Part shown: one piece after another, positions 1 to 64,000 of the stretch
How the letters are laid out: the number at the start of each line of letters is the position of its first letter
Numbering within the stretch: the stretch's first letter is position 1
Source of the DNA: an uncultured Candidatus Binatia bacterium
GTDB taxonomy: Bacteria > Desulfobacterota > Binatia > HRBIN30 > CADEER01
DNA: 64,000 nt
NCBI GenBank assembly: GCA_965216585.1
Contig: CBDCGC010000002.1
Span: 483,160 to 547,159, forward strand
Direction of reading: 5' to 3'
Notes under the pieces: generated by a model
Databases searched by the model: none
What the model saw: the letters and a program-made list of their open reading frames with translations, nothing else
What the model was told of the DNA's origin: nothing
Translations under genes and position numbers: made by a program

Positions 1-300
1 TCCGGCGTGCACGTACAGCGATAGGCCTTGCCGGATTCGAGTAGTTGCTCGATGTACGGCTGGTAGTTCTGGCCGCGCTCGCTCTGGTAGTAGGGCCCGT
101 CATCCCATTCGAGCCCGAGCCAGCGCATGCCGTCGAAGATCGCCTCGATCGACTCCGGCGTCGACCGCTGGCGGTCGGTGTCCTCGATCCGCAGAACGAA
201 AGAGCCGCCGGCGTTGCGGGCGAGAAGATAGTTGAACAACGCCGTACGGGCGCCGCCGATGTGCAGGAATCCGCTGGGACTGGGGGCAAAACGCGTGCGC
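1..300 (-). CDS. gltX: Glutamyl-tRNA synthetase, N-terminal part; start codon at 300, gene continues past the window start
   Basis: Reverse-strand translation from ATG at 300 reads [29 protein letters not shown]...IEDTD, the class I HIGH motif and GluRS N-terminus. Not in the ORF track because it is truncated by the window edge. Confidence 0.85.
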
Positions 301-335
301 ATCTCCGCCGACTAGCAGAGTCCGCGGCGAAATCA

Positions 336-450
336 ATCGCTCCGCAGATGCGGGGGGTTCGGTGGTCCGTTTGTTTATCCGCAGATGAACGCCGATGGCC
401 GCAGATGGGGGTTCTGGATGTCCCGGGGTTTGTCCGCAGATGAAGGTGCG
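336..450. repeat. Left terminal inverted repeat of the RM/Abi island; 4 copies of CCGCAGATG (342-350, 379-387, 399-407, 435-443)
   Basis: Segment tccgcagatgaacgccgatggccgcagatgg is the near-exact reverse complement of 9455-9485. Spurious ORFs on both sides share the peptide SADERRWPQM. Confidence 0.6.
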
Positions 451-467
451 CTGTGCGGGCTCCTTTT

Positions 468-3400
468 CTAACCGCCGGGCGAAGCGTCGGTCCGCTGCGG
501 GAAGCGCGTCCGCACGTACTCCTCCGCGTCCGTCTCACCGAGGCGCACCGAGCCCGGACCGCTGCGTACGTAGAAGTCGCCTCGCTCGCTCTTCTCCAAA
601 CCCTTCCAGCGCAGAAAGACGGGCTCCGGGCTGCGCTGGCAGGAGACCAGACAGACGGTCTTGCCCGCTACGATCTGCGTGCGCGGATCGATGCAGGTGC
701 CGGCACGGTCGCCCAGGCCGTTGCGCACGGCCTGGGCGAGGTGGAGCATGAACTTGTCGTCATTCTCCAGCTGGTCGTGCGCAATGCCGACCGGAGTCTT
801 GTCGTCGTCGACGCCGATCAGGAGATCTCCGCCCTCCGTGTTGAGGAAGGCCGCCACGGTCTTGAGGACCGCATGCGTGATCAGCTTGTCGTCTTTTCGG
901 TTCTCCTTCAGGTTCCAGCGCAGGCTCGACTTGAACTCGAGGGTCTTCGATTCGTCGAGCTTCAGCAGCTCCTCGGCGCGGCGGTGCCGGCGCATGTAGT
1001 CGTCGAAGAGCGCGTTCTTGAAGGCCTGGCCGAAGCTCGGGTCATCCGTGATGCGGCGGTAGAGCTCGAAGTTCCGTTCCACGATCTCCTGGATCTTGTC
1101 CTCGACCTTGGGGTCGAAGGTGAGGCGGACGTTCTCTCGCGTGTTGACTCGGGCGCTGGCATCGAGGCCCGCGTCGCCCTCCAGGGCCGAGGCGATCTGC
1201 TCGAGGGTGACGCGATCCTCGGGGCCGAGATCGAGCCCAAAGCGCTCGTTCAGCTCGGCGATGATGTGCGAGAGTGCTTCGATCTCGCCCTCGCCGCCGC
1301 TGTGGTGCGTCTTCGTGCGCATGGGGTCGAGCTGGCCGACGCGGCGGTCGAGGGCAATTTCCCCCGAGCTCGTCTGGCGGATGCGATACGACTCCATGTC
1401 GATGTTCTGCTGGACCTCGCGCGGCAGCTCCTCGCGCGGCGCCGGTACGAGGCGCCGCAGGTAGCGGGCGAAGACGTAGAGCTTCTCGAGGTCGGCGTCC
1501 GCGAACGGGATGATCTGCGCCAGGAAGGCGTAGAGGCGAGCATAGTCGGTGAGCTGGCTGCGGCAGTCCTGCTGCTCCTCGTCCGAGAGCTCCGCGAAGC
1601 GCTCGCGCACGGGATCGAGCGCCGCGTAGAGCTGGTCCTGACTCGCCTTCTTGGCGAAGTAGATCCGCGCGAAGGCCTCGACGTCGGTCTCGCCAAAAAC
1701 CGCGAAGTCGAGGAGCCGCCCCTGCACTTCGTAGAGCAGGTTGGGATCGGTCGCCTCGGAGAGCAGCGTCACGTCGTAGTAGGGCTCGAAGGCGCTGCGG
1801 ATGTCATCTGCCTGGTTGGCGAAGTCGAGCACCATGGTGCCGGCTTTGGCCGGGTGAGTCCGGTTCAGGCGCGAGAGTGTTTGCACCGCGTTCACACCGC
1901 CGAGCTTCTTGTCCACGTACATCGTGTGCAGCAGCGGCTGGTCGAAGCCCGTCTGGAACTTGTTGGCGACGACGAGAAAGCGAACGTCCGGCTTCTCGAA
2001 CTCCGCCGCCGTCTGCCGCTCGCCGATCACCTTGTCCTGGCCTTCCGAGTTCATGCCCGACTCGGTGTACGGCTTGCCGCCGTCCTCGACGGTGCCCGAG
2101 AAGGCCACCAGCGCCCGCCAGGGATGCCCCTTCTCGGCCAGCGCCTCGTCGAGCGCCCGCTTGTAGCGCACCGCGTGCAAACGGGAGCGCGTCACGATCA
2201 TGGCCTTGGCCCGGCCGCCGATCTCACCCTGCACCTGCTCGGCAAAGTGCTCGACCATGATGCGGATTTTCTCGTTGATCGCGTGCGGGTGGAGATCGAC
2301 GAAGGACTTGAGCAGGTAGGTGGCCTTCTGCTTGTCGTAGTGCGGGTCGTCCTCGATCTTCTTGAGCAGCCGCCAGTAGGTCTTGTAAGTGGTGTAATGC
2401 TCGAGGACGTCGAGGATGAAGCCCTCTTCGATGGCCTGCCGCATGCTGTAGAGGTGGAAGGGCTCGAACTTGCCATCCGGTCGCTTGCGACCGAAGAGCT
2501 CGAGCGTCTTCTGTTTGGGCGTCGCGGTGAAGGCGAAGGTCGAGAGGTTCGGAAGCTGCCCGCGCTTGCGCATCTCGTCCTCGACGATGTCGTCGAGCTC
2601 CTCCGCGGGCGTGGCCGCGCCTTCCTCCTCCGCGGCGGCCTCGTCGAGGCTCCCCGCCGAGAGCACCGCCTTCAGGCTCTTGCTGGTCTCGCCGGACTGC
2701 GACGAGTGCGCCTCGTCGACGATCACGGCAAAGCGCTGGCCCGCCAGGGCGCCGATCTCCTTCGCGATCACCGGGAACTTCTGCAGCGTCGTGACGATGA
2801 TGGTCTTGCCGGCCTCGAGCGCCTGGCGCAGCTGGCGCGAGGTCTGGTCGATGTTCTCCACTACGCCGAGCGTCTGCTCGAGCTGGCGCACCGTGCTCTG
2901 GAGCTGGCGGTCGAGTACCCGGCGGTCGGTCACCACCACGATCGAGTCGAAGACGCGCCGGTCCTGCGCGTCGTGGAGCGTCGAGAGCTGGTGGGCCAGC
3001 CAGGCGATGGTGTAGCTCTTGCCGCTACCGGCCGAGTGCTGGATCAGGTAGCGCTCGCCCGGGCCGTGGCCGCGCGCGTGTTTCACCAGGCTGCGCACAC
3101 AGTCGAGCTGCTGGTAGCGCGGAAAGACGAGAAAGCGCTTGCCCGTCTTGCGCCCGTGCGGGTCCTCTTGCTCGACCTCGTGGATGAACTGGCGCACCAG
3201 GTCGAGCACACTGTCGCGCGCCCAGGTGCGCTCCCACAGGTAGCTGGTGGCGAATCCGGTCTGCGTCGGCGGGACGGGGGGATTGCCGGCGCCGCCGAAG
3301 CGGCCCCGGTTGAACGGAAGGAAGCGCGTCTTCGCGCCTGCGAGGTGCGTGGCGACGAACACCAGCTCCGGGTCCACCGCAAAGTGCGCCAGGCAGCGCC

Positions 3401-4028
3401 CGTAGGCGAAGAGCGGCTCGCGCGGATCGCGATCCTTCTTGTACTGGCGGATCGCGTCCTCGACCGTCTGGCCGTTCAGAGGGTTCTTCAGCTCGGCCGT
3501 GAAGATCGGGATGCCGTTCAGGAAGATGGCCAGATCGAGGCTCTGTTCGCCCTTCTCGCTGTAGTGGAGCTGGCGTACGATGGCGAAATGGTTGGCGGCG
3601 TGCAGGCGCTGGAGCTCCTCGTTGAGTCCGCTGGCCGGCCGGAAGTAGGCGAGCCGAAACTTGCAGCCCGAGTCCTTCACGCCATTGCGCAACACGTCGA
3701 GCGCGCCGCGCCGTCCGATCTCGCGCGCGAGTCGCGCCAGGAAGCGCGTCTTCACCTCATCTTTGTGGTGCTGACGCAGCTCCTTCCACTCCTCGGGTTG
3801 AGTGGCGAGCAAGAAGTCGAGCACGTCTCCGGGCAGCAGACAGAGCCCGCGGTCGTAGTCCTGCTTGCTATCGCGCCGGCTGTAGCCCCCCGGCACGGGC
3901 TCGCCGTCCCACCGTGGCGGCGTCTCTCGAACCTGCGTCGCATGCTCGGGGCACGCATCCGGCCCATGCCCGAGCAGCGCGCACTCGATCGCCTCCTCGA
4001 AGGCCCGCTCGGATACGTCCACCGTCAC
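468..4028 (-). CDS. hsdR: Type I restriction enzyme R subunit (HsdR) with a C-terminal AlbA_2/Schlafen-like domain
   Basis: 1186 aa. N-terminal nuclease region, helicase motif I HSAGSGKSYTIAWLAHQL, DEAH box VIVDEAHSSQ. C-terminal ~160 aa (ESKTLEFK...FLNTEGGDLLIGVDDD...) resembles the AlbA_2 putative DNA-binding domain. Start overlaps the hsdS stop (GTGA). Confidence 0.9.
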   Translation of the reverse strand: MTVDVSERAFEEAIECALLGHGPDACPEHATQVRETPPRWDGEPVPGGYSRRDSKQDYDRGLCLLPGDVLDFLLATQPEEWKELRQHHKDEVKTRFLARLAREIGRRGALDVLRNGVKDSGCKFRLAYFRPASGLNEELQRLHAANHFAIVRQLHYSEKGEQSLDLAIFLNGIPIFTAELKNPLNGQTVEDAIRQYKKDRDPREPLFAYGRCLAHFAVDPELVFVATHLAGAKTRFLPFNRGRFGGAGNPPVPPTQTGFATSYLWERTWARDSVLDLVRQFIHEVEQEDPHGRKTGKRFLVFPRYQQLDCVRSLVKHARGHGPGERYLIQHSAGSGKSYTIAWLAHQLSTLHDAQDRRVFDSIVVVTDRRVLDRQLQSTVRQLEQTLGVVENIDQTSRQLRQALEAGKTIIVTTLQKFPVIAKEIGALAGQRFAVIVDEAHSSQSGETSKSLKAVLSAGSLDEAAAEEEGAATPAEELDDIVEDEMRKRGQLPNLSTFAFTATPKQKTLELFGRKRPDGKFEPFHLYSMRQAIEEGFILDVLEHYTTYKTYWRLLKKIEDDPHYDKQKATYLLKSFVDLHPHAINEKIRIMVEHFAEQVQGEIGGRAKAMIVTRSRLHAVRYKRALDEALAEKGHPWRALVAFSGTVEDGGKPYTESGMNSEGQDKVIGERQTAAEFEKPDVRFLVVANKFQTGFDQPLLHTMYVDKKLGGVNAVQTLSRLNRTHPAKAGTMVLDFANQADDIRSAFEPYYDVTLLSEATDPNLLYEVQGRLLDFAVFGETDVEAFARIYFAKKASQDQLYAALDPVRERFAELSDEEQQDCRSQLTDYARLYAFLAQIIPFADADLEKLYVFARYLRRLVPAPREELPREVQQNIDMESYRIRQTSSGEIALDRRVGQLDPMRTKTHHSGGEGEIEALSHIIAELNERFGLDLGPEDRVTLEQIASALEGDAGLDASARVNTRENVRLTFDPKVEDKIQEIVERNFELYRRITDDPSFGQAFKNALFDDYMRRHRRAEELLKLDESKTLEFKSSLRWNLKENRKDDKLITHAVLKTVAAFLNTEGGDLLIGVDDDKTPVGIAHDQLENDDKFMLHLAQAVRNGLGDRAGTCIDPRTQIVAGKTVCLVSCQRSPEPVFLRWKGLEKSERGDFYVRSGPGSVRLGETDAEEYVRTRFPQRTDASPGG

Positions 4029-5428
4029 GAGGCTTCCTCCCAGACATCGATCTTGCCCGTCACCGCGGCGGAGACCAGTGCAGTTCGAAACTCGCGCAGT
4101 CGCTCAATTCCCAGCTCCACGGCTGCAATGAGTGCCGTCATGTCTTTGAGCGCTTTGTCGACAGTCTCCACGATTGCACGCTGCTCCTCGACTGGCGGGA
4201 TGAAGAGCACGAGCTCTTGGATGGTGTCCTGCGCGATGTTCTGCATGGAACCGCTGGCACCCGTAGCCTCTCTCTCGAACTGAAAGCGAGACACAAGCGC
4301 CGATAGTGCGTAGATCAGATATGGCGGAGTCATGAAATCGCCTCGAAGTCGAATCCGGTACAGCTTGTCACACAGGAGTAGTCGAGGCCTCACACTGCCA
4401 ACCACGGCCGCACTACCCAGAAGTTGGCGCGTATTCGCACGAGACATTAGGATGTCTTCTGGTCGGATCTCGTACTCGGGCCGAACAGTTTCTCCCGGCG
4501 GGAGTGCTTTGTGTTCGCGCTCATCGAACTCCGCCCCATTCACGCAGCCGACTTTCAGAACTCCCCACTCCTCCTGATCCGCCTGTCGATTGTCGCAAAG
4601 TGGGCTCCAGCCCTGTTCAATCGAAGCAACGACAGTCTTGAGCCTTGAGACCTCCCAATGCGCCGGGATCTTGCCCAGCCACTCGACACCGGAGTCCCTC
4701 AGGGGGACGTTCGGGTCGAGGCCCTGGGTGACGGCGCGGGTGATGAGGGCGGTGCGCTTCTCCTGGAGCAGCTCGATCAGCCGCTCTTTCTTCGCGACCA
4801 ACACATCGATTTTCGCCGTCTCGCGATCCAGGAACGAAGCGATCGCCTTCTGCTCTGCAACGGGTGGCACGGGAAAGTTCGCGCCATCGATCCAACGTTT
4901 CGAGAGACCGAAGCGAGTGATCCCAGTTGCCGCCGCACGAAACTGATCTCGGACACCCGCGGCCGAAAATGCACGACCCAGATAGCTCCCTGAAAGCCGC
5001 AACCGGTCAGGTCTGATATGCGCCAGATGATAACCGCAGACGACTCCGTCGATGCCAGACCCAACGTACGCAGGCACAGCGATGTCGTCCCACGATTCCG
5101 AATCCTTGGTGACAAGGACGTCACCTTCGATCAGCGAGAATCGCCGAATCTCATCAGGGGACGCGGTCGCTTCCATGAAGTCGATCTCGGGCTCGATCAC
5201 GTCGTTGTAGTATACGTCGACGTAGTTGCAGAGGCGGACGAGATCTTCTCCCTCCTTCCTCTTCTTGTCCACGCTACTGAGTTGCACGGCGGCCAGACGC
5301 TTGAGTCGATCTACGCCCCACGCGATCGGGATCTCGCCGAGCCACTTGATTCCGGAATCTCTGTACTCCGGATACGCTCGAAATCGGCGCGGTCGTGCCA
5401 ACTGAATCTCTTCAATCGCTTCAGCCAT
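4025..5428 (-). CDS. hsdS: Type I restriction-modification specificity subunit (HsdS), two target-recognition domains
   Basis: 467 aa. Repeated TRD-like halves with conserved central and C-terminal coiled regions. Sits between hsdR and the Abi pair. The true start may be downstream of 5428, because the ORF overlaps the abiEii tail. Confidence 0.8.
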   Translation of the reverse strand: MAEAIEEIQLARPRRFRAYPEYRDSGIKWLGEIPIAWGVDRLKRLAAVQLSSVDKKRKEGEDLVRLCNYVDVYYNDVIEPEIDFMEATASPDEIRRFSLIEGDVLVTKDSESWDDIAVPAYVGSGIDGVVCGYHLAHIRPDRLRLSGSYLGRAFSAAGVRDQFRAAATGITRFGLSKRWIDGANFPVPPVAEQKAIASFLDRETAKIDVLVAKKERLIELLQEKRTALITRAVTQGLDPNVPLRDSGVEWLGKIPAHWEVSRLKTVVASIEQGWSPLCDNRQADQEEWGVLKVGCVNGAEFDEREHKALPPGETVRPEYEIRPEDILMSRANTRQLLGSAAVVGSVRPRLLLCDKLYRIRLRGDFMTPPYLIYALSALVSRFQFEREATGASGSMQNIAQDTIQELVLFIPPVEEQRAIVETVDKALKDMTALIAAVELGIERLREFRTALVSAAVTGKIDVWEEAS

Positions 5429-6369
5429 CTTGCCCTTCTAGCCGCCCTCGCGGCGCCGCTGCCCACGGCCCGCCGGGGGGCCAGTGCCGGTCGAACGGGG
5501 TCCCGGCCAGTATTGCCTCGCGCACGGGGACCGCCGAAGAAGCTTCGTACGCGCTCGCCGATCTCGTCAATCGTCTGGGGCGGTGACTGACGAAAGAGCC
5601 CTCTGCGAAGATACGCGCGCCATCGCGCTTCGACGTCCGGATCGGCGCAAAAGGCGGATGTCAGAACATCGGGGATCTCGGAATTCCAGGCCGTTCCGCG
5701 TCGGTCGAAGCATCGCTCGATGGCTGTCCGCAGCGCTGTTCCTTCGAATGGGAACGCCTCCGAAAGGGCCCAGATATCGTGGAAGTCCTTCATGCGGCTG
5801 TTGCGCCGGCCGAGTTGGACCATGGCCTCAAACTTCTCCGCGACAGTAGCTACTCGCGGATAGGCATGCACGACGGGCGCCGGCAAGCCGTCGATGAGGG
5901 TGGGAATCTCGGTGGCATCAGGCGCGGTGGACAGTGCATCTCCGAAGCCAAAGTCGACCTGGAGCCGAATCCGGGCCTTGCCCAGGTATGCGCGCACGAC
6001 GGCGCGTTGCCCCGCATATCTCTGCTCGTCACGGATGGCCTCGATCGTGAGGGTGTCGAGGTCGAGCTCCAGACCGTCTTCCGGACATGGCTGGCGACAG
6101 ATGTCCTGCATCGTCTCCCGCACTGCGGCTTCATCGGGCGGTCCGACCGCCAGCAGGTCCACATCGCGCGTGGCGCGGTACGGCTCTTCCATCCACAGCG
6201 TCAGCAGTCCGGCTCCTTTCAGCGTGCAGCGGTCGCGCTGCCTCGATTCGCCGAGCCGGAAGAGAAAGCGCTCGCAGGCGTAGCGCACGAGGAAGGGCTC
6301 GAACTCCATCTCGCGTCGTTGCGCCTCGCGAAGCAAGCGCGCCTTGATGGACTGTGCGATCGCGCTCAC
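5311..6369 (-). CDS. abiEii: AbiEii-family nucleotidyltransferase toxin (type IV TA / abortive infection)
   Basis: Region MEFEPFLVRYACERFLFRLGE...RDVDLLAV...KFEAMVQLGRRNSRMKDFHDIW is typical of AbiEii/DUF1814 NTase. Proposed GTG start at 6369-6367 overlaps the abiEi stop (GTGA). C-terminal tail is low complexity and overlaps hsdS by ~118 bp. Confidence 0.65.
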   Translation of the reverse strand: MSAIAQSIKARLLREAQRREMEFEPFLVRYACERFLFRLGESRQRDRCTLKGAGLLTLWMEEPYRATRDVDLLAVGPPDEAAVRETMQDICRQPCPEDGLELDLDTLTIEAIRDEQRYAGQRAVVRAYLGKARIRLQVDFGFGDALSTAPDATEIPTLIDGLPAPVVHAYPRVATVAEKFEAMVQLGRRNSRMKDFHDIWALSEAFPFEGTALRTAIERCFDRRGTAWNSEIPDVLTSAFCADPDVEARWRAYLRRGLFRQSPPQTIDEIGERVRSFFGGPRARGNTGRDPVRPALAPRRAVGSGAARAARRARWLKRLKRFSWHDRADFERIRSTEIPESSGSARSRSRGA

Positions 6370-6971
6370 GGTGCGAGCACTTCCAGGGACGCGCGCAGGC
6401 GTCGACTCGGTAGGACGTCCAGAACGCGCATCAGCGAATTGGTGGACACCTTCCGCTGTCGCAGGGCGTCGTGCAGCGCCTCGAGTGCGGCCTCGCGGCC
6501 AATTCGGCGCTCGAAGCGGAAGCAGTCGACGATGGTTCGCGCTGGAGACGTGATTCGGGCGGGAACACCTTCGAAGGTGGTGTTCTGGATTCCGTACGAC
6601 CACGCCGCACCGCTGAAGCGAATCAGGCGGACGCGGATGCCCGGGACGCGCGGCGGCTCGGCCTTGTGGTGGATGGCGAGCCAGACTTGGTGGGGGAGCT
6701 GAGTGCCGATCTCATGCACCTGCAGCGCCGAGAGGAGGCAAACGACGGCCTCCGGAACCCGTGCACAAGCCGCGGCCAGGGTGTAGTGCTCGGTGGGCTC
6801 CGCTTCGGCGAGGCGGTAGAGACCTCGGGCGACTCGCTCGACTGCCCCCGCCTTCACCAGACGGCGGACTTGGTCATAGGAGATGCCCAGGGTTTCTAGC
6901 TGGCTCGGACGAAAGAAAGTCCCGATCCCGGCGCGGCGAAGCTGCTCTTCATCGAGATTGGAAGAGTCCAT
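6366..6971 (-). CDS. abiEi: AbiEi-family antitoxin / transcriptional regulator
   Basis: 201 aa. N-terminal wHTH-like region (GISYDQVRRLVKAGAVERVARGLYRL) and C-terminal domain typical of AbiEi. Immediately upstream of the AbiEii NTase with a 4-bp overlap. Confidence 0.65.
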   Translation of the reverse strand: MDSSNLDEEQLRRAGIGTFFRPSQLETLGISYDQVRRLVKAGAVERVARGLYRLAEAEPTEHYTLAAACARVPEAVVCLLSALQVHEIGTQLPHQVWLAIHHKAEPPRVPGIRVRLIRFSGAAWSYGIQNTTFEGVPARITSPARTIVDCFRFERRIGREAALEALHDALRQRKVSTNSLMRVLDVLPSRRLRASLEVLAP

Positions 6972-6983
6972 TCAAAAAAACCC

Positions 6984-7068
6984 GGCATGGCGAAGCATAG
7001 TGCCGAGAATATCAGACAAATGGGACTGGGCACAACGAGAAAATCCCGGCACTTCGCGCAATAGTGCC
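6984..7068. promoter_or_regulatory. Two 21-bp GGCA-N13-TGCC elements (6984-7004, 7048-7068) in the abiEi upstream region; candidate AbiEi operator
   Basis: ggcatggcgaagcatagtgcc and ggcacttcgcgcaatagtgcc share palindromic ends and the suffix atagtgcc, 43 bp apart, in the 127-bp gap between the hsdM stop and the abiEi start. Confidence 0.35.
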
Positions 7069-7098
7069 TGTAGTTCCTGAAGCGTGTTTGGAAGCTTC

Positions 7099-9267
7099 CT
7101 ACCCCGCCACCTCGCGCAGCATGGCCACGATGTCCTTCTCGATTGCCTGGATGTCGGCCTCGATTTCCTCGAGCGGCCGCGGCGGCAGATATTCATAGAA
7201 GTAGCGGTTGAAGTTGATCTCGTAACCGACGATGCCGACCTCCCCGTCCTTGGCGTCGCGGCGGCTGGTGTCGATCCAGGCGTCCGGCACGTGGAACCGA
7301 ACCTCGCGCTCGAAGAACGCCTCGATGGTCTCGGCGAGGGGCACACTCTCGGTGTCGCGCAGCTCGGGGTCGGGCTCGGGATTGCCATCCTTGTCGCGGC
7401 AGATCTCGGCATCTTCGTTGCGTTCGGAGAGCGCCGAGAGGATCGCCTTCTTCACCGGGGCGGCGAGCTTCACGTCGGCCGCGCGCACAGCCTTGGCCAG
7501 CACCTTCTCGAACGCTGAGCGATCGGTGAAGAGCGTGTCCGGCAGCGTGGTGAGGAGAGCGCGGATCGCCTCTTGCTTCGCCCGGCCCTCGGACTCCTCC
7601 TTCTCCTTCGCCGGCCCCTTGCGCTTTTTCGAGCGCGCGAGGTTGGTGAAGGCGCGCTCTTCCTCGAGCCGCGCGATGCGCTCGGGGCTGGCCTGGAAGT
7701 CGAGGCGCAGCGGACGCTCGACGGTGATCTTGCGGAAGCCGAAGCGCGTGGTCGGGAAGGTCTTGCTCACGACCACCTTTCGCTCCTCGCCCTCGCCGTC
7801 GTTGGCGCGCTCAGCGTGACCGGGCGCGGCGATGCGGCGCGCTGCGTCATCCGCGAAGTTGCGGAGCAGGGCCAGGACCTCGCCGGCTTTTTCGAACGGA
7901 ATCTCGCGGCGTTTGTCGCCGAGGCTCTTGCGCATCGGCTGCCAGAAGCGGATCGACTCCTCGGTCGACGTCGCGTCGATGAGCTGCACCTGCCCCTTGC
8001 GCTCGGGCGCCTTGCGGTTCGTCAGCACCCAAATGTAGGTGGCGATGCCCGTGTTGTAAAAGAGCTGCTCGGGAAGCGCGATGAGCGCCTCCAGCCAGTC
8101 GTTCTCGAGGATGTAGCGGCGGATCTCGCTCTCGCCGCTGCCGGCGTCACCGGTGAAGAGCGGCGAACCGTTCATGATGATCGCGACGCGCGAGCCTCCG
8201 GCCGCGGGCTTCTTCATGTGCGCCAGCATGTGCAGGAGGAAGAGGAGCTGACCGTCGCTAATGCGCGGCGTGCCCGGCCCGAACCGTCCGGCCGCGCCGC
8301 GCGCGTGCTCGTCCTCCACCGCCTCCTTGTCGCGCTTCCAGTCCTTGCCGTAGGGCGGGTTGGCGATCAGGTAATCGAAACCCTGACCCTCGTGCCGGTC
8401 GTTGGAAAGGACGCTGCCGAAGAGGATCCGCTCGGCATCCTCCCCCTTCTCCGATTTCATGAAGAGGTCGGACTTGCAGATCGCAAACGTTTCGGGGTTC
8501 ACTTCCTGTCCGAAGAGGTGGACCTCGGCATCGGGCGCGATGGGCTCGCGCACGATCTCGCCATTGCGATGGACCCCTTTGGACACATGCTCCTTCGCGA
8601 TCGTCAGCATGCCGCCCGAGCCGCAGCACGGATCGTAGACGCTGCGCACGATGCCCGGCTTGCGAAGGCGCTCCTCGTCACCGGCAAACAGCAGGTCCAC
8701 CATCAGATGCACGACGTCGCGAGGCGTGAAGTGCTCGCCGGGGTTTTCGTTGAGTGCCTCGTTGAAGCGGCGGATCAGGTTCTCGAAGAGAGTTCCCATC
8801 GCGTGGTTGTCGAGCCCGCTCTGCGGGTCCGGACTGAGGTCCACGTTTTTGAATCGCTCGACGACCTGGAAGAGCAGACCCGCCTCGTCGAGCTTGCTGA
8901 TCGTGTTGTCGAAGTCGAATTTCTCCAGCACCTCGCGCATGTTCGCACTGAAGCCGGCGATATAGTTGCGCAGGTTCTCGGCCAGGTGAGGGGCATCGTC
9001 GCAGAGACGCTCGAAGTCGAAGTGGGAGGTGTTGTAGAAAGCGAAGCCGGCGGCGCGCCGGAGCTGTTGGTCGAGGTTCTCGAGGCCCTTACCGCGCAGC
9101 TCGGCCCGGCGCGCCAGCACCTTCTCCTTCTTGTCCGCCAGCACACAGTCGAGTCGGCGCAGAACGGTGAGTGGCAGGATTACGTCCTGATACTTTCCGC
9201 GCTTGAAGGTGTCGCGGATGAGATCCGCGACACCCCAGATGAAAGTCTCGATCTGGCTCTGATTCAC
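7099..9267 (-). CDS. hsdM: Type I restriction-modification DNA methyltransferase subunit (HsdM)
   Basis: 722 aa. HsdM N-terminal domain (MNQSQIETFIWGVADLIRD...) and N6-adenine MTase core including NPPYG-like LIANPPYGKDW. Confidence 0.9.
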   Translation of the reverse strand: MNQSQIETFIWGVADLIRDTFKRGKYQDVILPLTVLRRLDCVLADKKEKVLARRAELRGKGLENLDQQLRRAAGFAFYNTSHFDFERLCDDAPHLAENLRNYIAGFSANMREVLEKFDFDNTISKLDEAGLLFQVVERFKNVDLSPDPQSGLDNHAMGTLFENLIRRFNEALNENPGEHFTPRDVVHLMVDLLFAGDEERLRKPGIVRSVYDPCCGSGGMLTIAKEHVSKGVHRNGEIVREPIAPDAEVHLFGQEVNPETFAICKSDLFMKSEKGEDAERILFGSVLSNDRHEGQGFDYLIANPPYGKDWKRDKEAVEDEHARGAAGRFGPGTPRISDGQLLFLLHMLAHMKKPAAGGSRVAIIMNGSPLFTGDAGSGESEIRRYILENDWLEALIALPEQLFYNTGIATYIWVLTNRKAPERKGQVQLIDATSTEESIRFWQPMRKSLGDKRREIPFEKAGEVLALLRNFADDAARRIAAPGHAERANDGEGEERKVVVSKTFPTTRFGFRKITVERPLRLDFQASPERIARLEEERAFTNLARSKKRKGPAKEKEESEGRAKQEAIRALLTTLPDTLFTDRSAFEKVLAKAVRAADVKLAAPVKKAILSALSERNEDAEICRDKDGNPEPDPELRDTESVPLAETIEAFFEREVRFHVPDAWIDTSRRDAKDGEVGIVGYEINFNRYFYEYLPPRPLEEIEADIQAIEKDIVAMLREVAG

Positions 9268-9450
9268 GACATACTCGGGGCAGAAATTCCTTGGCGCCGG
9301 AACAATAGCCGTTCGGCGCGCTCGACGACAAACGTCGGCAGTCGGCCGAGCGGCGCGAAAGCTCGGCCGACGCTATCCCAATTCCGACGTCGTTGACATC
9401 TCGTCGAAGCGACGAGCACTCGCTCGCGCAACGATCCGGACGACCGGACG

Positions 9451-9520
9451 CACTCCATCTGCGGCCATCTGCGTTCATCTGCGGACAAATCAATCGGACA
9501 ACCGGACCCCCATCTGCGGA
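9451..9520. repeat. Right terminal inverted repeat of the RM/Abi island; 4 copies of CATCTGCGG/T (9456-9464, 9466-9474, 9476-9484, 9511-9519)
   Basis: Reverse complement matches the left repeat at 379-410 (tccgcagatgaacgc[a/c]gatggccgcagatgg). Confidence 0.6.
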
Positions 9521-9524
9521 TTGG

Positions 9525-10370
9525 CTACCGCCACGGTGGTCTCTTCACCGCGGGTCCGCGGAACGTCGAGTATTGTGCCGCTGACATCTCGAAGAGATCG
9601 CGAAGGGTCTCCGGTTCGGCGGCGAAGTGTTCTTCGTAGGCGGCCAATCTGCGGCGGAGATCCGCGGATAGGTCCGTGCAGAGGTCGGCGACGTCGATTC
9701 CGTGTGCCGCACCGAGCAGACACATGGCGAAGTAGTCGAGCTGGGCGTCGTTGTTCTTGATGCGCCAGGTCTCGGACGCCGATAGCGCCTCGCAGCGATC
9801 GGTGGCGACGCGGACGGGAACGACTTTGTCGCAGCCGCTGCCCTCCGCGGCGGGTGCGACAAAGATGATCGCATCCTCGCCGTCGAGCCGTAGCGGATGA
9901 GGAATGTAATGCGCCGAGGTGTAGCCGAGAGTGTCATACAGCGATCGGCGATAGTCTGCGGATCTCCCCGAGGCGGATCGGCTCAAGCGGCGCAGCTTGC
10001 CGGCGACGTCGCCCTCACTGAGCTCGACGAGCCTTTGCATCGCGTCGGTCGAATAGCCCTCGCGCCGCGACAACAGCGGCAAACCGGTCGCATCGACGTC
10101 GAATGCCAGCGCCTGCGGAGAACGCCCCATCTCTTCGGCCGCCACAGCGCGGGCGGTGATCGGCCGGCTCCTGTCGCGCCGGTCGACGACCGCCGCCAGC
10201 CGGTCGGCATGTAGGGACTGCTTGGCGAATCCGCGCCACGCGTTGCTCAGCTCCACCCGGCGCGGACGGTGCAACACCAGGTCGCCATCGCGGCCGAGGC
10301 CGTAGGCGCTCATGAGCGAGCCGTAGCCGATGACCGTCGTCCATTGCGACATCGCCGCCAACGCTCCCAT
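9525..10370 (-). CDS. ChaC/gamma-glutamylcyclotransferase-like family protein (hypothetical)
   Basis: 281 aa. N-terminal VIGYGSLMS motif resembles the GGCT/ChaC YGSL signature. Remainder unassigned. Confidence 0.45.
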   Translation of the reverse strand: MGALAAMSQWTTVIGYGSLMSAYGLGRDGDLVLHRPRRVELSNAWRGFAKQSLHADRLAAVVDRRDRSRPITARAVAAEEMGRSPQALAFDVDATGLPLLSRREGYSTDAMQRLVELSEGDVAGKLRRLSRSASGRSADYRRSLYDTLGYTSAHYIPHPLRLDGEDAIIFVAPAAEGSGCDKVVPVRVATDRCEALSASETWRIKNNDAQLDYFAMCLLGAAHGIDVADLCTDLSADLRRRLAAYEEHFAAEPETLRDLFEMSAAQYSTFRGPAVKRPPWR

Positions 10371-10439
10371 TCGTTCGCCATCGGCGCAATGCCGCCGTGC
10401 GCGCCTTGCACAGTTTTTACTGTCGGGTAGAAACGACGG

Positions 10440-11612
10440 ATGGACTACGATCTGACCCCGGAGCAGGAGGCGTGGCGAGCCGAGGTGCGGGCGTTCATCG
10501 CGGAGAACCTAAACGCAGACCTGATCGCCGAGCAGCGCGCCGCCGGCAATGAAGGGCGTGGTCCGTTGGCGCGCAACTTCGTCCTCGCCATGCGCGATGC
10601 TGGATATTGGGGGCTCGCCTGGCCGGAGGAGTACGGTGGTTCCGGTCGCAGTGCGCTCGATCAGTGGATCTTCGTCGAAGAGCTGCAGGCCGCCGGCGCG
10701 CCGATGTTGCCACTCACCGTCACCTCGGTGGCGCCGACGATCATGCGCATCGGCAGCGAGGAGCAGCGCCGCGAGTGGTTGCCGCGCATCACCGCGGCCG
10801 AGGTCGACTTTGCCGTCGCCTATTCCGAGCCCGACGCCGGCACCGACATGGCGGCGCTGCGCACCAGGGCGGAGCTCGACGGCGACGAGTGGGTGATCAA
10901 CGGCCAGAAGATGTGGAACACCATGGCGCACCAGTCGACGCACAACTGGATCGCCGTGCGCACCGAGCCGGATGCGAAAAAGCACAAGGGCATTTCGATG
11001 ATGATCGTGCCGATGGACGCGCCCGGTGTCACCGTGCAGCCGATCTACGTCTGGCCGGGATTGCGCACCAATGCGCTCTTTCTCGACAACGTGCGGGTGC
11101 CGCGCGATCACCTGGTGGGCGAACGCGGACAGGGTTTCTACTACGCGGCCATGGCGCTCAATTTCGAGCGCCTGGCGATCGGCTCGGTCGGCATGGTGCG
11201 CCGCTACTTCGCCGAGCTCGTCGCCTGGGTGCGCGAGGCGGTGGTCGACGGCCAGCCGCTGCGCCGAGATCCCTGGGTGCGCGATCGCCTGGCGCGCCTG
11301 TTCGTCGACATCGAGGCGGCGCGCATGCTGGGCCTGGAAACGGCGTGGGTGCTGAGCAAGGGCGACGTCCCCGTCGCGCAGTCGTCGATGGCCAAGATCT
11401 TCGTCTCCGAGCTGGCCCACCGCGTCGCCGATGCCGGCACGGAGATCCTCGGTTTGGCCGGACAACTGCATCCGCAGGAAGCCGAGTCGCCCTTGCACGG
11501 GCGCATGCAGTGGCTCTACCGCACGGCGCCACTGCTCGCCTTCGGCGGTGGTACCAACGAAGTGCAGCGCACCATCATCGCGACGATGGGCCAGGGCCTG
11601 CCGCGCAAATAG
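10440..11612 (+). CDS. Acyl-CoA dehydrogenase
   Basis: 390 aa. ACAD N-terminal, middle and C-terminal features (WPEEYGG, QKMWNT, ...). Confidence 0.85.
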   Translation: MDYDLTPEQEAWRAEVRAFIAENLNADLIAEQRAAGNEGRGPLARNFVLAMRDAGYWGLAWPEEYGGSGRSALDQWIFVEELQAAGAPMLPLTVTSVAPTIMRIGSEEQRREWLPRITAAEVDFAVAYSEPDAGTDMAALRTRAELDGDEWVINGQKMWNTMAHQSTHNWIAVRTEPDAKKHKGISMMIVPMDAPGVTVQPIYVWPGLRTNALFLDNVRVPRDHLVGERGQGFYYAAMALNFERLAIGSVGMVRRYFAELVAWVREAVVDGQPLRRDPWVRDRLARLFVDIEAARMLGLETAWVLSKGDVPVAQSSMAKIFVSELAHRVADAGTEILGLAGQLHPQEAESPLHGRMQWLYRTAPLLAFGGGTNEVQRTIIATMGQGLPRK

Positions 11613-11623
11613 AGGGGCCGAGC

Positions 11624-12700
11624 ATGCATCCCGAAGTGAGTGAGGAACAAGCCGAGTTGAAAACCTCGGTCGAGCGTTTCTGGCGCCAGCAGGTGAACGC
11701 CGAGAAGCTGCGGGAGTGGGAGAGCAACGGCCCCGACACCGGGACCTGGCAGACCATCGCCGCATTGGGTTGGTTCGGCATCGCCGTGCCGGCGGCGATG
11801 GGAGGCAGTGGCCTGGGCATCAGCGAGGCCGCTTGCGTGCTCGAAGAGTGTGGGCGCGGCTTGCTGCCGCCGCAGATCACCCACGCCATCCGCGCCGTGT
11901 CGACACTGGCGCATCTGGATGCCGCGGCTCCCGAGCTGGCGGAGCTCGCCAGCGGCGCGCGCCGGCTGACACTGGCGATCGACGAGCGCGCGGCGCGCTC
12001 TGAACGACACTTCGCGACGCGCCTGGACGCGAATCGAGTGAACGGTGAAAAATGGTGCGTCGTCGATCCGGCGGCGGACTGGCACCTGGTGGCCGCCCGT
12101 GCCGGTGCCGGCGATGGCGAGATCGCGCTGGTGCTGGTCGACGGTAGCGCGGCGCAGACCTCGACGTTGCGCACTTTCGACGGCGGCGTGCAGGCAGCGG
12201 TGCGCTACGACGACGTCGCCGTGGCGCGTGTCGTCGCCACGGCCGGGCCGGCGGCCGAGACCTTGGCAAGGGTGCGGCGCCTGCAGACCGCCTTGGCGCT
12301 GGCGGAAATGCTCGGCGGCATGCAAGGGGCGCTGGAAGCGACGGTCGACTACGTCAAAGAGCGCGAGCAGTTCGGCCAGAAAATCGGCGTCTTTCAGGCC
12401 GTCCAACACCAAGTCGCCGACATGTCACTGGCCTATACGGCGTCGCGACATCTGGTGTGGCGCGCCGTCAGCAGGCTGGCCGTCGATGCGGCGCAGGGCG
12501 TCGATCTGGAAACCGCCGCCGCCTTCGTCGCGCGGTCGTTCAAGGACGTCACGATGACGGCGCATCACCTGCACGGCGGCGCCGGCTACGTCGTCGAGCA
12601 CCCGCTCCACTACCACTCGGAGCGCGCCCAGGCGCTGGCGATCCGCTACGCACCGGAAGCGCCGGCGTTGAGCGCTGTTGCAGGTTCGTTGCTCGACTGA
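11624..12700 (+). CDS. Acyl-CoA dehydrogenase family protein (second, divergent subunit)
   Basis: ATG at 11624 in the frame of MHPEVSEEQAELKTSVERFW... C-terminal GGMQGALEATVDYVKEREQFGQKIGVFQAVQHQVADM is the ACAD C-terminal domain. The longer 697-aa ORF in another frame is an artifact. Confidence 0.7.
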   Translation: MHPEVSEEQAELKTSVERFWRQQVNAEKLREWESNGPDTGTWQTIAALGWFGIAVPAAMGGSGLGISEAACVLEECGRGLLPPQITHAIRAVSTLAHLDAAAPELAELASGARRLTLAIDERAARSERHFATRLDANRVNGEKWCVVDPAADWHLVAARAGAGDGEIALVLVDGSAAQTSTLRTFDGGVQAAVRYDDVAVARVVATAGPAAETLARVRRLQTALALAEMLGGMQGALEATVDYVKEREQFGQKIGVFQAVQHQVADMSLAYTASRHLVWRAVSRLAVDAAQGVDLETAAAFVARSFKDVTMTAHHLHGGAGYVVEHPLHYHSERAQALAIRYAPEAPALSAVAGSLLD

Positions 12701-12712
12701 TCGGCGCTTCGC

Positions 12713-13066
12713 TCAAACTTCTTCGAGCTCTTCATCGAGCGGCAGCGACAGGCTCGGTTTGAGCACCGTGTCGAGCAGGGCGAGGACGAGGCTGGCCAGC
12801 AGGAGTCCGAGCAGTCCCGGCCAGGAGTAGTCGTCGATCTGCGTTGCGCCGGTGATGAGGGGCAGGGCGGTGAGCGCGATGGCGGCGACGACGGCGGTCA
12901 TGGCCAGCGGATTGGCCGACACCTTGGCCCGCACCGCCCGGCAGATGAGCGACGAGAGGAGAAACAGACAGAGTGCCGTGAAGAAGTAGTATGGGAACAG
13001 GATCAACCAGTGCATCTGGTATTGCTTACTCGTACCGCCGGCAATGTCAACGATTGCCGCCGGCAA
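12713..13066 (-). CDS. Small hydrophobic membrane protein (hypothetical)
   Basis: 117 aa with 3 predicted TM stretches. Start may be the internal MHWLILFPYYFF. Confidence 0.35.
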   Translation of the reverse strand: MPAAIVDIAGGTSKQYQMHWLILFPYYFFTALCLFLLSSLICRAVRAKVSANPLAMTAVVAAIALTALPLITGATQIDDYSWPGLLGLLLASLVLALLDTVLKPSLSLPLDEELEEV

Positions 13067-13072
13067 GGCGTG

Positions 13073-15097
13073 TCATTGTTCGACCAGATGCATCGGCTGC
13101 AGAATCTCGGCTGGGATGTCGTCGACGAAGCGCGACGGCTTCGACAACACCATGCCGGCGGCGCGATCGTAGAGGTTGATCGGGTAGCAGATGTAGAGGT
13201 TCTGCTTGGCACGTGTCGCCGCGACATAGAGCAGCCGCCGTTCCTCCTCGAGCTCCTCGTCGTCGTGCATGCTCTGCATCGACGGAAAACGGCCATCGAC
13301 GGCCCAGAGGATGAAGACGCTGTGCCATTCGAGGCCCTTGGCCGAGTGGATCGTCGACAGCGTTACCAGACCCTCCGGCTCGTCGACCGCCATGACGTCG
13401 CCGACGCTGTCGCTCGGCGGCTCGAGAGCCATGTCGGCGAGCAGCGCTTCGAGGCTGCCGTAGCGGGCGGCGATCGAGATCATGTGCTCGAGGTCCTTGC
13501 CGCGCTTCGGGTAGTCGTCGCGGTGCAGGTGCTTGAGATGCGGGTCGTAGTACTGGAGGACGAGGTTGAGCTGTTCCTCGGGTTTGACCCCGGCCCTGCC
13601 GAGCTGGCGCAGCAACCCGGCCAGGGCGCGCAGAGCAGTCGAGTAGGAGCGGCCGGTCTCGGCTTCGAGAACCTCGGCGGCGTCGGTGCTCGCCGTCAGC
13701 TCGGCCGTCAGCGCCTGTGCCCGGCGCGGGCCGATGCCCTCGAGGAGGAGGAGGACGCGATGCCACGAAACGGCATCGCGCGGGTTGGCGACGACGCGCA
13801 GGTGGGCCAGGGCGTCTTTGACGTGGGCGGTTTCGATGAACTTGAAGCCGCCGCGTTTGACGAAGGGAATGTCGTGCCGGGTCAGCTCGAGCTCGAGATC
13901 GAAGGAGTGGAAGCTGGAGCGAAAGAGAACGGCGATCTCGGGCAGCTCTACGCCTTGCTCGCGCAGCTCGAGAATGCGCTGGCAGACGAAGCGAGATTGG
14001 TAGTTCTCCCCTTCGGCGGCAATCAGTAGCGGCAACTCGCCGTCGCCCTTGCGTGTGAAGAGCGTTTTCGAGTAGCGCTCGCGCGCCTTGGCAATGATGT
14101 GATTGGTGACGTCGAGAATCGGTTGCGTGCTGCGGTAGTTCTCTTCGAGGGCAATCACCTGCGCACCGGGGAAGAGATCGGGAAAGTCCATGATGTTGCG
14201 AAAGCTGGCGCCGCGGAAGGCGTAGATGCTCTGGGCGTCATCGCCGACCGCCATGACGTTGTCGTGCTGCGCGGCGAGCAGGCGGACGATCGAGGCCTGC
14301 AGCGGGTTGGTGTCCTGGTACTCGTCGACCATGATGTAGCGGTAGCGCCTCGACAGCTTGTCGCGCACCTCTTCCTGCGTTTCCAGCAGGGTGTGAAGCT
14401 TGAGCAGGAGATCGTCGTAGTCGAGGAGCTGGCGCTCCTCCTTGTAGGTGACGTACTCGCTCTGCAGGGCGATCAAGTCGTCGGCGTGGTCGATGAGGTG
14501 GGAGTAGGAGTCCTCGAGAAGATCGGCGAGGGGCCGCGACTTGTTGACCGCCATGGAGAAGATCGAAGCGATCGTCTGCTTGCGCGGAAAGCGCTTTTCC
14601 TTCTTGTCGAAGCCGAGGCGAGCGCGGGCGAGGTTGATGACGTCCTCGGAGTCGCCGCGATCGAGAATGGTGAAGCCGCTGTCCATGCCCAGCGCCTTGG
14701 CGTTGCGGCGCAGCGCGATGTTGGCAAACGAGTGGAACGTACCGCCGGCGACTTCGTCGCAGCGTCCGTCGAGCAGGGTGCTGGCGCGGCGCAGCATTTC
14801 CGCCGCCGACTTGCGGGTGAAGGTCAGCAGCAGGATCGAGCGCGGATCAATTCCCAATTCGACCAGGCGGGCGACGCGAAAGACCAGGGTTCGCGTCTTG
14901 CCGCTGCCGGCGCCGGCGATGACGAGGACCGGACCTTCCAGCGCCGTCGCCGCCGCCAACTGCGCCTCGTTGAGCAGTTCTTGGTAGTCGATGCGAAAGC
15001 GCGCCTCGGGTTGAGGTTGCGGCCGCAGTACGTAGGTGCCTGGTCGTGACATGATGCTCCAGCGCTCGACTTTGGCGGGACGAGGTCCGACGGTCAA
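13073..15097 (-). CDS. uvrD: ATP-dependent DNA helicase UvrD/PcrA family
   Basis: 674 aa. Walker A AGAGSGKT, UvrD-like helicase motifs throughout. Confidence 0.85.
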   Translation of the reverse strand: MTVGPRPAKVERWSIMSRPGTYVLRPQPQPEARFRIDYQELLNEAQLAAATALEGPVLVIAGAGSGKTRTLVFRVARLVELGIDPRSILLLTFTRKSAAEMLRRASTLLDGRCDEVAGGTFHSFANIALRRNAKALGMDSGFTILDRGDSEDVINLARARLGFDKKEKRFPRKQTIASIFSMAVNKSRPLADLLEDSYSHLIDHADDLIALQSEYVTYKEERQLLDYDDLLLKLHTLLETQEEVRDKLSRRYRYIMVDEYQDTNPLQASIVRLLAAQHDNVMAVGDDAQSIYAFRGASFRNIMDFPDLFPGAQVIALEENYRSTQPILDVTNHIIAKARERYSKTLFTRKGDGELPLLIAAEGENYQSRFVCQRILELREQGVELPEIAVLFRSSFHSFDLELELTRHDIPFVKRGGFKFIETAHVKDALAHLRVVANPRDAVSWHRVLLLLEGIGPRRAQALTAELTASTDAAEVLEAETGRSYSTALRALAGLLRQLGRAGVKPEEQLNLVLQYYDPHLKHLHRDDYPKRGKDLEHMISIAARYGSLEALLADMALEPPSDSVGDVMAVDEPEGLVTLSTIHSAKGLEWHSVFILWAVDGRFPSMQSMHDDEELEEERRLLYVAATRAKQNLYICYPINLYDRAAGMVLSKPSRFVDDIPAEILQPMHLVEQ

Positions 15098-15442
15098 TCG
15101 CTATCCGGCTCTTGACCGGGCTTCGGTCGGCCTCGGTCCATCGGTGTGCGGAATACCGTACGAAACGCCCGTACGGGAATGCTCATCCTTTCTCACACCC
15201 GATCTCAGCGACGGCTCGTCGGTTTCATCATTGGGTTCGGTCGAGTCGCGATCAAGTCTCGTCGAATGTTCTGCTTGTCGTGATAAGGTGTTCCAGCGTC
15301 TCATCGACGGCCGCAGGCGGTGCATCGTTGTGCAAGCACTGGTTGCGAAAGCCCTCGATGTCGCCCTCGCCCGGACGCTGCTCCTCGCCGTCCACGGCGA
15401 GGTTTGTAGTGGCAACCCATCGCGGGGCCATGACGACAAATG

Positions 15443-16252
15443 TCAATCACATTGCAAAGAAAGAGCCTCCTCGATCCACGCCGCGAGTCTGCCTGCAATA
15501 ACCTCGACCCGGACTCCGTGTTCGTTAGAGTTTTCGTCGAACTTGGAAATGGAAACCAGCCAACAGCGCGTGGCCCAACGGAATTCCGTGTAGCGGTGCG
15601 GGCGTGGAAAAAACCGCCTTTCCCACAGCGCGGCCAGGTCGCCACGAAATCCGCGCAACACCTCGGGCGTAGCCTCGGAGCGAATCGCGGCGATCGGGCC
15701 AGTCGCGTCGTTGTATCGACGCATATTGACCTCCGCATGAGCTGAGCGACCCCAATCGCAAGTGAAGGAGTAGCGTCCGTTGGGCAAGTCAGCGGCAAGG
15801 CGCGCTGTTGAGCACGCGGTAGCTGTCGCGCCCAAGAACCGTTGCCACAGCGGATTGTCGAGGTCGGGCGTCGGCATGGAGGTCCGCGTAACCGTAGGCC
15901 AAGGCGTGAGCGTGATAGTCGGCGTGGCCGTTGGTGTCGGCGTTGGGCAACCGTTCAGGGATGCACGGACCGCCGCGATGATCTCAGAGATTGAGATCTT
16001 CCGATCAAAATCGAGATCGCTCGCCGAACACACGGCGTCACTACCGAGTGCGATGCCAATAGTGCGTGTGAGTTCAGCAACGGATACATCTCCGCTTCCG
16101 TTGCAGTCACCTGGACAGGCTGTGAGGGGGTGTGGCGAGAGTCCCAGTGTGACTGCCAACGCGATAAACACTCGGCTCCAACAAAATCGAGACTCACAAC
16201 GCTGCGACATCTTTGATCCCACGATTGCTTGCCTGACCCATGGCAGTGTCAT
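15443..16252 (-). CDS. Secreted protein with N-terminal dockerin-like Ca-binding repeat and a PT linker (hypothetical)
   Basis: Signal-like N-terminus, CPGDCNGSGDVSVAELTRTIGIALG, linker PTPTPTATPTITLTPWPTVTRT, then an unassigned ~150-aa domain. Confidence 0.5.
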   Translation of the reverse strand: MTLPWVRQAIVGSKMSQRCESRFCWSRVFIALAVTLGLSPHPLTACPGDCNGSGDVSVAELTRTIGIALGSDAVCSASDLDFDRKISISEIIAAVRASLNGCPTPTPTATPTITLTPWPTVTRTSMPTPDLDNPLWQRFLGATATACSTARLAADLPNGRYSFTCDWGRSAHAEVNMRRYNDATGPIAAIRSEATPEVLRGFRGDLAALWERRFFPRPHRYTEFRWATRCWLVSISKFDENSNEHGVRVEVIAGRLAAWIEEALSLQCD

Positions 16253-16401
16253 TGCTGACTACACGCAGGAAACGAACACGAGAACTGATACAGGCTCTCA
16301 CACTTGCCCGTATGGATTGCAAGGCCGATCCTTCAGGACTGTCCGGGTGGCAGCTGCACAGGCTAAATTGGCTTGAGGGAAATCGGGACAGACCCCTCTC
16401 C

Positions 16402-16603
16402 GAGCATTTAACCTCAAAGAAAAAATAATCCGCGAGGGAGAACGCGTCAGAGAGTGCCAGATGTGGCCGAGCGCAGCTTTCGGCAAGCGGAGTGTAGTCC
16501 ATCCTACATGAGCATTGCCGAGGGCGAGCACGGCCGCAGATGGCGCTCTATGGCGCGAGCTCGTGGCGTTTCTCGCCGTGGATTATTTTCTCTTTGAGGT
16601 TAA
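16402..16603. repeat. ~42-bp imperfect inverted repeats (16402-16445 / 16561-16603) around a ~115-bp spacer, in the lower-GC region upstream of tusA
   Basis: cctcaaagaaaaaataatccgcgagggagaacgc versus gcgtttctcgccgtggattattttctctttgagg (reverse-complement match ~85%). Spacer contains GGCCGCAGATGG. Confidence 0.5.
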
Positions 16604-16729
16604 GTGACTGAATCACTCTAAGTTTCTCGAACAAGGAGGGGCCTGTCTCCATTTTCCCGGCAGCGATATCGTCATCCGGTCGCTGGATCTTGCACGGGCG
16701 CATGCCGAGAATGCTGGAGATGGCGCACG

Positions 16730-16981
16730 GTGGCGAGCCAGCGTATTTTGTGTTTGATGGATGTGAAAAACGAGCTCGATTTGCGCGGTATTCCCTGTCC
16801 GCTTTCCTGGGCACATGCCCGCGTGCGGCTCGACGCGATGAAAAGCGGACAGCGGCTGGTGGTGATCCTCGACGAGGAACGCGGTGCCCGCGACATTCCG
16901 GCGGCCGCCGAAGCTGCCGGCTATTGCGCCGTCAACACCGAGCGCGACGGAATAGTGTGGCGACTCGAGATCGAGGTGTAA
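16730..16981 (+). CDS. tusA: TusA-like sulfurtransferase (SirA/YedF/YeeD family)
   Basis: 83 aa. LDLRGIPCPLSW contains the CPxP motif. SD GGAGGGG lies upstream. Confidence 0.7.
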   Translation: MASQRILCLMDVKNELDLRGIPCPLSWAHARVRLDAMKSGQRLVVILDEERGARDIPAAAEAAGYCAVNTERDGIVWRLEIEV

Positions 16982-17200
16982 CGGCTACAGGCTTCTTCCC
17001 GCGCCATGCCGCCAAGCGAGACTCGAGGGATGATACGAGAAGCGAAGGGGAGTGACTACCTTTTTCGCTTGAGCCAACTCGTCGCGAAGTTCATCACTTC
17101 TTGGCGCGAGAAGTGTTCGTCCCTCGAGGGCAATGCGCCGTGCTCATTGAGTTTCTGCGAAGCACGTCACTGTATGATCGCATCCCGGTCTGGGTCGACC

Positions 17201-17728
17201 TCAGTCGAGCATCATGTGGATGCGCTTGTTGTCGTCGACGGTCGCCAGCAGCTCGGAGATCGAAACGTTGAGGGAAGGGTGGATGAGCTGCGGCGCCAGC
17301 TCGGCCAGCGGTGCGAGCACGAAGCGGCGCTTCGGCAGGCGGGGGTGCGGCAGCTTGAGGTTGCGCTTGTTGAGCACCTCGTTGTTGAAGAGAAGGATGT
17401 CGAGATCGATGACGCGCGAGCCCCAGCGTTTGCCCTTGACGCGGCGGCGGCCCATCGCCTCTTCGATTTTCTTGGTGTTCTTGAGCAGATCAGTCGGGTT
17501 GATCTCGGTTTCGAGCTCGACGACGGCGTTGACGAACCAGGTCCTGGCGTCGCCGTGCGGTTCGCTTTCGTAGTAGGACGATGCCGCGACTACCCGCGTG
17601 TCAGGCAGCTCGCCCAGCTTGTCTCGCGCTTCCCGGCAGTTGGCCTTGCGATCGCCGAGATTCGAACCGATTCCAATAAATACCCGGTGGGGCATGCCAG
17701 TTGACCTCCCCGCATCCGCCTCTTCCAC
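17201..17728 (-). CDS. folK: 2-amino-4-hydroxy-6-hydroxymethyldihydropteridine pyrophosphokinase (HPPK)
   Basis: VFIGIGSNLGD...SSYYESEP...VIDLDILLF are HPPK signatures. Start may be the internal MPHRVF. Confidence 0.8.
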   Translation of the reverse strand: MEEADAGRSTGMPHRVFIGIGSNLGDRKANCREARDKLGELPDTRVVAASSYYESEPHGDARTWFVNAVVELETEINPTDLLKNTKKIEEAMGRRRVKGKRWGSRVIDLDILLFNNEVLNKRNLKLPHPRLPKRRFVLAPLAELAPQLIHPSLNVSISELLATVDDNKRIHMMLD

Positions 17729-17872
17729 CTCACCTCAGACCGGAATCCCGCCGCGTCCTGCTGTGCTGGCGGGGCCAACCTGACCGAAAATGCAGGGTTT
17801 TTATACAGATCTATACGGGCGAGTGCAAATTGACCGCTTGGTCGGGCGGTTTTCGACCGGGCGCGCCGCGGT

Positions 17873-18676
17873 TCATAGACCCAAGACGTCCCTCATTCCG
17901 TAGCGCCCGCGCGGTCGCTCGGCGAGCCACAGCCCGGCGCGCACGGCGCCGCGCGCCAGACAGTCGCGGCTCTGCGCCCGGTGAGTCAGCTCGATGCGTT
18001 CGCCGAGGCCGGCGAAGAGCACGGTGTGATCGCCGACGACGTCGCCACCGCGCAGGGTCATGATGCCGATCTCGTCGTCGCCGCGGGCGCCGACCATTCC
18101 CTCGCGCGCCAACACGGCGTCGCCGTCGAAGTCGCGGCCCATCGCTGCGGCGACGGCGCGACCGAGGGCGAGGCCGGTGCCGCTCGGCGCATCGACTTTG
18201 TTGCGGTGGTGCATCTCGACGATCTCGGGGTCGAAGCCGTCGCGCAGGTGCTTTGCCGCGGCGCCGACGAGCTCGAGCAGGACGTTGACGCCGACGCTCA
18301 TGTTCGGCGCGATGATGGTGCGTGTCTGTCGTGCCAGCACATCCAACTCTTCGCTCTGCGCCGCCGTGAAGCCGGTCGTGCCGATGGCGATGCCGCTGCC
18401 GACCTTGGCGGCGATGCGCAGGTGCTCGAGCGACGCGTCCGGTGCCGTAAAGTCCAGAGCGACGCTGGGCGGCGTGGCGACCGTCTCGTAGGAGTCGCCG
18501 ATCGCAACTCCGAGCTCGCCAACTCCGGCCAGGGTGCCGGCATCGATGCCGATGGTCGGATTGCCGGCGCTTTCCACGGCGCCGTGCAGGTGAGCGTTGG
18601 GGTTCTCTTGAATCAAGCGAACCAGTGCTCGGCCCATGCGCCCGGCGGCACCGCAGACGATGAGGGGCGTCGTCAT
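17873..18676 (-). CDS. dapB: 4-hydroxy-tetrahydrodipicolinate reductase
   Basis: 267 aa. N-terminal NAD(P) motif CGAAGRMGRAL and DapB core. Confidence 0.9.
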   Translation of the reverse strand: MTTPLIVCGAAGRMGRALVRLIQENPNAHLHGAVESAGNPTIGIDAGTLAGVGELGVAIGDSYETVATPPSVALDFTAPDASLEHLRIAAKVGSGIAIGTTGFTAAQSEELDVLARQTRTIIAPNMSVGVNVLLELVGAAAKHLRDGFDPEIVEMHHRNKVDAPSGTGLALGRAVAAAMGRDFDGDAVLAREGMVGARGDDEIGIMTLRGGDVVGDHTVLFAGLGERIELTHRAQSRDCLARGAVRAGLWLAERPRGRYGMRDVLGL

Positions 18677-19557
18677 TTCAACACGCCGAGGGCGCGCATC
18701 TCGGCGGCCACGCCCTGGCGCGTTGCCTCGCCGGCCGGCAAGAGCGGCAGTCGCAGCTCGTCGCTACAGTAGCCGAGCATCGACATCGCGGCTTTGACGG
18801 GAATCGGGTTGGTCTCGGCGAAGAGCGCGCGCATCAACGGGATCATGCGGAAGTGCTGCGCCCGCGCCGCGGCGAAATCGCCGCCGAGGGCGGCGGCGAC
18901 CGAGGCCGCGCTCTCGGCCGGCAACACGTTGGCGATCACCGAAATGACTCCCACCGCACCGACGGCGATCAACGGGAGGGTGAGCGAGTCGTCGCCCGAG
19001 TAGATTTCGAGCGCATCGCCACAGAGACGGGCGACTTCTTGCGCTTCGTCGAGCGAGCCGGTGGCCTCTTTGAGACCGATGATGCCGTCGAGCTCGGCCA
19101 GGCGGGCGAGCGTCGTCGCTTCCATTTTCGAACCGGTACGGCCGGGAATGTTGTAGACGATCAGGGGCATTCCCGTTTCGCCGGCGATGTGCCGGTAGTG
19201 CTGGTAGATGCCCTCTTGCGTCGGCTTGTTGTAGTAGGGCGAGATCAGCAGCGCGGCGCTGGCGCCGGCCTGCTTGGCCGCCGCCGTCAATTCGACTGCC
19301 TCGCTGGTCGAGTTGGATCCGGTACCGGCGATGATTGGAACGCGGCCGCCGGCGATGGCGACCACGCGTTCGACGACCTGGATGTGCTCGGCGTGCGACA
19401 GCGTCGCCGACTCACCCGTGCTGCCGCAGGGCACCAGCGCCGAGGTTCCGTTGGCGAGCTGGAAGTCGACGATCTTTTCGAGCGCTGCTTCGTCGATCGC
19501 GCCGTCGCGAAACGGTGTGATCAGCGCCGTCATCGAACCGGAGAAACGCGGGCTCAT
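18673..19557 (-). CDS. dapA: 4-hydroxy-tetrahydrodipicolinate synthase
   Basis: Start MSPRFSG...TALITPF within the longer ORF. DapA motifs GSTGES, YNIPGRTG. Start overlaps the dapF stop (ATGA). Confidence 0.9.
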   Translation of the reverse strand: MSPRFSGSMTALITPFRDGAIDEAALEKIVDFQLANGTSALVPCGSTGESATLSHAEHIQVVERVVAIAGGRVPIIAGTGSNSTSEAVELTAAAKQAGASAALLISPYYNKPTQEGIYQHYRHIAGETGMPLIVYNIPGRTGSKMEATTLARLAELDGIIGLKEATGSLDEAQEVARLCGDALEIYSGDDSLTLPLIAVGAVGVISVIANVLPAESAASVAAALGGDFAAARAQHFRMIPLMRALFAETNPIPVKAAMSMLGYCSDELRLPLLPAGEATRQGVAAEMRALGVLK

Positions 19558-20405
19558 TCTTCGACCTCGAGGGTGCCGTGGAATACTTCTTCGGCGGCAC
19601 CGGTCATGAGCACCCGATCGTCGCTCTGGCGCCAGTCGATTTCGAGATCGCCACCGTTGAGGTGGACGACGGCTTGGCGTTCGGCTTTGTGGTTGAGCAC
19701 GGCGGCGACCAGCACCGCACAGGCTCCCGTGCCGCAGGCTGCGGTCTCGCCGGAGCCGCGTTCCCACACCCGCATGGTCAGCTCGTTTCTGCCGTCGGCG
19801 CGAACGAACTCGGTATTCACCCCGTCGGGAAAGAACGAGTGCGTTTCGAAACGCGGTCCGATGGTTTCCAGATCGATGCGCGAGGGATCGTCGACGAAGA
19901 TCACGCAGTGGGGGTTGCCCATCGACACACAGGTGACGTCGTAGGAGTCCTCGCCGACGCGCAGTGGCGAGTTGATGACGCGCCCCTCGACACGTGCGGG
20001 AATCTCCGGCCCGTCGAGAATGGGAGCGCCCATGTCGACGGTGACGGCGCGCACGACGCCGCCGTCGTTGTCGATGGCGAGAGCGAGGTCTTTGATGCCG
20101 GCGTCGGTTTCGATGCGCATGGTCTCGCTGCGCACCAGGTCGTGCTCGTAGGCGTACTTGGCGACACAGCGGATACCGTTGCCGCACATTTTGCCGCGAC
20201 TGCCGTCGGCGTTGTACATCTCCATTCGGCAGTCGGCGACCTCCGAAGGCGCGATGAGGATGAGCCCGTCCGAGCCGATCCCCGTGCGCCGCGGGCTGAT
20301 ACGCGCCGCCAGTGCCGACGGGTTCGCCACTCGATGCCGAAAGCAATCGATGTAGACGTAGTCGTTGGCGATGCCGTGCATCTTGGTGAAGGGAATGGTT
20401 GCCAT
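19554..20405 (-). CDS. dapF: Diaminopimelate epimerase
   Basis: MATIPFTKMHGIANDYVYID...CGNGIRC...ACGTGACA are DapF catalytic Cys motifs. Confidence 0.85.
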   Translation of the reverse strand: MATIPFTKMHGIANDYVYIDCFRHRVANPSALAARISPRRTGIGSDGLILIAPSEVADCRMEMYNADGSRGKMCGNGIRCVAKYAYEHDLVRSETMRIETDAGIKDLALAIDNDGGVVRAVTVDMGAPILDGPEIPARVEGRVINSPLRVGEDSYDVTCVSMGNPHCVIFVDDPSRIDLETIGPRFETHSFFPDGVNTEFVRADGRNELTMRVWERGSGETAACGTGACAVLVAAVLNHKAERQAVVHLNGGDLEIDWRQSDDRVLMTGAAEEVFHGTLEVEE

Positions 20406-20455
20406 GGAAATCCGGTGGTTAGCACGCACGGTGCTCGCTTCAAAGGCGGCGCTCG

Positions 20456-20917
20456 CTACGATTGTGGAGAATCGGCGGCGTCGTCCGACGGCAAGGCGCG
20501 GCGGATGAAGACGGCTTCGCCCGGCAGGCTTTCGTATTCGTCGACGGTGATGGCGATGACGCGGTAGTGGTAGATCTCGCCGAGGTCGGCGGTCGAGTCG
20601 AGATAGCGAAAGGTCTTTTTGCGGCGAAAGCGCTGGCGGTCCTCGACCTCGAGATGCTCGAGCAGCCGGTAGCCACAGCAGGGCCGCTTGCGCTCGATGC
20701 GGAAGGCGGCGAGGTCGAGCATGTGCGAGCCGTCGACATAGCGGGTCGGCCGCTGCCAGCGGACTTCGATGCCGTCGTCGAGATTGACGGCGCTGACTCC
20801 CTCGACGCTCTGCGGCGCCACCAGATCGGGCGGCCGCACGGCCGTCTTGCGGCCGCAGGCGAGGCCGAGGAGCGCGACGCAGGTCAGTGCGAGCGCAGCG
20901 CAGCGCCGTGCCGTCAT
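20456..20917 (-). CDS. Lipoprotein (hypothetical)
   Basis: Lipobox LLGLAC after a signal peptide. No recognised domain. Confidence 0.45.
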   Translation of the reverse strand: MTARRCAALALTCVALLGLACGRKTAVRPPDLVAPQSVEGVSAVNLDDGIEVRWQRPTRYVDGSHMLDLAAFRIERKRPCCGYRLLEHLEVEDRQRFRRKKTFRYLDSTADLGEIYHYRVIAITVDEYESLPGEAVFIRRALPSDDAADSPQS

Positions 20918-22308
20918 CGCTTCAGCTTCTTGGTGCGCAGGCGGCGCTGGACGTTGACCGGCGCCGTGCCGCCGGTGGCGCGGCGCCGGCGCACGGCGGA
21001 TTCGGGCGTCAGCCAGCTCAACACGTCTTTGTCGAAGTCCGGCGCGAAGGCGCGCAGCTCTTCGAGAGTCAGCGAAGACAGCGAGCGCTGTTCGGCGACG
21101 GCGCTGCGCACGATGGCACCGACGATGCCGTGGGCGCGGCGAAAGGGCACGCCGCGGGTGGCCAGGTAGTCGGCCAGCTCGGTTGCCAGCGTGTAGCCGG
21201 CGTCGGCGGCTTGCTCCATGCGGTCGGCGCGGACGCGCAAGTGCGGGATCATCGCGGCGAGCACCGACAGGCAGGCGTCGAGTGTGTCGGCGGCGTCGAA
21301 GAGCGGCGCTTTGTCCTCCTGGAGATCGCGGTTGTAGGCCAGCGGCAGTCCCTTCATCGTCGTCAGCAGAGCCATCAGGCTACCGAAGACGCGCCCGGTC
21401 TTACCGCGTACCAGCTCGGCGACGTCGGGGTTGCGCTTCTGCGGCATCATCGAAGAACCGGTTGCGAAGGCGTCGGGCAACTCGATGAAGGCGAAATGCG
21501 GCGACGCCCAGAGAACGATTTCGTCGGCGAAGCGCGAGAGGTGGACGGCGCAGATGGCTGCGGCGGCGAGAAACTCGAGGGCGCCGTCGCGATCGCTGAC
21601 CGTGTCGAGGCTGTTCTGCGACACGCCGTCGAAGTCCAACAAGCGGGCGACGTAGGCGCGGTCGATGGGAAAGGTCGTGCCGGCGAGAGCACCGGCACCG
21701 AGCGGTAGAACGTTGACGCGCTTGCGACAGTCGCGCAGGCGGGCTTCGTCGCGGTCCAGCATCTCGCAGTAGGCGAGCAGGTGGTGGGCAAACAACACCG
21801 GCTGTGCTGGTTGCAAGTGGGTATAGCCGGGCATGATGACACCGGCGTTGGCACGCGCCAGATCGGCGAGGGCGTGCTGCACGGCGGCCAGGCCGCGGCA
21901 GATCTCATCGATCGCCTGGCGCAGATACAAGCGCAGGTCGAGGGCGACCTGATCGTTGCGCGATCGCGCCGTGTGCAGCTTGCCGCCGACGGCGCCGATC
22001 TTCTCGATCAGGCGCCGTTCGATCGCCATGTGGATGTCTTCGTCGCTCGGCAGCGTTTCGAAGGTTCCGCGTTCCAGCTCGCGGCGAATCAGCTCGAGGC
22101 CGCGGATGATCTTCTCGCCCTCGGCGCGGCTGATGATCTTCTGCTTGGCCAACATGCGACAGTGGGCAATGCTGCCGGCGATGTCGTGGGCGTAGAGGCG
22201 ACGATCGACGGGGAGCGAGGTGGTGAAGGCGTCGACGAGGGGGTGGGTCGCTTCTTCCATCCGTCCCGCCCAGGCTTTCTTGGGTGATCGTTTCGATCGC
22301 TGCGCCAT
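20914..22308 (-). CDS. argH: Argininosuccinate lyase
   Basis: 464 aa. N-terminal WAGRMEE (equivalent to the ArgH LWGGRFSE) and fumarate-lyase signature GSSMMPQKRNPD. Confidence 0.9.
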   Translation of the reverse strand: MAQRSKRSPKKAWAGRMEEATHPLVDAFTTSLPVDRRLYAHDIAGSIAHCRMLAKQKIISRAEGEKIIRGLELIRRELERGTFETLPSDEDIHMAIERRLIEKIGAVGGKLHTARSRNDQVALDLRLYLRQAIDEICRGLAAVQHALADLARANAGVIMPGYTHLQPAQPVLFAHHLLAYCEMLDRDEARLRDCRKRVNVLPLGAGALAGTTFPIDRAYVARLLDFDGVSQNSLDTVSDRDGALEFLAAAAICAVHLSRFADEIVLWASPHFAFIELPDAFATGSSMMPQKRNPDVAELVRGKTGRVFGSLMALLTTMKGLPLAYNRDLQEDKAPLFDAADTLDACLSVLAAMIPHLRVRADRMEQAADAGYTLATELADYLATRGVPFRRAHGIVGAIVRSAVAEQRSLSSLTLEELRAFAPDFDKDVLSWLTPESAVRRRRATGGTAPVNVQRRLRTKKLKR

Positions 22309-22335
22309 CTCTGTCTCGTCTGTTCGGCGGCGAGC

Positions 22336-23538
<1,203 letters not shown>

Positions 23539-23545
23539 GTTAGGT

Positions 23546-24475
23546 CTATCCTCTGCTGCGCAAGAGCTGGTCGTTCAACCAGACGAGAACGGCTTTCTGC
23601 ACGTGCAGGCGGTTTTCCGCTTGATCAAAGACGATGGATGCCGGGCCGTCGATGACCTCGGCGGTGACCTCTTCGCCGCGGTGGGCGGGCAGGCAGTGCA
23701 TCACCAGGGCGTCTTTCTTGGCGTGTTGCAGGATGGCTGCGTTCAGTTGATAGGGCGCAAAGATCGCCTTGCGCTCTTCTGCCTCGTCCTCCTGGCCCAT
23801 GCTCGCCCATACGTCGGTATAGGCGACGTCGGCGTCGCTCATCGCCGCCGCCGGATCGCCGGTGACGAGAACGTTGGCGCCGTCAGCCCGCGCCGCCGCC
23901 AGCACGTCGCCGTCCGGCTCGTAGCCGGGCGGACAGGCGATCGCCAGCGCGAAGCCAAAGCGCGCGGCGGCGCTGACCCAGGAGTTGGCCATGTTGTTGC
24001 CGTCGCCGAGATAGGCGATCTTCTGCCGCTCGAGCGGGCCGCGGCGCTCGCGCACGGTGAAGCAATCGCTCAGCACCTGACAGGGATGGAGGAGGTCGGA
24101 CAGACCGTTGATCACCGGAACGCTGGCAGAGTTCGCGAGCTCGAGCTGTGAGTCGTGGCTCACCGTCCGCGCCATGATGAAATCGACCAGCCGGTCGAGA
24201 TTGCGCGCAATGTCGGCAACGCTTTCGCGCTCGCCGAGCCGAATGTCGGTCGGTGTGAGATAGACGGCGTAGCCGCCGAGCTGGGTCATGCCGACCTGAA
24301 ACGTCACTCGCGTGCGCAGGCTCGGCTTCTCGAAAATCATCGCCAGGGTCTTGCCGGCCACCTGTGGCGTGCGTTGCCCCGAGCGCAGCTCGCGTTTGAG
24401 GCGCTCGGCGAGGGCGAGAATTTCGTTGAGCTCGGCACTGGTCAGGTCGGCAAGGGCCAGGAAGTCGCGTTTCAT
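23546..24475 (-). CDS. argF: Ornithine carbamoyltransferase
   Basis: Start [16 protein letters not shown] carbamoyl-phosphate motif (SLRTRVTF) and HCLP motif. ATGA overlap with the argD stop. Confidence 0.85.
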
Positions 24476-25652
24476 CGGCGCACCACCTCGGCGAGAATCT
24501 CCACGGCGCGGTCGATCTCGGCGGCGCTGACGTTGAGCGGCGGCGCCAGGCGGAGAACGTTGCCACCGGTGCTGTTGACGATCAGTCCGCGCTCGCGGCA
24601 GGCGTCGACGATCGGCGCACTGGCTTCCTCGAGCAGGGCGGCGACGAGCAGGCCGCGGCCGCGTACGCCGGTGATCTTCGCGCCGCCGACCAAGTCGCTG
24701 AGACCGCCGATGAGGCGTTTGCTCATGGCCCGGCAGTGGGCCAGCAGATCCTCCGCTTCGATGGTGTCGAGGACGGCGAGGGCGACGGCACTGGCCAGCG
24801 CGTTGCCGCCGAACGTCGAACCGTGCGCGCCGGCGTCGAATGCGGCGGCTGCGGGTTGGCAAGCCAGCATGGCGCCGACCGGCACGCCACCGCCGAGGCC
24901 CTTGGCCAGGGTGATGACGTCGGGGCGCACGTCGTCGTGCTGGTAGGCGAACATCGTCCCGCAGCGTCCGATGCCGGTTTGCACTTCGTCGAGGATGAGC
25001 AGCAGATCGCGCTTGTCGCAGAGCTCGCGCAGCGCGGCGAGATAGCCGTCCGGCGGCACCACGACACCGCCCTCGCCGAGGACGGGCTCGACCATGACGG
25101 CGATCGTCTCGTCGCTGACCGCCTCTTCGACCGCCCCGGCGTCGCCGTAGTCGACGTAGCGAAAGCCACCTTGGGTTGGTTCGAATCCGACGCGCACCTT
25201 TTCCTGGCCGGTCGCGGCGATGGTCGCCAGGGTACGGCCGTGGAAGGAGCCGAGGGCGGTGATGATCTCGTAGCGGCCGCCGCCGGCGCCGTGGCCGTGC
25301 TTGCGGGCCAATTTGATGGCCGCCTCGTTGGCTTCGGCGCCGCTGTTGCAGAGAAAGACGCGATCGGCGAACGACGACTCGACGAGCTTCAGCGCCAGCA
25401 GCGCCTGCGGCTCGCAATAGTGCAGATTGGAAACGTGCCAGATGGCGCGCGCCTGTTGGTCGATCGCCTCGACCAGGGCGGGGTGAGCGTGGCCGAGTGA
25501 GGTGACCACCGTGCTCGAAAAGAAGTCGAGATACTCGCGCCCGTCGGCATCCCACACCTTCGTACCGGCGCCGCGCACCAGCGCCAGCGGCGCCCGCGCA
25601 TAGGTGGGAAAGAGACAGTCGTCGCTGATCGACTTGATCTCGTCGGTGTTCA
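24472..25652 (-). CDS. argD: Acetylornithine aminotransferase
   Basis: Start MNTDEIKSI. Class III aminotransferase with PLP-Lys context DVITLAKGLGGG. Confidence 0.85.
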
Positions 25653-26528
25653 TCCGCTGATCACCTCGGAACCGACCCCCTCGGAGGTGAAGATCTCCAG
25701 CAGGAGGGCGTGTTGGACGCGTCCATCGATGATGTGGGTCTTGCCGACACCGCTGCCGAGTGCCGACAGGCAGCACTCGACCTTGGGGATCATGCCGCCG
25801 TCGATGACGCCGCTGGCGATGAGCTCACGTGCGTCGGCGGCGGCGAGAGTCGGCACGACTTCGCCGGAGCCGTCGCGGATTCCCTCGACGTCGGTGAGGA
25901 GAACGAGCTTTTCGGCGCCCAGCGCGACGGCCATCTCGGCGGCGACGACGTCGGCGTTGATGTTGTAGGTCTCACCGCCGTCACCGGCACCGATCGGCGC
26001 GATGACCGGAATGTAGCCGGAGCGATCGAGCGAGTCGATGACGTCGGCGTCGACCGAGCGAACCGTTCCGACCTGACCGATGTCCTGGACTCCGTCGTCG
26101 TCGTCGTCGGCAATTTCCAGCTTGGCGGCGCGGATCAGTCGGCCGTCTTTGCCGGACAAGCCGACTGCCTTGCCGCCGAATTGGTTGATCATACGGACGA
26201 TGGATTTGTTGACGGCGCCGGCCAACACCATCTCGACGACGTCCATCGTCGCCGCGTCGGTGACGCGCATGCCGCGCACGAAGCGCGACTCGATGCCGAG
26301 CTTCTTCAACATGCTGCCGATCTGCGGGCCGCCGCCGTGCACGACGACCGGGTTCATACCGGTGTACTTCAGCAGGACGACGTCGCGGGCGAAGCTCTCC
26401 TGCAGCTTTTCGTCGACCATGGCGTGACCGCCGTACTTGATGACGATGGTCTTGCCGCTGAAGTGCTGGATGTAGGGCAGGGCGTCGAGCAGAACCCTCG
26501 CCTTGTTGGCGGCATCGTTCATCGGCAC
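25650..26528 (-). CDS. argB: Acetylglutamate kinase
   Basis: 292 aa. [10 protein letters not shown]...VVHGGGPQI are amino-acid kinase family signatures. GTG or nearby ATG start. Confidence 0.85.
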
Positions 26529-26579
26529 ACCATCCCGTCACCAGCCGGGCGCGCACCCTGCGCACCACAGTGGAGGAGA

Positions 26580-27908
<1,329 letters not shown>

Positions 27909-27918
27909 CTCAGAGCCT

Positions 27919-28473
27919 TCAGTCGAGCGCTTCGATGACGAGCTGGTCGTTGGTGTAGATGCAGAGGGATGCGGCGATCTTCATCGCTTCTTCGGCGACT
28001 TTGTCGGCGGCGAGGTCGGTGTTTGCCATCAGGGCGCGCGCCGCGGCGAGGGCGAAGTTGCCGCCCGAGCCAATGGCGATCGCCGCCTCGTCGGGCTCGA
28101 TGACGTCGCCGCTGCCGCTGATGACGAGGAGAGTCTGGCGATCGGCGGCGAGCAACAGCGCTTCGAGTCGGCGCAAGACGCGATCGGTGCGCCAGTCCTT
28201 GCCGAGCTCGACGGCGGCGCGGGTCAGGTTGCCGTTGTACTCCTGGAGCTTGCCCTCGAATTTGTCGAAGAGCGTAAAGGCGTCGGCGGTGGCGCCGGCA
28301 AAGCCGGCCAGCACGCGACCATCGTGCAGCCTGCGCACTTTACGAGCGCCGTGCTTCATGACGGCAGTGCCCATGGTGACCTGACCGTCGCCGGCCATGA
28401 CGACCTTGTCGTTCTTGCGCAGGGCGAGAATCGTCGTGCTGCGAATCTCGATGTGTGTGTCGCGTCGCTTCAT
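27919..28473 (-). CDS. hslV: ATP-dependent protease subunit HslV
   Basis: [21 protein letters not shown] is the HslV N-terminal Thr nucleophile region. Annotated ORF has an 11-aa leader, so the true start is uncertain. Confidence 0.85.
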
Positions 28474-28692
28474 AGCAGAAGCTGGTTACCATGCGCGCCG
28501 CCGCCCGGCGAGGCAAGGGGGCTGATGCGGCGGATAAGCGCTACTGCCGCTCGTTGACCCCACAGCAGCGCGTCCGCATTACACTAGAGCTTGGCCGTGG
28601 CTACAGAGAGGATTTCGGTGAAGCTGGCGAACGACTCGAGAGAGTATTGCGAGTGAGGAAGCTTTCCGAACGCTGACCGCTGTCGGTCTCCT

Positions 28693-29607
28693 TCACGCGC
28701 GCGGATGTGCTTTGTCGTAGGTTTCCATCAACTGGGCGAGATCGACGTGGGTGTATTTCTGCGTCGTTGAGAGAGACGAATGACCGAGCAGCTCCTGGAT
28801 GGCGCGCAGGTCGGCGCCGGCGCCGAGCAGGTGGGTGGCGAAGCTGTGGCGCAGGGCGTGCGGGCTGATTTTGGACGCCAGTCCGCATTGCGCGGTGTAG
28901 TGATCGACGGCGCGGGCGACCGAACGCGTCGTCAAGCGGCCGCCGCGCTGGTTGAGGAAGACGGCCTCGTCGTCCTTGACGCCGCGCCGGCAGAGTTGTG
29001 GGATGCGTTGGCGATAGGCACCGACCGCCGCGAGCGCGGCACCGCCGACGGGGACGACGCGCTCCTTTCTGCCCTTGCCGCGGACGCGGAGAACACCGAG
29101 GCTCTCGTCGATGTCGGCCCAGTTGAGGCCGACCACTTCGCTGACGCGCAGCCCAGCCGAGTAGATGACCTCGAGGATGGCGCGGTCGCGTTGCCCGGCC
29201 GGCTTGCTGAGATCGGGCGCTTCGAGCAGCCGGAACGTGTCATCCACGGTCAGGTGATTGGGCAGCTTCTTGTCCTGCTTCGGAGTGACCAGGTTGATCG
29301 TCGGATCGACGGCAATGACCTCGCGCCGCCGCAGGTGACGGCAGAAGCGCTTGATCGAGGAAATCTTGCGCGCCACGGAAGAGGCCGAGGATCGTTTGAG
29401 CTGTTCGACGAGAAAGCGCCGCAACACCGTCTCGTCGATGACCTCGCAGCCGAGACTGCCCCCATCGGCCGCCCGCAGAGTCGCCACAAAAGCCATCAAT
29501 TGCTCTAAGTCGGCACCGTAAGCCCGTAAAGTATTGGGTGAAACGTTCTCTTCGACTTCCAGGAGATGGAGGAAGTCAGAGATCTCATTCTGCAGGGTCG
29601 GCTTCAT
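28693..29607 (-). CDS. xerC: Tyrosine recombinase XerC/XerD family
   Basis: 304 aa. Phage-integrase catalytic signature R...HxxR...Y (HALRHSFATHLL...GHSSLSTTQKYTH). Upstream of hslVU, the xerC/codV-like context. Confidence 0.75.
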   Translation of the reverse strand: MKPTLQNEISDFLHLLEVEENVSPNTLRAYGADLEQLMAFVATLRAADGGSLGCEVIDETVLRRFLVEQLKRSSASSVARKISSIKRFCRHLRRREVIAVDPTINLVTPKQDKKLPNHLTVDDTFRLLEAPDLSKPAGQRDRAILEVIYSAGLRVSEVVGLNWADIDESLGVLRVRGKGRKERVVPVGGAALAAVGAYRQRIPQLCRRGVKDDEAVFLNQRGGRLTTRSVARAVDHYTAQCGLASKISPHALRHSFATHLLGAGADLRAIQELLGHSSLSTTQKYTHVDLAQLMETYDKAHPRA

Positions 29608-29694
29608 GTCGGAGATTCTTGTTTAGCAAAATTGCGGTCGAATGGCAGCTGCGCGGCTCTGGCGCAGCGCCGCCGCTTTTGCTGTTTTACGCGC

Positions 29695-30108
29695 ATGCGA
29701 CACCATCTCTGGCTGGGCGCAATCGTTCTTTTGCTGGCGACCGGGTGCATGGGGCCGTCGGCCGACTCCGCCCAGGGGGTGGCGGAGGGGTTTCTCGACG
29801 AGCACTACGTGCGCATCGATCAGCAGCGCTCGTTGGCCTACTGCACCGGCCTGGCCAAGCACAAGGTGGAGGAGGAAATCCGCTTGATCGGCGATGAGAA
29901 GATCGACGACTCGACGATGAAACCATCGGTGTCGTATTCTCTGCTCGAGGAAGTCCCCGAAGGCGCCGATCGCACGACTTTCCTCTACGCCGGAAAGGTC
30001 CGCTTGCAGGGCGGCGACACCTTCGAGATGCGCTGGATGATCCACACGCGCCGCGAGGGTGGTGCGTGGAAGGTGTCCAATTACAAGGAGCTGCCGGCGA
30101 GTGGCTGA
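29695..30108 (+). CDS. Lipoprotein (hypothetical)
   Basis: Start MRHHLWLGAIVLLLATGCMG (lipobox) within the longer ORF. Confidence 0.45.
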   Translation: MRHHLWLGAIVLLLATGCMGPSADSAQGVAEGFLDEHYVRIDQQRSLAYCTGLAKHKVEEEIRLIGDEKIDDSTMKPSVSYSLLEEVPEGADRTTFLYAGKVRLQGGDTFEMRWMIHTRREGGAWKVSNYKELPASG

Positions 30109-30136
30109 GCCGCCGAGTGAGCGAGCTGCGCGGCGA

Positions 30137-30538
30137 ATGCTCGGGCCGGAACTGGTGCGCGCCGAGGGTGATCGCGTCCGTTTGATCGGCGGCCGCTGCG
30201 GCGCCTGCGCGCGGCCTCATTTCCCTCGCGCCGCCAGCTGCCCGTATTGTTCGGCCGCTGAGTGCGAGCTACTGGAGCTCGGGCCACAGGGGCGCCTGTG
30301 GCTGTTTACCGCCGTGCTGCGACCGCCGCCGGGATATCTCGGCGACGTCCCCTTCGGTTTCGGCATCGTCGAGCTCGAGGAGGGATTGCGCGTCGTGACC
30401 CGCCTCACGGAGAGTGATCCCGCCCTGTTGCGCCGCGGCATGCGCATGCGCCTGGTGGTCGACGCGCTGCCGGCGAGCGAAGGCAGTGACGGCGAAGCCG
30501 TCTGCACCTACGCCTTCGCGCCATCTGAGGAAGCGTGA
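30137..30538 (+). CDS. DUF35-like OB-fold/zinc-ribbon protein (thiolase-associated)
   Basis: CGACARPHFPRAASCPYC is a Cys4 ribbon, followed by an OB-fold region. Directly upstream of a thiolase-like gene with a 4-bp overlap, the typical DUF35/SCP-x pairing. Confidence 0.55.
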   Translation: MLGPELVRAEGDRVRLIGGRCGACARPHFPRAASCPYCSAAECELLELGPQGRLWLFTAVLRPPPGYLGDVPFGFGIVELEEGLRVVTRLTESDPALLRRGMRMRLVVDALPASEGSDGEAVCTYAFAPSEEA

Positions 30539-31677
30539 GCCGGAGCGTCGAAATCGCCGGCGTCGGCCTGCATCCCTTCGGGCGCTTTGCCGGCGAGAGC
30601 GTCGTCGACCTCGGTGTGCATGCCGTGCGCGCGGCGCTCGACGATGCCGGTATCGGCGCCGGCGCCGGCGGCTTCCAGGCGGCATATTGTGGCACCGTCT
30701 ACTCCGGCGTCGCGGCGGGTCACAAAGTGCTGACCGCGCTGGGGATGACCGGCATGCCCATCGTCAACGTCGAGGCGGGGTGCGCCAGTGGCGCCGCGGC
30801 GCTCGACCTCGGCGTCGCGGCAGTGCGCAGTGGCCGTTGCGACAGCGTTCTCGTCTTCGGCATGGAGAAGATGCCGCGCGGTATCATCCGCTCGACCTTT
30901 TTCGAGCCGTGGCGCGAAGAGGCGGGGTTGGCTGTCACTCCGGCGTACTTCGCACTGCGGGCGCAGAAGCTGATCTTCGAATCGGGCGTGACGCGCGAGA
31001 TGCTGGCTGCGGTGTCGGTGAAGAACCACGCACACGGTGTGCGCAACCCCGACGCGATGTTTCGCAAAGCCCTGACCATCGAGCAAGTGCTCGAATCGAA
31101 GATGGTCTGCGATCCGCTGACCTTGTTCATGCTGTGCTCGCCCAACGAAGGCGCCGCTGCCGTCGTTCTGCGCCGCGGCGGCGGGCGCGATGGCGCCGTC
31201 GAGGTCGCGGCGACGGCCCTGCGCTCGCATCTACCGGGCAGCGTCCTCGGCGAGCACACGCCGCTCGCCGGTCTGGTCGACGACCAAGCCGATCCACCGA
31301 CGACCCTGGCGGCGCGGGCGGCCTTCGAAGAAGCAGGTGTCGGCCCGGAGGACCTCGATCTGTGCGAGGTGCAGGACACCGACGCGGCGCGCGAGCTCAA
31401 TTCCTACGAAGAGCTGGGACTGTGCGCGGCCGGCGCGGCGGGGGAGTTCTTTGCCGCCGGACACACCCAGATGGATGGCAGAATCCCAGTCAACGCCAGT
31501 GGTGGGCTTTTGTCCAAGGGCGAACCCCTGGGAGCGTCCGGCCTGGCGCAGATCGTCGAGCTCTATCGCCAATTGCGCGGCGAAGCCGGAGCCCGACAGG
31601 TCGCCGGCGCACGCCTCGGCCTCGCCCACACCGTAGGCCGCGGCGCCAACGCATCCGTAGTGATCCTGAAGAGATGA
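30535..31677 (+). CDS. Thiolase-like / lipid-transfer (SCP-x type) protein
   Basis: 380 aa. VNVEAGCASGAAAL is the thiolase active-site Cys context. C-terminal GASGLAQIVE. GTG start. Confidence 0.8.
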   Translation: MSRSVEIAGVGLHPFGRFAGESVVDLGVHAVRAALDDAGIGAGAGGFQAAYCGTVYSGVAAGHKVLTALGMTGMPIVNVEAGCASGAAALDLGVAAVRSGRCDSVLVFGMEKMPRGIIRSTFFEPWREEAGLAVTPAYFALRAQKLIFESGVTREMLAAVSVKNHAHGVRNPDAMFRKALTIEQVLESKMVCDPLTLFMLCSPNEGAAAVVLRRGGGRDGAVEVAATALRSHLPGSVLGEHTPLAGLVDDQADPPTTLAARAAFEEAGVGPEDLDLCEVQDTDAARELNSYEELGLCAAGAAGEFFAAGHTQMDGRIPVNASGGLLSKGEPLGASGLAQIVELYRQLRGEAGARQVAGARLGLAHTVGRGANASVVILKR

Positions 31678-31684
31678 GCGCGCA

Positions 31685-31750
31685 GTCACCATTCACCAAT
31701 CACCATTCACCAATCACCATTCACCAGTCACCACTCACCATTCACCACCC
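31685..31750. repeat. Heptanucleotide microsatellite (NTCACCA) x ~9
   Basis: gtcacca ttcacca atcacca ttcacca atcacca ttcacca gtcacca ctcacca ttcacca, located between the thiolase stop and the next gene. Confidence 0.7.
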
Positions 31751-31808
31751 ATGTAAAACTTCGTAAAAACCCTGAACAACGTGCACTGTCCGGCGTCAGA
31801 CGCGTACA

Positions 31809-32630
31809 ATGCATTGCATGCGCGACCCGCGGCTCTACCAGATCGCCACCTTGCTCACGCTCATCGGCTTCGGCTCGCTGGTGGTCGGGCTCGGCGTTCG
31901 ACCGGCCAACGCCGCCGCCATCGTCGCCGCCGGTCTGCTGACACAGTGGGCGGCGGTGCGCCTGCTCGATCTGCGCTTCGACCCACTGAGCCCGCTGATT
32001 ACCTGCTTGTCGCTGACTCTGCTGCTGCGCACCGACGCCGCCTGGATCGCCGCCCTGGCGGCGGTGATCGCCATCGCTTCGAAGTTCCTGCTGCGATGGG
32101 ACGGCCGCCACTTCTTCAATCCGGCCAACCTCGGCATCGCCGCCGTACTCCTGTTGAGCGATGACGCCTGGGTTTCGGCCGGTCAGTGGGGCAGCACGGC
32201 CTTCTTCGGCTTTGCCGTGCTCTGCCTCGGCACCTTCGTCGTCACCCGCGCATTGCGCGCCGACGTGACTCTGGCCTTTCTCGGCGCCTACGCGGCGATG
32301 TTGACGGCGCGTGCTTTGTGGCTGGGCGACCCACTGGCGATTCCCGCCCATCACCTGCAGAACGGCGCCTTGCTGGTCTTTGCCTTCTTCATGATCTCGG
32401 ATCCGAAGACGACACCGAGCTCGTCGCCGGCGCGCGTCCTCTACGCCATCGTCGTCGCCGCCGGGGCGATGGCCGTCCACTTCGTTCTCTACCGGCCCAA
32501 CGGCCTGATCTGGTCGCTGGTCTGCAGCGCACCGCTGGTGCCGCTCTTCAATCGACTCTTTCCCGATCGGCACTACGTCTGGCCTGGCCTGGCGTTGCCC
32601 CTACAGCCCGCAACGAGGAGTGAAGCATGA
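31809..32630 (+). CDS. Polytopic integral membrane protein (hypothetical)
   Basis: 273 aa, ~7 hydrophobic helices, HFFNPANLGIAAVLL. Family not recognised. 4-bp overlap with the next gene. Confidence 0.45.
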   Translation: MHCMRDPRLYQIATLLTLIGFGSLVVGLGVRPANAAAIVAAGLLTQWAAVRLLDLRFDPLSPLITCLSLTLLLRTDAAWIAALAAVIAIASKFLLRWDGRHFFNPANLGIAAVLLLSDDAWVSAGQWGSTAFFGFAVLCLGTFVVTRALRADVTLAFLGAYAAMLTARALWLGDPLAIPAHHLQNGALLVFAFFMISDPKTTPSSSPARVLYAIVVAAGAMAVHFVLYRPNGLIWSLVCSAPLVPLFNRLFPDRHYVWPGLALPLQPATRSEA

Positions 32631-33982
32631 AACGCACATCCATCCCGACCGTCTGTCTGGCAGTCTTGGTCCTGTTGGCGCCACTGCGCGCCGCTGCCTT
32701 CTGCGGATTCTATGTCGCCAAAGCAGATACCAAGCTCTTCAACGAAGCGTCCAAGGTCGTCATCGCGCGCCACGACGACAAGACGGTCCTGACCATGGTC
32801 AACGACTACCGCGGCGATCCGAAAGAGTTTGCCATGGTGGTGCCGGTGCCTACCTTCATCGAGCGCGGTCAGATCCACGTCGGCAACAAGGCGACGGTCG
32901 ATCACCTCGACGCCTACACGGCGCCGCGCCTGGTCGAGTACTTCGACGGCGATCCCTGCCAGCGCATCGACTACATGAGAATGGAGAGTATGGCCGGAGC
33001 GCCGATGGCCGACGCCGCGGCGAGCAAGCGCTCGCGCGCTCTCGGCGTCACCATCGAGGCCGAGTACACCGTCGGCGAGTACGACATCGTCATTCTCTCG
33101 GCCGAGCAGAGCGACGGCCTCGAAACCTGGTTGCGCGAAAGCGGCTACAAGATTCCCAGCGGCGCTTCAAAGGTTCTCGCCTCGTATATCAAGCAGAAGA
33201 TGAGGTTTTTCGTGGCCAAGGTGAATCTCGAAGAAAAGGCCAAGCTCGGCGGCACCTTCCTGCGGCCGCTGCAGGTGGCCTACGAGACGCCGAAGTTCAT
33301 GCTGCCGATTCGCCTCGGCACGGTGAACGCCGACGGACCGCAGGAGCTCTTCGTCTTCGTGCTGACCCGCAAGGGCAGGGTGGAGACGACCAACTACCGC
33401 ACCGTCAAGCTGCCGACCGGGTTGGACGTTCCGCTCTACGTCAAGCGCGAGTTCGGCGATTTCTACCGCGCCCTCTTCGACCATCAAGTCGACAAAGAGG
33501 ACATGCGCGTCGTCTTTCTCGAGTACGCCTGGAACATGGGTTGGTGCGACCCATGTGCCGCCGACCCGCTGTCGAGCCAGGAGCTGCGCGAGCTCGGCGT
33601 CTTCTGGACTGGTGGCGGCGGTGGCGACGTCGTACCGATGCCGCGACGGCCGCCGCCGCGTGGCGGCGCCCAGCAGGTGTACGTCACGCGCCTGCACGTG
33701 CGCTACGATGCCGAGCACTTTCCCGACGATCTGGTGTTCCAGGAAACCGGCGACAGCTCCAACTTCCAGGGGCGCTACGTGCTGCGCCACCCGTGGAAGG
33801 GCGAGGCCCGATGTGACGAAGCGGGGAGCTACTGGCGCGGCGTGCGCAAGCGGCAGGAAAAGGAGGCCGAGACCCTCGCCTCGCTGACCGGCTGGGACAT
33901 CGGCGACATCCGCGGCAAGATCTCCTTCGTGTCGGCCGAGAAGCCGCCGATTCGCAAGTGGTGGGAGGGGCTGTGGGATTGA
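32627..33982 (+). CDS. Secreted protein, possibly DUF2330-like (hypothetical)
   Basis: 451 aa. Signal peptide, then AFCGFYVAKADTKLF... Family guess is from memory only. Confidence 0.4.
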   Translation: MKRTSIPTVCLAVLVLLAPLRAAAFCGFYVAKADTKLFNEASKVVIARHDDKTVLTMVNDYRGDPKEFAMVVPVPTFIERGQIHVGNKATVDHLDAYTAPRLVEYFDGDPCQRIDYMRMESMAGAPMADAAASKRSRALGVTIEAEYTVGEYDIVILSAEQSDGLETWLRESGYKIPSGASKVLASYIKQKMRFFVAKVNLEEKAKLGGTFLRPLQVAYETPKFMLPIRLGTVNADGPQELFVFVLTRKGRVETTNYRTVKLPTGLDVPLYVKREFGDFYRALFDHQVDKEDMRVVFLEYAWNMGWCDPCAADPLSSQELRELGVFWTGGGGGDVVPMPRRPPPRGGAQQVYVTRLHVRYDAEHFPDDLVFQETGDSSNFQGRYVLRHPWKGEARCDEAGSYWRGVRKRQEKEAETLASLTGWDIGDIRGKISFVSAEKPPIRKWWEGLWD

Positions 33983-34066
33983 TCGCGATTGCTTCGCCGC
34001 GGGCAGAGCTTTTGTGAGCAGAGTTTTTGTGATTGACGTGATTCGGCTTCACCCGTACCGTGTCGC

Positions 34067-35509
34067 ATGTTCGTTCGCGTTTTGGCGCCGCTGCGCCGTT
34101 GGGTCGGCTGCGTGCTGTACGCGGCGGCGCTGCTTTCCCTGCTGGCTCCGGCACACCTGGTGCAATCAGCTCTGGCGGTTTCCCCGGTACCACTGGCGCG
34201 CCATAGCGGCGCTCGCTTCGACGGGCGAGCGCTGTCGATGGGTCTGACGCCGGCCGCCAGCGCGGTTCGGCGCCACCTCGGTCGCGCGAGTGACGGCAGG
34301 GCGATGAGCGTCGCCACATCGTCGGCGACGGCGCATCCATTGGCGTCGCCGATCTTTTTTCGCCAAGCCAGCGAATACCGTCTCGAGGACGACGTCGTCG
34401 CCGAATACGAGCTGGTGATCGGCCACAGTGGCGGTCGCGTCTGGATCGAATCGATCGACCGTTTCCCCGAAGCGACGGTCGGCAGCGAGGGGCTGCTGGC
34501 TCGGCTCGCTGGCGTCGAGATCCGCCGCACCATCGAGTTTGAAATGACCGGCTTCGAGTGGATGATCGAACGCGTCGTCGCGGCGGCGAACACCGACGCG
34601 AATCGTCACGCCGTGCTGGCGGCCATGCTCGAGGCGGGCGAGATCACCCACGGCGAGCTGCGCGACAGCGTTACCATCACCGAAGCTGACGGCGCCTCGA
34701 TCGTCATGCCGTCGGCGGATTTTTCGCTCGCTTCCTTCTTCGCCGGCCAAGGTAGCGGAGCGATTTCGGGCTGCGTCGTCGATTGTTTCGCCGAGATCGG
34801 TACGGCAATCACGGTTTTCGGCGCTCTGTGTTTGATCGCCGGCGCCGCCGTCTGCGGCGTCGCCTGTGCCGTTTCCGCCGGCGTTGCCTGTATTCCCTGC
34901 ATCAGTGGCGCCAGCCTCGCCTGCGGGCTTGGCGCCGCCGTCGGCTCGGTTGGCACCTGTCTCGCCTTCTGCATTTTCGGCGTCCGCCCGCCACCGACAC
35001 CGACGCGGCGTCCCTCGACGCGGACGCCAACACCGAATCGGGGAATCGCTTATACGGTCATCCCCGAATCTACCTCAATTGCAGTGGGTGAGGATTTTGA
35101 AGTTTCCTGGTCGGCTTCAGGTGCGCACTCCAACCGGGATTGGATCGCTCTCTATACGCCGAGCGCAGACAACCGTACCTTTATGGACTGGTCGTACATC
35201 TCGAGCGCAACCTCGGGGACGATCACGCTGACCGCACCGACCGACCCCGGCAGCTACGAGCTTCGCTTGCTCTTGGACAATGGATACCTGGAACCACTGC
35301 AACCAGCCCGCACGACGATTGTAGTGGAAGACCTCGAGCCGGGTGATTGCGACGGCGATTCGCGCATCACCATCAGTGAGTTGATCTTTGGTATCGGCAT
35401 TGCTCTCGGCCGCAACGATCTCTCGAATTGTCGGGACTTCGACGGCAACGGCAACGGCCGCGTCGACATCGCCGAGCTCATCCGCGCCGTGCGCGCGGCC
35501 TTGGGATAG
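34067..35509 (+). CDS. Secreted/membrane protein with Cys/Gly-rich segment, PT linker and C-terminal dockerin-like repeat pair (hypothetical)
   Basis: 480 aa. C-terminal GDCDGDSRITISELIFGIGIALG...DFDGNGNGRVDIAELIRAVRAALG. Confidence 0.5.
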   Translation: MFVRVLAPLRRWVGCVLYAAALLSLLAPAHLVQSALAVSPVPLARHSGARFDGRALSMGLTPAASAVRRHLGRASDGRAMSVATSSATAHPLASPIFFRQASEYRLEDDVVAEYELVIGHSGGRVWIESIDRFPEATVGSEGLLARLAGVEIRRTIEFEMTGFEWMIERVVAAANTDANRHAVLAAMLEAGEITHGELRDSVTITEADGASIVMPSADFSLASFFAGQGSGAISGCVVDCFAEIGTAITVFGALCLIAGAAVCGVACAVSAGVACIPCISGASLACGLGAAVGSVGTCLAFCIFGVRPPPTPTRRPSTRTPTPNRGIAYTVIPESTSIAVGEDFEVSWSASGAHSNRDWIALYTPSADNRTFMDWSYISSATSGTITLTAPTDPGSYELRLLLDNGYLEPLQPARTTIVVEDLEPGDCDGDSRITISELIFGIGIALGRNDLSNCRDFDGNGNGRVDIAELIRAVRAALG

Positions 35510-35521
35510 CAGGGAAAAGGC

Positions 35522-36322
35522 TCAGCGGCCGATGAACACCGGTGGGCGTTTGTCGAGGATCGAGCGGATCCCTTCGCGAGCGTCCTCGGTGGCAAAGGTG
35601 ACACGCTGCTGCGTCGACTCGAGCTCGAGCGCCTGTTCGAGGGTACCGTCCGAGCTCTCCCGCATCGCGCGCTTGGCCAGGCGCACGGCGATGGGACCGG
35701 CGGTGGCGATCTCCGTGGCGGTGTGCCGCGCTAGCGCGGCGAGATCTTCGCGTTGCACGACACGGTTGACGACACCCATGCGAAGAGCTTCGTCGGCATC
35801 GATCACCCGACCAGTGTAGATCAGCTCGCTGGCCTGCGCCGAGCCGATCAAGCGCGGCAGCAGGTAGGTCGAACCCATACCCGGATGGATGCCGAGGCGG
35901 GTGAAGGTCATTCCCACCTTCGCCTCGCGCGCTGCAATGCGCATGTCGCAACCGAGCGCGAAACACAGACCGGCACCGATGGCGTGCCCGTTGATGACGG
36001 CGATCGAGGGCATCTTCAGCTTCCGCACCGACAGGAATTTGGCGTAGAAGGCGGCGCCGTCATCGCCCAGGCGCGGGCCGTCGTCGTCCCTCATGCCGGC
36101 GTCACGGGCGAGCATCGTCAGGTCGCCGCCGGCGCTGAACGAACGGCCGGCACCGGTGACGAGAACGATGCGCACACCGTCGTCGGCATTGAGCTCACCG
36201 ACGGCGCTGACGATTTCGTCGCCCATGTCCGGGGTCATGGCGTTGCGGCTGTCGGGGTCGTTGAGGAGAAGTGTGGCGACGCCGTCGTCCTCCACCGTCA
36301 CTGTGATCTTGGCGTAGGTCAT
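35522..36322 (-). CDS. Enoyl-CoA hydratase/isomerase (crotonase family)
   Basis: 266 aa. VLVTGAGRSFSAGGDL oxyanion-hole motif. Confidence 0.85.
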   Translation of the reverse strand: MTYAKITVTVEDDGVATLLLNDPDSRNAMTPDMGDEIVSAVGELNADDGVRIVLVTGAGRSFSAGGDLTMLARDAGMRDDDGPRLGDDGAAFYAKFLSVRKLKMPSIAVINGHAIGAGLCFALGCDMRIAAREAKVGMTFTRLGIHPGMGSTYLLPRLIGSAQASELIYTGRVIDADEALRMGVVNRVVQREDLAALARHTATEIATAGPIAVRLAKRAMRESSDGTLEQALELESTQQRVTFATEDAREGIRSILDKRPPVFIGR

Positions 36323-36465
36323 GCGTCGGCAATAGCAGGGCGCCGGCGCCGATGCGCGCCCAGGCGTCTATTGCCGCGCCAGCCGGGAGCACGTATGGGA
36401 TGTGGGTTCGCTCGCGGCGTCGCACGCAGCATCCGGCGCCCGTCCATAGTGAAAGGATTGGTTGA

Positions 36466-37410
<945 letters not shown>

Positions 37411-37444
37411 CGGCCGGCGCCGAGCACGGGGCCACGGAGAGACG

Positions 37445-38605
<1,161 letters not shown>

Positions 38606-38741
38606 CGCAGCGGCCGCCAGGTCATTCGAGGAGGAGACCTCAGAACGGCCTCGCGGAGCGACACCACCCCCTTGCCTTTGCCTGCGCCTCAGCCTACGAG
38701 CGGACTCGTCCTCAGGAGCCTTGGCGAAGGGGGAGCGAGTC

Positions 38742-39611
38742 TCAAATGTCGCGGCGCACAAAAACGTCGCCGCCACCGCAGTTGGCGGCGACCCTCTCCT
38801 CGCTGCCGCCGCGGTAGAGGTCGATCTGCAGCAGCGGGCGGTCTTGGTTGACCGCCAGGCGCGTCATCGCGACGCTGACTTCATCGCGCGGGGCGTGCAG
38901 GAAAAAGGTTGCCGGCGCTTGGCAGTTGAGCCGCTCGCTCCCTTCGGATTGCAGGCAGGTACTGCGAAAGCTGACGTGGCGGTCGCCGAGCGTCGCCAGG
39001 AAAACGGCGCCGACTTCGTCGAACGGGGCAGGGGAGGTGGTGAGGTCCTGGCATTCGAAGGCCGATGGACAGGCGGTGCCCTCGGCGAACGAACAAACCT
39101 CGACGCGAAACTCGTCGGCGGGTTGGGCGGCGACGCTGGTGCCGGCTTGCTCGGCGGCATCGTCGTAGGTCGAGAACGAACGGCAGGCGCCGGCTGGGAT
39201 GGTGAGCGTTTGCAGCGTCGTTCCGAAACGGGCCAGGCCGAGGATGCGGACGATGGTCAGCGGCGAGGTCGCGCTCAAGTTGCGAAAGACGCCGCGCGTC
39301 GGCTGGCGCTCGTTCTCGAGGACGAAGTAGTGCGGCGCGCGAAAGGTGCGTCCGGCAAAGGTATGCGTGGCGTCGGCGGATTGCAGGCCGAAACCGGCGC
39401 TGGGGATCAATTCGACGCCATCGCCGGGCTCGAGGTTGCGCGGCTCGGCGAAGCAATCACTGGAATCGGCGGCCGAAGTCACCTCGAAAGGGGTGCCGCT
39501 CGGGCCCTGGACGAAATAGACGATTTCGACCGGCCGAGAATCGACCGGATCGGGTCCGCACGACAGCAAGAACGGCAGCAGAGAGAACAGAATCCCAGAT
39601 CGGTATCTCAT
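38742..39611 (-). CDS. Lipoprotein (hypothetical)
   Basis: 289 aa. Signal peptide plus lipobox LLSCG. Cys-containing, no recognised domain. Confidence 0.45.
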   Translation of the reverse strand: MRYRSGILFSLLPFLLSCGPDPVDSRPVEIVYFVQGPSGTPFEVTSAADSSDCFAEPRNLEPGDGVELIPSAGFGLQSADATHTFAGRTFRAPHYFVLENERQPTRGVFRNLSATSPLTIVRILGLARFGTTLQTLTIPAGACRSFSTYDDAAEQAGTSVAAQPADEFRVEVCSFAEGTACPSAFECQDLTTSPAPFDEVGAVFLATLGDRHVSFRSTCLQSEGSERLNCQAPATFFLHAPRDEVSVAMTRLAVNQDRPLLQIDLYRGGSEERVAANCGGGDVFVRRDI

Positions 39612-39681
39612 CGGCGGGAGATTCGCAGGATTGCCGCGGTGAGTCGAGAGTGGGTATGGAGTTGCGCGCCGCGGTGCTAGT

Positions 39682-40062
39682 GTGCGCCGAGGGATGACGC
39701 GCGACCGCTTCGAGGAGTTGGTACGGGAGGCCGTAGGGGAATTGCCTGAGCGTCACCGCCGGTGTCTGGCCAACGTCGTCTTCGTCGTCGAGGACGAGCC
39801 GAGCCCGCAGGACGTGCGCGCCGCCGGCCTGGATTCGCGGCGCGACTCGCTCTTCGGTTTGTTCGAGGGCACGCCGCTCAGCGAACGCACCTCGGCGATG
39901 GCAGATGAGCCGGCGAGGATCGTGCTTTTCTACCGGCCGCTGGTGCGCGCCATGCGGACGCCGTGGGCGATTCGCCGCGAAATCCGCAACACCGTCATTC
40001 ACGAGGTTGCACACTTCTTCGGCCTCGACGAAGAGGAAGTCGCCCGCGAGGGCTATGCCTGA
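39682..40062 (+). CDS. Zincin-like metallopeptidase family protein (DUF1025-like)
   Basis: 126 aa with HEVAHFFGL (HExxH) near the C-terminus. Confidence 0.45.
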   Translation: MRRGMTRDRFEELVREAVGELPERHRRCLANVVFVVEDEPSPQDVRAAGLDSRRDSLFGLFEGTPLSERTSAMADEPARIVLFYRPLVRAMRTPWAIRREIRNTVIHEVAHFFGLDEEEVAREGYA

Positions 40063-40700
40063 TGCCGACCCCGCGACGAGAGCGCGTCCGCCTGTGTTTC
40101 GGCGGCACCGAAGTGGCGCTGCTGTGCGTCGCCGATCTGCAACCGTTCGTCGACGCCGAAGAATTGCTGGCGACGGCGGCTGGCGGTGAGCCGCCGTACT
40201 GGATGCACTTGTGGCCGGGCGCTCGGGCGCTGGCGCGAGTCGTCGCCGCCGACCAGGCGATCGCCGGCGCTCGCGTGCTCGAGCTGGGCTGTGGCCTCGC
40301 CCTGCCTTCGCTGGTGGCGGCGCGCCGGGGGGCGAGGATCGTCGCGACCGACCGCGAGCTCGAACCGCTGCGTTTTGCCGCCGACAGCGCCGCCCTCAAC
40401 GACTGCCGCCTCGCACTCGTCCAGATGGACTGGCGGGCGCCGTGCGCCGGCGGTTTCGACCTCGTTCTCGGTGCCGACATCGGCTATGACGCCGATGCCG
40501 AGGAGCCCTTGGTCGCGGCGCTGGTGTCGCTGTGTCGGCCGGGTGGGCGTGTCGTGTTGGCGGATTCGGTGAACACCTACCGGAGCTCCTGTGCCGCTCG
40601 GATGGCGGCGGCCGGATTCTCGCTGCACGAGGAGACGACGGCGGAGGAGGAAGAGGGGCGCACCGTGTGGGTGCGCATCCTGAAGGGAGAGCGGCGTTGA
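40062..40700 (+). CDS. Class I SAM-dependent methyltransferase
   Basis: Start MPTPRRER, overlapping the previous stop (TGATG). SAM motif I VLELGCGLALPSL and motif post-I IVATDRE. Confidence 0.6.
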   Translation: MPTPRRERVRLCFGGTEVALLCVADLQPFVDAEELLATAAGGEPPYWMHLWPGARALARVVAADQAIAGARVLELGCGLALPSLVAARRGARIVATDRELEPLRFAADSAALNDCRLALVQMDWRAPCAGGFDLVLGADIGYDADAEEPLVAALVSLCRPGGRVVLADSVNTYRSSCAARMAAAGFSLHEETTAEEEEGRTVWVRILKGERR

Positions 40701-41440
40701 ACGAACGGGCGAAGCGCAACCATCACCAGCACGGGTATCTCGTCTTCGACATCGAAACGCAGATCGACAAGGCACTGGTCCGCGACGTCTTCCATCCCGC
40801 GGCGGCGAACGCCGAGCAGGCCTTCGAGATGATGCGCGTCGAGATCGATGGCGGATTTCCACCGCTGACCGTGCATACTCCGGTGTCGATCGCCCTCGGC
40901 TGGGTCTCACCGGGACGGGTGCTCGAGCGCATGGAGGTGTTGCGCGCCGATGCGACCAGCGAGGCGGAGATGGTCGCCGAGTTCTGGCGCAAGATCGAGC
41001 CGTTCAAGGGCGTCCTCATCACCTTCAGCGGCCGCATCTTCGACCTGCCGGTATTGGAGCTGCGAGCATTGCGCTACGGCCTGTCCCTGCCGTGGTACTT
41101 TGGCGGCAAGGCGCCGTTGCGCGGTCGCGGCGAACGCCACGACGATCTCTACGACGCACTCTCCAACCGCGGCGTGGCGCGCCTGCGCGGTGGCCTGGAT
41201 CTCGTCTCGCGCCTGGTCGGCTTGCCTGGCAAGGGCGCGGTGTCGGGCGGCGACGTGCAAGAGCTGTGGGAGCGCGGCGACTATGAGACCGTTCATCGCT
41301 ACTGCCGCCGCGACGTCATCCAAACCTACTTTCTCTTTCTCCACGTCGAGAGATTGCGCGGGCGCATCGATGGCGACGAATTGCGGCGTGTCGAGGAGGC
41401 CTGCGCCTCGTTTCGCCGAGAGCTCGACGAGGACGGTTGA
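40697..41440 (+). CDS. Predicted RNase H-like 3'-5' exonuclease (PolB-exo-related)
   Basis: YLVFDIETQ (Exo I DxE) and HRYCRRDVIQTYFLF (Exo III YxxxD). Start inferred as TTG at 40697; the longer ORF from 40532 overlaps the methyltransferase. Confidence 0.4.
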   Translation: MNERAKRNHHQHGYLVFDIETQIDKALVRDVFHPAAANAEQAFEMMRVEIDGGFPPLTVHTPVSIALGWVSPGRVLERMEVLRADATSEAEMVAEFWRKIEPFKGVLITFSGRIFDLPVLELRALRYGLSLPWYFGGKAPLRGRGERHDDLYDALSNRGVARLRGGLDLVSRLVGLPGKGAVSGGDVQELWERGDYETVHRYCRRDVIQTYFLFLHVERLRGRIDGDELRRVEEACASFRRELDEDG

Positions 41441-41443
41441 GGC

Positions 41444-43444
<2,001 letters not shown>

Positions 43445-43495
43445 AGCGCGAACCGCGCCGTCGTTCGATGGCGGGCGCTGCAAAACGATCGCAGA

Positions 43496-45979
43496 ATGGT
43501 GCAGGGTGAGCGGGTGACACGTATTCGCGGTACCGTCTTCCTCTTCTGCTCCGGCCTGGTCACCCTCGTCTACGAGGTTCTGTGGCTGCGCCAGCTCGGT
43601 CATCTCTTCGGCGTCAGCGCCCACGCGACGGCGACCTGCCTGGCCGTCTTCTTCTCCGGTATGGCGCTCGGCCAGGCGATCGCGGCGCGCCGTTGCGCCG
43701 CGCTGGCGTCGCCGCTGCGCACCTACGGGCTGCTCGAAATCGCCGCCGCAGCGGCGGCCTTGCTGGCGCTCTACTTGCCCGACATCTACCGCGCTCTCTA
43801 CGTCCTGCCGGCCGGCGACACCGGTTTCGGCGCCCACGCCACCCGCATCGCTCTGGCGGCCGTCGTCTTGCTGCCGCCGGCGGCGCTGCTCGGTGCGACC
43901 TTGCCGGTGATGGTGGAAGCGGAGACCCGCCACCTCGGCAACGCCCGCTTGCGCGCCACCGCGCTCTACTTCGCCAACACCGCCGGTGGCGTCGCCGGCG
44001 CTTGCCTGGCCGCCTTCTGGCTGGTGCCGGCGCTCGGCTACTACGCCTCCTACCTGGTCGCCGTCATCGCCGGTGCGTCGATCGGCGCCGCCGCCCTGGC
44101 CAGCGCCGGGCAGGCGCCGGCGGCCAAGCCAGTTGGCGCGGCACTGGCGCCGCCGCCGGCATCCCTGCGCTTGTCCGCCGTCGCCTTCGTCTCCGGCGCC
44201 CTCGCCCTGGCGATGGAGGTGATCTGGACGCGCATGCTGGCGCAGGTACTGCACAACTCGGTCTTCTCCTTCGCCGCCGTGCTCGCCGTGTTGCTGCTGG
44301 CTCTGAGCCTCGGCGCCGGCATCGTTCACCTGGCGCTGCGGCGCTGGCCGGCACCGCCGGCCGGCATCCTCGCCGGCCTCTTCGCCGCCGCCGCCGTCGC
44401 CTGCGCCGCCTCGGCGCTGGTCTTTCAGGCGCAGACCGACGGCCTGGCCTATCTGGGTGGCGACGCCGACTGGGCGTCGTACATGGTCGACGTCTTCAGC
44501 CTTGCCGCCGCCGTGATGTTGGTGCCGGGAGCGTTGCTCGGCGCCATCTTGCCGTACGCCGTGGCGCTGCTGGCGGGCGGCGACGCCATGCCCGGCCTGC
44601 GCGTCGGCCGCCTGATCGCCAGCAACACCGCCGGCTCGGTGATCGGCTCGCTGCTCGCCGGCTTCGCACTCCTGCCGGCATTGGACCTGTGGCCCGCCTT
44701 GCTCGCCGTCGCCGCTCTCTACGCCATCGGCGCCGCGCTGTTCACACCGCGACCGGCCGGCGTCGCCGCCGCCGTCGTCGCTCTCTTCCTCCTCTTTGTT
44801 CCGCTCGACCCGCGCGGTCTGCGCCGCGTCGACTTCGACCCGCACGGTGAGACGGTTCTCGAAGTCGTCGACTCGGCGGCCGGCACGGTTGCCGTCGTCC
44901 AGCGCGGCGACGTCGTCGCCCTGCGGCTCAACAACAGCTACACCGTCGGCACCAACGCCAACATCGTCAACGACCGGCGCAAGGCCGATCTACCCCTTCT
45001 CCTGCACCGGCGACCGCGCTCGGTCTTCTTCCTCGGCATGGGTGCCGGCATCACCGCGGCGGCCGCCCTCGACCACCCGCTGAGCAGCATCACGACTTGC
45101 GAGCTGGTACCGGAGATTGCCCGTCTCGCCGCTAAATATCTGCCCGAACAAAGCGGGCGACTGAGCAGCGATCCGCGCTCGCGCGTCGTCGCCGGCGACG
45201 GCCGCCACTATCTGGCGCGCAGCCGCGAGCGCTTCGACGTCATCATCGCCGACCTCTTCGTTCCCTGGCACAGCGGCGCCGGCGCTCTCTACTCGATCGA
45301 GCACTTCGCCAACGTCCGCCAGCGGCTCGGCGACGGCGGCCTCTTCGCCCAGTGGTTGCCGCTCTACCAGATGTCGCGGCAGGAGTTGGAGATCATCGCC
45401 CGTACCATGCTCGAGGTCTTCCCGCGCGTCACCCTGTGGCGCGGCGACCTGCTGCCGCGCTCGCCGGCCATCGCCCTGATCGGCCATGCCGGCGACCAGC
45501 CCCTCGATCTCCGCGACGTCCGCCGCAACGTCCGCCGCCGCATCGGCGAGCACGGCGCCGACGCCGCCGTCACCGACGCCCTGGCGCTGCTCTTCTACGC
45601 CGGCAACCTCAGCCAGGCGCGCCAGCTCTTCGCCGCCGCACCGATCAACAGCGACGATCGCCCGATCATCGAGCACGGCGCGCCGATCACCCAACGGCGC
45701 GTCAAAGCCGGGCAGGGCGCCTGGCTGACCTCGCTCGAGCTGCTGCGCTTCTACGCCGAGCTCGCCGCCGCCGTGCCGCCCGAGCGCGACGCCTTCCTAC
45801 ACAATCTCGACCATCGTCAGATCGAGTATCCGAAAGCGGGGAGGGACCTCTACGCAGCCTCCGTTCACCGCGACACCGGCGATTTTCGCCAGGCCGAGAT
45901 TGCGCTGGAGGCCTTTCGCCAGCGCGTGCCTGCGGAAGTGGTCGAGATCTTTGCCCAGCGAATCCCGTCGATAAAATAG
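43496..45979 (+). CDS. Fused multi-pass membrane domain / spermidine-synthase-like (PABS) protein with C-terminal extension
   Basis: 827 aa. N-terminal ~12 TM helices, then PABS-like core (TCELVPEIARLA...FDVIIADLFVPW) and an ~200-aa C-terminal helical region. Confidence 0.65.
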   Translation: MVQGERVTRIRGTVFLFCSGLVTLVYEVLWLRQLGHLFGVSAHATATCLAVFFSGMALGQAIAARRCAALASPLRTYGLLEIAAAAAALLALYLPDIYRALYVLPAGDTGFGAHATRIALAAVVLLPPAALLGATLPVMVEAETRHLGNARLRATALYFANTAGGVAGACLAAFWLVPALGYYASYLVAVIAGASIGAAALASAGQAPAAKPVGAALAPPPASLRLSAVAFVSGALALAMEVIWTRMLAQVLHNSVFSFAAVLAVLLLALSLGAGIVHLALRRWPAPPAGILAGLFAAAAVACAASALVFQAQTDGLAYLGGDADWASYMVDVFSLAAAVMLVPGALLGAILPYAVALLAGGDAMPGLRVGRLIASNTAGSVIGSLLAGFALLPALDLWPALLAVAALYAIGAALFTPRPAGVAAAVVALFLLFVPLDPRGLRRVDFDPHGETVLEVVDSAAGTVAVVQRGDVVALRLNNSYTVGTNANIVNDRRKADLPLLLHRRPRSVFFLGMGAGITAAAALDHPLSSITTCELVPEIARLAAKYLPEQSGRLSSDPRSRVVAGDGRHYLARSRERFDVIIADLFVPWHSGAGALYSIEHFANVRQRLGDGGLFAQWLPLYQMSRQELEIIARTMLEVFPRVTLWRGDLLPRSPAIALIGHAGDQPLDLRDVRRNVRRRIGEHGADAAVTDALALLFYAGNLSQARQLFAAAPINSDDRPIIEHGAPITQRRVKAGQGAWLTSLELLRFYAELAAAVPPERDAFLHNLDHRQIEYPKAGRDLYAASVHRDTGDFRQAEIALEAFRQRVPAEVVEIFAQRIPSIK

Positions 45980-46216
45980 CACATTGTTTTGTTCAAATGG
46001 TGAGCACTTAGCCCGATAGGGTCCATCATATGACTTGTCCGCAGCTCAACGTTTCCATTGACACTACGCGCCCGACGGGTTCTAAATGGGGAACGTAATC
46101 AAGAAGAGTAGACTGGTCGCGAGCGGTGTATCTCGCACCGGTGTACTGGGGAATCGATGGGGAACTCGATGATGATCAAGGTTTGTAGACCACCGCGCCC
46201 GGCTGCCCGCAAAACC

Positions 46217-48391
46217 ATGGCGTACAAGGCTTTGCTTGCTACATCGCTGTGGACGCTCAGCCTTCTCGGCGAGCCGCTGCTGGCCCACCCGGTGAGCGGG
46301 AATCTGGCGAGCAACTGTCGCATCGTGGCGACCAACTCGAGTATCAGCGTCTATTTGGACGTCGACAACACCACAGAACAGCAAGCCAAGAACCTCACCG
46401 CGGGCCTGCTCGATGGAACTAATATCGGCGACGCCTCGGTTTTCATCAACGTCACTCCAGGTCGACAGACCATCTTGCCCGGCAAGCGCAAGACCTTTCG
46501 CTGGCGTGGCGAGATTTTCGGCAACGGATTTCTCGATCTGACCGTCAGTGTCACCGGCACCTGGGACGACGGGGATCCGGCGACGACGGGTTTGGTGAAC
46601 TGCCCGCGACTGACGGTCGGCGATCCGGCCAGCCTGACGCCGCCGCCGACCAACACGGAGGCGATCCAGCCGACCTTCGGCTCGCAGCCGACGGCGACAC
46701 CGAGTCGCCGCGACCGGCGCGACACGCCGGTGCCGGTCACCCGCGCACCGACCAACACGCGGCGGCCGACGCGCACACCGATTCCGCCGCGACCGACGCG
46801 CACGCGCATCCCGACCAGCACGCGGCGGCCGCCGAGCACACCGATCGAACGCGATACTCCTGGTGACAACCGGCCGACGCGCACTCCCGACATCGGCGGT
46901 GAGCCGACACCGGAACGCCGCGTTCGACCGACCCGCACACCGATCGTCGGCCGCGCGACGCGCACGCCGATTGGCGGGAGGGCGACCCGTACACCGGTGC
47001 CGCAGCGGCCGACCCGCACGCCGATCCAGCTGCGGCCGACGCGCACGCCGCGCGGCGCCAACGTGCTGCCGACCGTGCCGCGCGAAGGGCAGGTTCCGGC
47101 CGAGGTGGTCGGCCGTCTGACCGCCAACTGCAGCCTGCGCCAGACCAACGATCAGATTGCCGTTCGCATGGTCGTGCAAAACACCACCGCCGTCATGGTC
47201 ACCGATCTCGCCGCCAGCTTTCTCGACCTGACGCCGGAGGGCGGTGCGCTCTTCTTCGACCCGACCGGGCCGAGTCCGCGTTCGTACGGCATCTTCGCAC
47301 CGGGCGACAGCGTCGTCTTCGAGTGGGGCGGCCGTATGAACGACGTCGGCGTCATCGGTTTCGCAGCATCCGTCGCCGGTACGTCGCCGGGCGGCAACCC
47401 GGTCATCAGCGGACTCATCGACTGCGGTTTTGGCTCGGGGCCGAACGGCTCCTTCGACAGCTCGCTGTTCACCGGTTCGTGTAGCATCCGCACCGGCCGC
47501 GGCGGCGCCGTCACGCTGCTCATCAACAACCGCAGCGGCGAGCCGATGTCCGAAATCGATCCGCGCTTGATCGACACCTCGTCGACCGGCACGGCGCAGG
47601 TCAATAGCCTGCGCGGTCCGGCGCCGCGGCGCCTGCGCCGGCTCGCCGGCGGTCAAACCCAGGAGTTTCTCTGGGAAGCCGATGTCCTCGGCAGCGGCAA
47701 CGTGAGCATGACGTTCCAGGCCGATGGCACGGTCGAGAGCGGTGACCGCATCAGCACGCCGACGATCACCTGCTCGACCGAGCTGGCGGCCACCGGCGGC
47801 TTGCCCGATCTCTCTGTCGACGAGCTCGATCAGCGCGGCTCCTGGGTCGTCGAAGAGCAGTTCTTCGGCCCCGGTCACTGCGCTCTCTTCGAAGGCTGTG
47901 TCGGCGGCAGCGGGGTGCGCCGGCTGCTCAAGTTCAACACGACGACACCCAACCACGGCCCCGGCGACCTCTTCCTCGGCGATCCGACCAACAATCCGGA
48001 GTTCATCTTCTCCGAGTGCCACCAGCACTTCCACTTCGAGGATTACGCCATCTATCGCCTGCTCGACATGAACGGCAATCAGGTGGCGCAGGGGCACAAG
48101 CAGGCCTTCTGCCTGGTCGACCTGTGGCGCCCGCCGGGCTCCAACGGTGCCCGCAACCCGGGCTTCCCCGACTGCGGTTTTCAGGGCATCAGCGCCGGCT
48201 GGGCCGACGTCTACCACCGCGATCTGGACTGCCAGTGGATCGACATCACCAACGTCCCGGACGGCCGCTACATCCTCGAGGTCCACATCAACCCGGCCCG
48301 GGTGGTGCAGGAATCGAACTACGCGAACAACATCGCGCGCAACGAGGTGTGCATCGGCATCCCAGAGGACGACGGCTGTGCGCGATTCTGA
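46217..48391 (+). CDS. Secreted lysyl oxidase (LOX) family protein: signal peptide, three Cys-bracketed ~110-aa domains, PTRTP-rich linker, C-terminal LOX catalytic domain
   Basis: C-terminal ~170 aa: CHQHFH (48016-48033), GHKQAFCLVD (Lys 48097-48099), VYHRDLDCQWIDITNV (Tyr 48212-48214), ILEVHINP...ESNYANNIARN. These align with animal LOX WEWHSCHQHYH / GHKASFCLED / TYGADIDCQWIDITDV / ILKVSVNP...ESDYTNNVVRC. Start taken at MAYKALLATSLWTLSLL (signal peptide). Confidence 0.8.
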   Translation: MAYKALLATSLWTLSLLGEPLLAHPVSGNLASNCRIVATNSSISVYLDVDNTTEQQAKNLTAGLLDGTNIGDASVFINVTPGRQTILPGKRKTFRWRGEIFGNGFLDLTVSVTGTWDDGDPATTGLVNCPRLTVGDPASLTPPPTNTEAIQPTFGSQPTATPSRRDRRDTPVPVTRAPTNTRRPTRTPIPPRPTRTRIPTSTRRPPSTPIERDTPGDNRPTRTPDIGGEPTPERRVRPTRTPIVGRATRTPIGGRATRTPVPQRPTRTPIQLRPTRTPRGANVLPTVPREGQVPAEVVGRLTANCSLRQTNDQIAVRMVVQNTTAVMVTDLAASFLDLTPEGGALFFDPTGPSPRSYGIFAPGDSVVFEWGGRMNDVGVIGFAASVAGTSPGGNPVISGLIDCGFGSGPNGSFDSSLFTGSCSIRTGRGGAVTLLINNRSGEPMSEIDPRLIDTSSTGTAQVNSLRGPAPRRLRRLAGGQTQEFLWEADVLGSGNVSMTFQADGTVESGDRISTPTITCSTELAATGGLPDLSVDELDQRGSWVVEEQFFGPGHCALFEGCVGGSGVRRLLKFNTTTPNHGPGDLFLGDPTNNPEFIFSECHQHFHFEDYAIYRLLDMNGNQVAQGHKQAFCLVDLWRPPGSNGARNPGFPDCGFQGISAGWADVYHRDLDCQWIDITNVPDGRYILEVHINPARVVQESNYANNIARNEVCIGIPEDDGCARF

Positions 48392-48568
48392 GAAAATACA
48401 CAAATCCGCAGAATTCGGGAGAAAGTTCTTGACTGCGGGAGTGAAAATTGAGTAGTTTGCGACCATCGTTCTATAGTATCGGAATTGGGGGACTAGAGAT
48501 CTTGCGAAAAACTGCTGACATTTTCGAAACTTACGGGAATTCAGCGGCGATTTGCAGGTTCCTAGATC

Positions 48569-48576
48569 AAGGAGGA
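48569..48576 (+). promoter_or_regulatory. Shine-Dalgarno AAGGAGGA, 8 nt upstream of the ATG at 48585
   Basis: Strong consensus RBS within a 190-bp lower-GC intergenic region. Confidence 0.6.
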
Positions 48577-48584
48577 CAGCTCAT

Positions 48585-50105
48585 ATGACGAAACTGCGAT
48601 TGGCTCAGGTCACGCTTTTGAGCGTGGCCATCGCGGTATTCACCGTGGGGAGTGCGGGGGCGCAAGCAGTCCGCACGCGGAAACCCACCAAGACACCACG
48701 TCCGACTCGCACGCAGATCGTAGATCAGGCGAGGACGCGCAAGCCGACCAAGACGTCGCGGCCTACCCGCACGCAAGTGATCGACCAGGCGCGCACCCGC
48801 AAGCCGACCAAGACCTCGCGGCCGACTCGCACGCAGATCGTCAAAGATCTGCGCACGCGCAAGCCGACCAAGACCTCGCGGCCGACTCGCACGCCGATCG
48901 TCAAAGATCTGCGCACCCGCAAGCCGACCAAGACCTCGCGGCCGACCCGTACGCCGATCGTCAAAGATCTGCGCACGCGCAAGCCGACCAAGACCTCGCG
49001 GCCAACTCGTACGCCGATCATCAAGGACGTGCGCACGCGCAAGCCAACCAAGACCTCGCGGCCGACCCGTACGCCGCTGAGTGTCGAGGTGAGGACGCGC
49101 AAGCCGACCAAGACGCAACGGCCGACTCGCACGCCGATTCTCAAAGAGGTGAGGACGCGCAAGCCGACCAAGACCTCGCGGCCGACCCGCACGCCGATCA
49201 GCTTGGATGTACGCACGCGCAAGCCGACCAAGACACAGCGGCCGACCCGTACGCCGATCGTCAAAGATGTGCGCACGCGCAAGCCGACCAAGACGCAGCG
49301 GCCGACTCGTACGCCGATCATCAAAGACGTGCGCACGCGCAAGCCGACCAAGACGATGCGTCCGACTCGTACGCCGATCTCAAACGAGATCCGCACGCGC
49401 AAGCCGACCAAGACCTTGCGGCCGACCCGTACGCCGATTCTCAAAGAGGTGAGGACGCGCAAGCCGACCAAGACCTTGCGGCCGACCCGTACGCCGGTCT
49501 CGAACGAGATTCGCACACGCAAGCCGACCAAGACACTGCGGCCGACTCGTACGCCTTTCATCAAGAACGAGAGAACGCGCAAGCCGACCAAGACCCTGCG
49601 GCCGACTCGTACGCCAGTTTCGAACGAAGCCCGCACGCGCAAGCCGACCAAGACCCTGCGGCCGACCCGTACGCCTGCACCTCTCGAGGCCCGCACGCGC
49701 AAACCGACCAAGACCCTGCGGCCGACTCGCACGCCGGTTCCCGAGGAAGCGCCTGAGGCGTTCGATCCTAGCGACGTGACTGCTCGGTGCTATGCCAGCA
49801 ACAAGGGTGGTCCCGACGGCAAGAAGGATCTCGTCCGCATCCTGATGCAGGTGTCAAACCGCTCTGGCGCGGCCGTCCGAGTTAGCGCCGGTGGAATCGA
49901 CATCAGTGGCTCTGGCAACTATGAGCCAGTTACTGGCGCGGCAGGGAATTCAAAACCCGTCAGAAGCTCGGTGGTCCTCTCTTGGACAATTCGAGTTCGC
50001 GGAACGCTCAGCGTGACGGCTACTGCGAATGCATCGGGCCCGAATGGCGAGCAGATTCCGTTGTCAGCCGACTGCGGGAGTGTGACAGGAGCACCTGCTC
50101 TCTAA
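48585..50105 (+). CDS. Secreted Lys/Arg/Thr/Pro-rich tandem-repeat protein: 18 x 20-aa repeats RTRKPTKTxRPTRTPIxKDV plus a C-terminal Cys-bracketed ~110-aa domain
   Basis: Signal peptide MTKLRLAQVTLLSVAIAVFTVGSAGAQA. Repeats have perfect 60-nt periodicity. C-terminal domain resembles the Cys-bracketed domains of the upstream LOX protein. Confidence 0.75.
   Translation: MTKLRLAQVTLLSVAIAVFTVGSAGAQAVRTRKPTKTPRPTRTQIVDQARTRKPTKTSRPTRTQVIDQARTRKPTKTSRPTRTQIVKDLRTRKPTKTSRPTRTPIVKDLRTRKPTKTSRPTRTPIVKDLRTRKPTKTSRPTRTPIIKDVRTRKPTKTSRPTRTPLSVEVRTRKPTKTQRPTRTPILKEVRTRKPTKTSRPTRTPISLDVRTRKPTKTQRPTRTPIVKDVRTRKPTKTQRPTRTPIIKDVRTRKPTKTMRPTRTPISNEIRTRKPTKTLRPTRTPILKEVRTRKPTKTLRPTRTPVSNEIRTRKPTKTLRPTRTPFIKNERTRKPTKTLRPTRTPVSNEARTRKPTKTLRPTRTPAPLEARTRKPTKTLRPTRTPVPEEAPEAFDPSDVTARCYASNKGGPDGKKDLVRILMQVSNRSGAAVRVSAGGIDISGSGNYEPVTGAAGNSKPVRSSVVLSWTIRVRGTLSVTATANASGPNGEQIPLSADCGSVTGAPAL
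48669..49748 (+). repeat. 18 tandem copies of a 60-bp coding repeat
   Basis: Unit approx cgcacgcgcaagccgaccaagacctcgcggccgac(c/t)cg(c/t)acgccgatcgtcaaagatctg, with third-position and C-terminal codon variation. Confidence 0.9.
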
Positions 50106-50143
50106 AGCGGACTGTTCGAGCTGCCTTCCTTGAGAAGGGTGAA

Positions 50144-50178
50144 AGGGTCAGGCCTTCCGGGTCTGGCCCTTTCTTTTT
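50144..50178 (+). terminator. Putative intrinsic terminator after the repeat-protein gene
   Basis: agggtcaggcc-ttccg-ggtctggccct forms an 11-bp stem (2 G-U pairs) with a 5-nt loop, followed by TTCTTTTT. Confidence 0.45.
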
Positions 50179-50284
50179 GTGGCAGCAGTCGTTCAGAGCA
50201 CGGGCGGGCTTTGTCGACGCCTTCGCTTCTCTTTGTTTCACGCCTTTGTTATCTTCATCGTCAAACTCCAGGCGGGAGCACTCG

Positions 50285-51781
50285 ATGCGCGTACGAATTC
50301 TCGGGCTTTACTCTCTAATTGCGTTTCTCCTGCTGGCGGCGAGCGCGGTGGCGCAGACGCCCAGCGTGACGCCCACCCCGGGGGGCGACTGTTGCTCGAT
50401 TCACCCCGGGCCGAGCTGCGACATTCCGGCTTGTGCGGCCTGTGTCTGCGAAGACCAGGAAGAGCCTCTGTGCTGTGTCGACGGCAGTCCGGAGGGCTGG
50501 GATCGCATCTGTCTCGCCTTTGCCGAGAGTGACGACTGTGCCGAGGTCTGTTTGTGCGGCGAGCCGCCGACGCCGACGCCGACGCCGGGTGGTGACTGCT
50601 GCTTGCCGCACGCCGGTAGCCGCTGCGACGACGAAGCGTGTACGACCTGCGTCTGCGACCGCGACAGCAACTGCTGCACGGGACCTTGGGACGCGTTCTG
50701 CGTCGAGTCGGCGCGTACGGTCGACGAGTGCGCGGGCGAGTGCTCGGATTGTATGCCGCTGCCGACCATCCCGCCGCTGGCGACGCCGACGCCCGGACCT
50801 TGTTGCGAAGGCCGCGATCTCAATCCCGGTTGCGATGAGAGTATGTGCGAGAGCTGCGTCTGCGCCGTCGACGCAAACTGCTGCCTCGACACCTGGGACG
50901 AGCTCTGCGCCGTCATCGCGGTCGAGGAGTGCGCCATCGATTGCGTCTGCGTCGAGGACGGCGACTGCTGTAGCGGACACGACGGTTTTGGTTGCAATGA
51001 CCGGCGTTGTCAGGAGTGTGTCATCGCCCTCGATCCGGAATGTGGCGAGCAGTGGGACGACGACTGCGCATCGGAGGCGCGGCTCGAGTGCGCGCTCGAC
51101 TGCACCTGTGGCGATTGCTGCGCCGAGAATCCGGACGAGGTACCGGGCTGCGGCGTCAAACCCTGCCAAGACTGCGTTTGCGAGATCGACGAGGAGTGCT
51201 GCACGGAGCTGTGGGATGCGCAATGCGACTCGATCGCTCGCGATGAATGCTCGCTCGACTGTCCGTGCTTGAACTGCTGCGAGGAACAGGTGGTTCCGGG
51301 CTGCGGTGAGAAGGAGTGTCAGACCTGTGTCTGCGCCCTCGATGCGAATTGCTGCGATGAAGTATGGGACGGCATCTGTGCCGCCCGCGCCGTCGAAGAG
51401 TGCGACCGCCGCTGCGAGTGCGAGGCCGGCAGCAACTGTTGTATCGCCCGGCCGACCGAGACGGGTTGCGACGAAAGCGCCTGCGAAGCGTGTGTCTGCG
51501 GCGTCGACGATTTCTGCTGCACCGACCTGTGGGATTCCACCTGCTCGGACGAGATCACCGTCAACGAGTGCGCCGCCGAATGCTCATGTGATCCTGGGAG
51601 CTGTGTCGGCGATTGCGATGGCGACGGCGAAGTCTCGATCGGTTCGCTCATCCGCTGCGTCGGCGTCGCCCTCGGCAACTCTCCGGTCAGCGAGTGCCGC
51701 GCCTGCGATGCCGATGGAGACGGCGAGGTCTCGATCGGCGAGCTCATCCAGGCCGTCGGCAACGCCCTCGAGGGCTGCTGA
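50285..51781 (+). CDS. Secreted Cys-rich repeat protein: 7 x ~52-aa 10-Cys repeats plus C-terminal dockerin-like pair
   Basis: Signal peptide MRVRILGLYSLIAFLLLAASAVA. Repeat pattern CC-x6-8-GC-x3-C-x2-CVC-x4-CC-x3-WD-x2-C-x8-EC-x3-C-x-C. PTPTPG linkers. C-terminal CVGDCDGDGEVSIGSLIRCVGVALG...CDADGDGEVSIGELIQAVGNALEGC. Confidence 0.7.
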   Translation: MRVRILGLYSLIAFLLLAASAVAQTPSVTPTPGGDCCSIHPGPSCDIPACAACVCEDQEEPLCCVDGSPEGWDRICLAFAESDDCAEVCLCGEPPTPTPTPGGDCCLPHAGSRCDDEACTTCVCDRDSNCCTGPWDAFCVESARTVDECAGECSDCMPLPTIPPLATPTPGPCCEGRDLNPGCDESMCESCVCAVDANCCLDTWDELCAVIAVEECAIDCVCVEDGDCCSGHDGFGCNDRRCQECVIALDPECGEQWDDDCASEARLECALDCTCGDCCAENPDEVPGCGVKPCQDCVCEIDEECCTELWDAQCDSIARDECSLDCPCLNCCEEQVVPGCGEKECQTCVCALDANCCDEVWDGICAARAVEECDRRCECEAGSNCCIARPTETGCDESACEACVCGVDDFCCTDLWDSTCSDEITVNECAAECSCDPGSCVGDCDGDGEVSIGSLIRCVGVALGNSPVSECRACDADGDGEVSIGELIQAVGNALEGC

Positions 51782-51826
51782 GACTCGCTGCGCTCGTAGG
51801 CTCAGGCGCCGGCTGAGGCGTAGGCA

Positions 51827-52174
51827 AAGGGTGGTGTCGCGCCGCGAGACGTTCGAGGGTTCACCGCCGCAATCCAGATAGCCGGGTTAGCCGATCCCAG
51901 CCCGGTTCACCGGGCTTTCTTCCCTCAGCCGTGGGCTTCAGCCCTCGGCTGTTTGCACGCACACATTCACTCGTTTCCCACCCGCCGCCGAGCGCTGAAG
52001 CGCCCGGCTCAAATCGTCAAAGCCCCTGCGGGGCTGAAACGAAGGGTGGTGTCGCGCCGTCGGGCCGCGAGACGCTCGAGGTTTCACCGCCGCAATCCAG
52101 ATAGCCGGTAGCCGATCCCAGCCCGGTTCACCGGGCTTTCTTCCCTCAGCCGTGGGCTTCAGCCCTCGGCTGTT
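51827..52174. repeat. Two ~127-132-bp direct repeats (51827-51953, 52043-52174) in a convergent intergenic region
   Basis: aagggtggtgtcgcgccg...ttcaccgccgcaatccagatagccgg..cccggttcaccgggctttcttccctcagccgtgggcttcagccctcggctgttt. Contains the cccggttcaccggg palindrome. Confidence 0.7.
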
Positions 52175-52175
52175 T

Positions 52176-52485
52176 GTCCGTACACGTCTCCGCCCGCCGC
52201 TGCGAATGCGGAGGCTCCGCTCTATTGGCCGGCGGTTGTCCGTACACGTCTCCGCCCGCCGCTGCGAATGCGGAGGCTCCGCTCTATTGGCCGGCGGTCG
52301 TCCGTACACGTCTCCGCCCGCCGCTGCGAATGCGCAGGCGCCGCTCTATTGGCCGGCGGTTGCTCGCACACATCTCCGCCGGCCGCTACGAGGACGGAGA
52401 CCCCGCGCTCTGGGCCGGCGTTCGCGCACGTCTCCGCCCCCGGCTCCGTGTGCTAGGCCGCGCGCTATTGGCCGGTGGCGGCGTC
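52176..52485. repeat. ~5 tandem copies of a 62-bp hairpin-containing repeat
   Basis: gtccgtacacgtctccgcccgccgctgcgaatgcggaggctccgctctattggccggcggtt, with stem CTCCGC...GCGGAG. The last copy abuts or overlaps the 3' end of the minus-strand gene ending at 52465. Confidence 0.7.
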
Positions 52486-53451
52486 GAGTGCTTCGGGGGA
52501 GGGGACTCGGCCCTCGCGCCGCATCTTGAAGATCAGATCGGCAACGCGCGTCGCCACCTCGAGCTTGGCCGCTAGATCTACGTTGCGCTGGTGCTCGGCG
52601 TCGAGGGTCGACTGTAGGGCGAGGTTCTCGGTTTCGAGATCGCGGACGCGATCGGTCAGCCCACCGCCCTCCGCCCCTTGCAGGTTTGCGATGGTCGAGC
52701 GCAGCTCGGCTTCGCGCTTGCGACTGGCCTCGAGATCCTGCTGGATGGCCGCCATCAAGCGGCGCTGGTCTTCCTGCAGCTCGGCGACCTCGACCGGCAC
52801 CGCCGCCTCGACGACCGCGGGCTGTTGATCGAGGCGCACCTTGAGCTCGGCGTAGCGCTGCTCGAGATCGTCGCGCTCGCCGCGCTCGCGCTGGAGTTGC
52901 TGCCGCAGTTGCTCGATTTCTCCGCGCGCCTCCTCCAGGGCGGTCGCCGTCGCGGCGTCGAAGGGTCCGCTCGAGGTCTCCTCGCGCATGCGCGCCAACT
53001 GATCCTCGGCGGCGACGCGCCGGCTTCGTTCACTCGCCAGCTCGGTCTCGAGACGGGCGATCTGCGGCACCGGGTCGGCTTGGCCCGATTGGGCAGCGAG
53101 GGCCGCCTCGGTCGCGGCGCGAGCCTCGGACAGCTCGGCGCGCAGCGACTCGTTTTCGTTGCGCGCCTGAGAGAGAGCTGTGCTGAGCTCGCGCTCGCGT
53201 GCCTGCAGAGCGCTGACGGCCTCGGCCGCACCAGCGCCGGCGCCGCCACTGGACAGTTGTGTCTCGAGCTCGCGAATACGGCGTTGGGCGCGCGAAAGTT
53301 GCATGCGGATCGAGCGCACCCGGCCGCGGCCCATGCCACCTCTCAACACTGGCCCCGAGCCCGCCGACCGCTCGGCCACCGTGCAGGCGGACGTGAGGGT
53401 CAGAGGAATCAGCAGAAGCCAGGGTGTGAAAAACGCTCCACGTGTCTTCAT
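52465..53451 (-). CDS. Coiled-coil lipoprotein (hypothetical)
   Basis: Start MKTRGAFFTPWLLLIPLTLTSAC (lipobox). Remainder is heptad-rich (ELETQLS..., LRAELSEARAATEAAL...). N-terminal extension of the ORF runs across the REP array and is rejected. Confidence 0.55.
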   Translation of the reverse strand: MKTRGAFFTPWLLLIPLTLTSACTVAERSAGSGPVLRGGMGRGRVRSIRMQLSRAQRRIRELETQLSSGGAGAGAAEAVSALQARERELSTALSQARNENESLRAELSEARAATEAALAAQSGQADPVPQIARLETELASERSRRVAAEDQLARMREETSSGPFDAATATALEEARGEIEQLRQQLQRERGERDDLEQRYAELKVRLDQQPAVVEAAVPVEVAELQEDQRRLMAAIQQDLEASRKREAELRSTIANLQGAEGGGLTDRVRDLETENLALQSTLDAEHQRNVDLAAKLEVATRVADLIFKMRREGRVPSPEALDAATGQ

Positions 53452-53517
53452 CAGCGTCAACCCCAACGTTTTCCGGGAGGGTAACGGCTTCGACCTGGCT
53501 TGTCCACGGGAAAGAAT

Positions 53518-53648
53518 GGGAGGGCGAGTCGCCTGACGAGCCGCCGGTCCCCCGACCCCAGCGGGAGGGCGAGTCGCCTGACGAGCCGCCGGTCCCCCGA
53601 CCCCAGCGGGAGGGCGAGTCGCCTGACGAGCCGCCGGTCCCCCAGAGC
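53518..53648. repeat. REP array, 3 x 46 bp, upstream of the RAYT gene
   Basis: gggagggcgagtcgcctgacgagccgccggtcccccgaccccagcg x2 plus a truncated third copy. Core GGCGAGTCGCC is near-palindromic. Confidence 0.8.
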
Positions 53649-53736
53649 CGTCGACCACCCCGGAACCATCACAACATCGAATGTCAACTCCCCATGCCGC
53701 CAGCGCAATCCGACCGGCACGCGTACCCTGACCCAC

Positions 53737-54207
53737 ATGCCGCATTCATCCCGCAAACGTCCCGCGGCATGGAACCCGCCGGAAAGCCTTACCGACTACA
53801 TCGTGTTCCTGACGGTATGCACGAAGCACCGCAAAGCCGCACTTGCGGACACCAAAGTTCACGCTGAGCTCGTGCGAATTTGGATGGACCAGCCATCTTG
53901 GCTGGTGGGCCGGTACGTCCTCATGCCCGATCACGTGCACTTGTTCTGCTCGCCCTCGATCTCGACAACGGTGCCGCTACCCGGTTGGGTTCGGTACTGG
54001 AAATCGCACCTGGCGCGTTCCGGTGTTTGCGGAACGCAGGTATGGCAGTCGGGATTCTGGGATACGCGGATACGCAGCGACGAGAGTTTCGAGGCGAAGT
54101 GGAGCTACGTTAGAGACAATCCGGTTCGCGCCGGGCTTTGCCGAAATGCAGACGAGTGGCCTTTTCAGGGGGAGATTTATCCTCTGAAGCGGCGAGAGGC
54201 GGATTGA
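53737..54207 (+). CDS. REP-associated tyrosine transposase (RAYT; IS200/IS605 TnpA-like HUH enzyme)
   Basis: 156 aa. HUH motif LMPDHVHLF and C-terminal catalytic Tyr context WSYVRDNPVRAGL. Flanked on both sides by REP arrays sharing a 24-nt core in inverted orientation. Confidence 0.7.
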   Translation: MPHSSRKRPAAWNPPESLTDYIVFLTVCTKHRKAALADTKVHAELVRIWMDQPSWLVGRYVLMPDHVHLFCSPSISTTVPLPGWVRYWKSHLARSGVCGTQVWQSGFWDTRIRSDESFEAKWSYVRDNPVRAGLCRNADEWPFQGEIYPLKRREAD

Positions 54208-54237
54208 ATTCGAAACCGTGCCGCGCGGCGTGGTCGG

Positions 54238-54780
54238 TTGGGGTGTGTTCGGGTCGCCGGGTGGCTCGTCAGGCGACTCGCCCTCCCAAGACAAGAATGA
54301 CGGGGGTGTGTTCGGGTCGCCGGGTGGCTCGTCAGGCGACTCGCCCTCCCAAGACAAGAATGACGGGGGTGTGTTCGGGTCGCCGGGTGGCTCGTCTGGC
54401 GACTCGCCCTCCCAAGACAAGAATGACGGGGGTGTGTTCGGGTCGCCGGGTGGCTCGTCAGGCGACTCGCCCTCCCAAGACAAGAATGACGGGGGTTGTT
54501 CGGGTCGCCGGGTGGCTCGTCAGGCGACTCGCCCTCCCAAGACAAGAATGACGGGGGTTGTTTGGGTCGCCGGGTGGCTCGTCAGGCGACTCGCCCTCCC
54601 AAGACAAGAATGACGGGGGTTGTTTGGGTCGCCGGGTGGCTCGTCAGGCGACTCGTCCTCCCAAGACAAGAATGACGGGGGTTGTTCGGGTCGCCGGGTG
54701 GCTCGTCAGGCGACTCGCCCTCCCAAGACAAGAATGACGGGGGTTGTTCGGGTCGCCGGGTGGCTCGTCAGGCGACTCGC
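54238..54780. repeat. REP array, ~9 x 62 bp, downstream of the RAYT gene
   Basis: gggggtgtgttcgggtcgccgggtggctcgtcaggcgactcgccctcccaagacaagaatgac repeated head-to-tail. Contains ggctcgtcaggcgactcgccctcc, the reverse complement of the upstream array core. No unique spacers. Confidence 0.85.
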
Positions 54781-54844
54781 TGTCCGGTGGCTCCGGGCGC
54801 TTGGCTGCACCTGTGGCCCAATCGTGATACGAAAGGCGTCTGGG

Positions 54845-55600
54845 ATGTGTACTTTGGCCGTATACACAGGGGTATGCGACTCCACGCCGTTACTACTCGC
54901 CGCCAACCGCGACGAGTTCCTGAAGCGGCCAACGGCGCCGCCCGGCGTCTTGTCGGTCGATCCCTGGGTGGTCGGCGGTCGCGACCTCGAGGCGGGCGGT
55001 ACCTGGCTGGGGGTCAACCAGCACGGCTTGGTCGTTGCCTTGCTCAACCGCCGCTCGGCGAGTGGACCGGATCCAAGCAGGGAATCGCGCGGTTTGCTGT
55101 GTCTGCGCGCATTGCAGCAAAACGATCTCGCAGGCGTCGAGGCCCTGCTCGAATCCGAGCAGGGCGATCGCTTCAACAGCTTTACGCTGGTCGCGGCGAC
55201 GCGCCGGCGCGCCCTGGTGGCGGTGCAGGCCGGCGCGTCCATCGCGGTCCGGCCATTGCCTGCCGGCGTCCACATGGTCACCAACTTTGAGGTGAACGAC
55301 GCCGAGTGCCCGCGGATCGCCGGCGCCAGGCAACGCTTTGCCGATGTCGATGTCGGTGGCGAAGAAGGGCAGCGCCTGCACCACCTGCGCGAGATCCTGT
55401 CGACGCACGTGGATGGAGCAGCCGCCGGCATGGAGGACGACAGCTCGCTGTGTATCCACCGCGGACCCTACGGCACCCGCTCTTCTTCGCTGATCGCCCT
55501 GGCGGCCGAATCGACGAGCTATTGGCACGCCGACGGGCCACCCTGCCGCACCGGCTTCTGCCAGGTGGAGCTACCCGACAACGCGACGACGATCGTCTAA
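54845..55600 (+). CDS. NRDE-family (TANGO2-like) protein
   Basis: Start MCTLAVYTG. Hallmark motif LLLAANRDEF. The 75-aa N-terminal extension of the ORF lies in the REP array and is rejected. Confidence 0.65.
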   Translation: MCTLAVYTGVCDSTPLLLAANRDEFLKRPTAPPGVLSVDPWVVGGRDLEAGGTWLGVNQHGLVVALLNRRSASGPDPSRESRGLLCLRALQQNDLAGVEALLESEQGDRFNSFTLVAATRRRALVAVQAGASIAVRPLPAGVHMVTNFEVNDAECPRIAGARQRFADVDVGGEEGQRLHHLREILSTHVDGAAAGMEDDSSLCIHRGPYGTRSSSLIALAAESTSYWHADGPPCRTGFCQVELPDNATTIV

Positions 55601-55685
55601 ATGGATCGGTTTGGGAGCCGGCCAAATAGTCGATATACCTGCTCGCTGCTCTCTCGGAACCTTTCAACGCAAGAAGTGAGGCATC

Positions 55686-56663
55686 ATGTTTGCGAGCCCT
55701 GACGACGTCATCGCCAAGCTGGCCGAGCGCCAGTACATCTGCAACAAGAGAATCGCGACGGCGGTCTACCTGGCGGTCGAATTGGAGAAACCGGTTCTCG
55801 TCGAAGGACCGGCCGGAGTAGGCAAGACCGAGCTCGCCAAGGTGGTCGCCGATGCTCTCGATCTCGATCTGATTCGCCTGCAGTGCTACGAGGGCCTCGA
55901 CGAGGCCAAGGCGCTGTACGAGTGGGAGTACGCCAAGCAACTGCTCTATACGCAGATTCTGAAAGACAAGATCGGCGCGATTCTCGAAGGGACGTCGACG
56001 CTGAACGACGCGGTCGAGCGCATCGCCAAGCAGGACGACGTCTTCTTCTCCGATCAGTTCATTCTGCCGCGGCCGCTCCTGCAGTCCATCTCGGCAGCGC
56101 AGCGCACGGTGCTGCTGATCGACGAAATCGACAAATCCGATTCCGAGTTCGAGGCGTTTCTGCTCGAGATTCTGTCCGACTTCGCCGTCAGCGTGCCCGA
56201 GATCGGGACTCTGCGCGCTCAACACATCCCGCTGGTTTTCCTCACCAGCAACAACGCGCGCGAAATGTCCGATGCGCTCAAGCGGCGCTGCCTGCACCTC
56301 TACATCGATTTCCCGAGCGCCGAACAAGAGCTCGACATCGTTCGCCTCAAAGTTCCGGCGATCGCCGACGAGCTGGCCGAGCAAGTCGTCGACGCGGTGC
56401 AGAAGATCCGCGACATCGACTTGAAGAAGGTGCCGAGCATCTCCGAGACGCTGGACTGGGCGCGCACGCTCACCGTGCTCAACGCGGCGACGCTCGACCG
56501 CGAGATCGTCGAGGACACGCTCAACGTCATCCTCAAATACGAGGGGGACATTCGCAAGGCGCAAGATGAGTTGAAGAATCTGATCGCCAGCGGTGAAGCG
56601 GAGACGGCGGCGCCGGCCTCGGAAGAGGGCGGCACGGAGGCGAAGAAGGACCTCCTGCACTGA
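55686..56663 (+). CDS. MoxR-like AAA+ ATPase
   Basis: 325 aa. Walker A GPAGVGKT, Walker B LLIDEIDK, MoxR architecture. Confidence 0.85.
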   Translation: MFASPDDVIAKLAERQYICNKRIATAVYLAVELEKPVLVEGPAGVGKTELAKVVADALDLDLIRLQCYEGLDEAKALYEWEYAKQLLYTQILKDKIGAILEGTSTLNDAVERIAKQDDVFFSDQFILPRPLLQSISAAQRTVLLIDEIDKSDSEFEAFLLEILSDFAVSVPEIGTLRAQHIPLVFLTSNNAREMSDALKRRCLHLYIDFPSAEQELDIVRLKVPAIADELAEQVVDAVQKIRDIDLKKVPSISETLDWARTLTVLNAATLDREIVEDTLNVILKYEGDIRKAQDELKNLIASGEAETAAPASEEGGTEAKKDLLH

Positions 56664-56693
56664 CGGCGCTGCGCCCGTCACTCGGCTGAGAAC

Positions 56694-58103
56694 ATGGACG
56701 AGCGAATCGTCGAGTTCACCTCGCTGCTGCGCGACAACGGCCTGCGCGTTTCGATGGCCGAGCACCTCGATGCCTTCGCCGCCGTGCGCCACCTCGGTTT
56801 GGCCGACCGCCATCTCTTTCGCGACACCTTGCGGACGACGATGGTCAAACGCTCGGTGGATGGACCGCTCTTCGACGAGCTCTTCGACCTCTACTTTTCC
56901 GAGCTCGGCGGCGCCATCCAACAGGCGACAGGCAATCTCGCCGAGCAGCTCGAAATCGGTGAGGCGGATCTGCAGAGCTTGCTCGATCAGCTCCGGGATC
57001 TGCTCGGCGACTCCGACCTCGACTTGTCGGAGCTCGCCAAGGCGCTGCTCGAAAACGACGGCGGCCGCCTCGAGGAGTTGTTGAGGGAAGGGCTCGAGCA
57101 GGCCGATGCGGCATCGATCGAGCGCGTCTACCAGGAGGGACGCTACGCCCAGAAGCTCAGCGAGGCCATGGGTGCCGACGCCTTGGCCGACGAGCTCGCC
57201 CAGCTCGGGCAGATGCTCGACGACATGGATCTGCCGGCCGAGCTACGCGAGCTGCTCGACAAGCTGTTCGAGCAGCGCATGAAGGATTTGCGCGACATGA
57301 TTCGCCGCGCCGTGCGGCTGGAGCTGGAGAAGCGCGACCACACCCAGCGCGAACGCGATCGCATGGCCAACTTGGCTGAGAAGAGCTTCTACTATCTTTC
57401 CGAAGACGAGATGCGGCGTATGAAGGAAGCCGTGGCGCGCCTGGCGCAGCGTTTGAAGAACGTCGTCGCGATCCGCCGCAAACGAGCCAAGCGCGGCAAG
57501 TTCGACGTCAAAGCGACGTTGCGCAAGAACCTGCAATACGGCGGCATACCGTTTCACATCCACTTCGATCGCCGCGTTCGCGAACGACCACAGGTGGTCG
57601 TGCTCTGCGACGTTTCCGATTCGGTGCGCAACGTCTCGCGCTTCATGTTGCAGTTCGTCTACTCCCTGCAGGACCTCTACTCGCGTGTACGCTCGTTCAT
57701 TTTCGTTTCCGACATCGGCGAGATCACACAGCTCTTCGAAGAGAACGAAACCCAGGACGCGATTGCCCAGGCGTTGACGGGCAACGTCATCAACGTCTAC
57801 GCCCACTCCGACTTTGGCCACGCCTTTCGCGACTTTCACCGCGACCATTTGACCGCGGTCAACAACCGGACGACGGTGATCGTCCTCGGCGACGCGCGCA
57901 ACAACTACAACCTGCCGCACGAGTGGGTGCTGCGCGACGTCCAGCAGCGCGCCAAGCAGGTGATCTGGCTCAACCCCGAAAGCAAGCTCACCTGGGGATT
58001 CGGCGATAGCGAGATGGATCGCTACAGCCCGTTTTGCGACATCGTCGAAGAGTGTCGCAATCTCAACCAGCTCTACCGGGTCGTCGATCGCATGGTGAAA
58101 TGA
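56694..58103 (+). CDS. VWA domain-containing CoxE-like protein (MoxR partner)
   Basis: 469 aa. C-terminal VWA-like region (VVVLCDVSDS MIDAS-like DxSxS), immediately downstream of the MoxR ATPase. Confidence 0.7.
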   Translation: MDERIVEFTSLLRDNGLRVSMAEHLDAFAAVRHLGLADRHLFRDTLRTTMVKRSVDGPLFDELFDLYFSELGGAIQQATGNLAEQLEIGEADLQSLLDQLRDLLGDSDLDLSELAKALLENDGGRLEELLREGLEQADAASIERVYQEGRYAQKLSEAMGADALADELAQLGQMLDDMDLPAELRELLDKLFEQRMKDLRDMIRRAVRLELEKRDHTQRERDRMANLAEKSFYYLSEDEMRRMKEAVARLAQRLKNVVAIRRKRAKRGKFDVKATLRKNLQYGGIPFHIHFDRRVRERPQVVVLCDVSDSVRNVSRFMLQFVYSLQDLYSRVRSFIFVSDIGEITQLFEENETQDAIAQALTGNVINVYAHSDFGHAFRDFHRDHLTAVNNRTTVIVLGDARNNYNLPHEWVLRDVQQRAKQVIWLNPESKLTWGFGDSEMDRYSPFCDIVEECRNLNQLYRVVDRMVK

Positions 58104-58181
58104 GCCGCCGGCGGCAGGGGCGGGGATTCTTTGTTGACCGGGGGAAACCTTTCTGGGCACAATTGCACGGGGAACCCGAAC

Positions 58182-58706
58182 ATGCCGCCCGCAGATTCGA
58201 TTGAAATGAACGTCGGTGGATTGACTCTCGATCCGTCGACACGGAGCCCGATCGTCGTCTTGAAGGATTCCGGCAACACCGTGAATCTGCCGATTTGGAT
58301 CGGCCTGCTCGAGGCGACTGCGATCGCCACCGAGATCGAGGGCGTCGAGATGGCGCGGCCGATGACGCACGATCTGCTGTCCAAGATGATCGATGAGCTC
58401 GGCGGTGAGGTGGTGCACGTCGAAATCAGCGATTTGCGAGAAAACACGTACTACGCTCGTATTCAGATTCGCACCAACGGCGAATCGCGGACGATCGATT
58501 CGCGGCCCAGCGATGCGATCTCCCTGGCGCTGCGCGTGAAGAGCCCGATCTACGTCGCCCGCAAGGTTCTCGAAGCGTCGGAGAGCGCCGTCCAGGTCGT
58601 CGACGAGGAGGGCGCGGGCGAACCCGATCTCTCCACGGTGTCGCGCGAGAAGTGGTCGGAGATTCTCGAAAAGATGTCGCCGGACGACTTCAAGTACAAG
58701 ATGTAG
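58182..58706 (+). CDS. Bifunctional nuclease family protein (DUF151/BFN)
   Basis: Start MPPADSIEM. VVLKDSGNTVNLPIWIG...ARPMTHDLL...RPSDAISLALR is characteristic of BFN. Confidence 0.6.
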   Translation: MPPADSIEMNVGGLTLDPSTRSPIVVLKDSGNTVNLPIWIGLLEATAIATEIEGVEMARPMTHDLLSKMIDELGGEVVHVEISDLRENTYYARIQIRTNGESRTIDSRPSDAISLALRVKSPIYVARKVLEASESAVQVVDEEGAGEPDLSTVSREKWSEILEKMSPDDFKYKM

Positions 58707-58727
58707 GTAGGCCCGACCGCCCGCGCG

Positions 58728-59426
58728 GTGGCCAAGGTGCTCGGCACATCGCCGGGCAGAGGGGGAAGGAGCTCCATGGCGAAGGATCGCATGGACCGCA
58801 AGGAACTGCGCCAACCGGATGAGTTCGTCACGGCGACCACCGGAGCGCTCGAGTGGGCTCGGAAACACGCCAACACGGTGCTCGCCGTGGCCGGCGGGCT
58901 GTTGGCCATCTTGCTGGGAATCGGTTTCTACAATTCGCAACAGGCGGCGCGCCTGCACGACTCCAACAGCGATCTGAGTAGTGGCTTGGCGTCGTTTCGC
59001 AGCGAAGACTTTGCCGTCGCTTCGACTCAGCTCGACCAGGTGGCGACGCAGTGGAAGAGCGAAGCGGTCGGACCGCTGGCCGGCGTCATGGCCGCCAACA
59101 GTCGGCTGCGCGCCGGCGATGCGGACGGCGCCATCGTGGCGCTGGGCGCGCTCGACGACGCCGGCTTGCCGCACTACATCCGCCAGCAGCGCGCGCTGGT
59201 CTGGGCGAGCGCGCTCGAAGCCAAGGGCGATTGGGCCGCGGCGGCGGCGAAGTACGCCGAGGCGGCGGCGGTCGAAGGCCCGTACAGCGGCGAAGCCCTG
59301 GTCGGTGAAGCGCGCAGCCGGGCGCGCAACGGCGACACCGATGCGGCGGCGAAGCTCTATCGCCGTATCGTCGAGGAATACCCGGATCGCCCGGACAGCA
59401 AGCTGTTGAGCGCCAAGCTCGGCTGA
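58728..59426 (+). CDS. Membrane-anchored TPR-like protein (YfgM-like, hypothetical)
   Basis: Single TM (VLAVAGGLLAILLGIGFY) then an Ala-rich helical repeat region. Start may be at 58776. Confidence 0.4.
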   Translation: MAKVLGTSPGRGGRSSMAKDRMDRKELRQPDEFVTATTGALEWARKHANTVLAVAGGLLAILLGIGFYNSQQAARLHDSNSDLSSGLASFRSEDFAVASTQLDQVATQWKSEAVGPLAGVMAANSRLRAGDADGAIVALGALDDAGLPHYIRQQRALVWASALEAKGDWAAAAAKYAEAAAVEGPYSGEALVGEARSRARNGDTDAAAKLYRRIVEEYPDRPDSKLLSAKLG

Positions 59427-59442
59427 TGCGGGAATTTCCTCG

Positions 59443-60597
59443 ATGTCCGATAAGATTGATTATGTAAAGTTAGAAATGGACTCCGCTGTGGTTGGCTCCC
59501 TTCCCCTGGTGTCGCGGAATCTAAAGACTTTTTGGCGGATTTCCGCCCTCTGCCTGGTCATTGCCGGCGCTCCCGCGAATCTGCCTGCCGAACAGGCCTG
59601 TACGGGTGATGCCGATCGCGACGGCGCCGTGCGTATCGCCGAGTTGATCCAGGCGGTCGGCAACGCGCTCGAGGGCTGCGAAGAGATTCCGGGTACCTGC
59701 AACGGCGACGCGAACTGCGACGGCGTCGTCGCCATCAACGAGCTCATTCTGGCGGTCGGCTACGCGCTCGACGGCTGTCCGCTGGCGCGCGCCGTCAGCG
59801 TCGCCTGGCTCGAGCAGGCGCTCGACCGCACCGACGTGCAGATCATCGACGCCCGTGTCGGCGGCTTCGCGGGTGGCCACATCCCCGGCGCCCTGCCCCT
59901 GTCACCGTATATGTTGGCGGCGCCTTCCGGCGGTGTCGATTTTCAGATCCTCGAAGCCGAGAGCGCCGCCATGGTGCTGAGCGAGGTCGGCCTGCGCAGC
60001 GATGCCATCGCCGTCGTCTACGGCGCCGCACCCGAGTTCGACCCGGCGCGCGTCGTCTGGGCGCTCGAATACCTCGGCCACGCCGACGTGCGCTACCTCG
60101 ACGGTGGTTTCGCGGCCTGGCAGGCGGCGGGCGCGGATGTCGCCGCTGGCGAGCCGGTGCCCGCGCCCGCTTCGTCCTATCCGGTGGCGATACGCGAGCA
60201 GCTTCGCGTCACCAGCGACTGGGTACTCGAGCAGCTCGGCGATGCACCGTACGAGAACCCGGCCATTCAGGTCGTCGACGCCCGCTCGCCGGCCGAGTAC
60301 GCGATGGGAATCATCCCCACCGCCGTGCACCGGCAGTGGACGATCAATCTCGACGGCGGACTCCTGCTGCCGCGCGCCGACCTCGACGCGCTCTACGCCG
60401 ATCTCGACAAGGCGCGCACGACGGTCGTCTACTGCCTCGCCGGCTGGCGCGCGTCGTTCGCCTGGCTGACGCTCGCCGGTCTCGGTTTCGAAGACGTCAG
60501 AGTCTACGACGGCTCGTGGCTGGAATGGGGCAACGGCGAGTTCCCGGTTCACGTTCCACCGACGGTCGGCAACGTTGCCGTATCGGCGGACTTCTGA
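59443..60597 (+). CDS. Tandem-rhodanese thiosulfate sulfurtransferase with N-terminal dockerin-like repeat pair
   Basis: N-terminal CTGDADRDGAVRIAELIQAVGNALEGC...CNGDANCDGVVAINELILAVGYALDGC. Two rhodanese domains, the second with active-site VVYCLAGWRAS. Confidence 0.7.
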   Translation: MSDKIDYVKLEMDSAVVGSLPLVSRNLKTFWRISALCLVIAGAPANLPAEQACTGDADRDGAVRIAELIQAVGNALEGCEEIPGTCNGDANCDGVVAINELILAVGYALDGCPLARAVSVAWLEQALDRTDVQIIDARVGGFAGGHIPGALPLSPYMLAAPSGGVDFQILEAESAAMVLSEVGLRSDAIAVVYGAAPEFDPARVVWALEYLGHADVRYLDGGFAAWQAAGADVAAGEPVPAPASSYPVAIREQLRVTSDWVLEQLGDAPYENPAIQVVDARSPAEYAMGIIPTAVHRQWTINLDGGLLLPRADLDALYADLDKARTTVVYCLAGWRASFAWLTLAGLGFEDVRVYDGSWLEWGNGEFPVHVPPTVGNVAVSADF

Positions 60598-60674
60598 GTC
60601 ACCAGCGAGGTCCTCGAATGGAGGGGCCGCGGACTCGTATCGTTTTTCAACACAAAGCAGACACAAAGGCCCGC

Positions 60675-61094
60675 CTACCCGACCGACATGAGGTTTCGAA
60701 ACGGCTTTCGACGTTTCCACCGATAGGTGCGAAAATCGCGATTGTCGGTGGATAGAATTCGCCCCGATCCCAACTCCTCGGCGAGGATGACCAGGGAGGC
60801 GTCGGCCAGATCCATGGGGAGGTCGCGATACTTTTTGGTCAACACTTCGATCCGCGCCAAGTGACGCTCGTCCAGAGAAAAAATCGTGAACGCACCGTCG
60901 CGCGCTGCACGCAAAAAACGAATCTCGGACTCGACACCCAGACGGACAGCGAGCAGATGGCATGTTTCGGTCATCACCGGCCACGTCGTGACCAGTGGCT
61001 CCTGCACTCGGGCGAGAACCTCGGTAGCCTCGCCGTGGTGGCGGTCACGCCGATTGGCCAGTGCGAGCCAGAACCCAGTGTCAGCAATGATCAA
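60675..61094 (-). CDS. vapC: PIN-domain toxin VapC
   Basis: 139 aa. MIIADTGFWLAL (first acidic D) plus conserved PIN acidic residues. Directly downstream of a small RHH gene with a 4-bp overlap. Confidence 0.8.
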   Translation of the reverse strand: MIIADTGFWLALANRRDRHHGEATEVLARVQEPLVTTWPVMTETCHLLAVRLGVESEIRFLRAARDGAFTIFSLDERHLARIEVLTKKYRDLPMDLADASLVILAEELGSGRILSTDNRDFRTYRWKRRKPFRNLMSVG

Positions 61095-61357
61095 GGTTGC
61101 TCAGTCTTGCGCTCGAGTTGATCCGCGAAGATCTGCTTGTAGCCGCTCGACAGGCCTTCCTCGGCCGCTGCGCAGCCGACAAAGCCAGACTGATCTAGCG
61201 CTGCTCGGCCCGATTTGGAGCTGCCCTCGCGGGTATGCCGGTAGTACATTTCAATGGACTCTCGAACGATTTCAGTGGCGTTCTTTTTCGTGCGGCGTTT
61301 CAAGAATTCCAACTTGGCCTCGAGATCCGGTCCGAGTCGTGCGTTGAGTCGTGTCAT
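61091..61357 (-). CDS. vapB: Ribbon-helix-helix antitoxin (VapB/CopG-like)
   Basis: 88 aa. MTRLNARLGPDLEAKLEFLKRRT is typical of an RHH N-terminus. Confidence 0.6.
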   Translation of the reverse strand: MTRLNARLGPDLEAKLEFLKRRTKKNATEIVRESIEMYYRHTREGSSKSGRAALDQSGFVGCAAAEEGLSSGYKQIFADQLERKTEQP

Positions 61358-61449
61358 ACACTACGTATGACAAAGGTCGAGAGTTGCGTCAAGCTCCCGT
61401 TGGTAGGGTTGGGGCGTCCTTTGGGCATTCCGCGAAACCTCTTATCCGT

Positions 61450-61689
61450 TCACGACGCCGCCCGAAAAGGCAGGACGTCGACCTCCAGGTGTTCGGCGGC
61501 CTTCTTCCGCGACGCCCCGAGCTTCTCCATCGCCTTGTAAACGGCCGCGTCGAAGTACCGCTCGCCACACTGCCGGCACACGCCGGCCGGCACGCCGCGG
61601 ATGACCTTGAGTTTCCGGCCCCAACGGAAATCGACGTCCACCTTGGACGGCTCCACCTTGCCTTGGCAGAAGTAGCACTTGGTCAGCAT
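61450..61689 (-). CDS. YgiT-type (MqsA-like) zinc-finger antitoxin
   Basis: MLTKCYFCQGKVE...CRQCGERYF is a CxxC...CxxC YgiT finger. Internal start within the longer ORF. Downstream of the DUF4258 gene. Confidence 0.55.
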   Translation of the reverse strand: MLTKCYFCQGKVEPSKVDVDFRWGRKLKVIRGVPAGVCRQCGERYFDAAVYKAMEKLGASRKKAAEHLEVDVLPFRAAS

Positions 61690-61694
61690 CGCGA

Positions 61695-61976
61695 TCACCT
61701 CTTTCGCGTCGTCCACTCCGCCTCCCATTCCTCGGGATCGGGTTGGTAGGCGGTGATGATCAAAATCTGCTCCTGATTCAGCAACCCGCACACGACGTGG
61801 ATCGGTCGCTCGCCCGAACGTCCAAGGATGAGACAGCTCGGGCCACGCGGGTCCTTTGGGTAGTCTTCGATGATGGCACCATTGCGAATCGCTTCCTCGA
61901 TATCCTGCGCACCGATTCGCCTGCGCCGCAACTTCTCCGTGTGCGTGAACGAAACGACGTAGGATCCGCGCTCCAC
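61695..61976 (-). CDS. DUF4258-domain putative toxin (pairs with YgiT-finger antitoxin)
   Basis: 93 aa. MERGSYVVSFTHTEKLRRRRI...ILIITAY. Domain assignment from memory. Confidence 0.45.
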   Translation of the reverse strand: MERGSYVVSFTHTEKLRRRRIGAQDIEEAIRNGAIIEDYPKDPRGPSCLILGRSGERPIHVVCGLLNQEQILIITAYQPDPEEWEAEWTTRKR

Positions 61977-62124
61977 CCGCTTTCTGATGACCTCGAGCCG
62001 CGCGCCGCTTCATCCGGCCTGTGCGGCATTTCCCGCCGTCCTTTCTGAAGGCAGCCAGACGCCGACGACGATACGCGTCGCGCAACGCGGCTCCGATCGG
62101 CCGACCTGGGGGCTCAGCAACGCC

Positions 62125-63282
62125 TCAGCCCTTTTCCATCGGGTCGAAGAGCTTGCGGTGGTCTTCGAGGACGAAGCGATCGGTCATGCCGGCGATGTAG
62201 TCGCAGACGACGCGCGCCAGCGGCTCGCCGCGCTCGCCGTGGCGCGACAGGATGTGTGGAGGCAACTGCTGCGGCTCGTCCATGTAGGCGTGGAAGAGAT
62301 CGCTCATCACGCGCCGGGCTTTCTCGGCCATGCGCACGACCCGGTAGTCGCGGTACATGTGGCTCATGAGGAAGTCCTTGAGCTCCTGCCGCTCCTCCTC
62401 CACCGCCGGGCTGAAACCGACCAGCGGTCGGCCGAGCTGGCGCACCGCTTGCGCCGAATCGACGCCCTCCCCTTGCGCACACTCGTGGATCGTCGTCACC
62501 AGATCGGTGACCATGCGGTCGATAATGTGACGCATCGCCTGGTAGCGCCAGATCCGCGGCGATGCCTGCGGGTGCTGCTCGCGCACCGCCGAATGAGCGG
62601 TGTGCCAAAGGCGAACTTCGTCCAGCTCGGCGAAGGTCAACAATCCCGACTTCAGGCCGTCGTCGATGTCGTGCGTGTTGTACGCGATCTCGTCTGTGAA
62701 ATCGACGAGCTGTGATTCGAGGCAGGGAGCGAGGCCGGGATCGAGCTCGCGCGCCAATGGCTTGTCGTAGGGTGGCGTGTGCTTGACGATGCCTTCGCGC
62801 ACTTCCCAGGTCAGATTCAAGCCGCGAAAATCGGCGTAGCGTTCTTCCAGCTCGTCGACCAGACGCAGACTGTGGGCGTTGTGCTCGAAGCCACCGTAGT
62901 CCTGCATGAGATCGTCGAGCACGCGCTCACCGGCGTGACCGAAGGGAGTGTGACCGAGGTCGTGCGCCAGCGCCACCGCCTCGGCGAGGTCGGCGTTGAG
63001 TTGCAGGCAGCGCGCCACGGTGCGGGTGATCTGCGCCGTCTCGATGGTGTGGGTCAGGCGCGTGCGGTAGTAGTCGCCCTCGTGGTTGACGAACACCTGC
63101 GTCTTGTACTCGAGCCGACGGAAGGCGGTGCTGTGGATGATGCGGTCGCGGTCGCGCTCGAAGGGGAGGCGAAAATCGTGCTCGTCTTCGCGGTGCACCC
63201 GCCCGCGCGTCGCGCGACTGCGCTGGGCGTACGGCGCCATGGACGCCTCTTCGAGGTCGGCAAGTGTGGACCATCGCTGCAT
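62125..63282 (-). CDS. dgt: dGTP triphosphohydrolase-like HD-domain protein
   Basis: 385 aa. HD motif HDLGHTPFGHAGE and dGTPase-family N-terminal region. Confidence 0.85.
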   Translation of the reverse strand: MQRWSTLADLEEASMAPYAQRSRATRGRVHREDEHDFRLPFERDRDRIIHSTAFRRLEYKTQVFVNHEGDYYRTRLTHTIETAQITRTVARCLQLNADLAEAVALAHDLGHTPFGHAGERVLDDLMQDYGGFEHNAHSLRLVDELEERYADFRGLNLTWEVREGIVKHTPPYDKPLARELDPGLAPCLESQLVDFTDEIAYNTHDIDDGLKSGLLTFAELDEVRLWHTAHSAVREQHPQASPRIWRYQAMRHIIDRMVTDLVTTIHECAQGEGVDSAQAVRQLGRPLVGFSPAVEEERQELKDFLMSHMYRDYRVVRMAEKARRVMSDLFHAYMDEPQQLPPHILSRHGERGEPLARVVCDYIAGMTDRFVLEDHRKLFDPMEKG

Positions 63283-63642
63283 GAGCCTGAACTACACCAA
63301 TCGCGCCACAGGCGCAGCCAAAGCGCCGCTGCCGTCGTTGCCGGCAAATCTTTCGCCACTGCGCCATGCCAATCTCTTCACAAGGCTCAGCGAATGGTTT
63401 ACAAAGCTCATCAAAGTGCCTGAAATAGTGAATGTTTTGCTACAGATCTTTACATGGCATCTGATTGATAAAGGGTTGGCAACGGCGCTCAAAAGCCTAC
63501 AATGGTCGTAGGTGAGGCACTTGGCAAAGGCAAATTCATACCGGGTGGGGATTCCGCCAATCGAAGAGTGAACAGATGATAGGAACCATCAATCAAGGAG
63601 ACGGCGAGCAAAGAGCCGCTTAGCGCTTCGCTCGCAACACAC

Positions 63643-64000
63643 CATGCCCTCATCGACGACATTCGAAGTCATCGCCCTTTTCGCCGTCGCGGCAATGATC
63701 TGTTGGCCGGCGATCCGCAAGTATTTGCCGCTGCCCAGCGGTGATGGTGGTGGCGACGGCGAACGCGGCCAGCGAGCGCGCTTTGAGCCGCGCAATGCCG
63801 CCGAGCTCCGGCACCAGGTCGAAGCGCCGCCACTGCTGGCCTCGCCGGTGCCCGATGCGGTCTACGACGACGAAGCCGAAACGGCGGCGTCGCCAGCACG
63901 CGTGCCGATGGCCAGCCCACCGAGTGCCGGCGACGGCACCAACGGCAGCGGCGAACGGGCGGTGCTACCGCTGGCCGAGGCATTGCTGCTCGGCGACCGG
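63643..64000 (+). CDS. Hypothetical membrane-anchored protein, 5' part (runs off the window)
   Basis: ATG at 63643, then MPSSTTFEVIALFAVAAMICW (TM) and an acidic Pro/Ala-rich region. No stop before the window end, so absent from the ORF track. Confidence 0.3.

What the first reader, a model, noticed from the sequence alone, without database searches (positions are those of the whole stretch)
47860..48391. Bacterial LOX catalytic domain with every key catalytic feature retained
Read directly from the translation: CHQHFH (nt 48016-48033) matches the animal LOX copper site HxHxH in WEWHSCHQHYH. GHKQAFCLVD (Lys codon 48097-48099) matches GHKASFCLED, which holds the LTQ lysine. VYHRDLDCQWIDITNV (Tyr codon 48212-48214) places a Tyr exactly 6 residues before the DCQW Cys, as in human TYGADIDCQWIDITDV, which holds the LTQ tyrosine. 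The C-terminal ILEVHINP...ESNYANNIARN matches ILKVSVNP...ESDYTNNVVRC. Conserved Cys positions would allow the same disulfides. This indicates an active amine oxidase, not a decayed xenolog. LOX genes in bacteria are sporadic and usually attributed to horizontal transfer.
Basis: partly seen in the sequence, partly recalled or inferred. Interest (0 to 1): 0.8.

Follow-up and report, generated by a model that had tools for sequence, protein, structure and literature searches.

The report
Bacterial lysyl oxidase with lysine-repeat partner
An uncultured soil-type bacterium (Binatia) encodes a secreted, apparently intact lysyl oxidase, which is a known kind of gene, but it always sits beside a secreted protein made of 20-residue repeats that each carry one invariant lysine, giving the first concrete candidate for what a bacterial lysyl oxidase works on.

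Summary
ORF 46157-48391 (+, 744 aa) ends in a lysyl oxidase (LOX) domain: Pfam PF01186 E=4e-36, human LOXL2 structure 5ZE3 E=1e-30, AlphaFold model pLDDT 94 with TM 0.77 to 5ZE3. The copper histidines H622/H624/H626 and cofactor residues K648/Y686 align exactly and are conserved in 52 homologs. Two quoted codon positions are 1 nt off. Only 3 of the 5 hLOXL2 disulfides are conserved.

Bacterial LOX domains with intact catalytic residues were described in 2015, so that part is not new. The horizontal-transfer framing does not fit here. The gene has native composition, lies in conserved synteny after uvrB, and co-diverges with UvrB in a Candidatus Binatia clade.

What is new is the context:
- The enzyme carries three lineage-specific beta-sandwich domains and a lysine-free Pro/Thr/Arg linker.
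- In 15/15 related loci the next gene encodes a secreted polycationic protein of 12-23 repeats (xTRKPTxTxRPTRTPIxxEx) with an invariant Lys, ending in the same beta-sandwich domain.
- Seven relatives fuse such repeats directly to LOX.
- A polyanionic Cys-rich protein follows in 8/8 loci.

Inferred, untested: the LOX oxidises the repeat lysines to cross-link an extracellular matrix.

The parts
46157..48391 (+). LOX gene, 744-aa ORF including the stop codon. The true start is probably between 46157 and 46217. The database copy P0001 starts at 46169. M21 at 46217 opens a signal-peptide-like MAYKALLATSLWTLSLLGEPLLA|H.
   Evidence: GC3 0.84
46316..46603 (+). Domain D1 (C54-C149), a Cys-bracketed beta-sandwich domain.
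   Evidence: Homologous to D2 and D3: blastp and hhalign probability 98.8-99.0%. C54 is >=90% conserved and C149 is invariant.
46604..47128 (+). Pro/Thr/Arg-rich linker (residues 150-324) with RPTRTPI half-repeats and no lysine.
   Evidence: 0 K and 32 R in the window. 12 K against 1354 R over 52 homologs.
47129..47425 (+). Domain D2 (C325-C423), beta-sandwich.
   Evidence: AlphaFold2 pLDDT 92.8 for D2+D3. Generic tandem Ig-like hits.
47480..47773 (+). Domain D3 (C442-C539), beta-sandwich.
47789..48388 (+). LOX catalytic domain (about residues 545-744).
   Evidence: Pfam PF01186 E=4.2e-36. 5ZE3 E=1.1e-30. AlphaFold2 pLDDT 93.8. Foldseek TM 0.77 to 5ZE3.
48020..48034 (+). Copper-binding HxHxH (H622, H624, H626).
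   Evidence: Aligned to H626/H628/H630 of hLOXL2 (PMC5899467). Invariant in 52/52 homologs.
48098..48100 (+). K648, lysine precursor of the lysine tyrosylquinone (LTQ) cofactor.
   Evidence: Aligned to K653 of hLOXL2. Present in 52/52 homologs.
48212..48214 (+). Y686, tyrosine precursor of the LTQ cofactor.
   Evidence: Aligned to Y689 of hLOXL2. Present in 51/52 homologs.
48448..48477 (+). Promoter-like site (TTGAGT-18-TATAGT) in the 193-nt gap before the partner gene.
   Evidence: This is a consensus match only.
48585..50105 (+). Partner gene, 506 aa. AGGAGG at 48570-48575, then a signal peptide ending AQA, then 18 x 20-aa repeats RTRKPTKTxRPTRTPxxxxx, then a C-terminal beta-sandwich. The mature protein has net charge +100 and pI 12.
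   Evidence: Conserved immediately downstream of LOX in 15/15 loci of this type.
48672..49751 (+). The array of 18 repeats (60-nt DNA period).
   Evidence: Tandem Repeats Finder: period 60, 17.7 copies, 80% matches. Protein repeat logo.
49788..50075 (+). Partner C-terminal Cys-bracketed domain (C402-C497), homologous to D1-D3 of the LOX protein.
   Evidence: hhalign probability 99.4% and E=6e-21 to D2, 97.8% to D1 and D3.
50141..50183 (+). Terminator-like hairpin (15-bp stem followed by a T run) after the partner gene.
50285..51781 (+). Third conserved gene. It encodes a secreted Cys-rich repeat protein (88 Cys in 474 aa, net charge -88, pI 4.1) ending in a dockerin-like DxDGDGxVxIxELI pair.
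   Evidence: Present in 8/8 type-A loci that have enough downstream sequence.

Best explanation
The ORF encodes a secreted, multi-domain copper amine oxidase of the lysyl oxidase family. Its order is signal peptide, beta-sandwich D1, a lysine-free Pro/Thr/Arg linker, beta-sandwiches D2 and D3, then a C-terminal LOX domain.

The LOX domain would bind Cu2+ through H622/H624/H626. It would build its lysine tyrosylquinone (LTQ) cofactor autocatalytically from K648 and Y686. It would then turn primary amines into aldehydes, releasing NH3 and H2O2.

The gene is a long-resident, vertically inherited gene of a clade of uncultured Candidatus Binatia. It is the first gene of a conserved three-gene module.

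Most likely substrate (inferred, not shown): the invariant lysine at position 4 of each 20-residue repeat (x-T-R-K-P-T-x-T-x-R-P-T-R-T-P-I-x-x-E-x) of the polycationic secreted protein encoded immediately downstream. The acidic catalytic domain (pI 4.7) would be attracted to this pI-12 polymer. The beta-sandwich domain that enzyme and partner share could dock them. The allysines produced would condense spontaneously with each other or with unmodified lysines. The result would be a covalently cross-linked extracellular protein layer, a bacterial analogue of elastin/collagen cross-linking. The polyanionic Cys-rich third protein may be a counter-component of that layer.

Shown here: family membership, residue conservation, fold, architecture, gene linkage, fusions and lysine patterns.

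Inferred: catalytic activity, the identity of the substrate, and cross-linking.
For: Enzyme identity:
- Pfam PF01186 at 125 bits and 5ZE3 at E=1e-30 with the catalytic residues in register.
- Those residues are invariant in 52-63 homologs.
- The AlphaFold2 model has pLDDT 93.8. Its best PDB match is hLOXL2 at TM 0.77 and 35% identity.
- The Ca2+ site ligands of hLOXL2 (D549, L550, E722, D724, N727, N728; PMC5899467) correspond to D551, L552, E719, N721, N724, N725.
- An archaeal homolog with the same residues is an active, BAPN-sensitive amine oxidase (PMC6452851).

Residency in the lineage:
- UvrB's best named hits are Candidatus Binatia, at 75-79% identity.
- Synteny is conserved.
- UvrB and LOX identities co-vary.
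- Composition is native.

Substrate hypothesis:
- The partner gene lies directly downstream on the same strand in 15/15 loci of this LOX type. It is absent from 73 other LOX loci.
- Two Binatia uvrB loci without LOX also lack the partner and Cys-rich genes.
- Over 168 repeats in 11 proteins the arrays are contiguous at period 20, so K4 is never missing. The Arg positions 3, 10 and 13 are almost never Lys.
- The enzyme's own related linker has K/(K+R)=0.009. The rest of the same proteins has 0.15 and housekeeping proteins of the window 0.34.
- Searching with the partner returns seven proteins in which K-containing repeats plus the beta-sandwich are fused to a LOX domain.
- The partner's C-terminal domain is homologous to D1-D3 of the enzyme.
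- Both proteins have signal peptides, and their charges are complementary.
Against: - There is no biochemical evidence of any kind. Copper binding, LTQ formation and activity are all inferred from sequence.
- The partner shares both its domain and its RPTRTP motif with the enzyme's N-terminal part. The two genes may therefore be tandem paralogs whose adjacency is partly historical rather than functional.
- In the fused relatives the enzyme itself carries the lysine repeats. This weakens the 'enzyme avoids its own lysines' argument, unless self-incorporation into the matrix is intended.
- The only characterised prokaryotic LOX has relaxed specificity and oxidises small amines (PMC6452851).
- The counted homologs are related sequences, so the counts are not independent events.
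- Gene callers often miss the partner, so its true distribution, including genomes without LOX, is poorly known.
Confidence: 0.6

Rival explanations
1. The LOX is active but works on small soluble amines, for example for nitrogen scavenging, detoxifying cationic antibiotics, or producing H2O2 against competitors. The repeat protein and the enzyme's linker are merely extended cell-surface spacers or anchors of mucin/extensin type. The gene adjacency reflects tandem duplication of a shared N-terminal module.
For: - The Haloterrigena turkmenica LOX oxidises many small amines, aminoglycosides and polymyxin (PMC6452851).
- The partner's domain and its RPTRTP motif are homologous to parts of the enzyme.
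- The repeat region resembles mucin and extensin proteins in composition.
Against: - This does not explain why Lys at repeat position 4 is invariant and never replaced by Arg.
- It does not explain why the enzyme's related linker is almost Lys-free.
- It does not explain why adjacency holds in 15/15 loci across UvrB divergence down to about 76%.
- It does not explain why fusions recur.
Confidence: 0.25
2. The lysine repeats are modified or used by something other than the LOX. Examples are glycosylation, another cross-linking chemistry, or binding of anionic polymers or eDNA. On this reading the LOX acts on a different protein, for example the Cys-rich third protein or a cell-envelope component.
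For: - The three-gene module contains a third, unexplained secreted protein.
- The partner's extreme positive charge (+100) would suit polyanion binding.
Against: - The Cys-rich protein has only 2 Lys in 474 residues, so it is a poor LOX substrate.
- Charge alone would tolerate K/R exchange, which is not seen at position 4.
- No other modifying enzyme is conserved within the module.
Confidence: 0.1
3. The domain is a catalytically dead or repurposed LOX fold, for example a binding module, or a recently transferred xenolog with no role in this host.
For: - Two of the five hLOXL2 disulfides are missing, as is the first His of the animal copper motif.
Against: - All residues known to be essential are invariant across 52-63 homologs.
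- The missing His is dispensable and absent from bacterial LOX generally (PMC4448552).
- The number of disulfides is known to vary among LOX proteins (PMC6452851).
- Native composition, conserved synteny and co-divergence argue against recent transfer.
Confidence: 0.05

Closest known systems
Human LOXL2 catalytic domain (PDB 5ZE3) and the animal LOX/LOXL family
   Same: - Same Pfam family and same beta-sandwich fold (TM 0.77, 35% identity).
- HxHxH copper site, LTQ Lys and Tyr, Ca2+ site and three disulfides at aligned positions.
- Secreted.
- If the hypothesis holds, it acts on peptidyl-lysine of a repetitive extracellular structural protein.
   Different: - No SRCR domains or animal-type propeptide. 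Instead it has three lineage-specific Cys-bracketed beta-sandwiches and a Pro/Thr/Arg linker.
- It lacks the C663-C685 and C732-C746 disulfides and the first His of WEWH.
- The candidate substrate is unrelated to collagen or elastin.
Prokaryotic LOX homologs (Grau-Bove et al. 2015, PMC4448552) and Haloterrigena turkmenica HTU-LOX (Pestov et al. 2019, PMC6452851)
   Same: - A bacterial/archaeal LOX domain with the three essential His and the LTQ residues conserved, and the first His absent.
- NCBI already names close homologs 'lysyl oxidase family protein'.
   Different: - The 2015 survey found that nearly all prokaryotic LOX proteins consist of the LOX domain alone, in five phyla that do not include Binatia.
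- HTU-LOX's native role is called cryptic.
- Here there is a roughly 540-aa N-terminal extension, a conserved three-gene module and fusion variants. Together these point to a specific protein substrate.
Tropoelastin/LOX cross-linking, and extensin/peroxidase cross-linking in plants (functional analogues only)
   Same: - A secreted repetitive structural protein with the cross-linkable residue at fixed positions in each repeat, together with a secreted oxidase.
- The repeat region hits mucin- and extensin-like proteins by composition.
   Different: - There is no sequence homology between the partner and elastin, collagen or extensins.
- Cross-linking here is hypothetical.

Membership tests
Lysyl oxidase family (Pfam PF01186) | Significant match to the family profile above the curated threshold | tested here: met
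   125 bits against a cut-off of 20.4, E=4.2e-36. phmmer to 5ZE3 gives E=1.1e-30.
Lysyl oxidase family (Pfam PF01186) | Three copper-binding histidines (HxHxH; H626/H628/H630 in hLOXL2) | tested here: met
   H622/H624/H626 are aligned and invariant in 52/52 homologs.
Lysyl oxidase family (Pfam PF01186) | LTQ precursor lysine and tyrosine (K653 and Y689 in hLOXL2) | tested here: met
   K648 and Y686 fall in the same alignment columns. They are present in 52/52 and 51/52 homologs.
Lysyl oxidase family (Pfam PF01186) | LOX catalytic-domain fold | tested here: met
   The AlphaFold2 model has pLDDT 93.8. The top Foldseek PDB hit is 5ZE3 at E=1.5e-14 and TM 0.76-0.77. The next hits are unrelated small beta-sandwiches with TM <=0.36.
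Lysyl oxidase family (Pfam PF01186) | Disulfide framework of the animal catalytic domain (5 bonds in hLOXL2) | tested here: inconclusive
   Three of five Cys pairs are conserved. C663-C685 is absent and C732-C746 has no aligned counterpart (PMC5899467). The number of disulfides is known to vary among LOX proteins (PMC6452851).
Lysyl oxidase family (Pfam PF01186) | First histidine of the animal 'copper talon' (WEWH) | tested here: not met
   F618 in the window; Y, F, W or I in all 52 homologs. This His is reported as absent from bacterial LOX and as dispensable for copper binding and activity (PMC4448552). It therefore defines animal LOX, not the family.
Lysyl oxidase family (Pfam PF01186) | Structural Ca2+ site (D549, L550, E722, D724, N727, N728 in hLOXL2) | tested here: met
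   The counterparts are D551, L552, E719, N721, N724, N725. Five are identical and one is a D-to-N change, with N in 41 and D in 7 of 52 homologs.
Lysyl oxidase family (Pfam PF01186) | Copper content, LTQ formation, and BAPN-sensitive amine oxidase activity | not testable with these tools
   This requires expression and biochemistry.
LOX-based matrix cross-linking system (enzyme plus lysine-bearing structural substrate) | Both enzyme and substrate are exported | tested here: met
   N-terminal signal-peptide-like sequences were read by eye in the LOX (LLA|H), the partner (AQA|V) and the Cys-rich protein (VAQ|T). No dedicated predictor was available.
LOX-based matrix cross-linking system (enzyme plus lysine-bearing structural substrate) | A repetitive partner protein with lysine at fixed, conserved positions, genetically linked to the enzyme | tested here: met
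   15/15 loci carry it. K4 is present in all 168 repeats. Seven fusion proteins exist.
LOX-based matrix cross-linking system (enzyme plus lysine-bearing structural substrate) | Allysine and derived cross-links formed in the partner by the enzyme | not testable with these tools
   This requires in vitro assays and mass spectrometry.

The most novel reading that the evidence does not exclude
A clade of Binatia builds a covalently cross-linked extracellular protein matrix using a dedicated three-gene module. The module comprises a LOX, a polycationic protein whose 20-residue repeats each present one lysine to the enzyme, and a polyanionic Cys-rich protein. This would be the first native substrate and physiological role for any prokaryotic lysyl oxidase. 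It would also be a bacterial counterpart, and possibly a forerunner, of LOX-mediated matrix cross-linking in animals.
Probability: 0.4. Interest if true: 0.8.

Novelty: new variant of a known kind. Interest (0 to 1): 0.55.

Why it matters
Lysyl oxidases underlie collagen and elastin cross-linking in animals. Homologs are widespread in prokaryotes, but their native function is described in the literature as enigmatic or cryptic (PMC4448552, PMC6452851).

This module offers a specific, cheap experiment. Mix the enzyme with its neighbour, or with a 20-mer peptide and its K4R control. That could show what a bacterial LOX does, and whether peptidyl-lysine cross-linking of a structural protein predates animals.

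It would also reveal an unknown surface or matrix structure in Binatia, a widespread uncultured lineage, and could yield a simple enzyme/substrate pair for making protein materials.

There is a practical lesson as well. The partner gene is often missed or called on the wrong strand by gene finders, so protein databases hide this linkage.

Tried and rejected
- Exact look-ups of the window protein and of its 100%-identical database copy P0001 returned no contig.
- The genome collection scan gave only three loci and did not contain the source genome.
- Rfam and tRNA scans of the window found nothing.
- NCBIfam has no model matching the LOX protein, the partner or the Cys-rich protein.
- Pfam gives only sub-threshold noise for the partner and the Cys-rich protein.
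- Literature searches for a bacterial LOX substrate, or for LOX in Binatia, found nothing relevant.
- A 2026 preprint on cysteine-rich repeats mentions LOX only in passing and concerns different repeats.
- I checked whether other bacterial LOX loci (L018-L090) carry lysine-rich tandem-repeat neighbours. None do, so the pairing is specific to this LOX type.
- Fold search of D2+D3 returned only generic tandem Ig-like sandwiches with low TM, such as transglutaminase C-terminal barrels, integrins and RbmA. I do not read function into these.
- The exhaustive search with the partner protein returned mainly truncated orthologs, LOX fusions, and mucin- or extensin-like proteins similar only in composition.
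- Recent horizontal transfer and 'decayed xenolog' were considered and rejected on composition, synteny, co-divergence and residue conservation.
Full report
**1. Observation**

All quoted motifs are present in frame.
- CHQHFH is at 48017-48034.
- The Lys of GHKQAFC is K648, codon 48098-48100.
- The Tyr of VYHRDLDCQW is Y686, codon 48212-48214.

The similarity is not chance.
- Pfam PF01186 (Lysyl_oxidase) scores 125 bits against a cut-off of 20.4, E=4.2e-36.
- The only PDB sequence hit is human LOXL2 (5ZE3), E=1.1e-30.
- In that alignment H622/H624/H626, K648 and Y686 align with H626/H628/H630, K653 and Y689. The crystal-structure paper identifies these as the metal ligands and the LTQ precursors (PMC5899467).

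**2. Conservation and fold**

About 60 full-length homologs exist, at 42-65% identity and 690-780 aa. All come from metagenomes, and a few are already named 'lysyl oxidase family protein' by NCBI.
- In an alignment of 52 of them, C621, H622, H624, H626, H647, K648 and C652 are invariant. Y686 and C692 are present in 51/52.
- An AlphaFold2 model of residues 541-744 has mean pLDDT 93.8. Its best PDB match is 5ZE3, at E=1.5e-14, TM 0.76-0.77 and 35% identity.
- The Ca2+ ligands of hLOXL2 have counterparts D551, L552, E719, N721, N724, N725.

The disulfide claim is only partly right.
- C573-C625, C579-C695 and C657-C673 of hLOXL2 have conserved counterparts.
- C663-C685 is absent here (R658, W682).
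- The window's C732/C741 pair occurs in only 10/52 homologs and does not align with C732-C746.

The first His of the animal WEWH motif is F618. This is the reported state for bacterial LOX, and that His is dispensable (PMC4448552).

**3. Organism and history**

The window is about 65% GC throughout. The LOX gene's GC3 is 0.84, within the range of its neighbours at about 0.75-0.90.

The neighbours are housekeeping genes:
- Upstream: malate dehydrogenase, succinyl-CoA ligase beta subunit, a methyltransferase, a PolB-like exonuclease, then uvrB.
- Downstream: TANGO2, an AAA ATPase, a CoxE-type VWA protein, a bifunctional nuclease and a TPR protein.

UvrB's closest named relatives, at 75-79% identity, are Candidatus Binatia.

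The same gene order, with LOX right after uvrB, is found in every large contig that carries a homolog: L004, L005, L006, L008, L009 and L092. Across 11 loci, pairwise UvrB and LOX-domain identities co-vary, with Spearman 0.60 over 55 non-independent pairs.

The gene is therefore an old resident of this clade and not a recent import. Two Binatia uvrB loci (L091, L093) lack it, so the module has been gained or lost as a block.

LOX domains in general are common. Two peptide patterns alone recovered at least 582 loci from metagenomes.

**4. Architecture**

The catalytic domain is only the last roughly 200 residues. In front of it are:
- a signal-peptide-like N-terminus;
- a Cys-bracketed domain D1 (C54-C149);
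- a 175-residue Pro/Thr/Arg-rich linker with RPTRTPI half-repeats;
- two more Cys-bracketed domains, D2 (C325-C423) and D3 (C442-C539).

D1-D3 are mutually homologous (blastp; hhalign probability 98.8-99.1%). D2+D3 model confidently (pLDDT 92.8) as two beta-sandwiches. Their structural neighbours are generic tandem Ig-like domains.

The 2015 survey reported that nearly all prokaryotic LOX proteins are single-domain. This architecture is therefore unusual.

**5. The neighbours**

*The partner gene.* After a 193-nt gap comes a second + strand gene, 48585-50105, preceded by AGGAGG.
- It has a signal peptide ending in AQA, followed by 18 exact 20-residue repeats RTRKPTKTxRPTRTPxxxxx (60-nt DNA period, 80% matches), followed by a C-terminal Cys-bracketed domain.
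- That domain is homologous to the enzyme's D1-D3, with hhalign probability 99.4% and E=6e-21 to D2.
- A terminator-like hairpin with a 15-bp stem follows at 50141-50173. A promoter-like site precedes the gene at 48448-48477.

*Linkage across loci.*
- The same kind of gene, with 12-23 repeats, lies directly downstream of LOX in all 15 loci of this LOX type that have downstream sequence: the window, L001, L004-L009, L011-L015, L017 and L092.
- It lies in none of 73 loci with other LOX architectures.

*The third gene.* A third + strand gene, 50285-51781, encodes a secreted protein with 88 Cys in 474 residues, net charge -88 and a dockerin-like C-terminus. It follows in 8/8 loci with enough sequence. 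The two Binatia loci without LOX lack both the partner and this gene.

**6. Lysine pattern**

- Over 168 repeats from 11 partner proteins the consensus is x-T-R-K-P-T-[S/K]-T-x-R-P-T-[R/S]-T-P-I-x-x-[E/D]-x.
- The arrays are contiguous at period 20, so no repeat lacks the Lys at position 4.
- The Arg positions 3, 10 and 13 are essentially never Lys. Lys and Arg are thus not interchangeable there.
- The related linker inside the enzyme holds 12 Lys against 1354 Arg over 52 homologs, K/(K+R)=0.009. The rest of the same proteins has 0.15, and housekeeping proteins of the window have 0.34.
- The mature partner has net charge +100 (pI 12). The LOX catalytic domain has net charge -15 (pI 4.7).

**7. 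Fusions**

A database search with the partner protein returned mainly LOX proteins: P0055, P0056 and P0059-P0063. In these, Lys-containing repeats and one beta-sandwich are fused directly to a LOX domain.

In L009 such a fusion is itself followed by a 785-aa Lys/Pro/Thr repeat protein.

An exhaustive HMMER search of 1.84 billion representative proteins found only 33 proteins at E<=1e-10. These are truncated partner orthologs, the fusions, and eukaryotic mucin- or extensin-like proteins similar only in composition.

The window's own partner protein is absent from the protein collection. In L009 and L092 gene callers placed ORFs on the opposite strand across the repeats.

**8. Interpretation**

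Membership in the LOX family is well supported. The essential residues are conserved, and an archaeal homolog with the same residues is an active, BAPN-sensitive amine oxidase (PMC6452851). The enzyme is therefore very probably active.

Five findings point to the repeat lysines as its native substrate:
- conserved linkage to the partner gene;
- recurrent fusions of such repeats to LOX domains;
- the invariant, non-exchangeable Lys in the partner;
- the near-absence of Lys in the enzyme's own linker;
- complementary charge, together with the shared docking-type domain.

Oxidation to allysine would be followed by spontaneous condensation, giving a cross-linked extracellular polymer. This step is inference.

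The main rival reading is that the two genes are tandem paralogs and the repeats are mere spacers. On that reading the enzyme acts on small amines, as the Haloterrigena enzyme can.

I put the probabilities at about 0.9 for an active LOX-family oxidase and about 0.4-0.5 for the partner being its substrate.

**9. Novelty**

A bacterial LOX domain with intact catalytic residues is already known (PMC4448552). On that reading the finding is an ordinary new member from a lineage not covered in 2015.

The multi-domain architecture, the conserved three-gene module and the fusion variants were not found in the searchable literature. They make the open question of prokaryotic LOX function directly testable. 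Hence the classification 'new variant of a known kind' and a moderate interest score.

Noticed in passing
window 43496-45979 (+): A fused MFS/spermidine-synthase gene (NCBIfam NF037959, 118 bits; Pfam Spermine_synth) lies between uvrB and the LOX gene. It is there only in the window and is absent at this position in L004-L009 and L092. A polyamine-making enzyme next to an amine oxidase may be coincidence.
   Followed up: partly
window 50285-51781 (+); also L004 14096-15613, L008 14229-15443, L092 16689-18722: A secreted, very acidic Cys-rich protein (about 16% Cys, net charge -88). It is built of roughly 45-residue repeats (GGDCC...C..CVC..D..CC...WD..C...) and ends in a dockerin-like DxDGDGxVxIxELI pair. 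It matches no Pfam or NCBIfam family and is the conserved third gene of the module.
   Followed up: partly
window 34067-35509 (+): An unrelated 480-aa secreted or membrane protein ends in the same dockerin-like double motif (GDCDGDSRITISELI...DGNGNGRVDIAELI). The first gene of L091 also shows a faint EF-hand hit. The lineage may use this C-terminal module as a common surface-attachment tag.
   Followed up: no
window 52174-52475, 53518-53643, 54240-54500: Three non-coding-looking DNA tandem arrays: 62 nt x4, 45 nt x2.8 at 100% identity, and 63 nt x4.2 at 98%. They lie around the coiled-coil lipoprotein gene. The 45-nt and 63-nt units share a 25-nt core in inverted orientation (GGGAGGGCGAGTCGCCTGACGAGCC).
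   Followed up: no
L009 12511-14693; L092 12334-13107; window 48725-49732 (-): Over the Pro/Thr-repeat DNA the opposite strand is also an open, high-GC3 frame. Public gene calls take that wrong strand or split the LOX gene. As a result the partner proteins are largely missing or truncated in protein databases.
   Followed up: yes
window 52465-53451 (-); L005 15609-16619, L006 15124-16152, L008 15484-16617, L009 14814-15863: A conserved coiled-coil protein of about 330 aa with a lipoprotein-type signal peptide (for example ...LLAGC in L005). It lies on the opposite strand between the module and TANGO2 in all these loci. Its relation to the module is unknown.
   Followed up: no
window 48672-49751 (partner repeats): The repeat core R-T-R-K-P-T-K-T loosely resembles the histone H3 tail A-R-T-K-Q-T-A-R-K-S (H3 sequence recalled from memory). 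The Lys4 of that tail is reported to be oxidised by human LOXL2 (PMC6937214, title and abstract only). This is a curiosity, not evidence.
   Followed up: no

What the first reader, a model, noticed from the sequence alone, without database searches (positions are those of the whole stretch)
46217..50105. Shared Cys-bracketed ~110-aa domain and shared RPTRTPI linker between the LOX protein and the Lys-repeat protein
LOX protein segments NCRIVATNSSISVYLDVDNTT...GLVNCPRLT, NCSLRQTNDQIAVRMVVQNTT...GLIDCGF and GSCSIRTGRGGAVTLLINNRSGEP...TITCS share a pattern with the repeat protein C-terminus RCYASNKGGPDGKKDLVRILMQVSNRSGAAVRVSAGG...SADCGS. The pattern is Cys ... (V/L)x(V/L)xNxT/SNRSG ... aromatic ... 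Cys, suggesting a CARDB/DUF11-like beta-sandwich. Both proteins also carry RPTRTPI-type linkers. Two independent shared modules in adjacent genes suggest duplication and shuffling within one functional locus. A common docking partner or surface is possible.
Basis: inference. Interest (0 to 1): 0.6.

Follow-up and report, generated by a model that had tools for sequence, protein, structure and literature searches.

The report
Lysyl oxidase with a candidate substrate partner
A secreted bacterial lysyl oxidase and the neighbouring repeat protein, which has one invariant lysine every 20 residues, share a beta-sandwich domain and a linker in a gene cluster conserved across Binatia-like bacteria, making the repeat protein a candidate natural substrate for a bacterial lysyl oxidase, an enzyme whose role in prokaryotes is still unknown.

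Summary
The LOX protein (46157-48391) has three clearly homologous ~100-aa Cys-bracketed domains, A1-A3 (Smith-Waterman z 11-22). The C-terminal domain B of the repeat protein (49785-50081) belongs to the same family. Pairwise evidence for B is weak. Profile evidence is decisive: hhalign 97% probability, E 7.6e-11, and 27 bits against a family HMM. AlphaFold models of A2 and B (pLDDT 94.5 and 91.4) are both Ig-like beta-sandwiches with overlapping PDB neighbours (TRAP-beta, adaptin ear, ApaG).

The family is a divergent, Cys-bracketed branch of the CARDB/DUF11 superfamily. Pfam's own models miss it. B is closest to the A2 type, and A2 also directly follows the RPTRTP linker. So one contiguous linker-plus-A2 module was probably duplicated, rather than two independent modules.

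The triad LOX, K-repeat protein and Cys-rich dockerin-like protein is conserved in every Binatia-like locus long enough to show it. It is absent from about 70 other LOX loci. In 236 repeat units the K-P-T triplet is invariant. The LOX linkers are almost Lys-free (13 K against 1310 R).

Best reading (inferred, about 50%): the repeat protein is the dedicated LOX cross-linking substrate, and the shared domain co-localises the two proteins.

The parts
46157..48391 (+). Secreted lysyl oxidase gene (744 aa from the first ATG; the database version P0151 starts at 46169 and has 740 aa). Architecture: signal peptide, A1, RPTRTP linker, A2, A3, LOX catalytic domain.
   Evidence: ORF. Pfam Lysyl_oxidase E 4.2e-36. 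P0151 is 100% identical. The architecture is shared by about 50 orthologues.
46313..46615 (+). Domain A1, a Cys-bracketed CARDB-like beta-sandwich (LOX aa 53-153).
   Evidence: 72.9 bits against the family HMM.
46616..47125 (+). Arg/Pro/Thr linker with RPTRTP(I) units (27-nt period at 46928-47057). 170 aa with 31 Arg and 0 Lys.
47126..47431 (+). Domain A2 (LOX aa 324-425), the type closest to the repeat protein's domain B.
   Evidence: AF2 pLDDT 94.5. Foldseek TRAP-beta TMq 0.72. Domain typing.
47474..47776 (+). Domain A3 (LOX aa 440-540).
47777..48388 (+). LOX catalytic domain. CHQHFH aligns to the LOXL2 copper-binding segment CHRHYH, GHKQAFCL to GHKASFCL, and GWADVYH to GCWDMYR.
   Evidence: Pfam hit. 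phmmer against LOXL2 5ZE3, E 9.9e-32, with the alignment shown.
48448..48477 (+). Sigma-70-like promoter match between the LOX and repeat genes (weak evidence).
   Evidence: 9 of 12 positions match; 1 site found against 0.7 expected.
48552..50105 (+). K-repeat protein gene. The longest ORF starts at TTG 48552. The likely true start is ATG 48585 (MTKLRLAQ..., as in the orthologues). Architecture: signal peptide, 18 x 20-aa repeats, domain B.
48672..49751 (+). 18 tandem 20-aa units, RTRKPTKTxRPTRTPxxxxx (60-nt period). The core is invariant at protein level despite synonymous variation.
   Evidence: TRF, units. 549 synonymous against 45 non-synonymous pairwise core-codon differences. K-P-T is invariant in 236 units from about 20 loci.
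49785..50081 (+). Domain B, a Cys-bracketed CARDB-like beta-sandwich of the A2 type. It has an extra loop of about 8 residues after the first Cys.
   Evidence: AF2 pLDDT 91.4. Foldseek.
50141..50173 (+). Terminator-like hairpin (15-bp stem plus T run) just after the repeat gene.
50285..51781 (+). Third conserved gene of the cluster: a secreted, acidic, Cys-rich repeat protein (88 Cys, 105 Asp+Glu, 2 Lys) with a C-terminal dockerin/EF-hand-like pair.
   Evidence: Conserved downstream position.

Best explanation
This is a conserved three-gene extracellular module of Binatia-like bacteria.

Shown: gene 1 is a secreted copper lysyl oxidase whose catalytic domain is preceded by three Cys-bracketed CARDB-like beta-sandwich domains and an Arg-Pro-Thr linker that is almost free of lysine. 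Gene 2 is a secreted protein made of the same kind of linker, expanded into 7-23 units of 20 residues. Each unit carries one invariant Lys in a K-P-T triplet. The protein ends in one beta-sandwich domain of the same family, closest to LOX domain A2.

Inferred origin: gene 2 arose by duplication of the contiguous 'linker-A2' segment of the oxidase gene. One half of each linker unit then changed from (R)RPTRT to (R)KPT(K/S)T.

Inferred mechanism: gene 2 is the dedicated protein substrate of the oxidase. The enzyme would convert the periodic Lys side chains to allysine. These aldehydes condense spontaneously with each other or with remaining lysines, as in elastin and collagen. The extended Pro/Thr-rich chains would thereby be cross-linked into an insoluble extracellular layer. 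The shared domain would bring enzyme and substrate to the same place, either by binding each other or by binding the same surface. That surface might involve the acidic Cys-rich, dockerin-like product of gene 3.
For: Homology of the four domains. Same fold: models with pLDDT 91.4 and 94.5, and 19 PDB entries shared between their top-50 Foldseek lists. B is of the A2 type in 8 of 8 orthologues, scoring 12-29 bits above A1 or A3. The order linker then A2-like domain is the same in both genes.

The LOX is probably active. LOXL2's copper-binding His segment and the segments around its cofactor Lys and Tyr are conserved in the alignment, and the paper PMC4448552 says these residues predict competence.

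Linkage: the order LOX, K-repeat(+B), Cys-rich is seen in the window, in 8 genome loci and in 3 metagenome loci. Every truncated contig is consistent with it and there is no counter-example. None of about 70 LOX loci from Myxococcota and other lineages has an adjacent periodic Lys protein.

Lys-specific selection: K-P-T is invariant in 236 units anchored independently on the other half of the unit. Within the window the core shows 549 synonymous against 45 non-synonymous pairwise codon differences. Arg is used at all other basic positions.

Lys depletion of the neighbours: LOX linkers have 13 K against 1310 R in 53 orthologues. Whole LOX orthologues are 0.96% K against 3.1% background. The Cys-rich protein has 2 K in 498 aa.

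From the literature: Lys next to Pro defines the elastin 'KP' cross-linking domains, and LOX chemistry yields allysine and then spontaneous cross-links (PMC7947355). An archaeal LOX oxidises Lys-containing polypeptides (PMC6452851).
Against: There is no biochemical evidence. Substrate status rests on adjacency, domain sharing and Lys conservation. The A domain, the RPTRTP linker and the dockerin-like tail also occur in other secreted proteins of the lineage that are not next to a LOX: P0017 lies beside a peptidase M10 gene, and P0211 and P0215 are further examples. Sharing these modules may therefore reflect only a lineage-wide toolkit. The second Lys of KPTKT is not conserved (K 45%, S 41%). 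A terminator-like hairpin separates gene 2 from gene 3, and a promoter-like site precedes gene 2, so co-transcription is not shown. Low Lys content is partly expected in a 65% GC genome. No direct test of domain-domain binding was possible. The source organism of the window is not identified directly.
Confidence: 0.5

Rival explanations
1. Lineage toolkit without an enzyme-substrate relation. The Cys-bracketed domain and the RPTRTP linker are generic building blocks of secreted proteins in this lineage. The repeat protein would be a stalk, spacer or surface-fibre protein whose adjacency to LOX reflects its origin by local duplication, or a shared destination, and not catalysis on it.
For: The same domain and linker occur in proteins without LOX: P0017, P0021, P0040, P0211-P0214, and P0215, which has the dockerin-like tail. 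P0017 is not near a LOX. Pro/Thr-rich linkers are common in secreted bacterial proteins (general knowledge).
Against: It does not explain an invariant Lys, rather than Arg, in 236 of 236 K-P-T triplets in a GC-rich genome. It does not explain the near absence of Lys from the LOX linkers built on the same motif. It does not explain strict retention of the gene order at 42-65% LOX identity.
Confidence: 0.27
2. Scaffold or tether. The repeat protein anchors LOX, and perhaps the Cys-rich protein, to a surface or polymer. The basic repeats would bind an anionic partner (the acidic Cys-rich protein, exopolysaccharide or eDNA). The true LOX substrate would be something else, for example other Lys-bearing linker proteins or small amines.
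For: In this window the repeats are strongly basic (45 K plus 72 R in 360 aa), and the next gene product is strongly acidic (105 D+E in 498 aa). The shared domain could mediate assembly. The archaeal LOX has relaxed amine specificity (PMC6452851).
Against: In most orthologues the spacers are acidic (EVED, PPEE, GSEEE), so net positive charge is not conserved whereas the K-P-T triplet is. Charge binding would not require Lys rather than Arg.
Confidence: 0.2
3. The similarity of segment B to the LOX domains is chance or compositional.
For: B against A1 and A3 is not significant pairwise. A 3-sequence HMM gives only 2.6 bits.
Against: hhalign 97.1%, E 7.6e-11. Family HMM E 1.2e-7. phmmer E 1.4e-8 to an orthologue's A2 domain. 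Orthologous B domains score 33-54 bits. Concordant high-confidence models.
Confidence: 0.01

Closest known systems
Animal lysyl oxidases (LOX/LOXL; LOXL2 structure 5ZE3) acting on elastin and collagen
   Same: Homologous catalytic domain (113 bits to LOXL2; the segments carrying its copper-binding His and cofactor Lys and Tyr are conserved). Secreted. N-terminal non-catalytic domains precede the catalytic domain, as the SRCR domains do in LOXL2-4. The candidate substrate has Lys next to Pro, as in the elastin KP cross-linking domains (PMC7947355).
   Different: The accessory domains are CARDB-like beta-sandwiches, not SRCR domains. The candidate substrate is a 20-aa Arg/Thr/Pro repeat protein unrelated to collagen or elastin. 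It is encoded next to the enzyme and shares a domain with it. No activity has been shown.
Previously described prokaryotic LOX (Haloterrigena turkmenica HTU-LOX; Streptomyces and Sorangium LOX)
   Same: Same Pfam family. The first His of the animal copper motif is absent in bacterial sequences (PMC4448552), and here the corresponding segment reads CHQHFH.
   Different: Most of those proteins are reported as LOX domain only (PMC4448552). Their native function is called enigmatic or cryptic (PMC6452851), and no genetically linked protein substrate is described. About 70 non-Binatia LOX loci examined here lack the A domains and the repeat gene.
CARDB (PF07705) / DUF11 (PF01345) / TRAP_beta (PF05753) Ig-like domains of giant bacterial surface proteins
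   Same: The A-domain profile retrieves such arrays. 505 cluster representatives score E<1e-3. Single copies score 32-42 bits, down to i-Evalue 7e-6 against 1.8 billion sequences, and the hits overlap Pfam CARDB stretches. The fold is the same sandwich, and the nearest PDB neighbour of A2 is TRAP-beta. The conserved strand motif V-x-V-x-N-x-(T/S/G) is present.
   Different: The Pfam models do not detect the domains. Cys residues bracket the domain ends in 20 of 148 hit proteins, but in only 2% of domain copies in the giant arrays. Here there are 1-4 copies joined by RPTRTP linkers, not long head-to-tail arrays.
Pro/Thr-rich linkers of secreted bacterial enzymes
   Same: Extended, low-complexity Pro/Thr-rich spacers between folded domains.
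   Different: The motif is strictly periodic and Arg-rich (RPTRTPI). In the repeat protein it is under strong purifying selection at protein level, with one invariant Lys per unit. That is unusual for a passive spacer.

Membership tests
Lysyl oxidase (Pfam PF01186) | Significant match to the family model above the curated cut-off | tested here: met
   125 bits against a 20.4-bit cut-off, E 4.2e-36, aa 586-730. 113 bits to LOXL2 5ZE3.
Lysyl oxidase (Pfam PF01186) | Copper-binding His cluster, and the Lys and Tyr that form the LTQ cofactor | tested here: met
   In the alignment to LOXL2, CHQHFH pairs with CHRHYH, GHKQAFCL with GHKASFCL, and GWADVYH with GCWDMYR. Which residues are functional is taken from PMC4448552 and general knowledge of LOX.
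Lysyl oxidase (Pfam PF01186) | Amine oxidase activity on peptidyl lysine, inhibited by BAPN | not testable with these tools
   Needs recombinant protein.
CARDB / DUF11 (Pfam PF07705 / PF01345) | Match of the domain itself to the Pfam model | tested here: not met
   None of 45 A/B domains hits CARDB or DUF11 even at E<=1. The only CARDB hit in the LOX protein (E 0.038) lies in the catalytic domain.
CARDB / DUF11 (Pfam PF07705 / PF01345) | Homology by profile to domains that Pfam calls CARDB/DUF11 | tested here: met
   A Binatia-only HMM hits single copies in P0009, P0028, P0039, P0044 and P0065 at 32-42 bits, and the hits overlap CARDB stretches (for example P0039 1026-1111 against CARDB 1015-1087).
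CARDB / DUF11 (Pfam PF07705 / PF01345) | Ig-like (E-set) beta-sandwich fold | tested here: met
LOX-cross-linked matrix proteins (elastin/collagen-like substrates; a functional class) | Secreted protein with Lys in a recurrent, conserved sequence context | tested here: met
   The N-terminus resembles a signal peptide (MTKLRLAQVTLLSVAIAVFTVGSAGAQA, judged by eye). K-P-T is invariant in 236 units.
LOX-cross-linked matrix proteins (elastin/collagen-like substrates; a functional class) | Lys converted to allysine and cross-links formed in vivo | not testable with these tools
   Needs mass spectrometry or chemical labelling.
Dockerin (PF00404), for the third gene only | Match to the Pfam dockerin model | tested here: not met
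   Dockerin_1 E 0.21 (12.3 bits against a 22.9-bit cut-off) and EF-hand_1 E 9e-4, below cut-off. This is a resemblance only.

The most novel reading that the evidence does not exclude
Binatia-like bacteria build a lysyl-oxidase-cross-linked extracellular protein material from a dedicated substrate encoded next to the enzyme. This would be the first natural protein substrate, and the first physiological role, assigned to a prokaryotic LOX. It would be an elastin-like enzyme and substrate system that arose independently. The substrate evolved from the enzyme's own linker-plus-domain segment by Arg-to-Lys change, and the enzyme stays Lys-poor, which would limit self-modification.
Probability: 0.4. 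Interest if true: 0.8.

Novelty: new variant of a known kind. Interest (0 to 1): 0.62.

Why it matters
Lysyl oxidases are central to animal connective tissue, yet the function of their prokaryotic homologues is described as enigmatic or cryptic (PMC6452851; PMC4448552). This locus offers a concrete, testable candidate: a genetically linked, domain-sharing, periodically Lys-bearing secreted protein, conserved with the enzyme across a candidate phylum known here only from metagenome-assembled genomes. If confirmed, it would show that enzymatic Lys-aldehyde cross-linking of extracellular proteins exists in bacteria. It would inform the debate on the origin of LOX, and it would supply a simple two-component system for making cross-linked protein materials. 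It also defines an undescribed Cys-bracketed subfamily of CARDB-like domains that Pfam misses, and a new accessory-domain architecture for LOX.

Tried and rejected
- Word-indexed homologue searches with B alone and with A2+A3 found nothing. The exhaustive profile search was needed.
- Exact-sequence look-ups of the LOX protein, the repeat protein and P0151 found no record, so the source contig of the window was not identified.
A DNA pattern for K-P-T-x-T-x-R-P-T-R-T-P replaced it. Of the 43 loci returned, 35 were chance single matches with none of the cluster features and one (L113) had only a 3-unit K-P-T ORF. Seven were true cluster loci.
- I tested whether the Cys-rich third gene is related to anything in LOX loci of Myxococcota, prompted by the Cys-rich C-terminal domain reported for a Sorangium LOX (PMC6452851). 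There were no phmmer hits at E<=1e-5.
- Pfam and NCBIfam gave nothing meaningful for the repeat protein; the Titin_Z and Metal_resist hits are below cut-off.
- The antisense ORF 48725-49732 (GC3 0.83) was considered as the real gene and rejected. The + frame has GC3 0.82 in the repeats, a signal peptide and a folded conserved C-terminal domain, and its orthologues keep that frame.
- 'Polycation' as the conserved property of the repeats was rejected, because the spacers are acidic in most orthologues.


Full report
**Anatomy**

Region 46.1-51.8 kb carries three same-strand genes downstream of uvrB (41444-43444) and a fused MFS/spermidine-synthase gene (43496-45979).

- Gene 1 (46157-48391, 744 aa) ends in a Pfam Lysyl_oxidase domain (E 4.2e-36). 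It aligns to human LOXL2 (5ZE3, 113 bits) with CHQHFH, GHKQAFCL and GWADVYH opposite LOXL2's CHRHYH, GHKASFCL and GCWDMYR. These segments carry the copper-binding His and the cofactor Lys and Tyr (PMC4448552).
- Gene 2 (longest ORF 48552-50105; likely start ATG 48585) has a signal-peptide-like N-terminus, then 18 exact-period 20-aa units RTRKPTKTxRPTRTPxxxxx, then a 100-aa C-terminal domain.
- Gene 3 (about 50285-51781) is an acidic protein with 88 Cys and a dockerin/EF-hand-like tail.

**Checking the observation**

The four quoted segments are at the stated places, and each has one Cys near each end.

- A1, A2 and A3 of the oxidase are unambiguous paralogues (Smith-Waterman z 11-22 against shuffles).
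- Segment B of the repeat protein is only marginally similar in pairwise comparison: z 5.7 to A2 and not significant to A1 or A3. A 3-sequence HMM gives it 2.6 bits. From the window alone the claim would be shaky.
- An exhaustive profile search with A1-A3 found 505 cluster representatives. An HMM built from 565 domain copies scores B at 27 bits, E 1.2e-7 over the six-frame window, with nothing else below E 0.5.
- B alone hits the A2-type domain of a LOX orthologue at E 1.4e-8.
- hhalign of eight orthologous B domains against the window's three A domains gives 97.1% probability, E 7.6e-11, in register up to the C-terminal Cys.

The RPTRTP motif is likewise real and confined to these two genes in the window: 21 DNA matches against 0.37 expected.

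**Fold and family**

AlphaFold2 models of B (with an MSA of 45 A/B domains) and of A2 (with an MSA of 52 orthologues) are confident all-beta sandwiches, pLDDT 91.4 and 94.5. Foldseek against the PDB returns weak but concordant Ig-like neighbours for both: TRAP-beta, gamma-adaptin ear/GAE, ApaG, the COPI gamma appendage and a lacto-N-biosidase domain. Nineteen entries are shared between the two top-50 lists, and the best match is A2 to TRAP-beta at TMq 0.72.

Pfam finds no family on any of 45 such domains, even at E<=1. However, the giant multi-copy proteins retrieved by the A profile are Pfam CARDB/DUF11/TRAP_beta/DUF7507 arrays. An HMM built only from Binatia-like domains hits individual CARDB copies at 32-42 bits, down to i-Evalue 7e-6 against 1.8 billion sequences. 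The domain is therefore a divergent branch of the CARDB-like E-set superfamily. The Cys bracket marks the branch: it is present in 20 of 148 hit proteins, but in only 2% of domain copies in the giant arrays.

**Relatives and context**

A profile of full-length orthologues retrieved about 50 LOX proteins (42-65% identity) with the same architecture: signal peptide, A1, RPTRTP linker, A2, A3, LOX. The genome loci carrying them are metagenome-assembled genomes. Two are labelled Candidatus Binatia and the others 'uncultured bacterium' or 'Deltaproteobacteria bacterium'.

In every such locus that extends far enough, the LOX gene is followed by a 20-aa K-repeat gene ending in an A-like domain (33-54 bits), and then by the Cys-rich gene. 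One locus (L011) has a variant motif, TPxRKPTxTxRPTRTPIELT. A metagenome scan with a repeat-derived DNA pattern found seven more cluster loci. Three show all three genes and four are truncated but consistent. No repeat gene was seen without its partners. None of about 70 LOX loci from Myxococcota and other lineages has the A domains or an adjacent periodic Lys-containing protein.

**Origin of the shared parts**

HMMs built separately for the A1, A2 and A3 types place all eight B orthologues with A2, 12-29 bits above the alternatives. In the oxidase, A2 directly follows the RPTRTP linker. In the repeat protein, B directly follows the repeats. The 20-aa unit reads as two half-units, (R)KPT(K/S)T and (R)PTRTP. 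One duplication of a contiguous linker-A2 segment, followed by expansion and an Arg-to-Lys change in one half-unit, is thus simpler than two independent shared modules. This is inference.

The modules are also used elsewhere in the lineage. P0017, P0021 and P0040 have 3-4 A domains with PTRTP linkers and no LOX. P0211 and P0213 have Lys-bearing linkers. P0215 combines one A domain with the dockerin-like tail of gene 3.

**Evidence bearing on function**

- In the window, 13 core positions of the repeat are invariant in protein across the 18 units while most vary synonymously. Pairwise core-codon differences are 549 synonymous against 45 non-synonymous. Selection therefore acts on the peptide.
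- Across 236 units from about 20 loci, anchored on the other half-unit, K-P-T is invariant. The second Lys of KPTKT is not conserved (K 45%, S 41%).
- The spacers are acidic in most orthologues. The conserved property is therefore a specific Lys, not net charge.
- The oxidase linkers built on the same motif avoid Lys: 0 K against 31 R in the window, and 13 K against 1310 R in 53 orthologues. The background K/(K+R) is 0.27. The LOX proteins overall (0.96% K) and the Cys-rich protein (2 K in 498 aa) are also Lys-poor.

**Interpretation**

The best-supported mechanism is that the repeat protein is the oxidase's dedicated substrate. Its periodic Lys residues would be oxidised to allysine and condense into cross-links. 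This is the chemistry known for elastin, whose KP cross-linking domains also place Lys next to Pro (PMC7947355). The shared beta-sandwich would co-localise enzyme and substrate.

The homology, the fold and the conserved linkage are shown. Catalysis on the repeats, cross-linking and docking are inferred. I give the mechanism about 0.5. The rivals are a lineage-wide module toolkit with no enzyme-substrate relation (0.27) and a scaffold or tether role (0.2). Chance similarity is excluded.

The literature searched describes the native function of prokaryotic LOX as enigmatic or cryptic, and reports mostly single-domain architectures (PMC4448552, PMC6452851). Searches found no description of a linked substrate.

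**Limits**

- The window's organism is inferred from its relatives.
- Signal peptides were judged by eye.
- Operon structure is uncertain. There is a promoter-like site at 48448-48477 and a terminator-like hairpin at 50141-50173.

Noticed in passing
window 50285-51781 (+): Third conserved gene of the cluster. It encodes a secreted 498-aa protein with 88 Cys, 105 Asp+Glu and only 2 Lys. It is built of about 10 repeats of the form CC..H.G..CD...C..CVC..D..CC...WD..C and ends in two DGDGEVS EF-hand/dockerin-like loops. No Pfam family reaches its cut-off. It is always found downstream of the K-repeat gene in related loci.
   Followed up: partly
P0215, P0211, P0213; L084 1575-3491 (P0017): The Cys-bracketed domain, the RPTRTP linker and the dockerin-like tail are recombined in other secreted proteins of the lineage. 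P0215 is linker, one A domain and the dockerin-like tail. P0211 and P0213 have two A domains joined by a linker containing TPKPTKE..LRPTRTP, which are possible further Lys sites. P0017 has four A domains and lies next to a peptidase M10 gene.
   Followed up: partly
window 53518-53652, 54177-54700, and ORF 53500-54207 (+): Arrays of a short GC-rich palindromic repeat (45 nt x3 and 62-63 nt x8, in inverted orientation) flank an ORF with a weak IS200-like Y1 transposase hit (E 7e-4). This looks like a REP/RAYT-type arrangement. The repeats create spurious 'GESPDEPP' ORFs on both strands.
   Followed up: partly
window 51836-52480: A roughly 130-nt segment is duplicated 221-223 nt apart (51836-51964 and 52059-52185, 94-96% identical). 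It is followed by a 62-nt tandem array (about 5 copies, 52114-52480) in the intergenic region after the Cys-rich gene.
   Followed up: no
window 48260-48337 (LOX aa 702-727): The only Pfam CARDB signal in the LOX protein (E 0.038; also seen in orthologue P0029, E 0.005) falls in the C-terminal strands of the catalytic domain (GRYILEVHINPARVVQESNYANN), not in the A domains. It may be a chance motif resemblance to the CARDB C-terminus.
   Followed up: no
window 49788-49850 (repeat protein aa 413-433): Domain B has a loop of about 8 residues after its first Cys that the LOX domains lack. The loop contains a Lys and a Pro that are invariant in all 8 orthologues (C-x4-K-x2-P).
   Followed up: no
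window 48552-48671 and 49737-50105: Third-position GC of the non-repeat parts of the repeat gene is 0.61-0.62, against 0.82 in its repeats and about 0.85 in neighbouring genes. No better alternative frame exists. The cause is unexplained.
   Followed up: partly
window 41444-45979; L001, L003: In related loci the LOX gene directly follows uvrB. In this window a fused MFS/spermidine-synthase gene (827 aa, NCBIfam MFS_SpdSyn E 4e-34) is inserted between them. Downstream synteny is conserved (a coiled-coil protein on the minus strand, then TANGO2, AAA and VWA_CoxE genes).
   Followed up: no
L003 11400-11950; L001/L004 8355-8487: In two related assemblies the repeat gene is broken, by a frameshift before the B domain in L003 and by a run of N in L001/L004. 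These are most likely assembly problems in the 60-nt tandem repeats and not real pseudogenes.
   Followed up: no

What the first reader, a model, noticed from the sequence alone, without database searches (positions are those of the whole stretch)
48585..50105. 18 perfect-period Lys-rich 20-aa repeats: candidate dedicated LOX substrate or polycationic matrix protein
Protein is signal peptide + 18 x (RTRKPTKT-x-RPTRTP-I/V-x-K/N-D/E-V/L) + ~110-aa Cys-bracketed domain. The DNA repeat (48669-49748) keeps an exact 60-nt period with no indels. Only the C-terminal 4-5 residues of each unit vary, along with synonymous third positions. This implies purifying selection on the RTRKPTKTxRPTRTP core, not recent slippage alone. 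Two Lys per unit in an invariant Pro/Thr/Arg context resembles the KP/KA cross-linking motifs of elastin. The gene has its own strong SD (AAGGAGGA, 48569-48576) and a terminator-like hairpin right after it (50144-50178). That is consistent with high, separately tuned expression, as expected for a structural substrate rather than an enzyme.
Basis: partly seen in the sequence, partly recalled or inferred. Interest (0 to 1): 0.85.

Follow-up and report, generated by a model that had tools for sequence, protein, structure and literature searches.

The report
Lysine-bearing repeat protein partnered with bacterial LOX
A secreted, floppy, strongly positively charged protein made of 18 near-identical 20-residue units, each with a fixed lysine, always sits next to (or is fused to) a bacterial lysyl oxidase, which makes it the first concrete candidate for what a bacterial lysyl oxidase acts on.

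Summary
ORF 48585-50105 (+) encodes a signal peptide, 18 exact 20-aa units (48672-49751, 60-nt period, no indels) and a Cys-bracketed beta-sandwich. The unit core is under strong purifying selection (dN/dS 0.07, against about 0.7-1.2 in spacer positions).

The link to lysyl oxidase (LOX) is strongly supported:
- The upstream gene is a LOX with its catalytic residues intact.
- All 11 Binatia-type LOX loci examined carry this repeat gene directly downstream. None of 70 other LOX loci, mostly Myxococcota, does.
- A sister lineage fuses the same repeats and domain to the N-terminus of LOX.
- The C-terminal domain is homologous to the three non-catalytic domains of the adjacent LOX.

Across 165 units from 11 species, the consensus is R-T-R-K-P-T-[K/S/N]-T-x-R-P-T-[R/S]-T-P-I-x-x-E-D. 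One lysine per unit is invariant, and K and R almost never swap. AlphaFold2 predicts the array as disordered. Net charge is +100. The next conserved gene encodes an 88-Cys protein of charge -88.

The substrate role itself is inferred, not shown. Rival readings are an LOX-propeptide-like targeting tail and an elaborated Pro/Thr linker. The family matches no Pfam, NCBIfam or PHROGs model, and gene callers missed it in the two loci where I saw their calls. I found no reported native substrate for any prokaryotic LOX.

The parts
46157..48391 (+). Lysyl oxidase gene (744 aa). Layout: signal peptide, beta-sandwich D1, Lys-free RPTRTP linker, D2, D3, catalytic domain.
   Evidence: Pfam PF01186 E=4e-36. 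The catalytic domain matches human LOXL2 (5ZE3) at E=8.5e-32, with HxHxH, the LTQ Lys (GHKQAFCL) and the Tyr (ADVY) aligned.
46622..47104 (+). Inter-domain linker of the LOX. It carries six RPTRTP-type motifs, with 0 Lys and 30 Arg.
   Evidence: Linkers of three orthologous LOX have 0 K in 176-214 aa with 27-32 R.
48429..48477 (+). Promoter-like elements upstream of the repeat gene. TTGACT (48429-48434) is conserved in 10 of 11 species. The scan tool's hit is TTGAGT-18-TATAGT at 48448-48477.
   Evidence: Intergenic alignment and consensus scan. Function is inferred only.
48569..48576 (+). Shine-Dalgarno sequence AAGGAGGA, 8 nt before the ATG. GGGAGGA is conserved in orthologs.
48585..50105 (+). 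Repeat-protein gene (506 aa). The mature protein has net charge +100 and pI 12.
48585..48662 (+). Predicted Sec signal peptide (MTKLRLAQVTLLSVAIAVFTVGSAGA|QA).
   Evidence: Read from the sequence. AlphaFold2 gives a helix at residues 2-21. The cleavage site is inferred from the AxA rule.
48672..49751 (+). 18 units of 20 aa: R-T-R-K-P-T-K-T-x-R-P-T-R-T-P-[IV]-x-x-[DE]-x. Predicted intrinsically disordered.
   Evidence: pLDDT is 35-45 with no secondary structure. Cross-species consensus from 165 units.
49752..50102 (+). C-terminal region with a Cys-bracketed (C402 to C497) seven-strand Ig-like beta-sandwich of the CARDB/DUF11 type.
   Evidence: AlphaFold2 pLDDT 86. hhalign to LOX D1, D2 and D3 gives 98.0%, 99.3% and 97.6% probability. 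A profile finds 1109 cluster representatives, many of them giant multi-copy proteins, some matching CARDB. Fold matches are generic only.
50141..50181 (+). Intrinsic-terminator-like hairpin (15 bp) plus T-run. An equivalent hairpin follows the ortholog in L001.
50285..51781 (+). Conserved third gene: a secreted Cys-rich protein with 88 Cys, net charge -88 and only 2 Lys. Its C-terminus is dockerin/EF-hand-like.

Best explanation
SHOWN. The gene encodes a Sec-exported protein in three parts: a signal peptide, a 360-residue polycationic tail predicted to be intrinsically disordered, and a CARDB-like beta-sandwich.
- The tail is built from 18 copies of a 20-residue unit. Its core (RTRKPT.T.RPTRTP) is held constant by selection.
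- The beta-sandwich is homologous to the non-catalytic domains of the neighbouring lysyl oxidase.
- The gene is the middle member of a three-gene secreted module conserved in Binatia-type bacteria: LOX, then the Lys-bearing repeat protein, then a polyanionic Cys-rich protein.
- In a sister lineage, the repeats and the domain are fused to the N-terminus of LOX.

INFERRED (most likely mechanism). The repeat protein is the dedicated macromolecular partner of the LOX, and most probably its lysine-donor substrate or scaffold.
- The flexible cationic tail presents one fixed lysine every 20 residues (two to three per unit in this genome) to an acidic LOX catalytic domain (net -14, pI 4.7).
- LOX converts these lysines to allysine aldehydes.
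- The aldehydes condense with remaining lysines or other allysines, tying the protein into a covalently cross-linked extracellular or envelope-associated matrix.
- The shared beta-sandwich domain, and electrostatic pairing with the -88 Cys-rich protein, would bring the components together before curing.
For: - Gene order: LOX is immediately upstream on the same strand and its catalytic residues are conserved.
- Forward test: 11 of 11 Binatia-type LOX loci (LOX catalytic domain 58-77% identical to the window's), plus L003, have the repeat gene directly downstream. None of 70 other LOX loci, mostly Myxococcota, does.
- Reverse test: all 5 metagenome arrays of this type with upstream sequence have LOX upstream.
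- Rosetta-stone fusion: P0001-P0007 have the layout signal peptide, repeats, same domain, LOX.
- Domain homology to LOX D1-D3.
- One Lys per unit is kept in every species. K-P-T recurs at exact 20-aa spacing with only one unit lacking it (L013).
- K and R are not interchangeable. Positions 1, 3 and 10 are R, with K in 0, 0 and 2 of 165 units. This argues for a lysine-specific role rather than charge alone.
- The same RPTRTP theme inside LOX itself is Lys-free (0 K against about 30 R, in 4 proteins).
- Core dN/dS is 0.07. Core identity between species is 84%, against 22% for spacer positions.
- The tail is predicted disordered, hence accessible.
- Mammalian LOX enzymes act on a range of cationic proteins such as histone H1 and bFGF, producing cross-linked oligomers (PMC10078733).
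- An archaeal LOX oxidises Lys-containing polypeptides (PMC6452851).
- A conserved polycation/polyanion pair is present in 7 species.
Against: - There is no biochemical evidence; oxidation and cross-links are inferred.
- Synteny over the whole UvrB-to-VWA block is conserved in this clade, so adjacency alone is weak. The fusion and the shared domain carry most of the weight.
- In the fused homologs, the first Lys is often replaced and the second is the conserved one, so no single Lys position is universal across both lineages.
- Invariant Thr and Arg are not explained by a substrate role.
- The low Lys content of LOX (1.1%) and of the Cys-rich protein (0.7%) is not exceptional for this genome. 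About 10 of 44 crude ORFs have 1.2% K or less.
- Generic [KR]PT[KR]TP linkers occur in unrelated proteins.
- One RTRKPTKT-type array (P0008) sits in a non-LOX protein with no LOX in the 1.6 kb upstream.
Confidence: 0.45

Rival explanations
1. Non-substrate targeting or regulatory tail, analogous to the LOX propeptide. The cationic disordered array binds an anionic polymer, such as exopolysaccharide, LPS, eDNA, a mineral surface, or the -88 Cys-rich protein. Through the shared beta-sandwich it localises or tunes LOX, while LOX acts on something else (small amines, another protein, or antibiotics).
For: - In P0001-P0007, the array occupies the position of a pro-region N-terminal to the catalytic domain.
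- Human LOX propeptide is elongated and disordered, and its Arg residues bind glycosaminoglycans (PMC6078952).
- A conserved oppositely charged partner is encoded next door.
- An archaeal LOX has relaxed specificity for many small amines and aminoglycosides (PMC6452851).
Against: - Pure electrostatic binding would tolerate K/R exchange, which is essentially absent.
- Net charge per unit varies threefold between species (+1.7 to +5.4).
- Here the array is a separate gene with no catalytic domain to target, and L003 has both a fused and a free copy.
Confidence: 0.27
2. Elaborated Pro/Thr-rich spacer, or a mucin-like O-glycosylated brush. On this reading the array is an extended, protease-resistant or glycosylated stalk that merely holds the CARDB-like domain away from something. 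Its conservation would reflect PPII geometry or glycosylation sequons.
For: - Thr at unit positions 6, 8, 12 and 14 and Pro at 5, 11 and 15 are invariant or nearly so.
- The same RPTRTP theme serves as a true inter-domain linker in LOX.
- Six-residue [KR]PT[KR]TP linkers are common in unrelated secreted proteins.
Against: - The array is a free N-terminal tail, not a connector between two domains.
- It has a strict 20-aa period without indels across 11 species, with fixed K and R positions. This is unlike generic linkers, which show free K/R exchange and a 6-aa period.
- There is no glycosyltransferase in the conserved cassette.
- Ser does not replace Thr at the invariant positions.
Confidence: 0.15
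3. Multi-copy precursor of short cationic Pro/Arg/Thr-rich peptides. Each unit would be a conserved core plus an acidic spacer, released by proteolysis, as in apidaecin-type antimicrobial peptide precursors (comparison from my own knowledge).
For: Unit architecture: a 15-residue invariant core followed by a variable spacer ending in D/E.
Against: - There is no protease, maturation enzyme or exporter in the cassette.
- The array is fused in-frame to LOX in relatives.
- A folded C-terminal domain is conserved.
- The spacer has no conserved cleavage motif.
Confidence: 0.04
4. Artefact: a non-coding or mis-assembled tandem repeat, or the true gene is the antisense ORF 48725-49732.
For: - Assemblies break in this array: an N-gap in L001 and a contig end in L086.
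- A long antisense ORF exists, and a crude GC3-based caller prefers it.
- Gene callers chose antisense ORFs in L003.
Against: - The sense frame has a Shine-Dalgarno sequence and a signal peptide, and it continues in-frame into a confidently folded domain.
- The same frame is fused to LOX in 7 proteins.
- The array is collinear in an independent strain and present in more than 15 independent assemblies.
Confidence: 0.02

Closest known systems
Animal LOX with tropoelastin KP-type cross-linking domains
   Same: A secreted Cu/LTQ lysyl oxidase is paired with a repetitive, flexible protein that offers lysines in a Pro-rich context. In this genome the motif is K-P-T-K, resembling elastin K-P-x-K (the elastin motif is recalled from my own knowledge).
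   Different: There is no sequence homology and there are no hydrophobic VPGVG-type domains. Arg and Thr dominate. The second Lys of the pair is not conserved in orthologs. Enzyme and partner are operon-like neighbours or fused, and they share a beta-sandwich domain. Cross-links have not been demonstrated.
LOX propeptide (LOX-PP) of mammalian pro-LOX
   Same: It is basic, Arg-rich, elongated and intrinsically disordered, and it binds polyanions (PMC6078952). In homologs P0001-P0007 the array lies N-terminal to the catalytic domain, like a pro-region.
   Different: In the window it is a separate gene. It is perfectly periodic, carries a conserved Lys, and ends in a folded domain. No homology and no BMP-1-type processing site are evident.
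Generic bacterial Pro/Thr-rich [KR]PT[KR]TP inter-domain linkers
   Same: They share the short sequence theme (RPTRTP, KPTKTP). The LOX's own linker is of this kind.
   Different: Generic linkers have a 6-aa period, free K/R exchange and variable length, and they connect two domains. This array has a fixed 20-aa unit, position-specific K and R, and no indels across species, and it is a free N-terminal tail.
CARDB/DUF11-type Ig-like domains of bacterial surface proteins
   Same: The C-terminal domain is a seven-strand beta-sandwich. Its profile finds more than 1000 cluster representatives, many with tens of tandem copies, and some of these match Pfam CARDB.
   Different: The window's domain matches no Pfam model at threshold. 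It is Cys-bracketed and occurs singly after a disordered array. Its binding partner is unknown.
Characterised prokaryotic LOX (Haloterrigena turkmenica HTU-LOX)
   Same: Same catalytic family. It oxidises Lys-containing polypeptides in vitro (PMC6452851).
   Different: HTU-LOX has no known native substrate or partner gene, and its function is described as cryptic. Here a conserved candidate partner is encoded alongside.

Membership tests
Lysyl_oxidase (PF01186), for the neighbouring enzyme 46157-48391 | Pfam model match above the gathering score | tested here: met
   125 bits against a cut-off of 20.4, E=4e-36.
Lysyl_oxidase (PF01186), for the neighbouring enzyme 46157-48391 | Cu-binding HxHxH, plus the Lys and Tyr that form the LTQ cofactor | tested here: met
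   The alignment to LOXL2 (5ZE3) pairs CHQHFH with CHRHYH, GHKQAFCL with GHKASFCL, and ADVYHRDLDCQW with DMYRHDIDCQW.
LOX protein substrate (elastin or collagen type) | Peptidyl lysine is oxidised to allysine by LOX, followed by cross-links | not testable with these tools
   This needs biochemistry or mass spectrometry.
LOX protein substrate (elastin or collagen type) | Accessible lysines in a conserved, cationic or Pro-rich context | tested here: met
   Lys is present at unit position 4 in essentially every unit of 11 species. The region is predicted disordered and carries net positive charge.
LOX protein substrate (elastin or collagen type) | Sequence homology or domain plan of tropoelastin (alternating hydrophobic and cross-linking domains) | tested here: not met
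   No significant Pfam, NCBIfam or PHROGs match for the repeat protein. The repeat protein was not searched against PDB sequences. The unit contains no hydrophobic block.
LOX propeptide-like pro-region | Lies N-terminal to the catalytic domain in one polypeptide | tested here: not met
   It is a separate gene in the window, followed by its own terminator and then the next gene. The feature is met only in homologs P0001-P0007.
LOX propeptide-like pro-region | Basic, Arg-rich and intrinsically disordered | tested here: met
   R79 and K49, pI 12, pLDDT 35-45.
Generic Pro/Thr-rich inter-domain linker | Connects two folded domains, with length and sequence loosely constrained | tested here: not met
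   There is no domain N-terminal to the array. It has a strict 20-aa period, and its core is 84% identical between species.
CARDB-like Ig domain (C-terminal domain) | Match to the Pfam CARDB model or a specific structural relative | tested here: inconclusive
Multi-core peptide (RiPP or AMP) precursor | Adjacent maturation protease, modifying enzymes or exporter, plus a conserved cleavage motif | tested here: not met
   Neighbours are UvrB, a coiled-coil protein, TANGO2, AAA, VWA and similar. The spacer is variable.

The most novel reading that the evidence does not exclude
Binatia-type bacteria carry a self-contained, three-component extracellular cross-linking kit:
- a lysyl oxidase;
- a polycationic, disordered 'lysine ruler' protein with one reactive Lys every 20 residues;
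- a polyanionic, disulfide-knotted partner protein.

The two oppositely charged proteins would associate electrostatically, in a coacervate-like manner, and LOX would then cure the complex covalently through allysine chemistry. That would make a prokaryotic counterpart of the animal LOX-elastin system. It would be the first native substrate reported for any prokaryotic LOX.
Probability: 0.3. Interest if true: 0.85.

Novelty: new variant of a known kind. Interest (0 to 1): 0.66.

Why it matters
The function of lysyl oxidases in bacteria and archaea is an acknowledged open question. Their function is called 'enigmatic' and 'cryptic' in PMC6452851, and the question is raised explicitly in PMC4448552. 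I found no reported native protein substrate.

This locus supplies a specific and cheap experiment: co-express the LOX and its neighbour, then look for BAPN-sensitive allysine and cross-links at the RTRKPT lysine. If the result is positive, enzymatic lysine-aldehyde cross-linking of a dedicated matrix protein would not be only an animal invention. That bears on the evolutionary origin of extracellular-matrix chemistry.

It would also provide a simple, genetically encoded pair (a periodic Lys-bearing polymer plus its curing enzyme) of interest for biomaterials.

Practically, the family is invisible in current annotation. Gene callers picked antisense ORFs in L003 and left the stretch uncalled in L001, whose assembly breaks inside the array. 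It is therefore absent from protein databases.

Tried and rejected
- **Polyamine or silaffin-like lysine modification by the upstream fused MFS/spermidine-synthase gene (43496-45979; NF037959).** Rejected as part of the system. That gene lies between UvrB and LOX only in this window and is absent from all 11 other loci.
- **Lys-depletion of LOX and the Cys-rich protein as evidence of 'self-protection'.** This is weak. K% of 0.7-1.1 is in the low tail, but about 10 of 44 crude ORFs share it. The Lys-free RPTRTP linkers remain suggestive.
- **Direct BLASTP between the C-terminal domain and LOX.** It found nothing. Profile-profile comparison was needed.
- **Rfam search on the long conserved 5' leader.** No family matched.
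- **Analogous Lys-rich repeat genes next to the other (mostly Myxococcota) LOX loci.** None found. The AEKAAK-rich array in L041 looks like an ordinary coiled-coil segment of an unrelated neighbouring protein; this was judged by eye and no domain search was run.
- **Literature searches for bacterial LOX function, Binatia, or LOX-linked repeat proteins.** Nothing relevant beyond PMC4448552 and PMC6452851. The two 'cysteine-rich repeat' papers were unrelated.
- **dN/dS as a way to choose between the sense and antisense frames.** Not informative, because the two frames share wobble positions. The frame was settled by the signal peptide, the in-frame domain and the fusions.
Full report
**1. The observation**

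The + strand ORF from ATG 48585 to the stop at 50105 encodes 506 aa. It has three parts: a Sec-type signal peptide (MTKLRLAQVTLLSVAIAVFTVGSAGA|QA), 18 head-to-tail units of exactly 20 aa (48672-49751), and a 117-aa C-terminal region.

- The DNA period is exactly 60 nt with no indels. TRF scores are 801-1129.
- Unit positions 1-8 and 10-14 (RTRKPTKT, RPTRT) are invariant in protein. They use several synonymous codons, for example CGC/AGG/AGA at position 1, ACT/ACC at 12 and CGC/CGT at 13.
- Nei-Gojobori estimates among units are dS 0.37 and dN 0.026 (ratio 0.07) for the core. The ratio is about 1.2 for position 9 and 0.70 for positions 16-20.
- The Shine-Dalgarno sequence AAGGAGGA (48569-48576) and a 15-bp terminator-like hairpin with a T-run (50141-50181) are present.

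Position 9 also varies, and position 15 is Q in the first three units.

**2. Copy number**

Units are 61-96% identical to each other. Only units 3-5 are near-identical.

A contig from a strain about 97% identical (L086) is collinear with the last nine units. One unit there has been converted to its neighbour's sequence. That contig ends inside the array. The ortholog in GCA_902826395.1 has a 100-N gap inside its array.

The architecture is real. The exact count of 18 lacks independent confirmation.

**3. Reading frame**

A 335-aa antisense ORF (48725-49732) shares wobble positions with the sense frame and fools simple gene callers. In L003 the public gene calls are antisense ORFs, and in L001 the stretch was left uncalled.

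The sense frame is the real one for four reasons:
- It has the Shine-Dalgarno sequence and the signal peptide.
- It continues into a confidently folded domain.
- It is the frame fused to LOX in seven database proteins.
- AlphaFold2 on the whole protein gives a signal helix (residues 2-21), then residues 24 to about 385 without secondary structure at pLDDT 35-45, then a beta-sandwich at pLDDT 75-91.

**4. Surroundings**

The gene immediately upstream (46157-48391, +) is a lysyl oxidase.
- It matches Pfam PF01186 at E=4e-36.
- It matches human LOXL2 (5ZE3) at E=8.5e-32, with the HxHxH copper site and the LTQ Lys and Tyr aligned.
- Its layout is signal peptide, D1, a 161-aa RPTRTP-type linker, D2, D3, catalytic domain.
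- The RPTRTP motif occurs nowhere else in the 64-kb window.

The gene downstream (50285-51781, +) encodes a secreted protein with 88 Cys, net charge -88 and only 2 Lys. Its C-terminus is dockerin/EF-hand-like.

The other neighbours are housekeeping-type genes: UvrB, a coiled-coil lipoprotein, a Y1-transposase-like gene, TANGO2, an AAA ATPase, VWA_CoxE, BFN, TPR and rhodanese. No glycosyltransferase, peptidase or exporter is present.

**5. Relatives of the repeat protein**

A database search with the repeat protein returned only 15 proteins. The best seven (P0001-P0007) are LOX proteins whose N-terminal two-thirds are the same kind of array plus the same Cys-bracketed domain. Enzyme and repeat module therefore occur as one polypeptide in a sister lineage.

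Profile-profile comparison shows that the C-terminal domain of the window protein is homologous to LOX domains D1, D2 and D3 (98.0%, 99.3% and 97.6% probability). It is closest to D2, the domain that follows the LOX's own RPTRTP linker.

The domain is a seven-strand Ig-like sandwich (pLDDT 86). A profile of it finds 1109 cluster representatives. Many are giant proteins with up to 59 tandem copies, and some match Pfam CARDB/DUF11. Structure searches give only generic sandwiches. This fits an extracellular or surface location but does not indicate a specific ligand.

**6. Linkage to LOX**

A scan of one genome per GTDB species with the LOX catalytic domain gave 80 loci.
- The ten closest loci are MAGs labelled Candidatus Binatia, 'Deltaproteobacteria' or uncultured bacterium, with catalytic domains 58-77% identical to the window's. 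All ten have a same-strand ORF with the 20-aa array directly downstream of LOX.
- None of the 70 more distant loci, mostly Myxococcota, has it.
- tblastn shows a conserved order: UvrB, LOX, repeat protein, Cys-rich protein, (-) coiled-coil, TANGO2, AAA, VWA.
- The locus with the fused LOX (L003) additionally has a free 785-aa repeat protein downstream, with about 35 units and no C-terminal domain.

As a reverse test, I scanned metagenome contigs with a degenerate DNA pattern for K-P-T-x-T-x-R-P-T-R-T-P.
- All five arrays of this type that have upstream sequence have LOX directly upstream.
- Three more begin at a contig end.

Two caveats apply. The whole syntenic block is conserved in this clade, so adjacency alone is weak evidence. 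The fusion and the shared domain and motif are the stronger arguments. There is also one exception: P0008 carries RTRKPTKT-type units between unrelated domains, with no LOX in the 1.6 kb upstream.

**7. What is conserved in the unit**

From 165 units of 11 species, the consensus is R-T-R-K-P-T-[K 48%/S 37%/N 10%]-T-x-R-P-T-[R 70%/S 25%]-T-P-[I/V]-x-x-[E/D]-[D/E].

- Successive K-P-T triplets are exactly 20 residues apart in all species. Only one unit (in L013) lacks the triplet. In practice every unit has this lysine.
- K and R do not exchange. Positions 1, 3 and 10 are R, with K in 0, 0 and 2 of 165 units. Position 4 is never R, although AAG to AGG is a single transition.
- Core positions are 84% identical between species (90% within arrays). 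Spacer positions are 22% identical between species and 40% within arrays. Spacers thus evolve in concert within an array while the core is held by selection.
- The second lysine and the extreme charge are features of this genome. Lys per unit ranges from 1.0 to 2.5, and net charge per unit from +1.7 to +5.4.
- In the fused lineage it is the second Lys (PTKT) that is the better conserved.
- The RPTRTP-type linkers inside four LOX proteins contain no lysine among about 30 arginines.

**8. Charge relations**

| Component | Net charge | Notes |
|---|---|---|
| Mature repeat protein | +100 | K49, R79, pI 12 |
| LOX catalytic domain | -14 | pI 4.7 |
| Cys-rich protein | -88 | 88 Cys, 2 Lys |

In seven species, the Cys-rich protein is -56 to -89 with 1-2 Lys, and the repeat protein (measured in six of those seven loci, plus the window) is +16 to +100.

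The low Lys content of LOX and of the Cys-rich protein is not unusual for this genome. I give it little weight.

**9. Interpretation**

Shown: the protein is a secreted, disordered, Lys-bearing periodic polymer. It is evolutionarily and physically tied to a catalytically intact LOX, and it is part of a conserved three-gene secreted module.

Inferred: I consider it most likely (0.45) that it is the LOX's lysine-donor substrate or scaffold, oxidised to allysine and cross-linked. Three points support this:
- The lysine specificity of the conserved position.
- The Lys-free state of the enzyme's own equivalent linker.
- The known preference of LOX enzymes for cationic protein substrates, which yields cross-linked oligomers (PMC10078733), together with the activity of an archaeal LOX on Lys-containing polypeptides (PMC6452851).

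Rival readings and my confidence in each:
- A propeptide-like targeting or polyanion-binding tail, 0.27. The comparison is with LOX-PP, which is disordered, Arg-rich and binds glycosaminoglycans (PMC6078952).
- An elaborated or glycosylated Pro/Thr spacer, 0.15. Generic [KR]PT[KR]TP linkers exist in unrelated proteins, but they have a 6-aa period and free K/R exchange.
- A multi-copy peptide precursor, 0.04.
- An artefact, 0.02.

**10. Novelty**

The repeat protein matches no Pfam, NCBIfam or PHROGs model. Its orthologs are largely missing from protein databases because they are mis-called. The literature I could search describes prokaryotic LOX function as unknown and names no native substrate (PMC4448552, PMC6452851).

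The concept of LOX plus a dedicated Lys-bearing matrix protein is known from animals. I therefore rate this a new variant of a known kind. It is of real interest because it makes an open question directly testable.

Noticed in passing
window 49752-50102 (and 50285 to about 51100), compared with L086: Most of the 8.5 kb shared with a near-identical strain is about 100% identical. The beta-sandwich domain of the repeat protein is only about 62-84% identical (dS 1.12, dN 0.25, against dS 0.02-0.04 in flanking genes). The 5' half of the Cys-rich gene is 94-96% identical. This looks like allelic replacement by recombination centred on a surface-exposed domain.
   Followed up: partly
window 48725-49732 (-); L003 12511-14693; L001 7797-9412: The array has long antisense ORFs. 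Public gene calls in L003 picked antisense ORFs, and in L001 the stretch was left uncalled. As a result the standalone repeat proteins are almost absent from protein databases; only LOX-fused forms were found.
   Followed up: yes
window 50285-51781 (+): This gene encodes a secreted protein with 88 Cys in roughly nine CC...WD...C modules, net charge -88 and a dockerin/EF-hand-like C-terminus (DCDGDGEVSIGSLI...DADGDGEVSIGELI). It is conserved next to the repeat gene in 8 of the 11 comparison loci (absent from the fused-LOX locus L003; two other loci end before that position), and homologs carry PF26780. Its function is unknown.
   Followed up: partly
window 43496-45979 (+): A fused MFS/spermidine-synthase-like membrane protein (NF037959, PF01564) is inserted between UvrB and LOX in this genome only. 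The other 11 loci have UvrB directly before LOX.
   Followed up: yes
window 53500-54850: A Y1_Tnp (IS200-like/RAYT-like) ORF lies at 53500-54207 and carries three 45-nt direct repeats (53518-53652). It is followed by an array of at least 9 copies of a 62-63-nt repeat (54177-54847), which overlaps the annotated start of the TANGO2-like ORF. This is possibly a REP/RAYT-type element.
   Followed up: partly
window 51988-52035 (+): Sub-threshold Rfam match to Acido-Lenti-1 sRNA (28.5 bits, gathering score 37, E=0.0019) in the intergenic region after the Cys-rich gene.
   Followed up: no
window 48392-48584 and orthologous intergenic regions: The leader before the repeat gene is about 150-190 nt long. 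It has a conserved CTTGACT box (10 of 11 species), a conserved GGGGGAC motif and a GGGAGGA Shine-Dalgarno sequence. No Rfam family matches it.
   Followed up: partly
L003 12203-14560 (+): In the genome whose LOX already carries fused repeats, a second free repeat protein is encoded downstream. It is 785 aa with about 35 units of PTRTPK(I/V)xEPNxRPPTKEPR, is more charge-balanced, and lacks the C-terminal domain.
   Followed up: partly
L085 1634-3328 (P0008): This is the only RTRKPTKT/RPTRTP-type array found outside a LOX context. It sits between an N-terminal Cys-rich region and an unrelated C-terminal domain, downstream of an NTP_transf_2/NTase_sub_bind pair.
   Followed up: partly
P0136-P0155 (profile search hits): The Cys-bracketed beta-sandwich domain recurs up to 59 times in tandem in giant proteins of 3000-6900 aa, presumably surface adhesin-like proteins.
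   Followed up: no

What the first reader, a model, noticed from the sequence alone, without database searches (positions are those of the whole stretch)
50285..51781. Secreted protein with seven ~52-aa, 10-cysteine repeats of an unrecognised type, ending in a Cys-flanked dockerin-like pair
Each repeat follows CC-x6-8-GC-x3-C-x2-CVC-x4-CC-x3-WD-x2-C-x8-EC-x3-C-x-C. This gives ~70 Cys in 480 residues, with invariant CVC, CC and WD positions. I do not recognise the repeat as EGF, SRCR, DUF4215/myxo-disulfide or TNFR type. It sits immediately after the LOX/substrate genes with its own upstream region. Possibilities are a copper-handling chaperone for LOX maturation, a disulfide-knotted structural partner, or a scaffold (it carries the same dockerin-like C-terminus as three other proteins in the window).
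Basis: partly seen in the sequence, partly recalled or inferred. Interest (0 to 1): 0.65.

Follow-up and report, generated by a model that had tools for sequence, protein, structure and literature searches.

The report
Acidic disulfide-rich repeat protein beside LOX
This is a real secreted protein from an uncultured Binatia bacterium, made of seven small cysteine-rich modules of a widespread but uncharacterised family (Pfam DUF8252) plus a calcium-binding anchor-like tail; it looks like a structural surface or matrix protein, not a copper chaperone, and it lies next to lysyl oxidase only in this one lineage.

Summary
The gene is real (window 50285-51781, +, 498 aa). It has a Sec-type signal peptide, seven ~50-aa Cys-rich modules and a Cys-clamped dockerin/EF-hand-like pair. 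A profile of it finds 3,536 protein clusters, with up to 33 copies per protein, and most relatives carry precomputed hits to Pfam PF26780 (DUF8252). That family has no known function, no solved structure and no literature. AlphaFold2 predicts a three-helix mini-domain (pLDDT 95) with no Foldseek match in the PDB. Cysteines are lost only in pairs and the counts are even, which points to about six disulfides per module rather than metal-thiolate sites. Elsewhere the module is fused to adhesin, hydrolase or surface-anchor domains. Lysyl oxidase (LOX), an 18 x 20-aa Lys-rich polycation (net +105) and this polyanion (net -86) lie in that order in every Binatia ortholog locus with enough sequence. 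The housekeeping genes around them are equally syntenic, a terminator-like hairpin precedes this gene, and no LOX was found near family members outside the ortholog group. Best reading: a disulfide-locked acidic structural or matrix protein, possibly a partner in a LOX-crosslinked matrix. Interest is moderate.

The parts
50285..51781 (+). Coding sequence of the Cys-rich protein (498 aa plus stop). It has 88 Cys, a net charge of -86 and pI ~4.05.
   Evidence: 15 orthologs with all repeat Cys invariant
50285..50356 (+). Sec-type signal peptide (aa 1-24, MRVR / hydrophobic core / AVA|Q).
   Evidence: read from the sequence; orthologs have equivalent N-termini; no predictor was run
50390..50557 (+). 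Module 1 (aa 36-91, 12 Cys), followed by a Pro/Thr linker.
   Evidence: AF2 pLDDT 75-93
50597..50752 (+). Module 2 (aa 105-156, 12 Cys), followed by a Pro/Thr linker.
50801..50950 (+). Module 3 (aa 173-222, 12 Cys).
50966..51109 (+). Module 4 (aa 228-275, 10 Cys). CVC is replaced by CVI and CC by a single C, so one predicted disulfide is missing. This holds in all 15 orthologs.
51116..51268 (+). Module 5 (aa 278-328, 12 Cys). It contains invariant Lys292.
51275..51421 (+). Module 6 (aa 331-379, 12 Cys). It contains Lys343, conserved in at least 90% of orthologs.
51437..51589 (+). Module 7 (aa 385-435, 12 Cys). This module was modelled alone at pLDDT 95.4.
51602..51778 (+). Cys-clamped dockerin/EF-hand-like pair (aa 440-498) with two Ca-loop plus helix units. 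C440, C444, C471 and C498 are invariant. C458 and C474 are seen only in the window protein and P0004 among the 15 aligned sequences.
50141..50173 (+). Terminator-like hairpin (15-bp stem, 8 G-C pairs, T-run) between the stop of the Lys-rich gene and this gene.
48585..50105 (+). Upstream neighbour: a secreted polycationic protein with 18 exact-period 20-aa repeats RTRKPTKTxRPTRTPxxxxx. Net charge is +105 and pI 12, computed on the 517-aa ORF from TTG 48552. It is a candidate LOX substrate.
   Evidence: conserved in orthologous loci
46157..48391 (+). Lysyl oxidase-domain protein (catalytic domain aa 586-730) with N-terminal beta-rich domains and an RPTRTP-type linker.
52465..53745 (-). Convergent downstream neighbour: a coiled-coil protein conserved next to the Cys-rich gene in every ortholog locus that extends downstream (not L004-independent; absent from the truncated L020-type contigs only where sequence ends).

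Best explanation
The gene encodes a Sec-exported, extremely acidic beads-on-a-string protein. It has seven ~50-aa three-helix modules of the DUF8252 type, each locked by six disulfides (five in module 4). The first three modules are separated by Pro/Thr linkers and the last five abut one another. The chain ends in a disulfide-clamped, Ca2+-binding dockerin/EF-hand-like pair.

It has no catalytic or metal-chaperone signature. It most likely acts as a protease- and oxidant-resistant structural or adhesive component of the cell surface or extracellular matrix, held to a partner through the dockerin-like module.

What is shown: the gene, the repeats and the N-terminal signal-like sequence; the family membership by homology; the paired-loss behaviour of the cysteines; the confident helical model with no PDB neighbour; and the gene order.

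What is inferred: the disulfide bonding itself, the extracellular location, and the tethering role of the tail.

A further and weaker inference (about 0.3) is that in this Binatia lineage the polyanion pairs electrostatically with the neighbouring Lys-rich polycation, and that LOX cross-links the assembly.
For: - Constrained gene: every repeat Cys is invariant across 15 orthologs at 54-66% identity.
- Export: a signal-like N-terminus.
- Disulfide signature in 525 distinct repeats from 116 proteins. Match-column Cys counts are even in 518 of 525. Columns 15 and 49 are co-lost in 72 of 72 cases (Fisher p 5e-72). Column 20 is lost only together with column 26 or 27 (22 of 22). The column 20/26-27 rule holds 35 of 35 in a wider set of 1,549 repeats, and 14 of 14 in the independent proteins.
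- All 15 orthologs have an even Cys count after residue 30.
- Fold: the single module models at pLDDT 95.4 and pTM 0.77 as three helices.
- No Pfam or NCBIfam enzyme or metal family matches.
- Family context: 3,536 clusters. Partner domains are extracellular adhesion, hydrolase or anchor types (GBD_T9SS_assoc, FG-GAP, CHRD, LTD, Laminin_G_3, TSP_3, GDSL lipase, SASA, Por_Secre_tail, Dockerin_1).
- 78 of 251 family proteins carry a dockerin-like loop, and in 71 it is C-terminal to the repeats. A Binatia 'choice-of-anchor Q' protein of 2,076 aa ends in the same cassette of five modules, PT linkers and a dockerin-like pair.
- LOX sub-claim: LOX, the Lys-rich protein and the Cys-rich protein are adjacent and co-oriented in all 9 loci with enough upstream DNA, and the Lys-rich gene is upstream in 4 truncated loci.
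- This block stays intact although a spermidine-synthase-like gene is inserted upstream of it in the window, and TANGO2 is inverted in several loci.
- Opposite charges are conserved in most complete loci: about +52 to +71 (+105 in the window) against -55 to -88. Some values come from roughly delimited, frameshifted or gapped ORFs.
Against: - No disulfide was observed directly.
- Cys parity could not be evaluated in the wider family, because variant sub-types shift Cys between alignment columns.
- The function of DUF8252 is unknown everywhere.
- The tail fails the Pfam dockerin and EF-hand cut-offs, and no cohesin-like partner was identified.
- Against the LOX link: the surrounding housekeeping genes (UvrB, TANGO2, MoxR, VWA) are equally syntenic.
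- A terminator-like hairpin separates this gene from the Lys-rich gene.
- Strong acidity is a family-wide property, so the charge complementarity may be coincidental.
- No LOX lies near any family member outside the ortholog group.
Confidence: 0.6

Rival explanations
1. It is a generic DUF8252 surface or stalk protein with no functional tie to LOX. The adjacency would simply be gene order inherited within one Binatia clade.
For: - The whole neighbourhood, including housekeeping genes, is syntenic.
- A separate transcription unit is suggested by the hairpin at 50141-50173.
- 0 LOX hits in 78 other family loci, 29 of them at least 8 kb long.
- No LOX next to the Myxococcota members or next to stand-alone homologs at 31-39% tblastn identity.
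- No LOX fusion among 255 family proteins.
Against: - The three genes stay contiguous and co-oriented in all 9 informative loci, down to 41-45% identity of this protein, despite an upstream insertion and a downstream inversion.
- All three products have signal-like N-termini.
- The net charges are extreme, opposite and mostly conserved.
Confidence: 0.4
2. It is a scaffoldin-like docking platform. The seven modules would be receptors for the dockerin-like modules carried by many secreted Binatia proteins, and the protein's own tail would anchor the assembly.
For: - The architecture (repeated modules plus its own dockerin-like tail) mimics a scaffoldin.
- At least three other proteins in this 64-kb window carry the dockerin-like pair.
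- No other candidate receptor was seen in the window.
Against: - The module is a ~50-aa helical knot, not a cohesin beta-sandwich, and there is no Cohesin hit.
- The same modules occur as C-terminal cassettes on enzyme or adhesin-type proteins and in lineages and proteins without dockerin-like loops (173 of 251).
- No interaction was tested.
Confidence: 0.1
3. It is a copper- or other metal-handling protein, acting as a chaperone or store that supplies Cu to the neighbouring LOX through its thiolates.
For: - It sits two genes downstream of a copper enzyme.
- It is 17.7% Cys.
- One distant family member also contains MopE-type 'putative metal-binding' motifs.
Against: - Cys counts are even and Cys are lost strictly in pairs.
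- The Sec signal peptide implies export as an unfolded chain into an oxidising compartment.
- There is no His/Met-rich motif and no hit to any Cu-chaperone, Csp or metallothionein family at E <= 10.
- The family is not linked to LOX elsewhere.
Confidence: 0.05
4. It is a multivalent binding array for an external polymer or mineral surface, in the manner of a CBM or of an acidic biomineralisation matrix protein.
For: - Trp is invariant and Asp nearly so (96%) in the WD pair, with further conserved Asp at columns 23 and 11-12 and a frequent Phe before the CC.
- Acidity is extreme.
- In other taxa the module is fused to hydrolases and lectin-like domains, as CBMs are.
Against: - There is no similarity to any CBM family.
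- The conserved Trp may simply be the core of a tiny fold.
- No ligand is suggested by the gene context.
Confidence: 0.15

Closest known systems
Pfam PF26780 (DUF8252), an uncharacterised Cys-rich repeat of Myxococcota, Binatia and other environmental bacteria
   Same: Most relatives found with the window protein carry precomputed PF26780 hits. A profile built from the window's seven repeats recovers those proteins' repeats, which share the core CC..GC....C..CVC..D..CC...WD..C...A...C...C.C.
   Different: The model is absent from the local Pfam copy. The window protein's 98% twin and 13 of its 14 other close orthologs have no recorded PF26780 hit, and most recorded hits are 'faint'. The family has no known function, structure or paper. 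The seven-module plus dockerin-like architecture and the LOX adjacency are specific to the Binatia ortholog group.
Type I dockerin (PF00404) and the EF-hand pair
   Same: There are two tandem Ca-loop plus helix segments (DxDxDGxVxxxELI). The best and only PDB fold matches of the whole model are cellulosomal dockerins (TM 0.5-0.66 normalised to the target, rmsd ~3 A). The best PDB sequence matches are calmodulin, calcineurin B and dockerins.
   Different: Scores fall below the Pfam cut-offs (Dockerin_1 12.6 against 22.9 bits; EF-hand_1 19.1 against 25.4). The Foldseek E-values are above 1. The module is clamped by four invariant Cys that classical dockerins lack. No cohesin partner is known. 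In this genome the module also occurs N-terminally.
Granulin/epithelin module (12 Cys, 6 disulfides in ~55 aa) and Myxococcus Cys-rich repeat DUF4215
   Same: These are also small extracellular modules with very high disulfide density, arranged in tandem arrays. The comparison is drawn from general knowledge.
   Different: There is no sequence match. The Cys spacing is different. The predicted fold is three helices, whereas granulin (from general knowledge) is a stack of beta-hairpins.
PSI (plexin-semaphorin-integrin) domain
   Same: The only PDB sequence hit of the module profile is the Sema4D PSI segment, aligned over C-x2-CV-x3-DP-x-C.
   Different: The E-value of 0.62 is not significant. 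Foldseek found no PDB match although PSI structures are in the PDB. This relationship is rejected.
Animal LOX with its elastin and collagen substrates and microfibril scaffold
   Same: A secreted LOX is encoded next to a repetitive Lys-rich secreted protein and a disulfide-rich, Ca-binding-tailed repeat protein. This resembles LOX, tropoelastin and the Cys-rich fibrillin or fibulin scaffold, as an analogy from general knowledge.
   Different: There is no homology between the substrate or scaffold proteins. No cross-linking has been demonstrated. The function of bacterial LOX is unknown (PMC4448552).

Membership tests
Pfam PF26780 / DUF8252 | Match to the Pfam model at its gathering threshold | not testable with these tools
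   The model is not in the local Pfam-A copy. The precomputed table shows '-' for P0001 (98% identical) and for 13 of the other 14 close orthologs; P0006 shows only EF-hand families.
Pfam PF26780 / DUF8252 | Homology of the repeat to repeats of proteins that carry PF26780 hits | tested here: met
   An HMM built from the window's 7 repeats finds 686 repeat instances in 116 of 120 hits, most of them PF26780-annotated. The consensus is shared. PF26780 is the only family common to the Binatia and Myxococcota members.
Dockerin type I (PF00404) | Two tandem ~22-aa Ca-binding loop plus helix segments | tested here: met
   DCDGDGEVSIGSLI (aa 443-456) and DADGDGEVSIGELI (aa 475-488), read. AF2 places helices at 452-462 and 484-496.
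Dockerin type I (PF00404) | Pfam gathering score | tested here: not met
   12.6 bits against a cut-off of 22.9, E 0.16.
Dockerin type I (PF00404) | Fold similarity to solved dockerins | tested here: inconclusive
   The top Foldseek PDB hits are dockerins (TMt 0.5-0.66), but with E 1.2-7.
Dockerin type I (PF00404) | A cohesin partner | not tested
   No cohesin hit among the window proteins scanned. The rest of the genome was not available.
Copper chaperone or storage proteins (Csp, CopC, PCuAC, metallothionein) | Sequence match to a metal-binding family, with free thiolate ligands | tested here: not met
   No such Pfam or NCBIfam hit at E <= 10. Cys behave as pairs.
Named Cys-rich repeats (EGF, granulin, TNFR, SRCR, DUF4215, PSI) | Profile match of the whole protein or of single repeats | tested here: not met
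   No match for the whole protein or for 138 single repeats. The best PDB profile hit has E 0.62. hhalign against PSI gave probability 0.2%.
Scaffoldin (cohesin array) | Repeated cohesin beta-sandwich modules | tested here: not met
   The modules are ~50-aa three-helix units, and there is no Cohesin hit.
LOX-associated gene set (this proposal) | Adjacency to LOX across genomes | tested here: inconclusive
   Adjacent in 9 of 9 informative Binatia ortholog loci. Not adjacent in 0 of 78 other family loci, nor in any of L016, L017, L092, L094 and L095. Confounded by general synteny.

The most novel reading that the evidence does not exclude
Binatia bacteria may build a LOX-cross-linked extracellular matrix from three adjacent genes: a secreted lysyl oxidase; a polycationic protein with a 20-aa period carrying two Lys per repeat (the substrate); and this polyanionic, disulfide-locked, Ca-tail-anchored protein, which condenses the polycation electrostatically and fixes it to the cell. 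This would be a bacterial analogue of the LOX/elastin/microfibril system, and the first natural substrate set for a bacterial LOX.
Probability: 0.2. Interest if true: 0.75.

Novelty: new member of a known kind. Interest (0 to 1): 0.4.

Why it matters
The role of bacterial lysyl oxidases is an open question. The 2015 survey of LOX evolution states that their function in bacteria is unknown and that no cross-linked bacterial substrate has been described (PMC4448552). This locus offers a concrete, testable trio of LOX, a Lys-rich polycation and a Cys-rich polyanion, conserved across a clade of uncultured soil Binatia.

Separately, the module is a confidently modelled mini-fold with about six disulfides in 50 residues. 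It has no neighbour in the PDB and occurs in about 3,500 protein clusters with no assigned function. A structure or a ligand for it would annotate a large set of environmental surface proteins.

Taken alone, however, the finding is one more member of an uncharacterised DUF family.

Tried and rejected
- Copper chaperone or store: rejected on Cys parity, paired loss and the absence of metal-family hits.
- PSI domain: this lead came from the only PDB profile hit (Sema4D, E 0.62).
- Granulin, EGF, TNFR and DUF4215: no hits.
- LOX-DUF8252 fusion proteins: none among 255 family proteins.
- The search for homologous proteins with the single-repeat alignment A2 returned only 2 hits, because the word index is poor for 50-aa queries, and was uninformative.
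It succeeded with the narrower alignment A3.
- I tried to find Binatia loci with UvrB synteny but without the trio. Two lineages with UvrB at 75-76% identity keep the upstream synteny but have entirely different genes downstream. This says nothing about the trio as a gain or loss unit.
- The two conserved lysines (K292, K343) are not weighted as evidence. Lys makes up only about 10% of basic residues genome-wide here (LOX has 8 K and 65 R), so Lys scarcity in this protein is compositional.
- Cys parity in the wider family could not be evaluated, because alignment columns shift between sub-types.
Full report
**1. What is there**

The ORF at window 50285-51781 (+) translates without interruption to 498 aa. 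The longer TTG-initiated ORF from 49982 is not credible. It would run through a terminator-like hairpin at 50141-50173. The ATG at 50285 is preceded by GGGAG and is followed by a textbook Sec signal, MRVR-ILGLYSLIAFLLLAASAVA|Q. All orthologs start at the same place.

The protein has 88 Cys (17.7%), 105 Asp+Glu, 17 Arg and 2 Lys. Its net charge is -86 and its pI about 4.05.

Seven modules lie at aa 36-91, 105-156, 173-222, 228-275, 278-328, 331-379 and 385-435. Module 4 has CVI instead of CVC and a single C instead of CC, giving 10 Cys.

Modules 1-3 are separated by Pro/Thr linkers. Modules 3-7 are nearly contiguous.

Residues ~440-498 hold two DxDxDGxVxIxxLI loop-helix units bracketed by Cys. 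They hit EF-hand_1 (E 9e-4) and Dockerin_1 (E 0.16), both below the Pfam cut-offs.

**2. It is a real, constrained gene from Candidatus Binatia**

A 98%-identical protein and 14 full-length orthologs (54-66% identity in the alignment) exist in metagenome assemblies. Every repeat cysteine, every WD pair and the degenerate state of module 4 are invariant across them.

GTDB genome hits are titled Candidatus Binatia, 'Deltaproteobacteria bacterium' or unclassified MAGs. The window's UvrB is 100% identical to one on a 675-kb public contig, and its close homologs are named Binatia.

**3. The repeat is not an orphan**

Local Pfam-A and NCBIfam find nothing in the repeat region. None of 138 single repeats hits any Pfam family recurrently.

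However, 351 proteins match the whole protein, and most of those beyond the closest orthologs carry precomputed hits to PF26780. The context tool names this family DUF8252. The model is newer than the local Pfam copy.

A profile of 138 diverse single repeats (A2) was searched against 1.84 billion representative proteins. It finds 3,536 proteins at E <= 1e-3 and 1,446 at E <= 1e-10, with up to 33 repeats in one 2,359-aa protein.

Members include Nannocystis pusilla and other Myxococcota. No paper mentions PF26780 or DUF8252.

Formal membership could not be tested. The model is unavailable locally, the closest orthologs have no recorded hit, and most recorded hits are 'faint'. Homology to the PF26780-bearing proteins is clear nonetheless.

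**4. Structure**

AlphaFold2 on the whole protein with 15 orthologs gives pLDDT 73.6. Each module appears as three short helices, and the low pTM of 0.24 is as expected for beads on a string.

Module 7 modelled alone with the 138-repeat alignment gives pLDDT 95.4 and pTM 0.77, with helices at residues 14-23, 26-29 and 34-44.

Foldseek against the PDB finds nothing for the module (0 hits at E <= 10) and nothing in viral models. For the whole model the only hits are cellulosomal dockerins aligned to the tail (TM 0.5-0.66 normalised to the target, E > 1).

Profile searches of PDB sequences give only calmodulin, calcineurin B and dockerin for the tail. For the module they give one non-significant Sema4D PSI hit (E 0.62), which hhalign does not support.

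**5. Disulfides, not thiolates**

I analysed 525 distinct complete repeats from 116 proteins.
- The twelve Cys columns hold an even number of Cys in 518 cases (12 in 409, 10 in 107, 8 in 2).
- Columns 15 and 49 are absent together in 72 of 72 cases (Fisher p 5e-72).
- Column 20 is absent only together with column 26 or 27 (22 of 22).

The second rule holds 35 of 35 in a wider set of 1,549 repeats, and 14 of 14 among the independent proteins. Parity could not be evaluated in that wider set because Cys shift columns between sub-types.

All 15 orthologs have an even Cys count after residue 30. In the tail, the two extra Cys (C458, C474) occur together, and only in the window protein and P0004 among the 15 aligned sequences.

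Together with Sec export, this is the signature of about six disulfides per module (about 44 in the mature protein). It argues against a Cu-thiolate chaperone or store. No metal-binding family matches either.

The caveats are that the repeats are phylogenetically related, so the p-values overstate independence, and that no coordinates were available to read the actual pairings.

**6. What the module does elsewhere**

In other proteins the module is combined with GBD_T9SS_assoc, Dockerin_1, FG-GAP, CHRD, LTD, Laminin_G_3, TSP_3, NIDO, GEVED, PPC, Por_Secre_tail, GDSL lipase and SASA esterase. One giant protein combines it with MopE-type motifs.

78 of 251 family proteins have a dockerin-like loop, and in 71 of them it is C-terminal to the repeats.

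A 2,076-aa Binatia 'choice-of-anchor Q' protein ends with five modules separated by PT linkers plus the same dockerin-like pair. In this phylum, therefore, modules plus tail form a reusable C-terminal cassette, and the window protein is that cassette standing alone.

The family as a whole is strongly acidic.

These features fit a promiscuous extracellular structural, spacer or binding module.

**7. Genomic context and the LOX question**

The genes upstream, in order, are:
- UvrB (41441-43441).
- A spermidine-synthase-like protein (43445-45976).
- A LOX-domain protein (46157-48391; Lysyl_oxidase E 4e-36).
- A secreted protein with 18 exact 20-aa repeats RTRKPTKTxRPTRTPxxxxx (net +105, pI 12).

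Downstream lie a convergent coiled-coil gene, a RAYT-like gene flanked by REP-type arrays, TANGO2, MoxR and VWA_CoxE.

tblastn shows LOX, the Lys-rich protein and the Cys-rich protein adjacent and co-oriented in all nine Binatia loci with enough upstream DNA (L001, 3, 4, 6, 7, 8, 9, 12, 13). The Lys-rich gene lies upstream in the four truncated loci. This holds down to 41-45% identity of the Cys-rich protein.

The opposite charges are largely conserved, at about +52 to +71 against -55 to -88. Some of these ORFs are only roughly delimited, frameshifted or gapped.

The block survives an upstream insertion in the window and inversion of TANGO2 in several loci.

Several points count against a functional link.
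- UvrB, TANGO2, MoxR and VWA are just as syntenic.
- A 15-bp-stem hairpin with a T-run sits between the Lys-rich gene and this gene, and the intergenic gaps are 160-180 bp.
- Outside the ortholog group the link vanishes:
  - 0 LOX hits in 78 other family loci (681 kb in total, 29 loci of at least 8 kb).
  - No LOX beside the Myxococcota members.
  - No LOX beside stand-alone 459-570-aa homologs at 31-39% tblastn identity.
  - No LOX fusion among 255 family proteins.
- More distant Binatia (UvrB 75-76% identical) keep the upstream synteny but have unrelated genes after UvrB. That is uninformative about the trio as a unit.

**8. Verdict**

The protein is best read as a Sec-exported, acidic, disulfide-locked structural or matrix protein. 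It is built from DUF8252-type modules and tethered by a Ca-binding dockerin-like tail (confidence about 0.6).

The copper-chaperone idea is disfavoured (about 0.05). A scaffoldin-like role (about 0.1) and a ligand-binding array (about 0.15) remain untested.

A role as the anionic, anchored partner of the Lys-rich polycation in a LOX-cross-linked matrix is attractive. It would address the unknown function of bacterial LOX (PMC4448552). For now it rests only on lineage-restricted synteny and charge complementarity (about 0.2-0.3).

Novelty: a new member of a catalogued but uncharacterised family. Interest is moderate (0.4).

Noticed in passing
window 48585-50105 (+): A secreted protein with 18 exact-period 20-aa repeats RTRKPTKTxRPTRTPxxxxx (60-bp DNA period, 17.7 copies). 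It has 50 Lys and 83 Arg, net +105 and pI 12, followed by a ~120-aa non-repetitive C-terminal domain. Lys makes up 38% of its basic residues, against about 10% in neighbouring proteins. It lies directly downstream of LOX and is conserved in all Binatia ortholog loci. This makes it a strong candidate for a natural bacterial LOX substrate, and arguably more interesting than the Cys-rich gene.
   Followed up: partly
window 46157-48391 (+): The LOX protein is unusually long (744 aa). It has N-terminal beta-rich domains and an internal RPTRTP-type Arg/Pro/Thr linker. tblastn aligns this linker with the repeats of the downstream Lys-rich protein at about 36% identity, so enzyme and putative substrate share linker chemistry.
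   Followed up: partly
window 15443-16252 (-), 34037-35509 (+), 59410-60597 (+): Three more secreted proteins carry the Cys-flanked dockerin-like pair. It is N-terminal in an unknown 269-aa protein and in a rhodanese, and C-terminal in a 490-aa protein with a Cys-rich membrane-like segment. The module looks like a lineage-wide tag in Binatia whose receptor is unknown.
   Followed up: partly
window 52174-52475, 53518-53643, 54240-54780; gene 53485-54207 (+): REP-like tandem arrays (62 bp x 4; 45 bp x 2.8 at 100% identity; 62 bp x 8.7 at 98%) flank a gene with a weak IS200/Y1 transposase hit (E 7.6e-4), which suggests a RAYT/REP system. This region is absent from the orthologous loci L001 and L003.
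   Followed up: no
window 43445-45976 (+): An 844-aa protein with a spermidine-synthase-like domain (E 4e-15) is inserted between UvrB and LOX. It is not found in any other fetched locus (no tblastn hit), including the orthologous Binatia loci, where UvrB is followed directly by LOX.
   Followed up: no
window 471-4103 (-), 7102-9372 (-): A type I restriction-modification system whose HsdR-like subunit (1,211 aa) carries a C-terminal Schlafen/AlbA_2 domain. It sits with an HsdM methylase near the start of the window.
   Followed up: no
window 50141-50173 (+): A strong terminator-like hairpin (15-bp stem, 8 G-C pairs, T-run) lies just after the Lys-rich gene. The only sigma-70-like promoter match in 45900-53900 (48448-48477) lies just upstream of that gene. 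The three genes therefore may not form one operon.
   Followed up: partly
L095 10001-12484; L096 1-299: In an unrelated genome, a stand-alone DUF8252 repeat protein is followed immediately by a multi-EF-hand protein (L095). In distant Binatia, an 802-aa protein ending in the dockerin-like module precedes Mdh, as in the window. Ca-binding modules seem to recur near this family.
   Followed up: no
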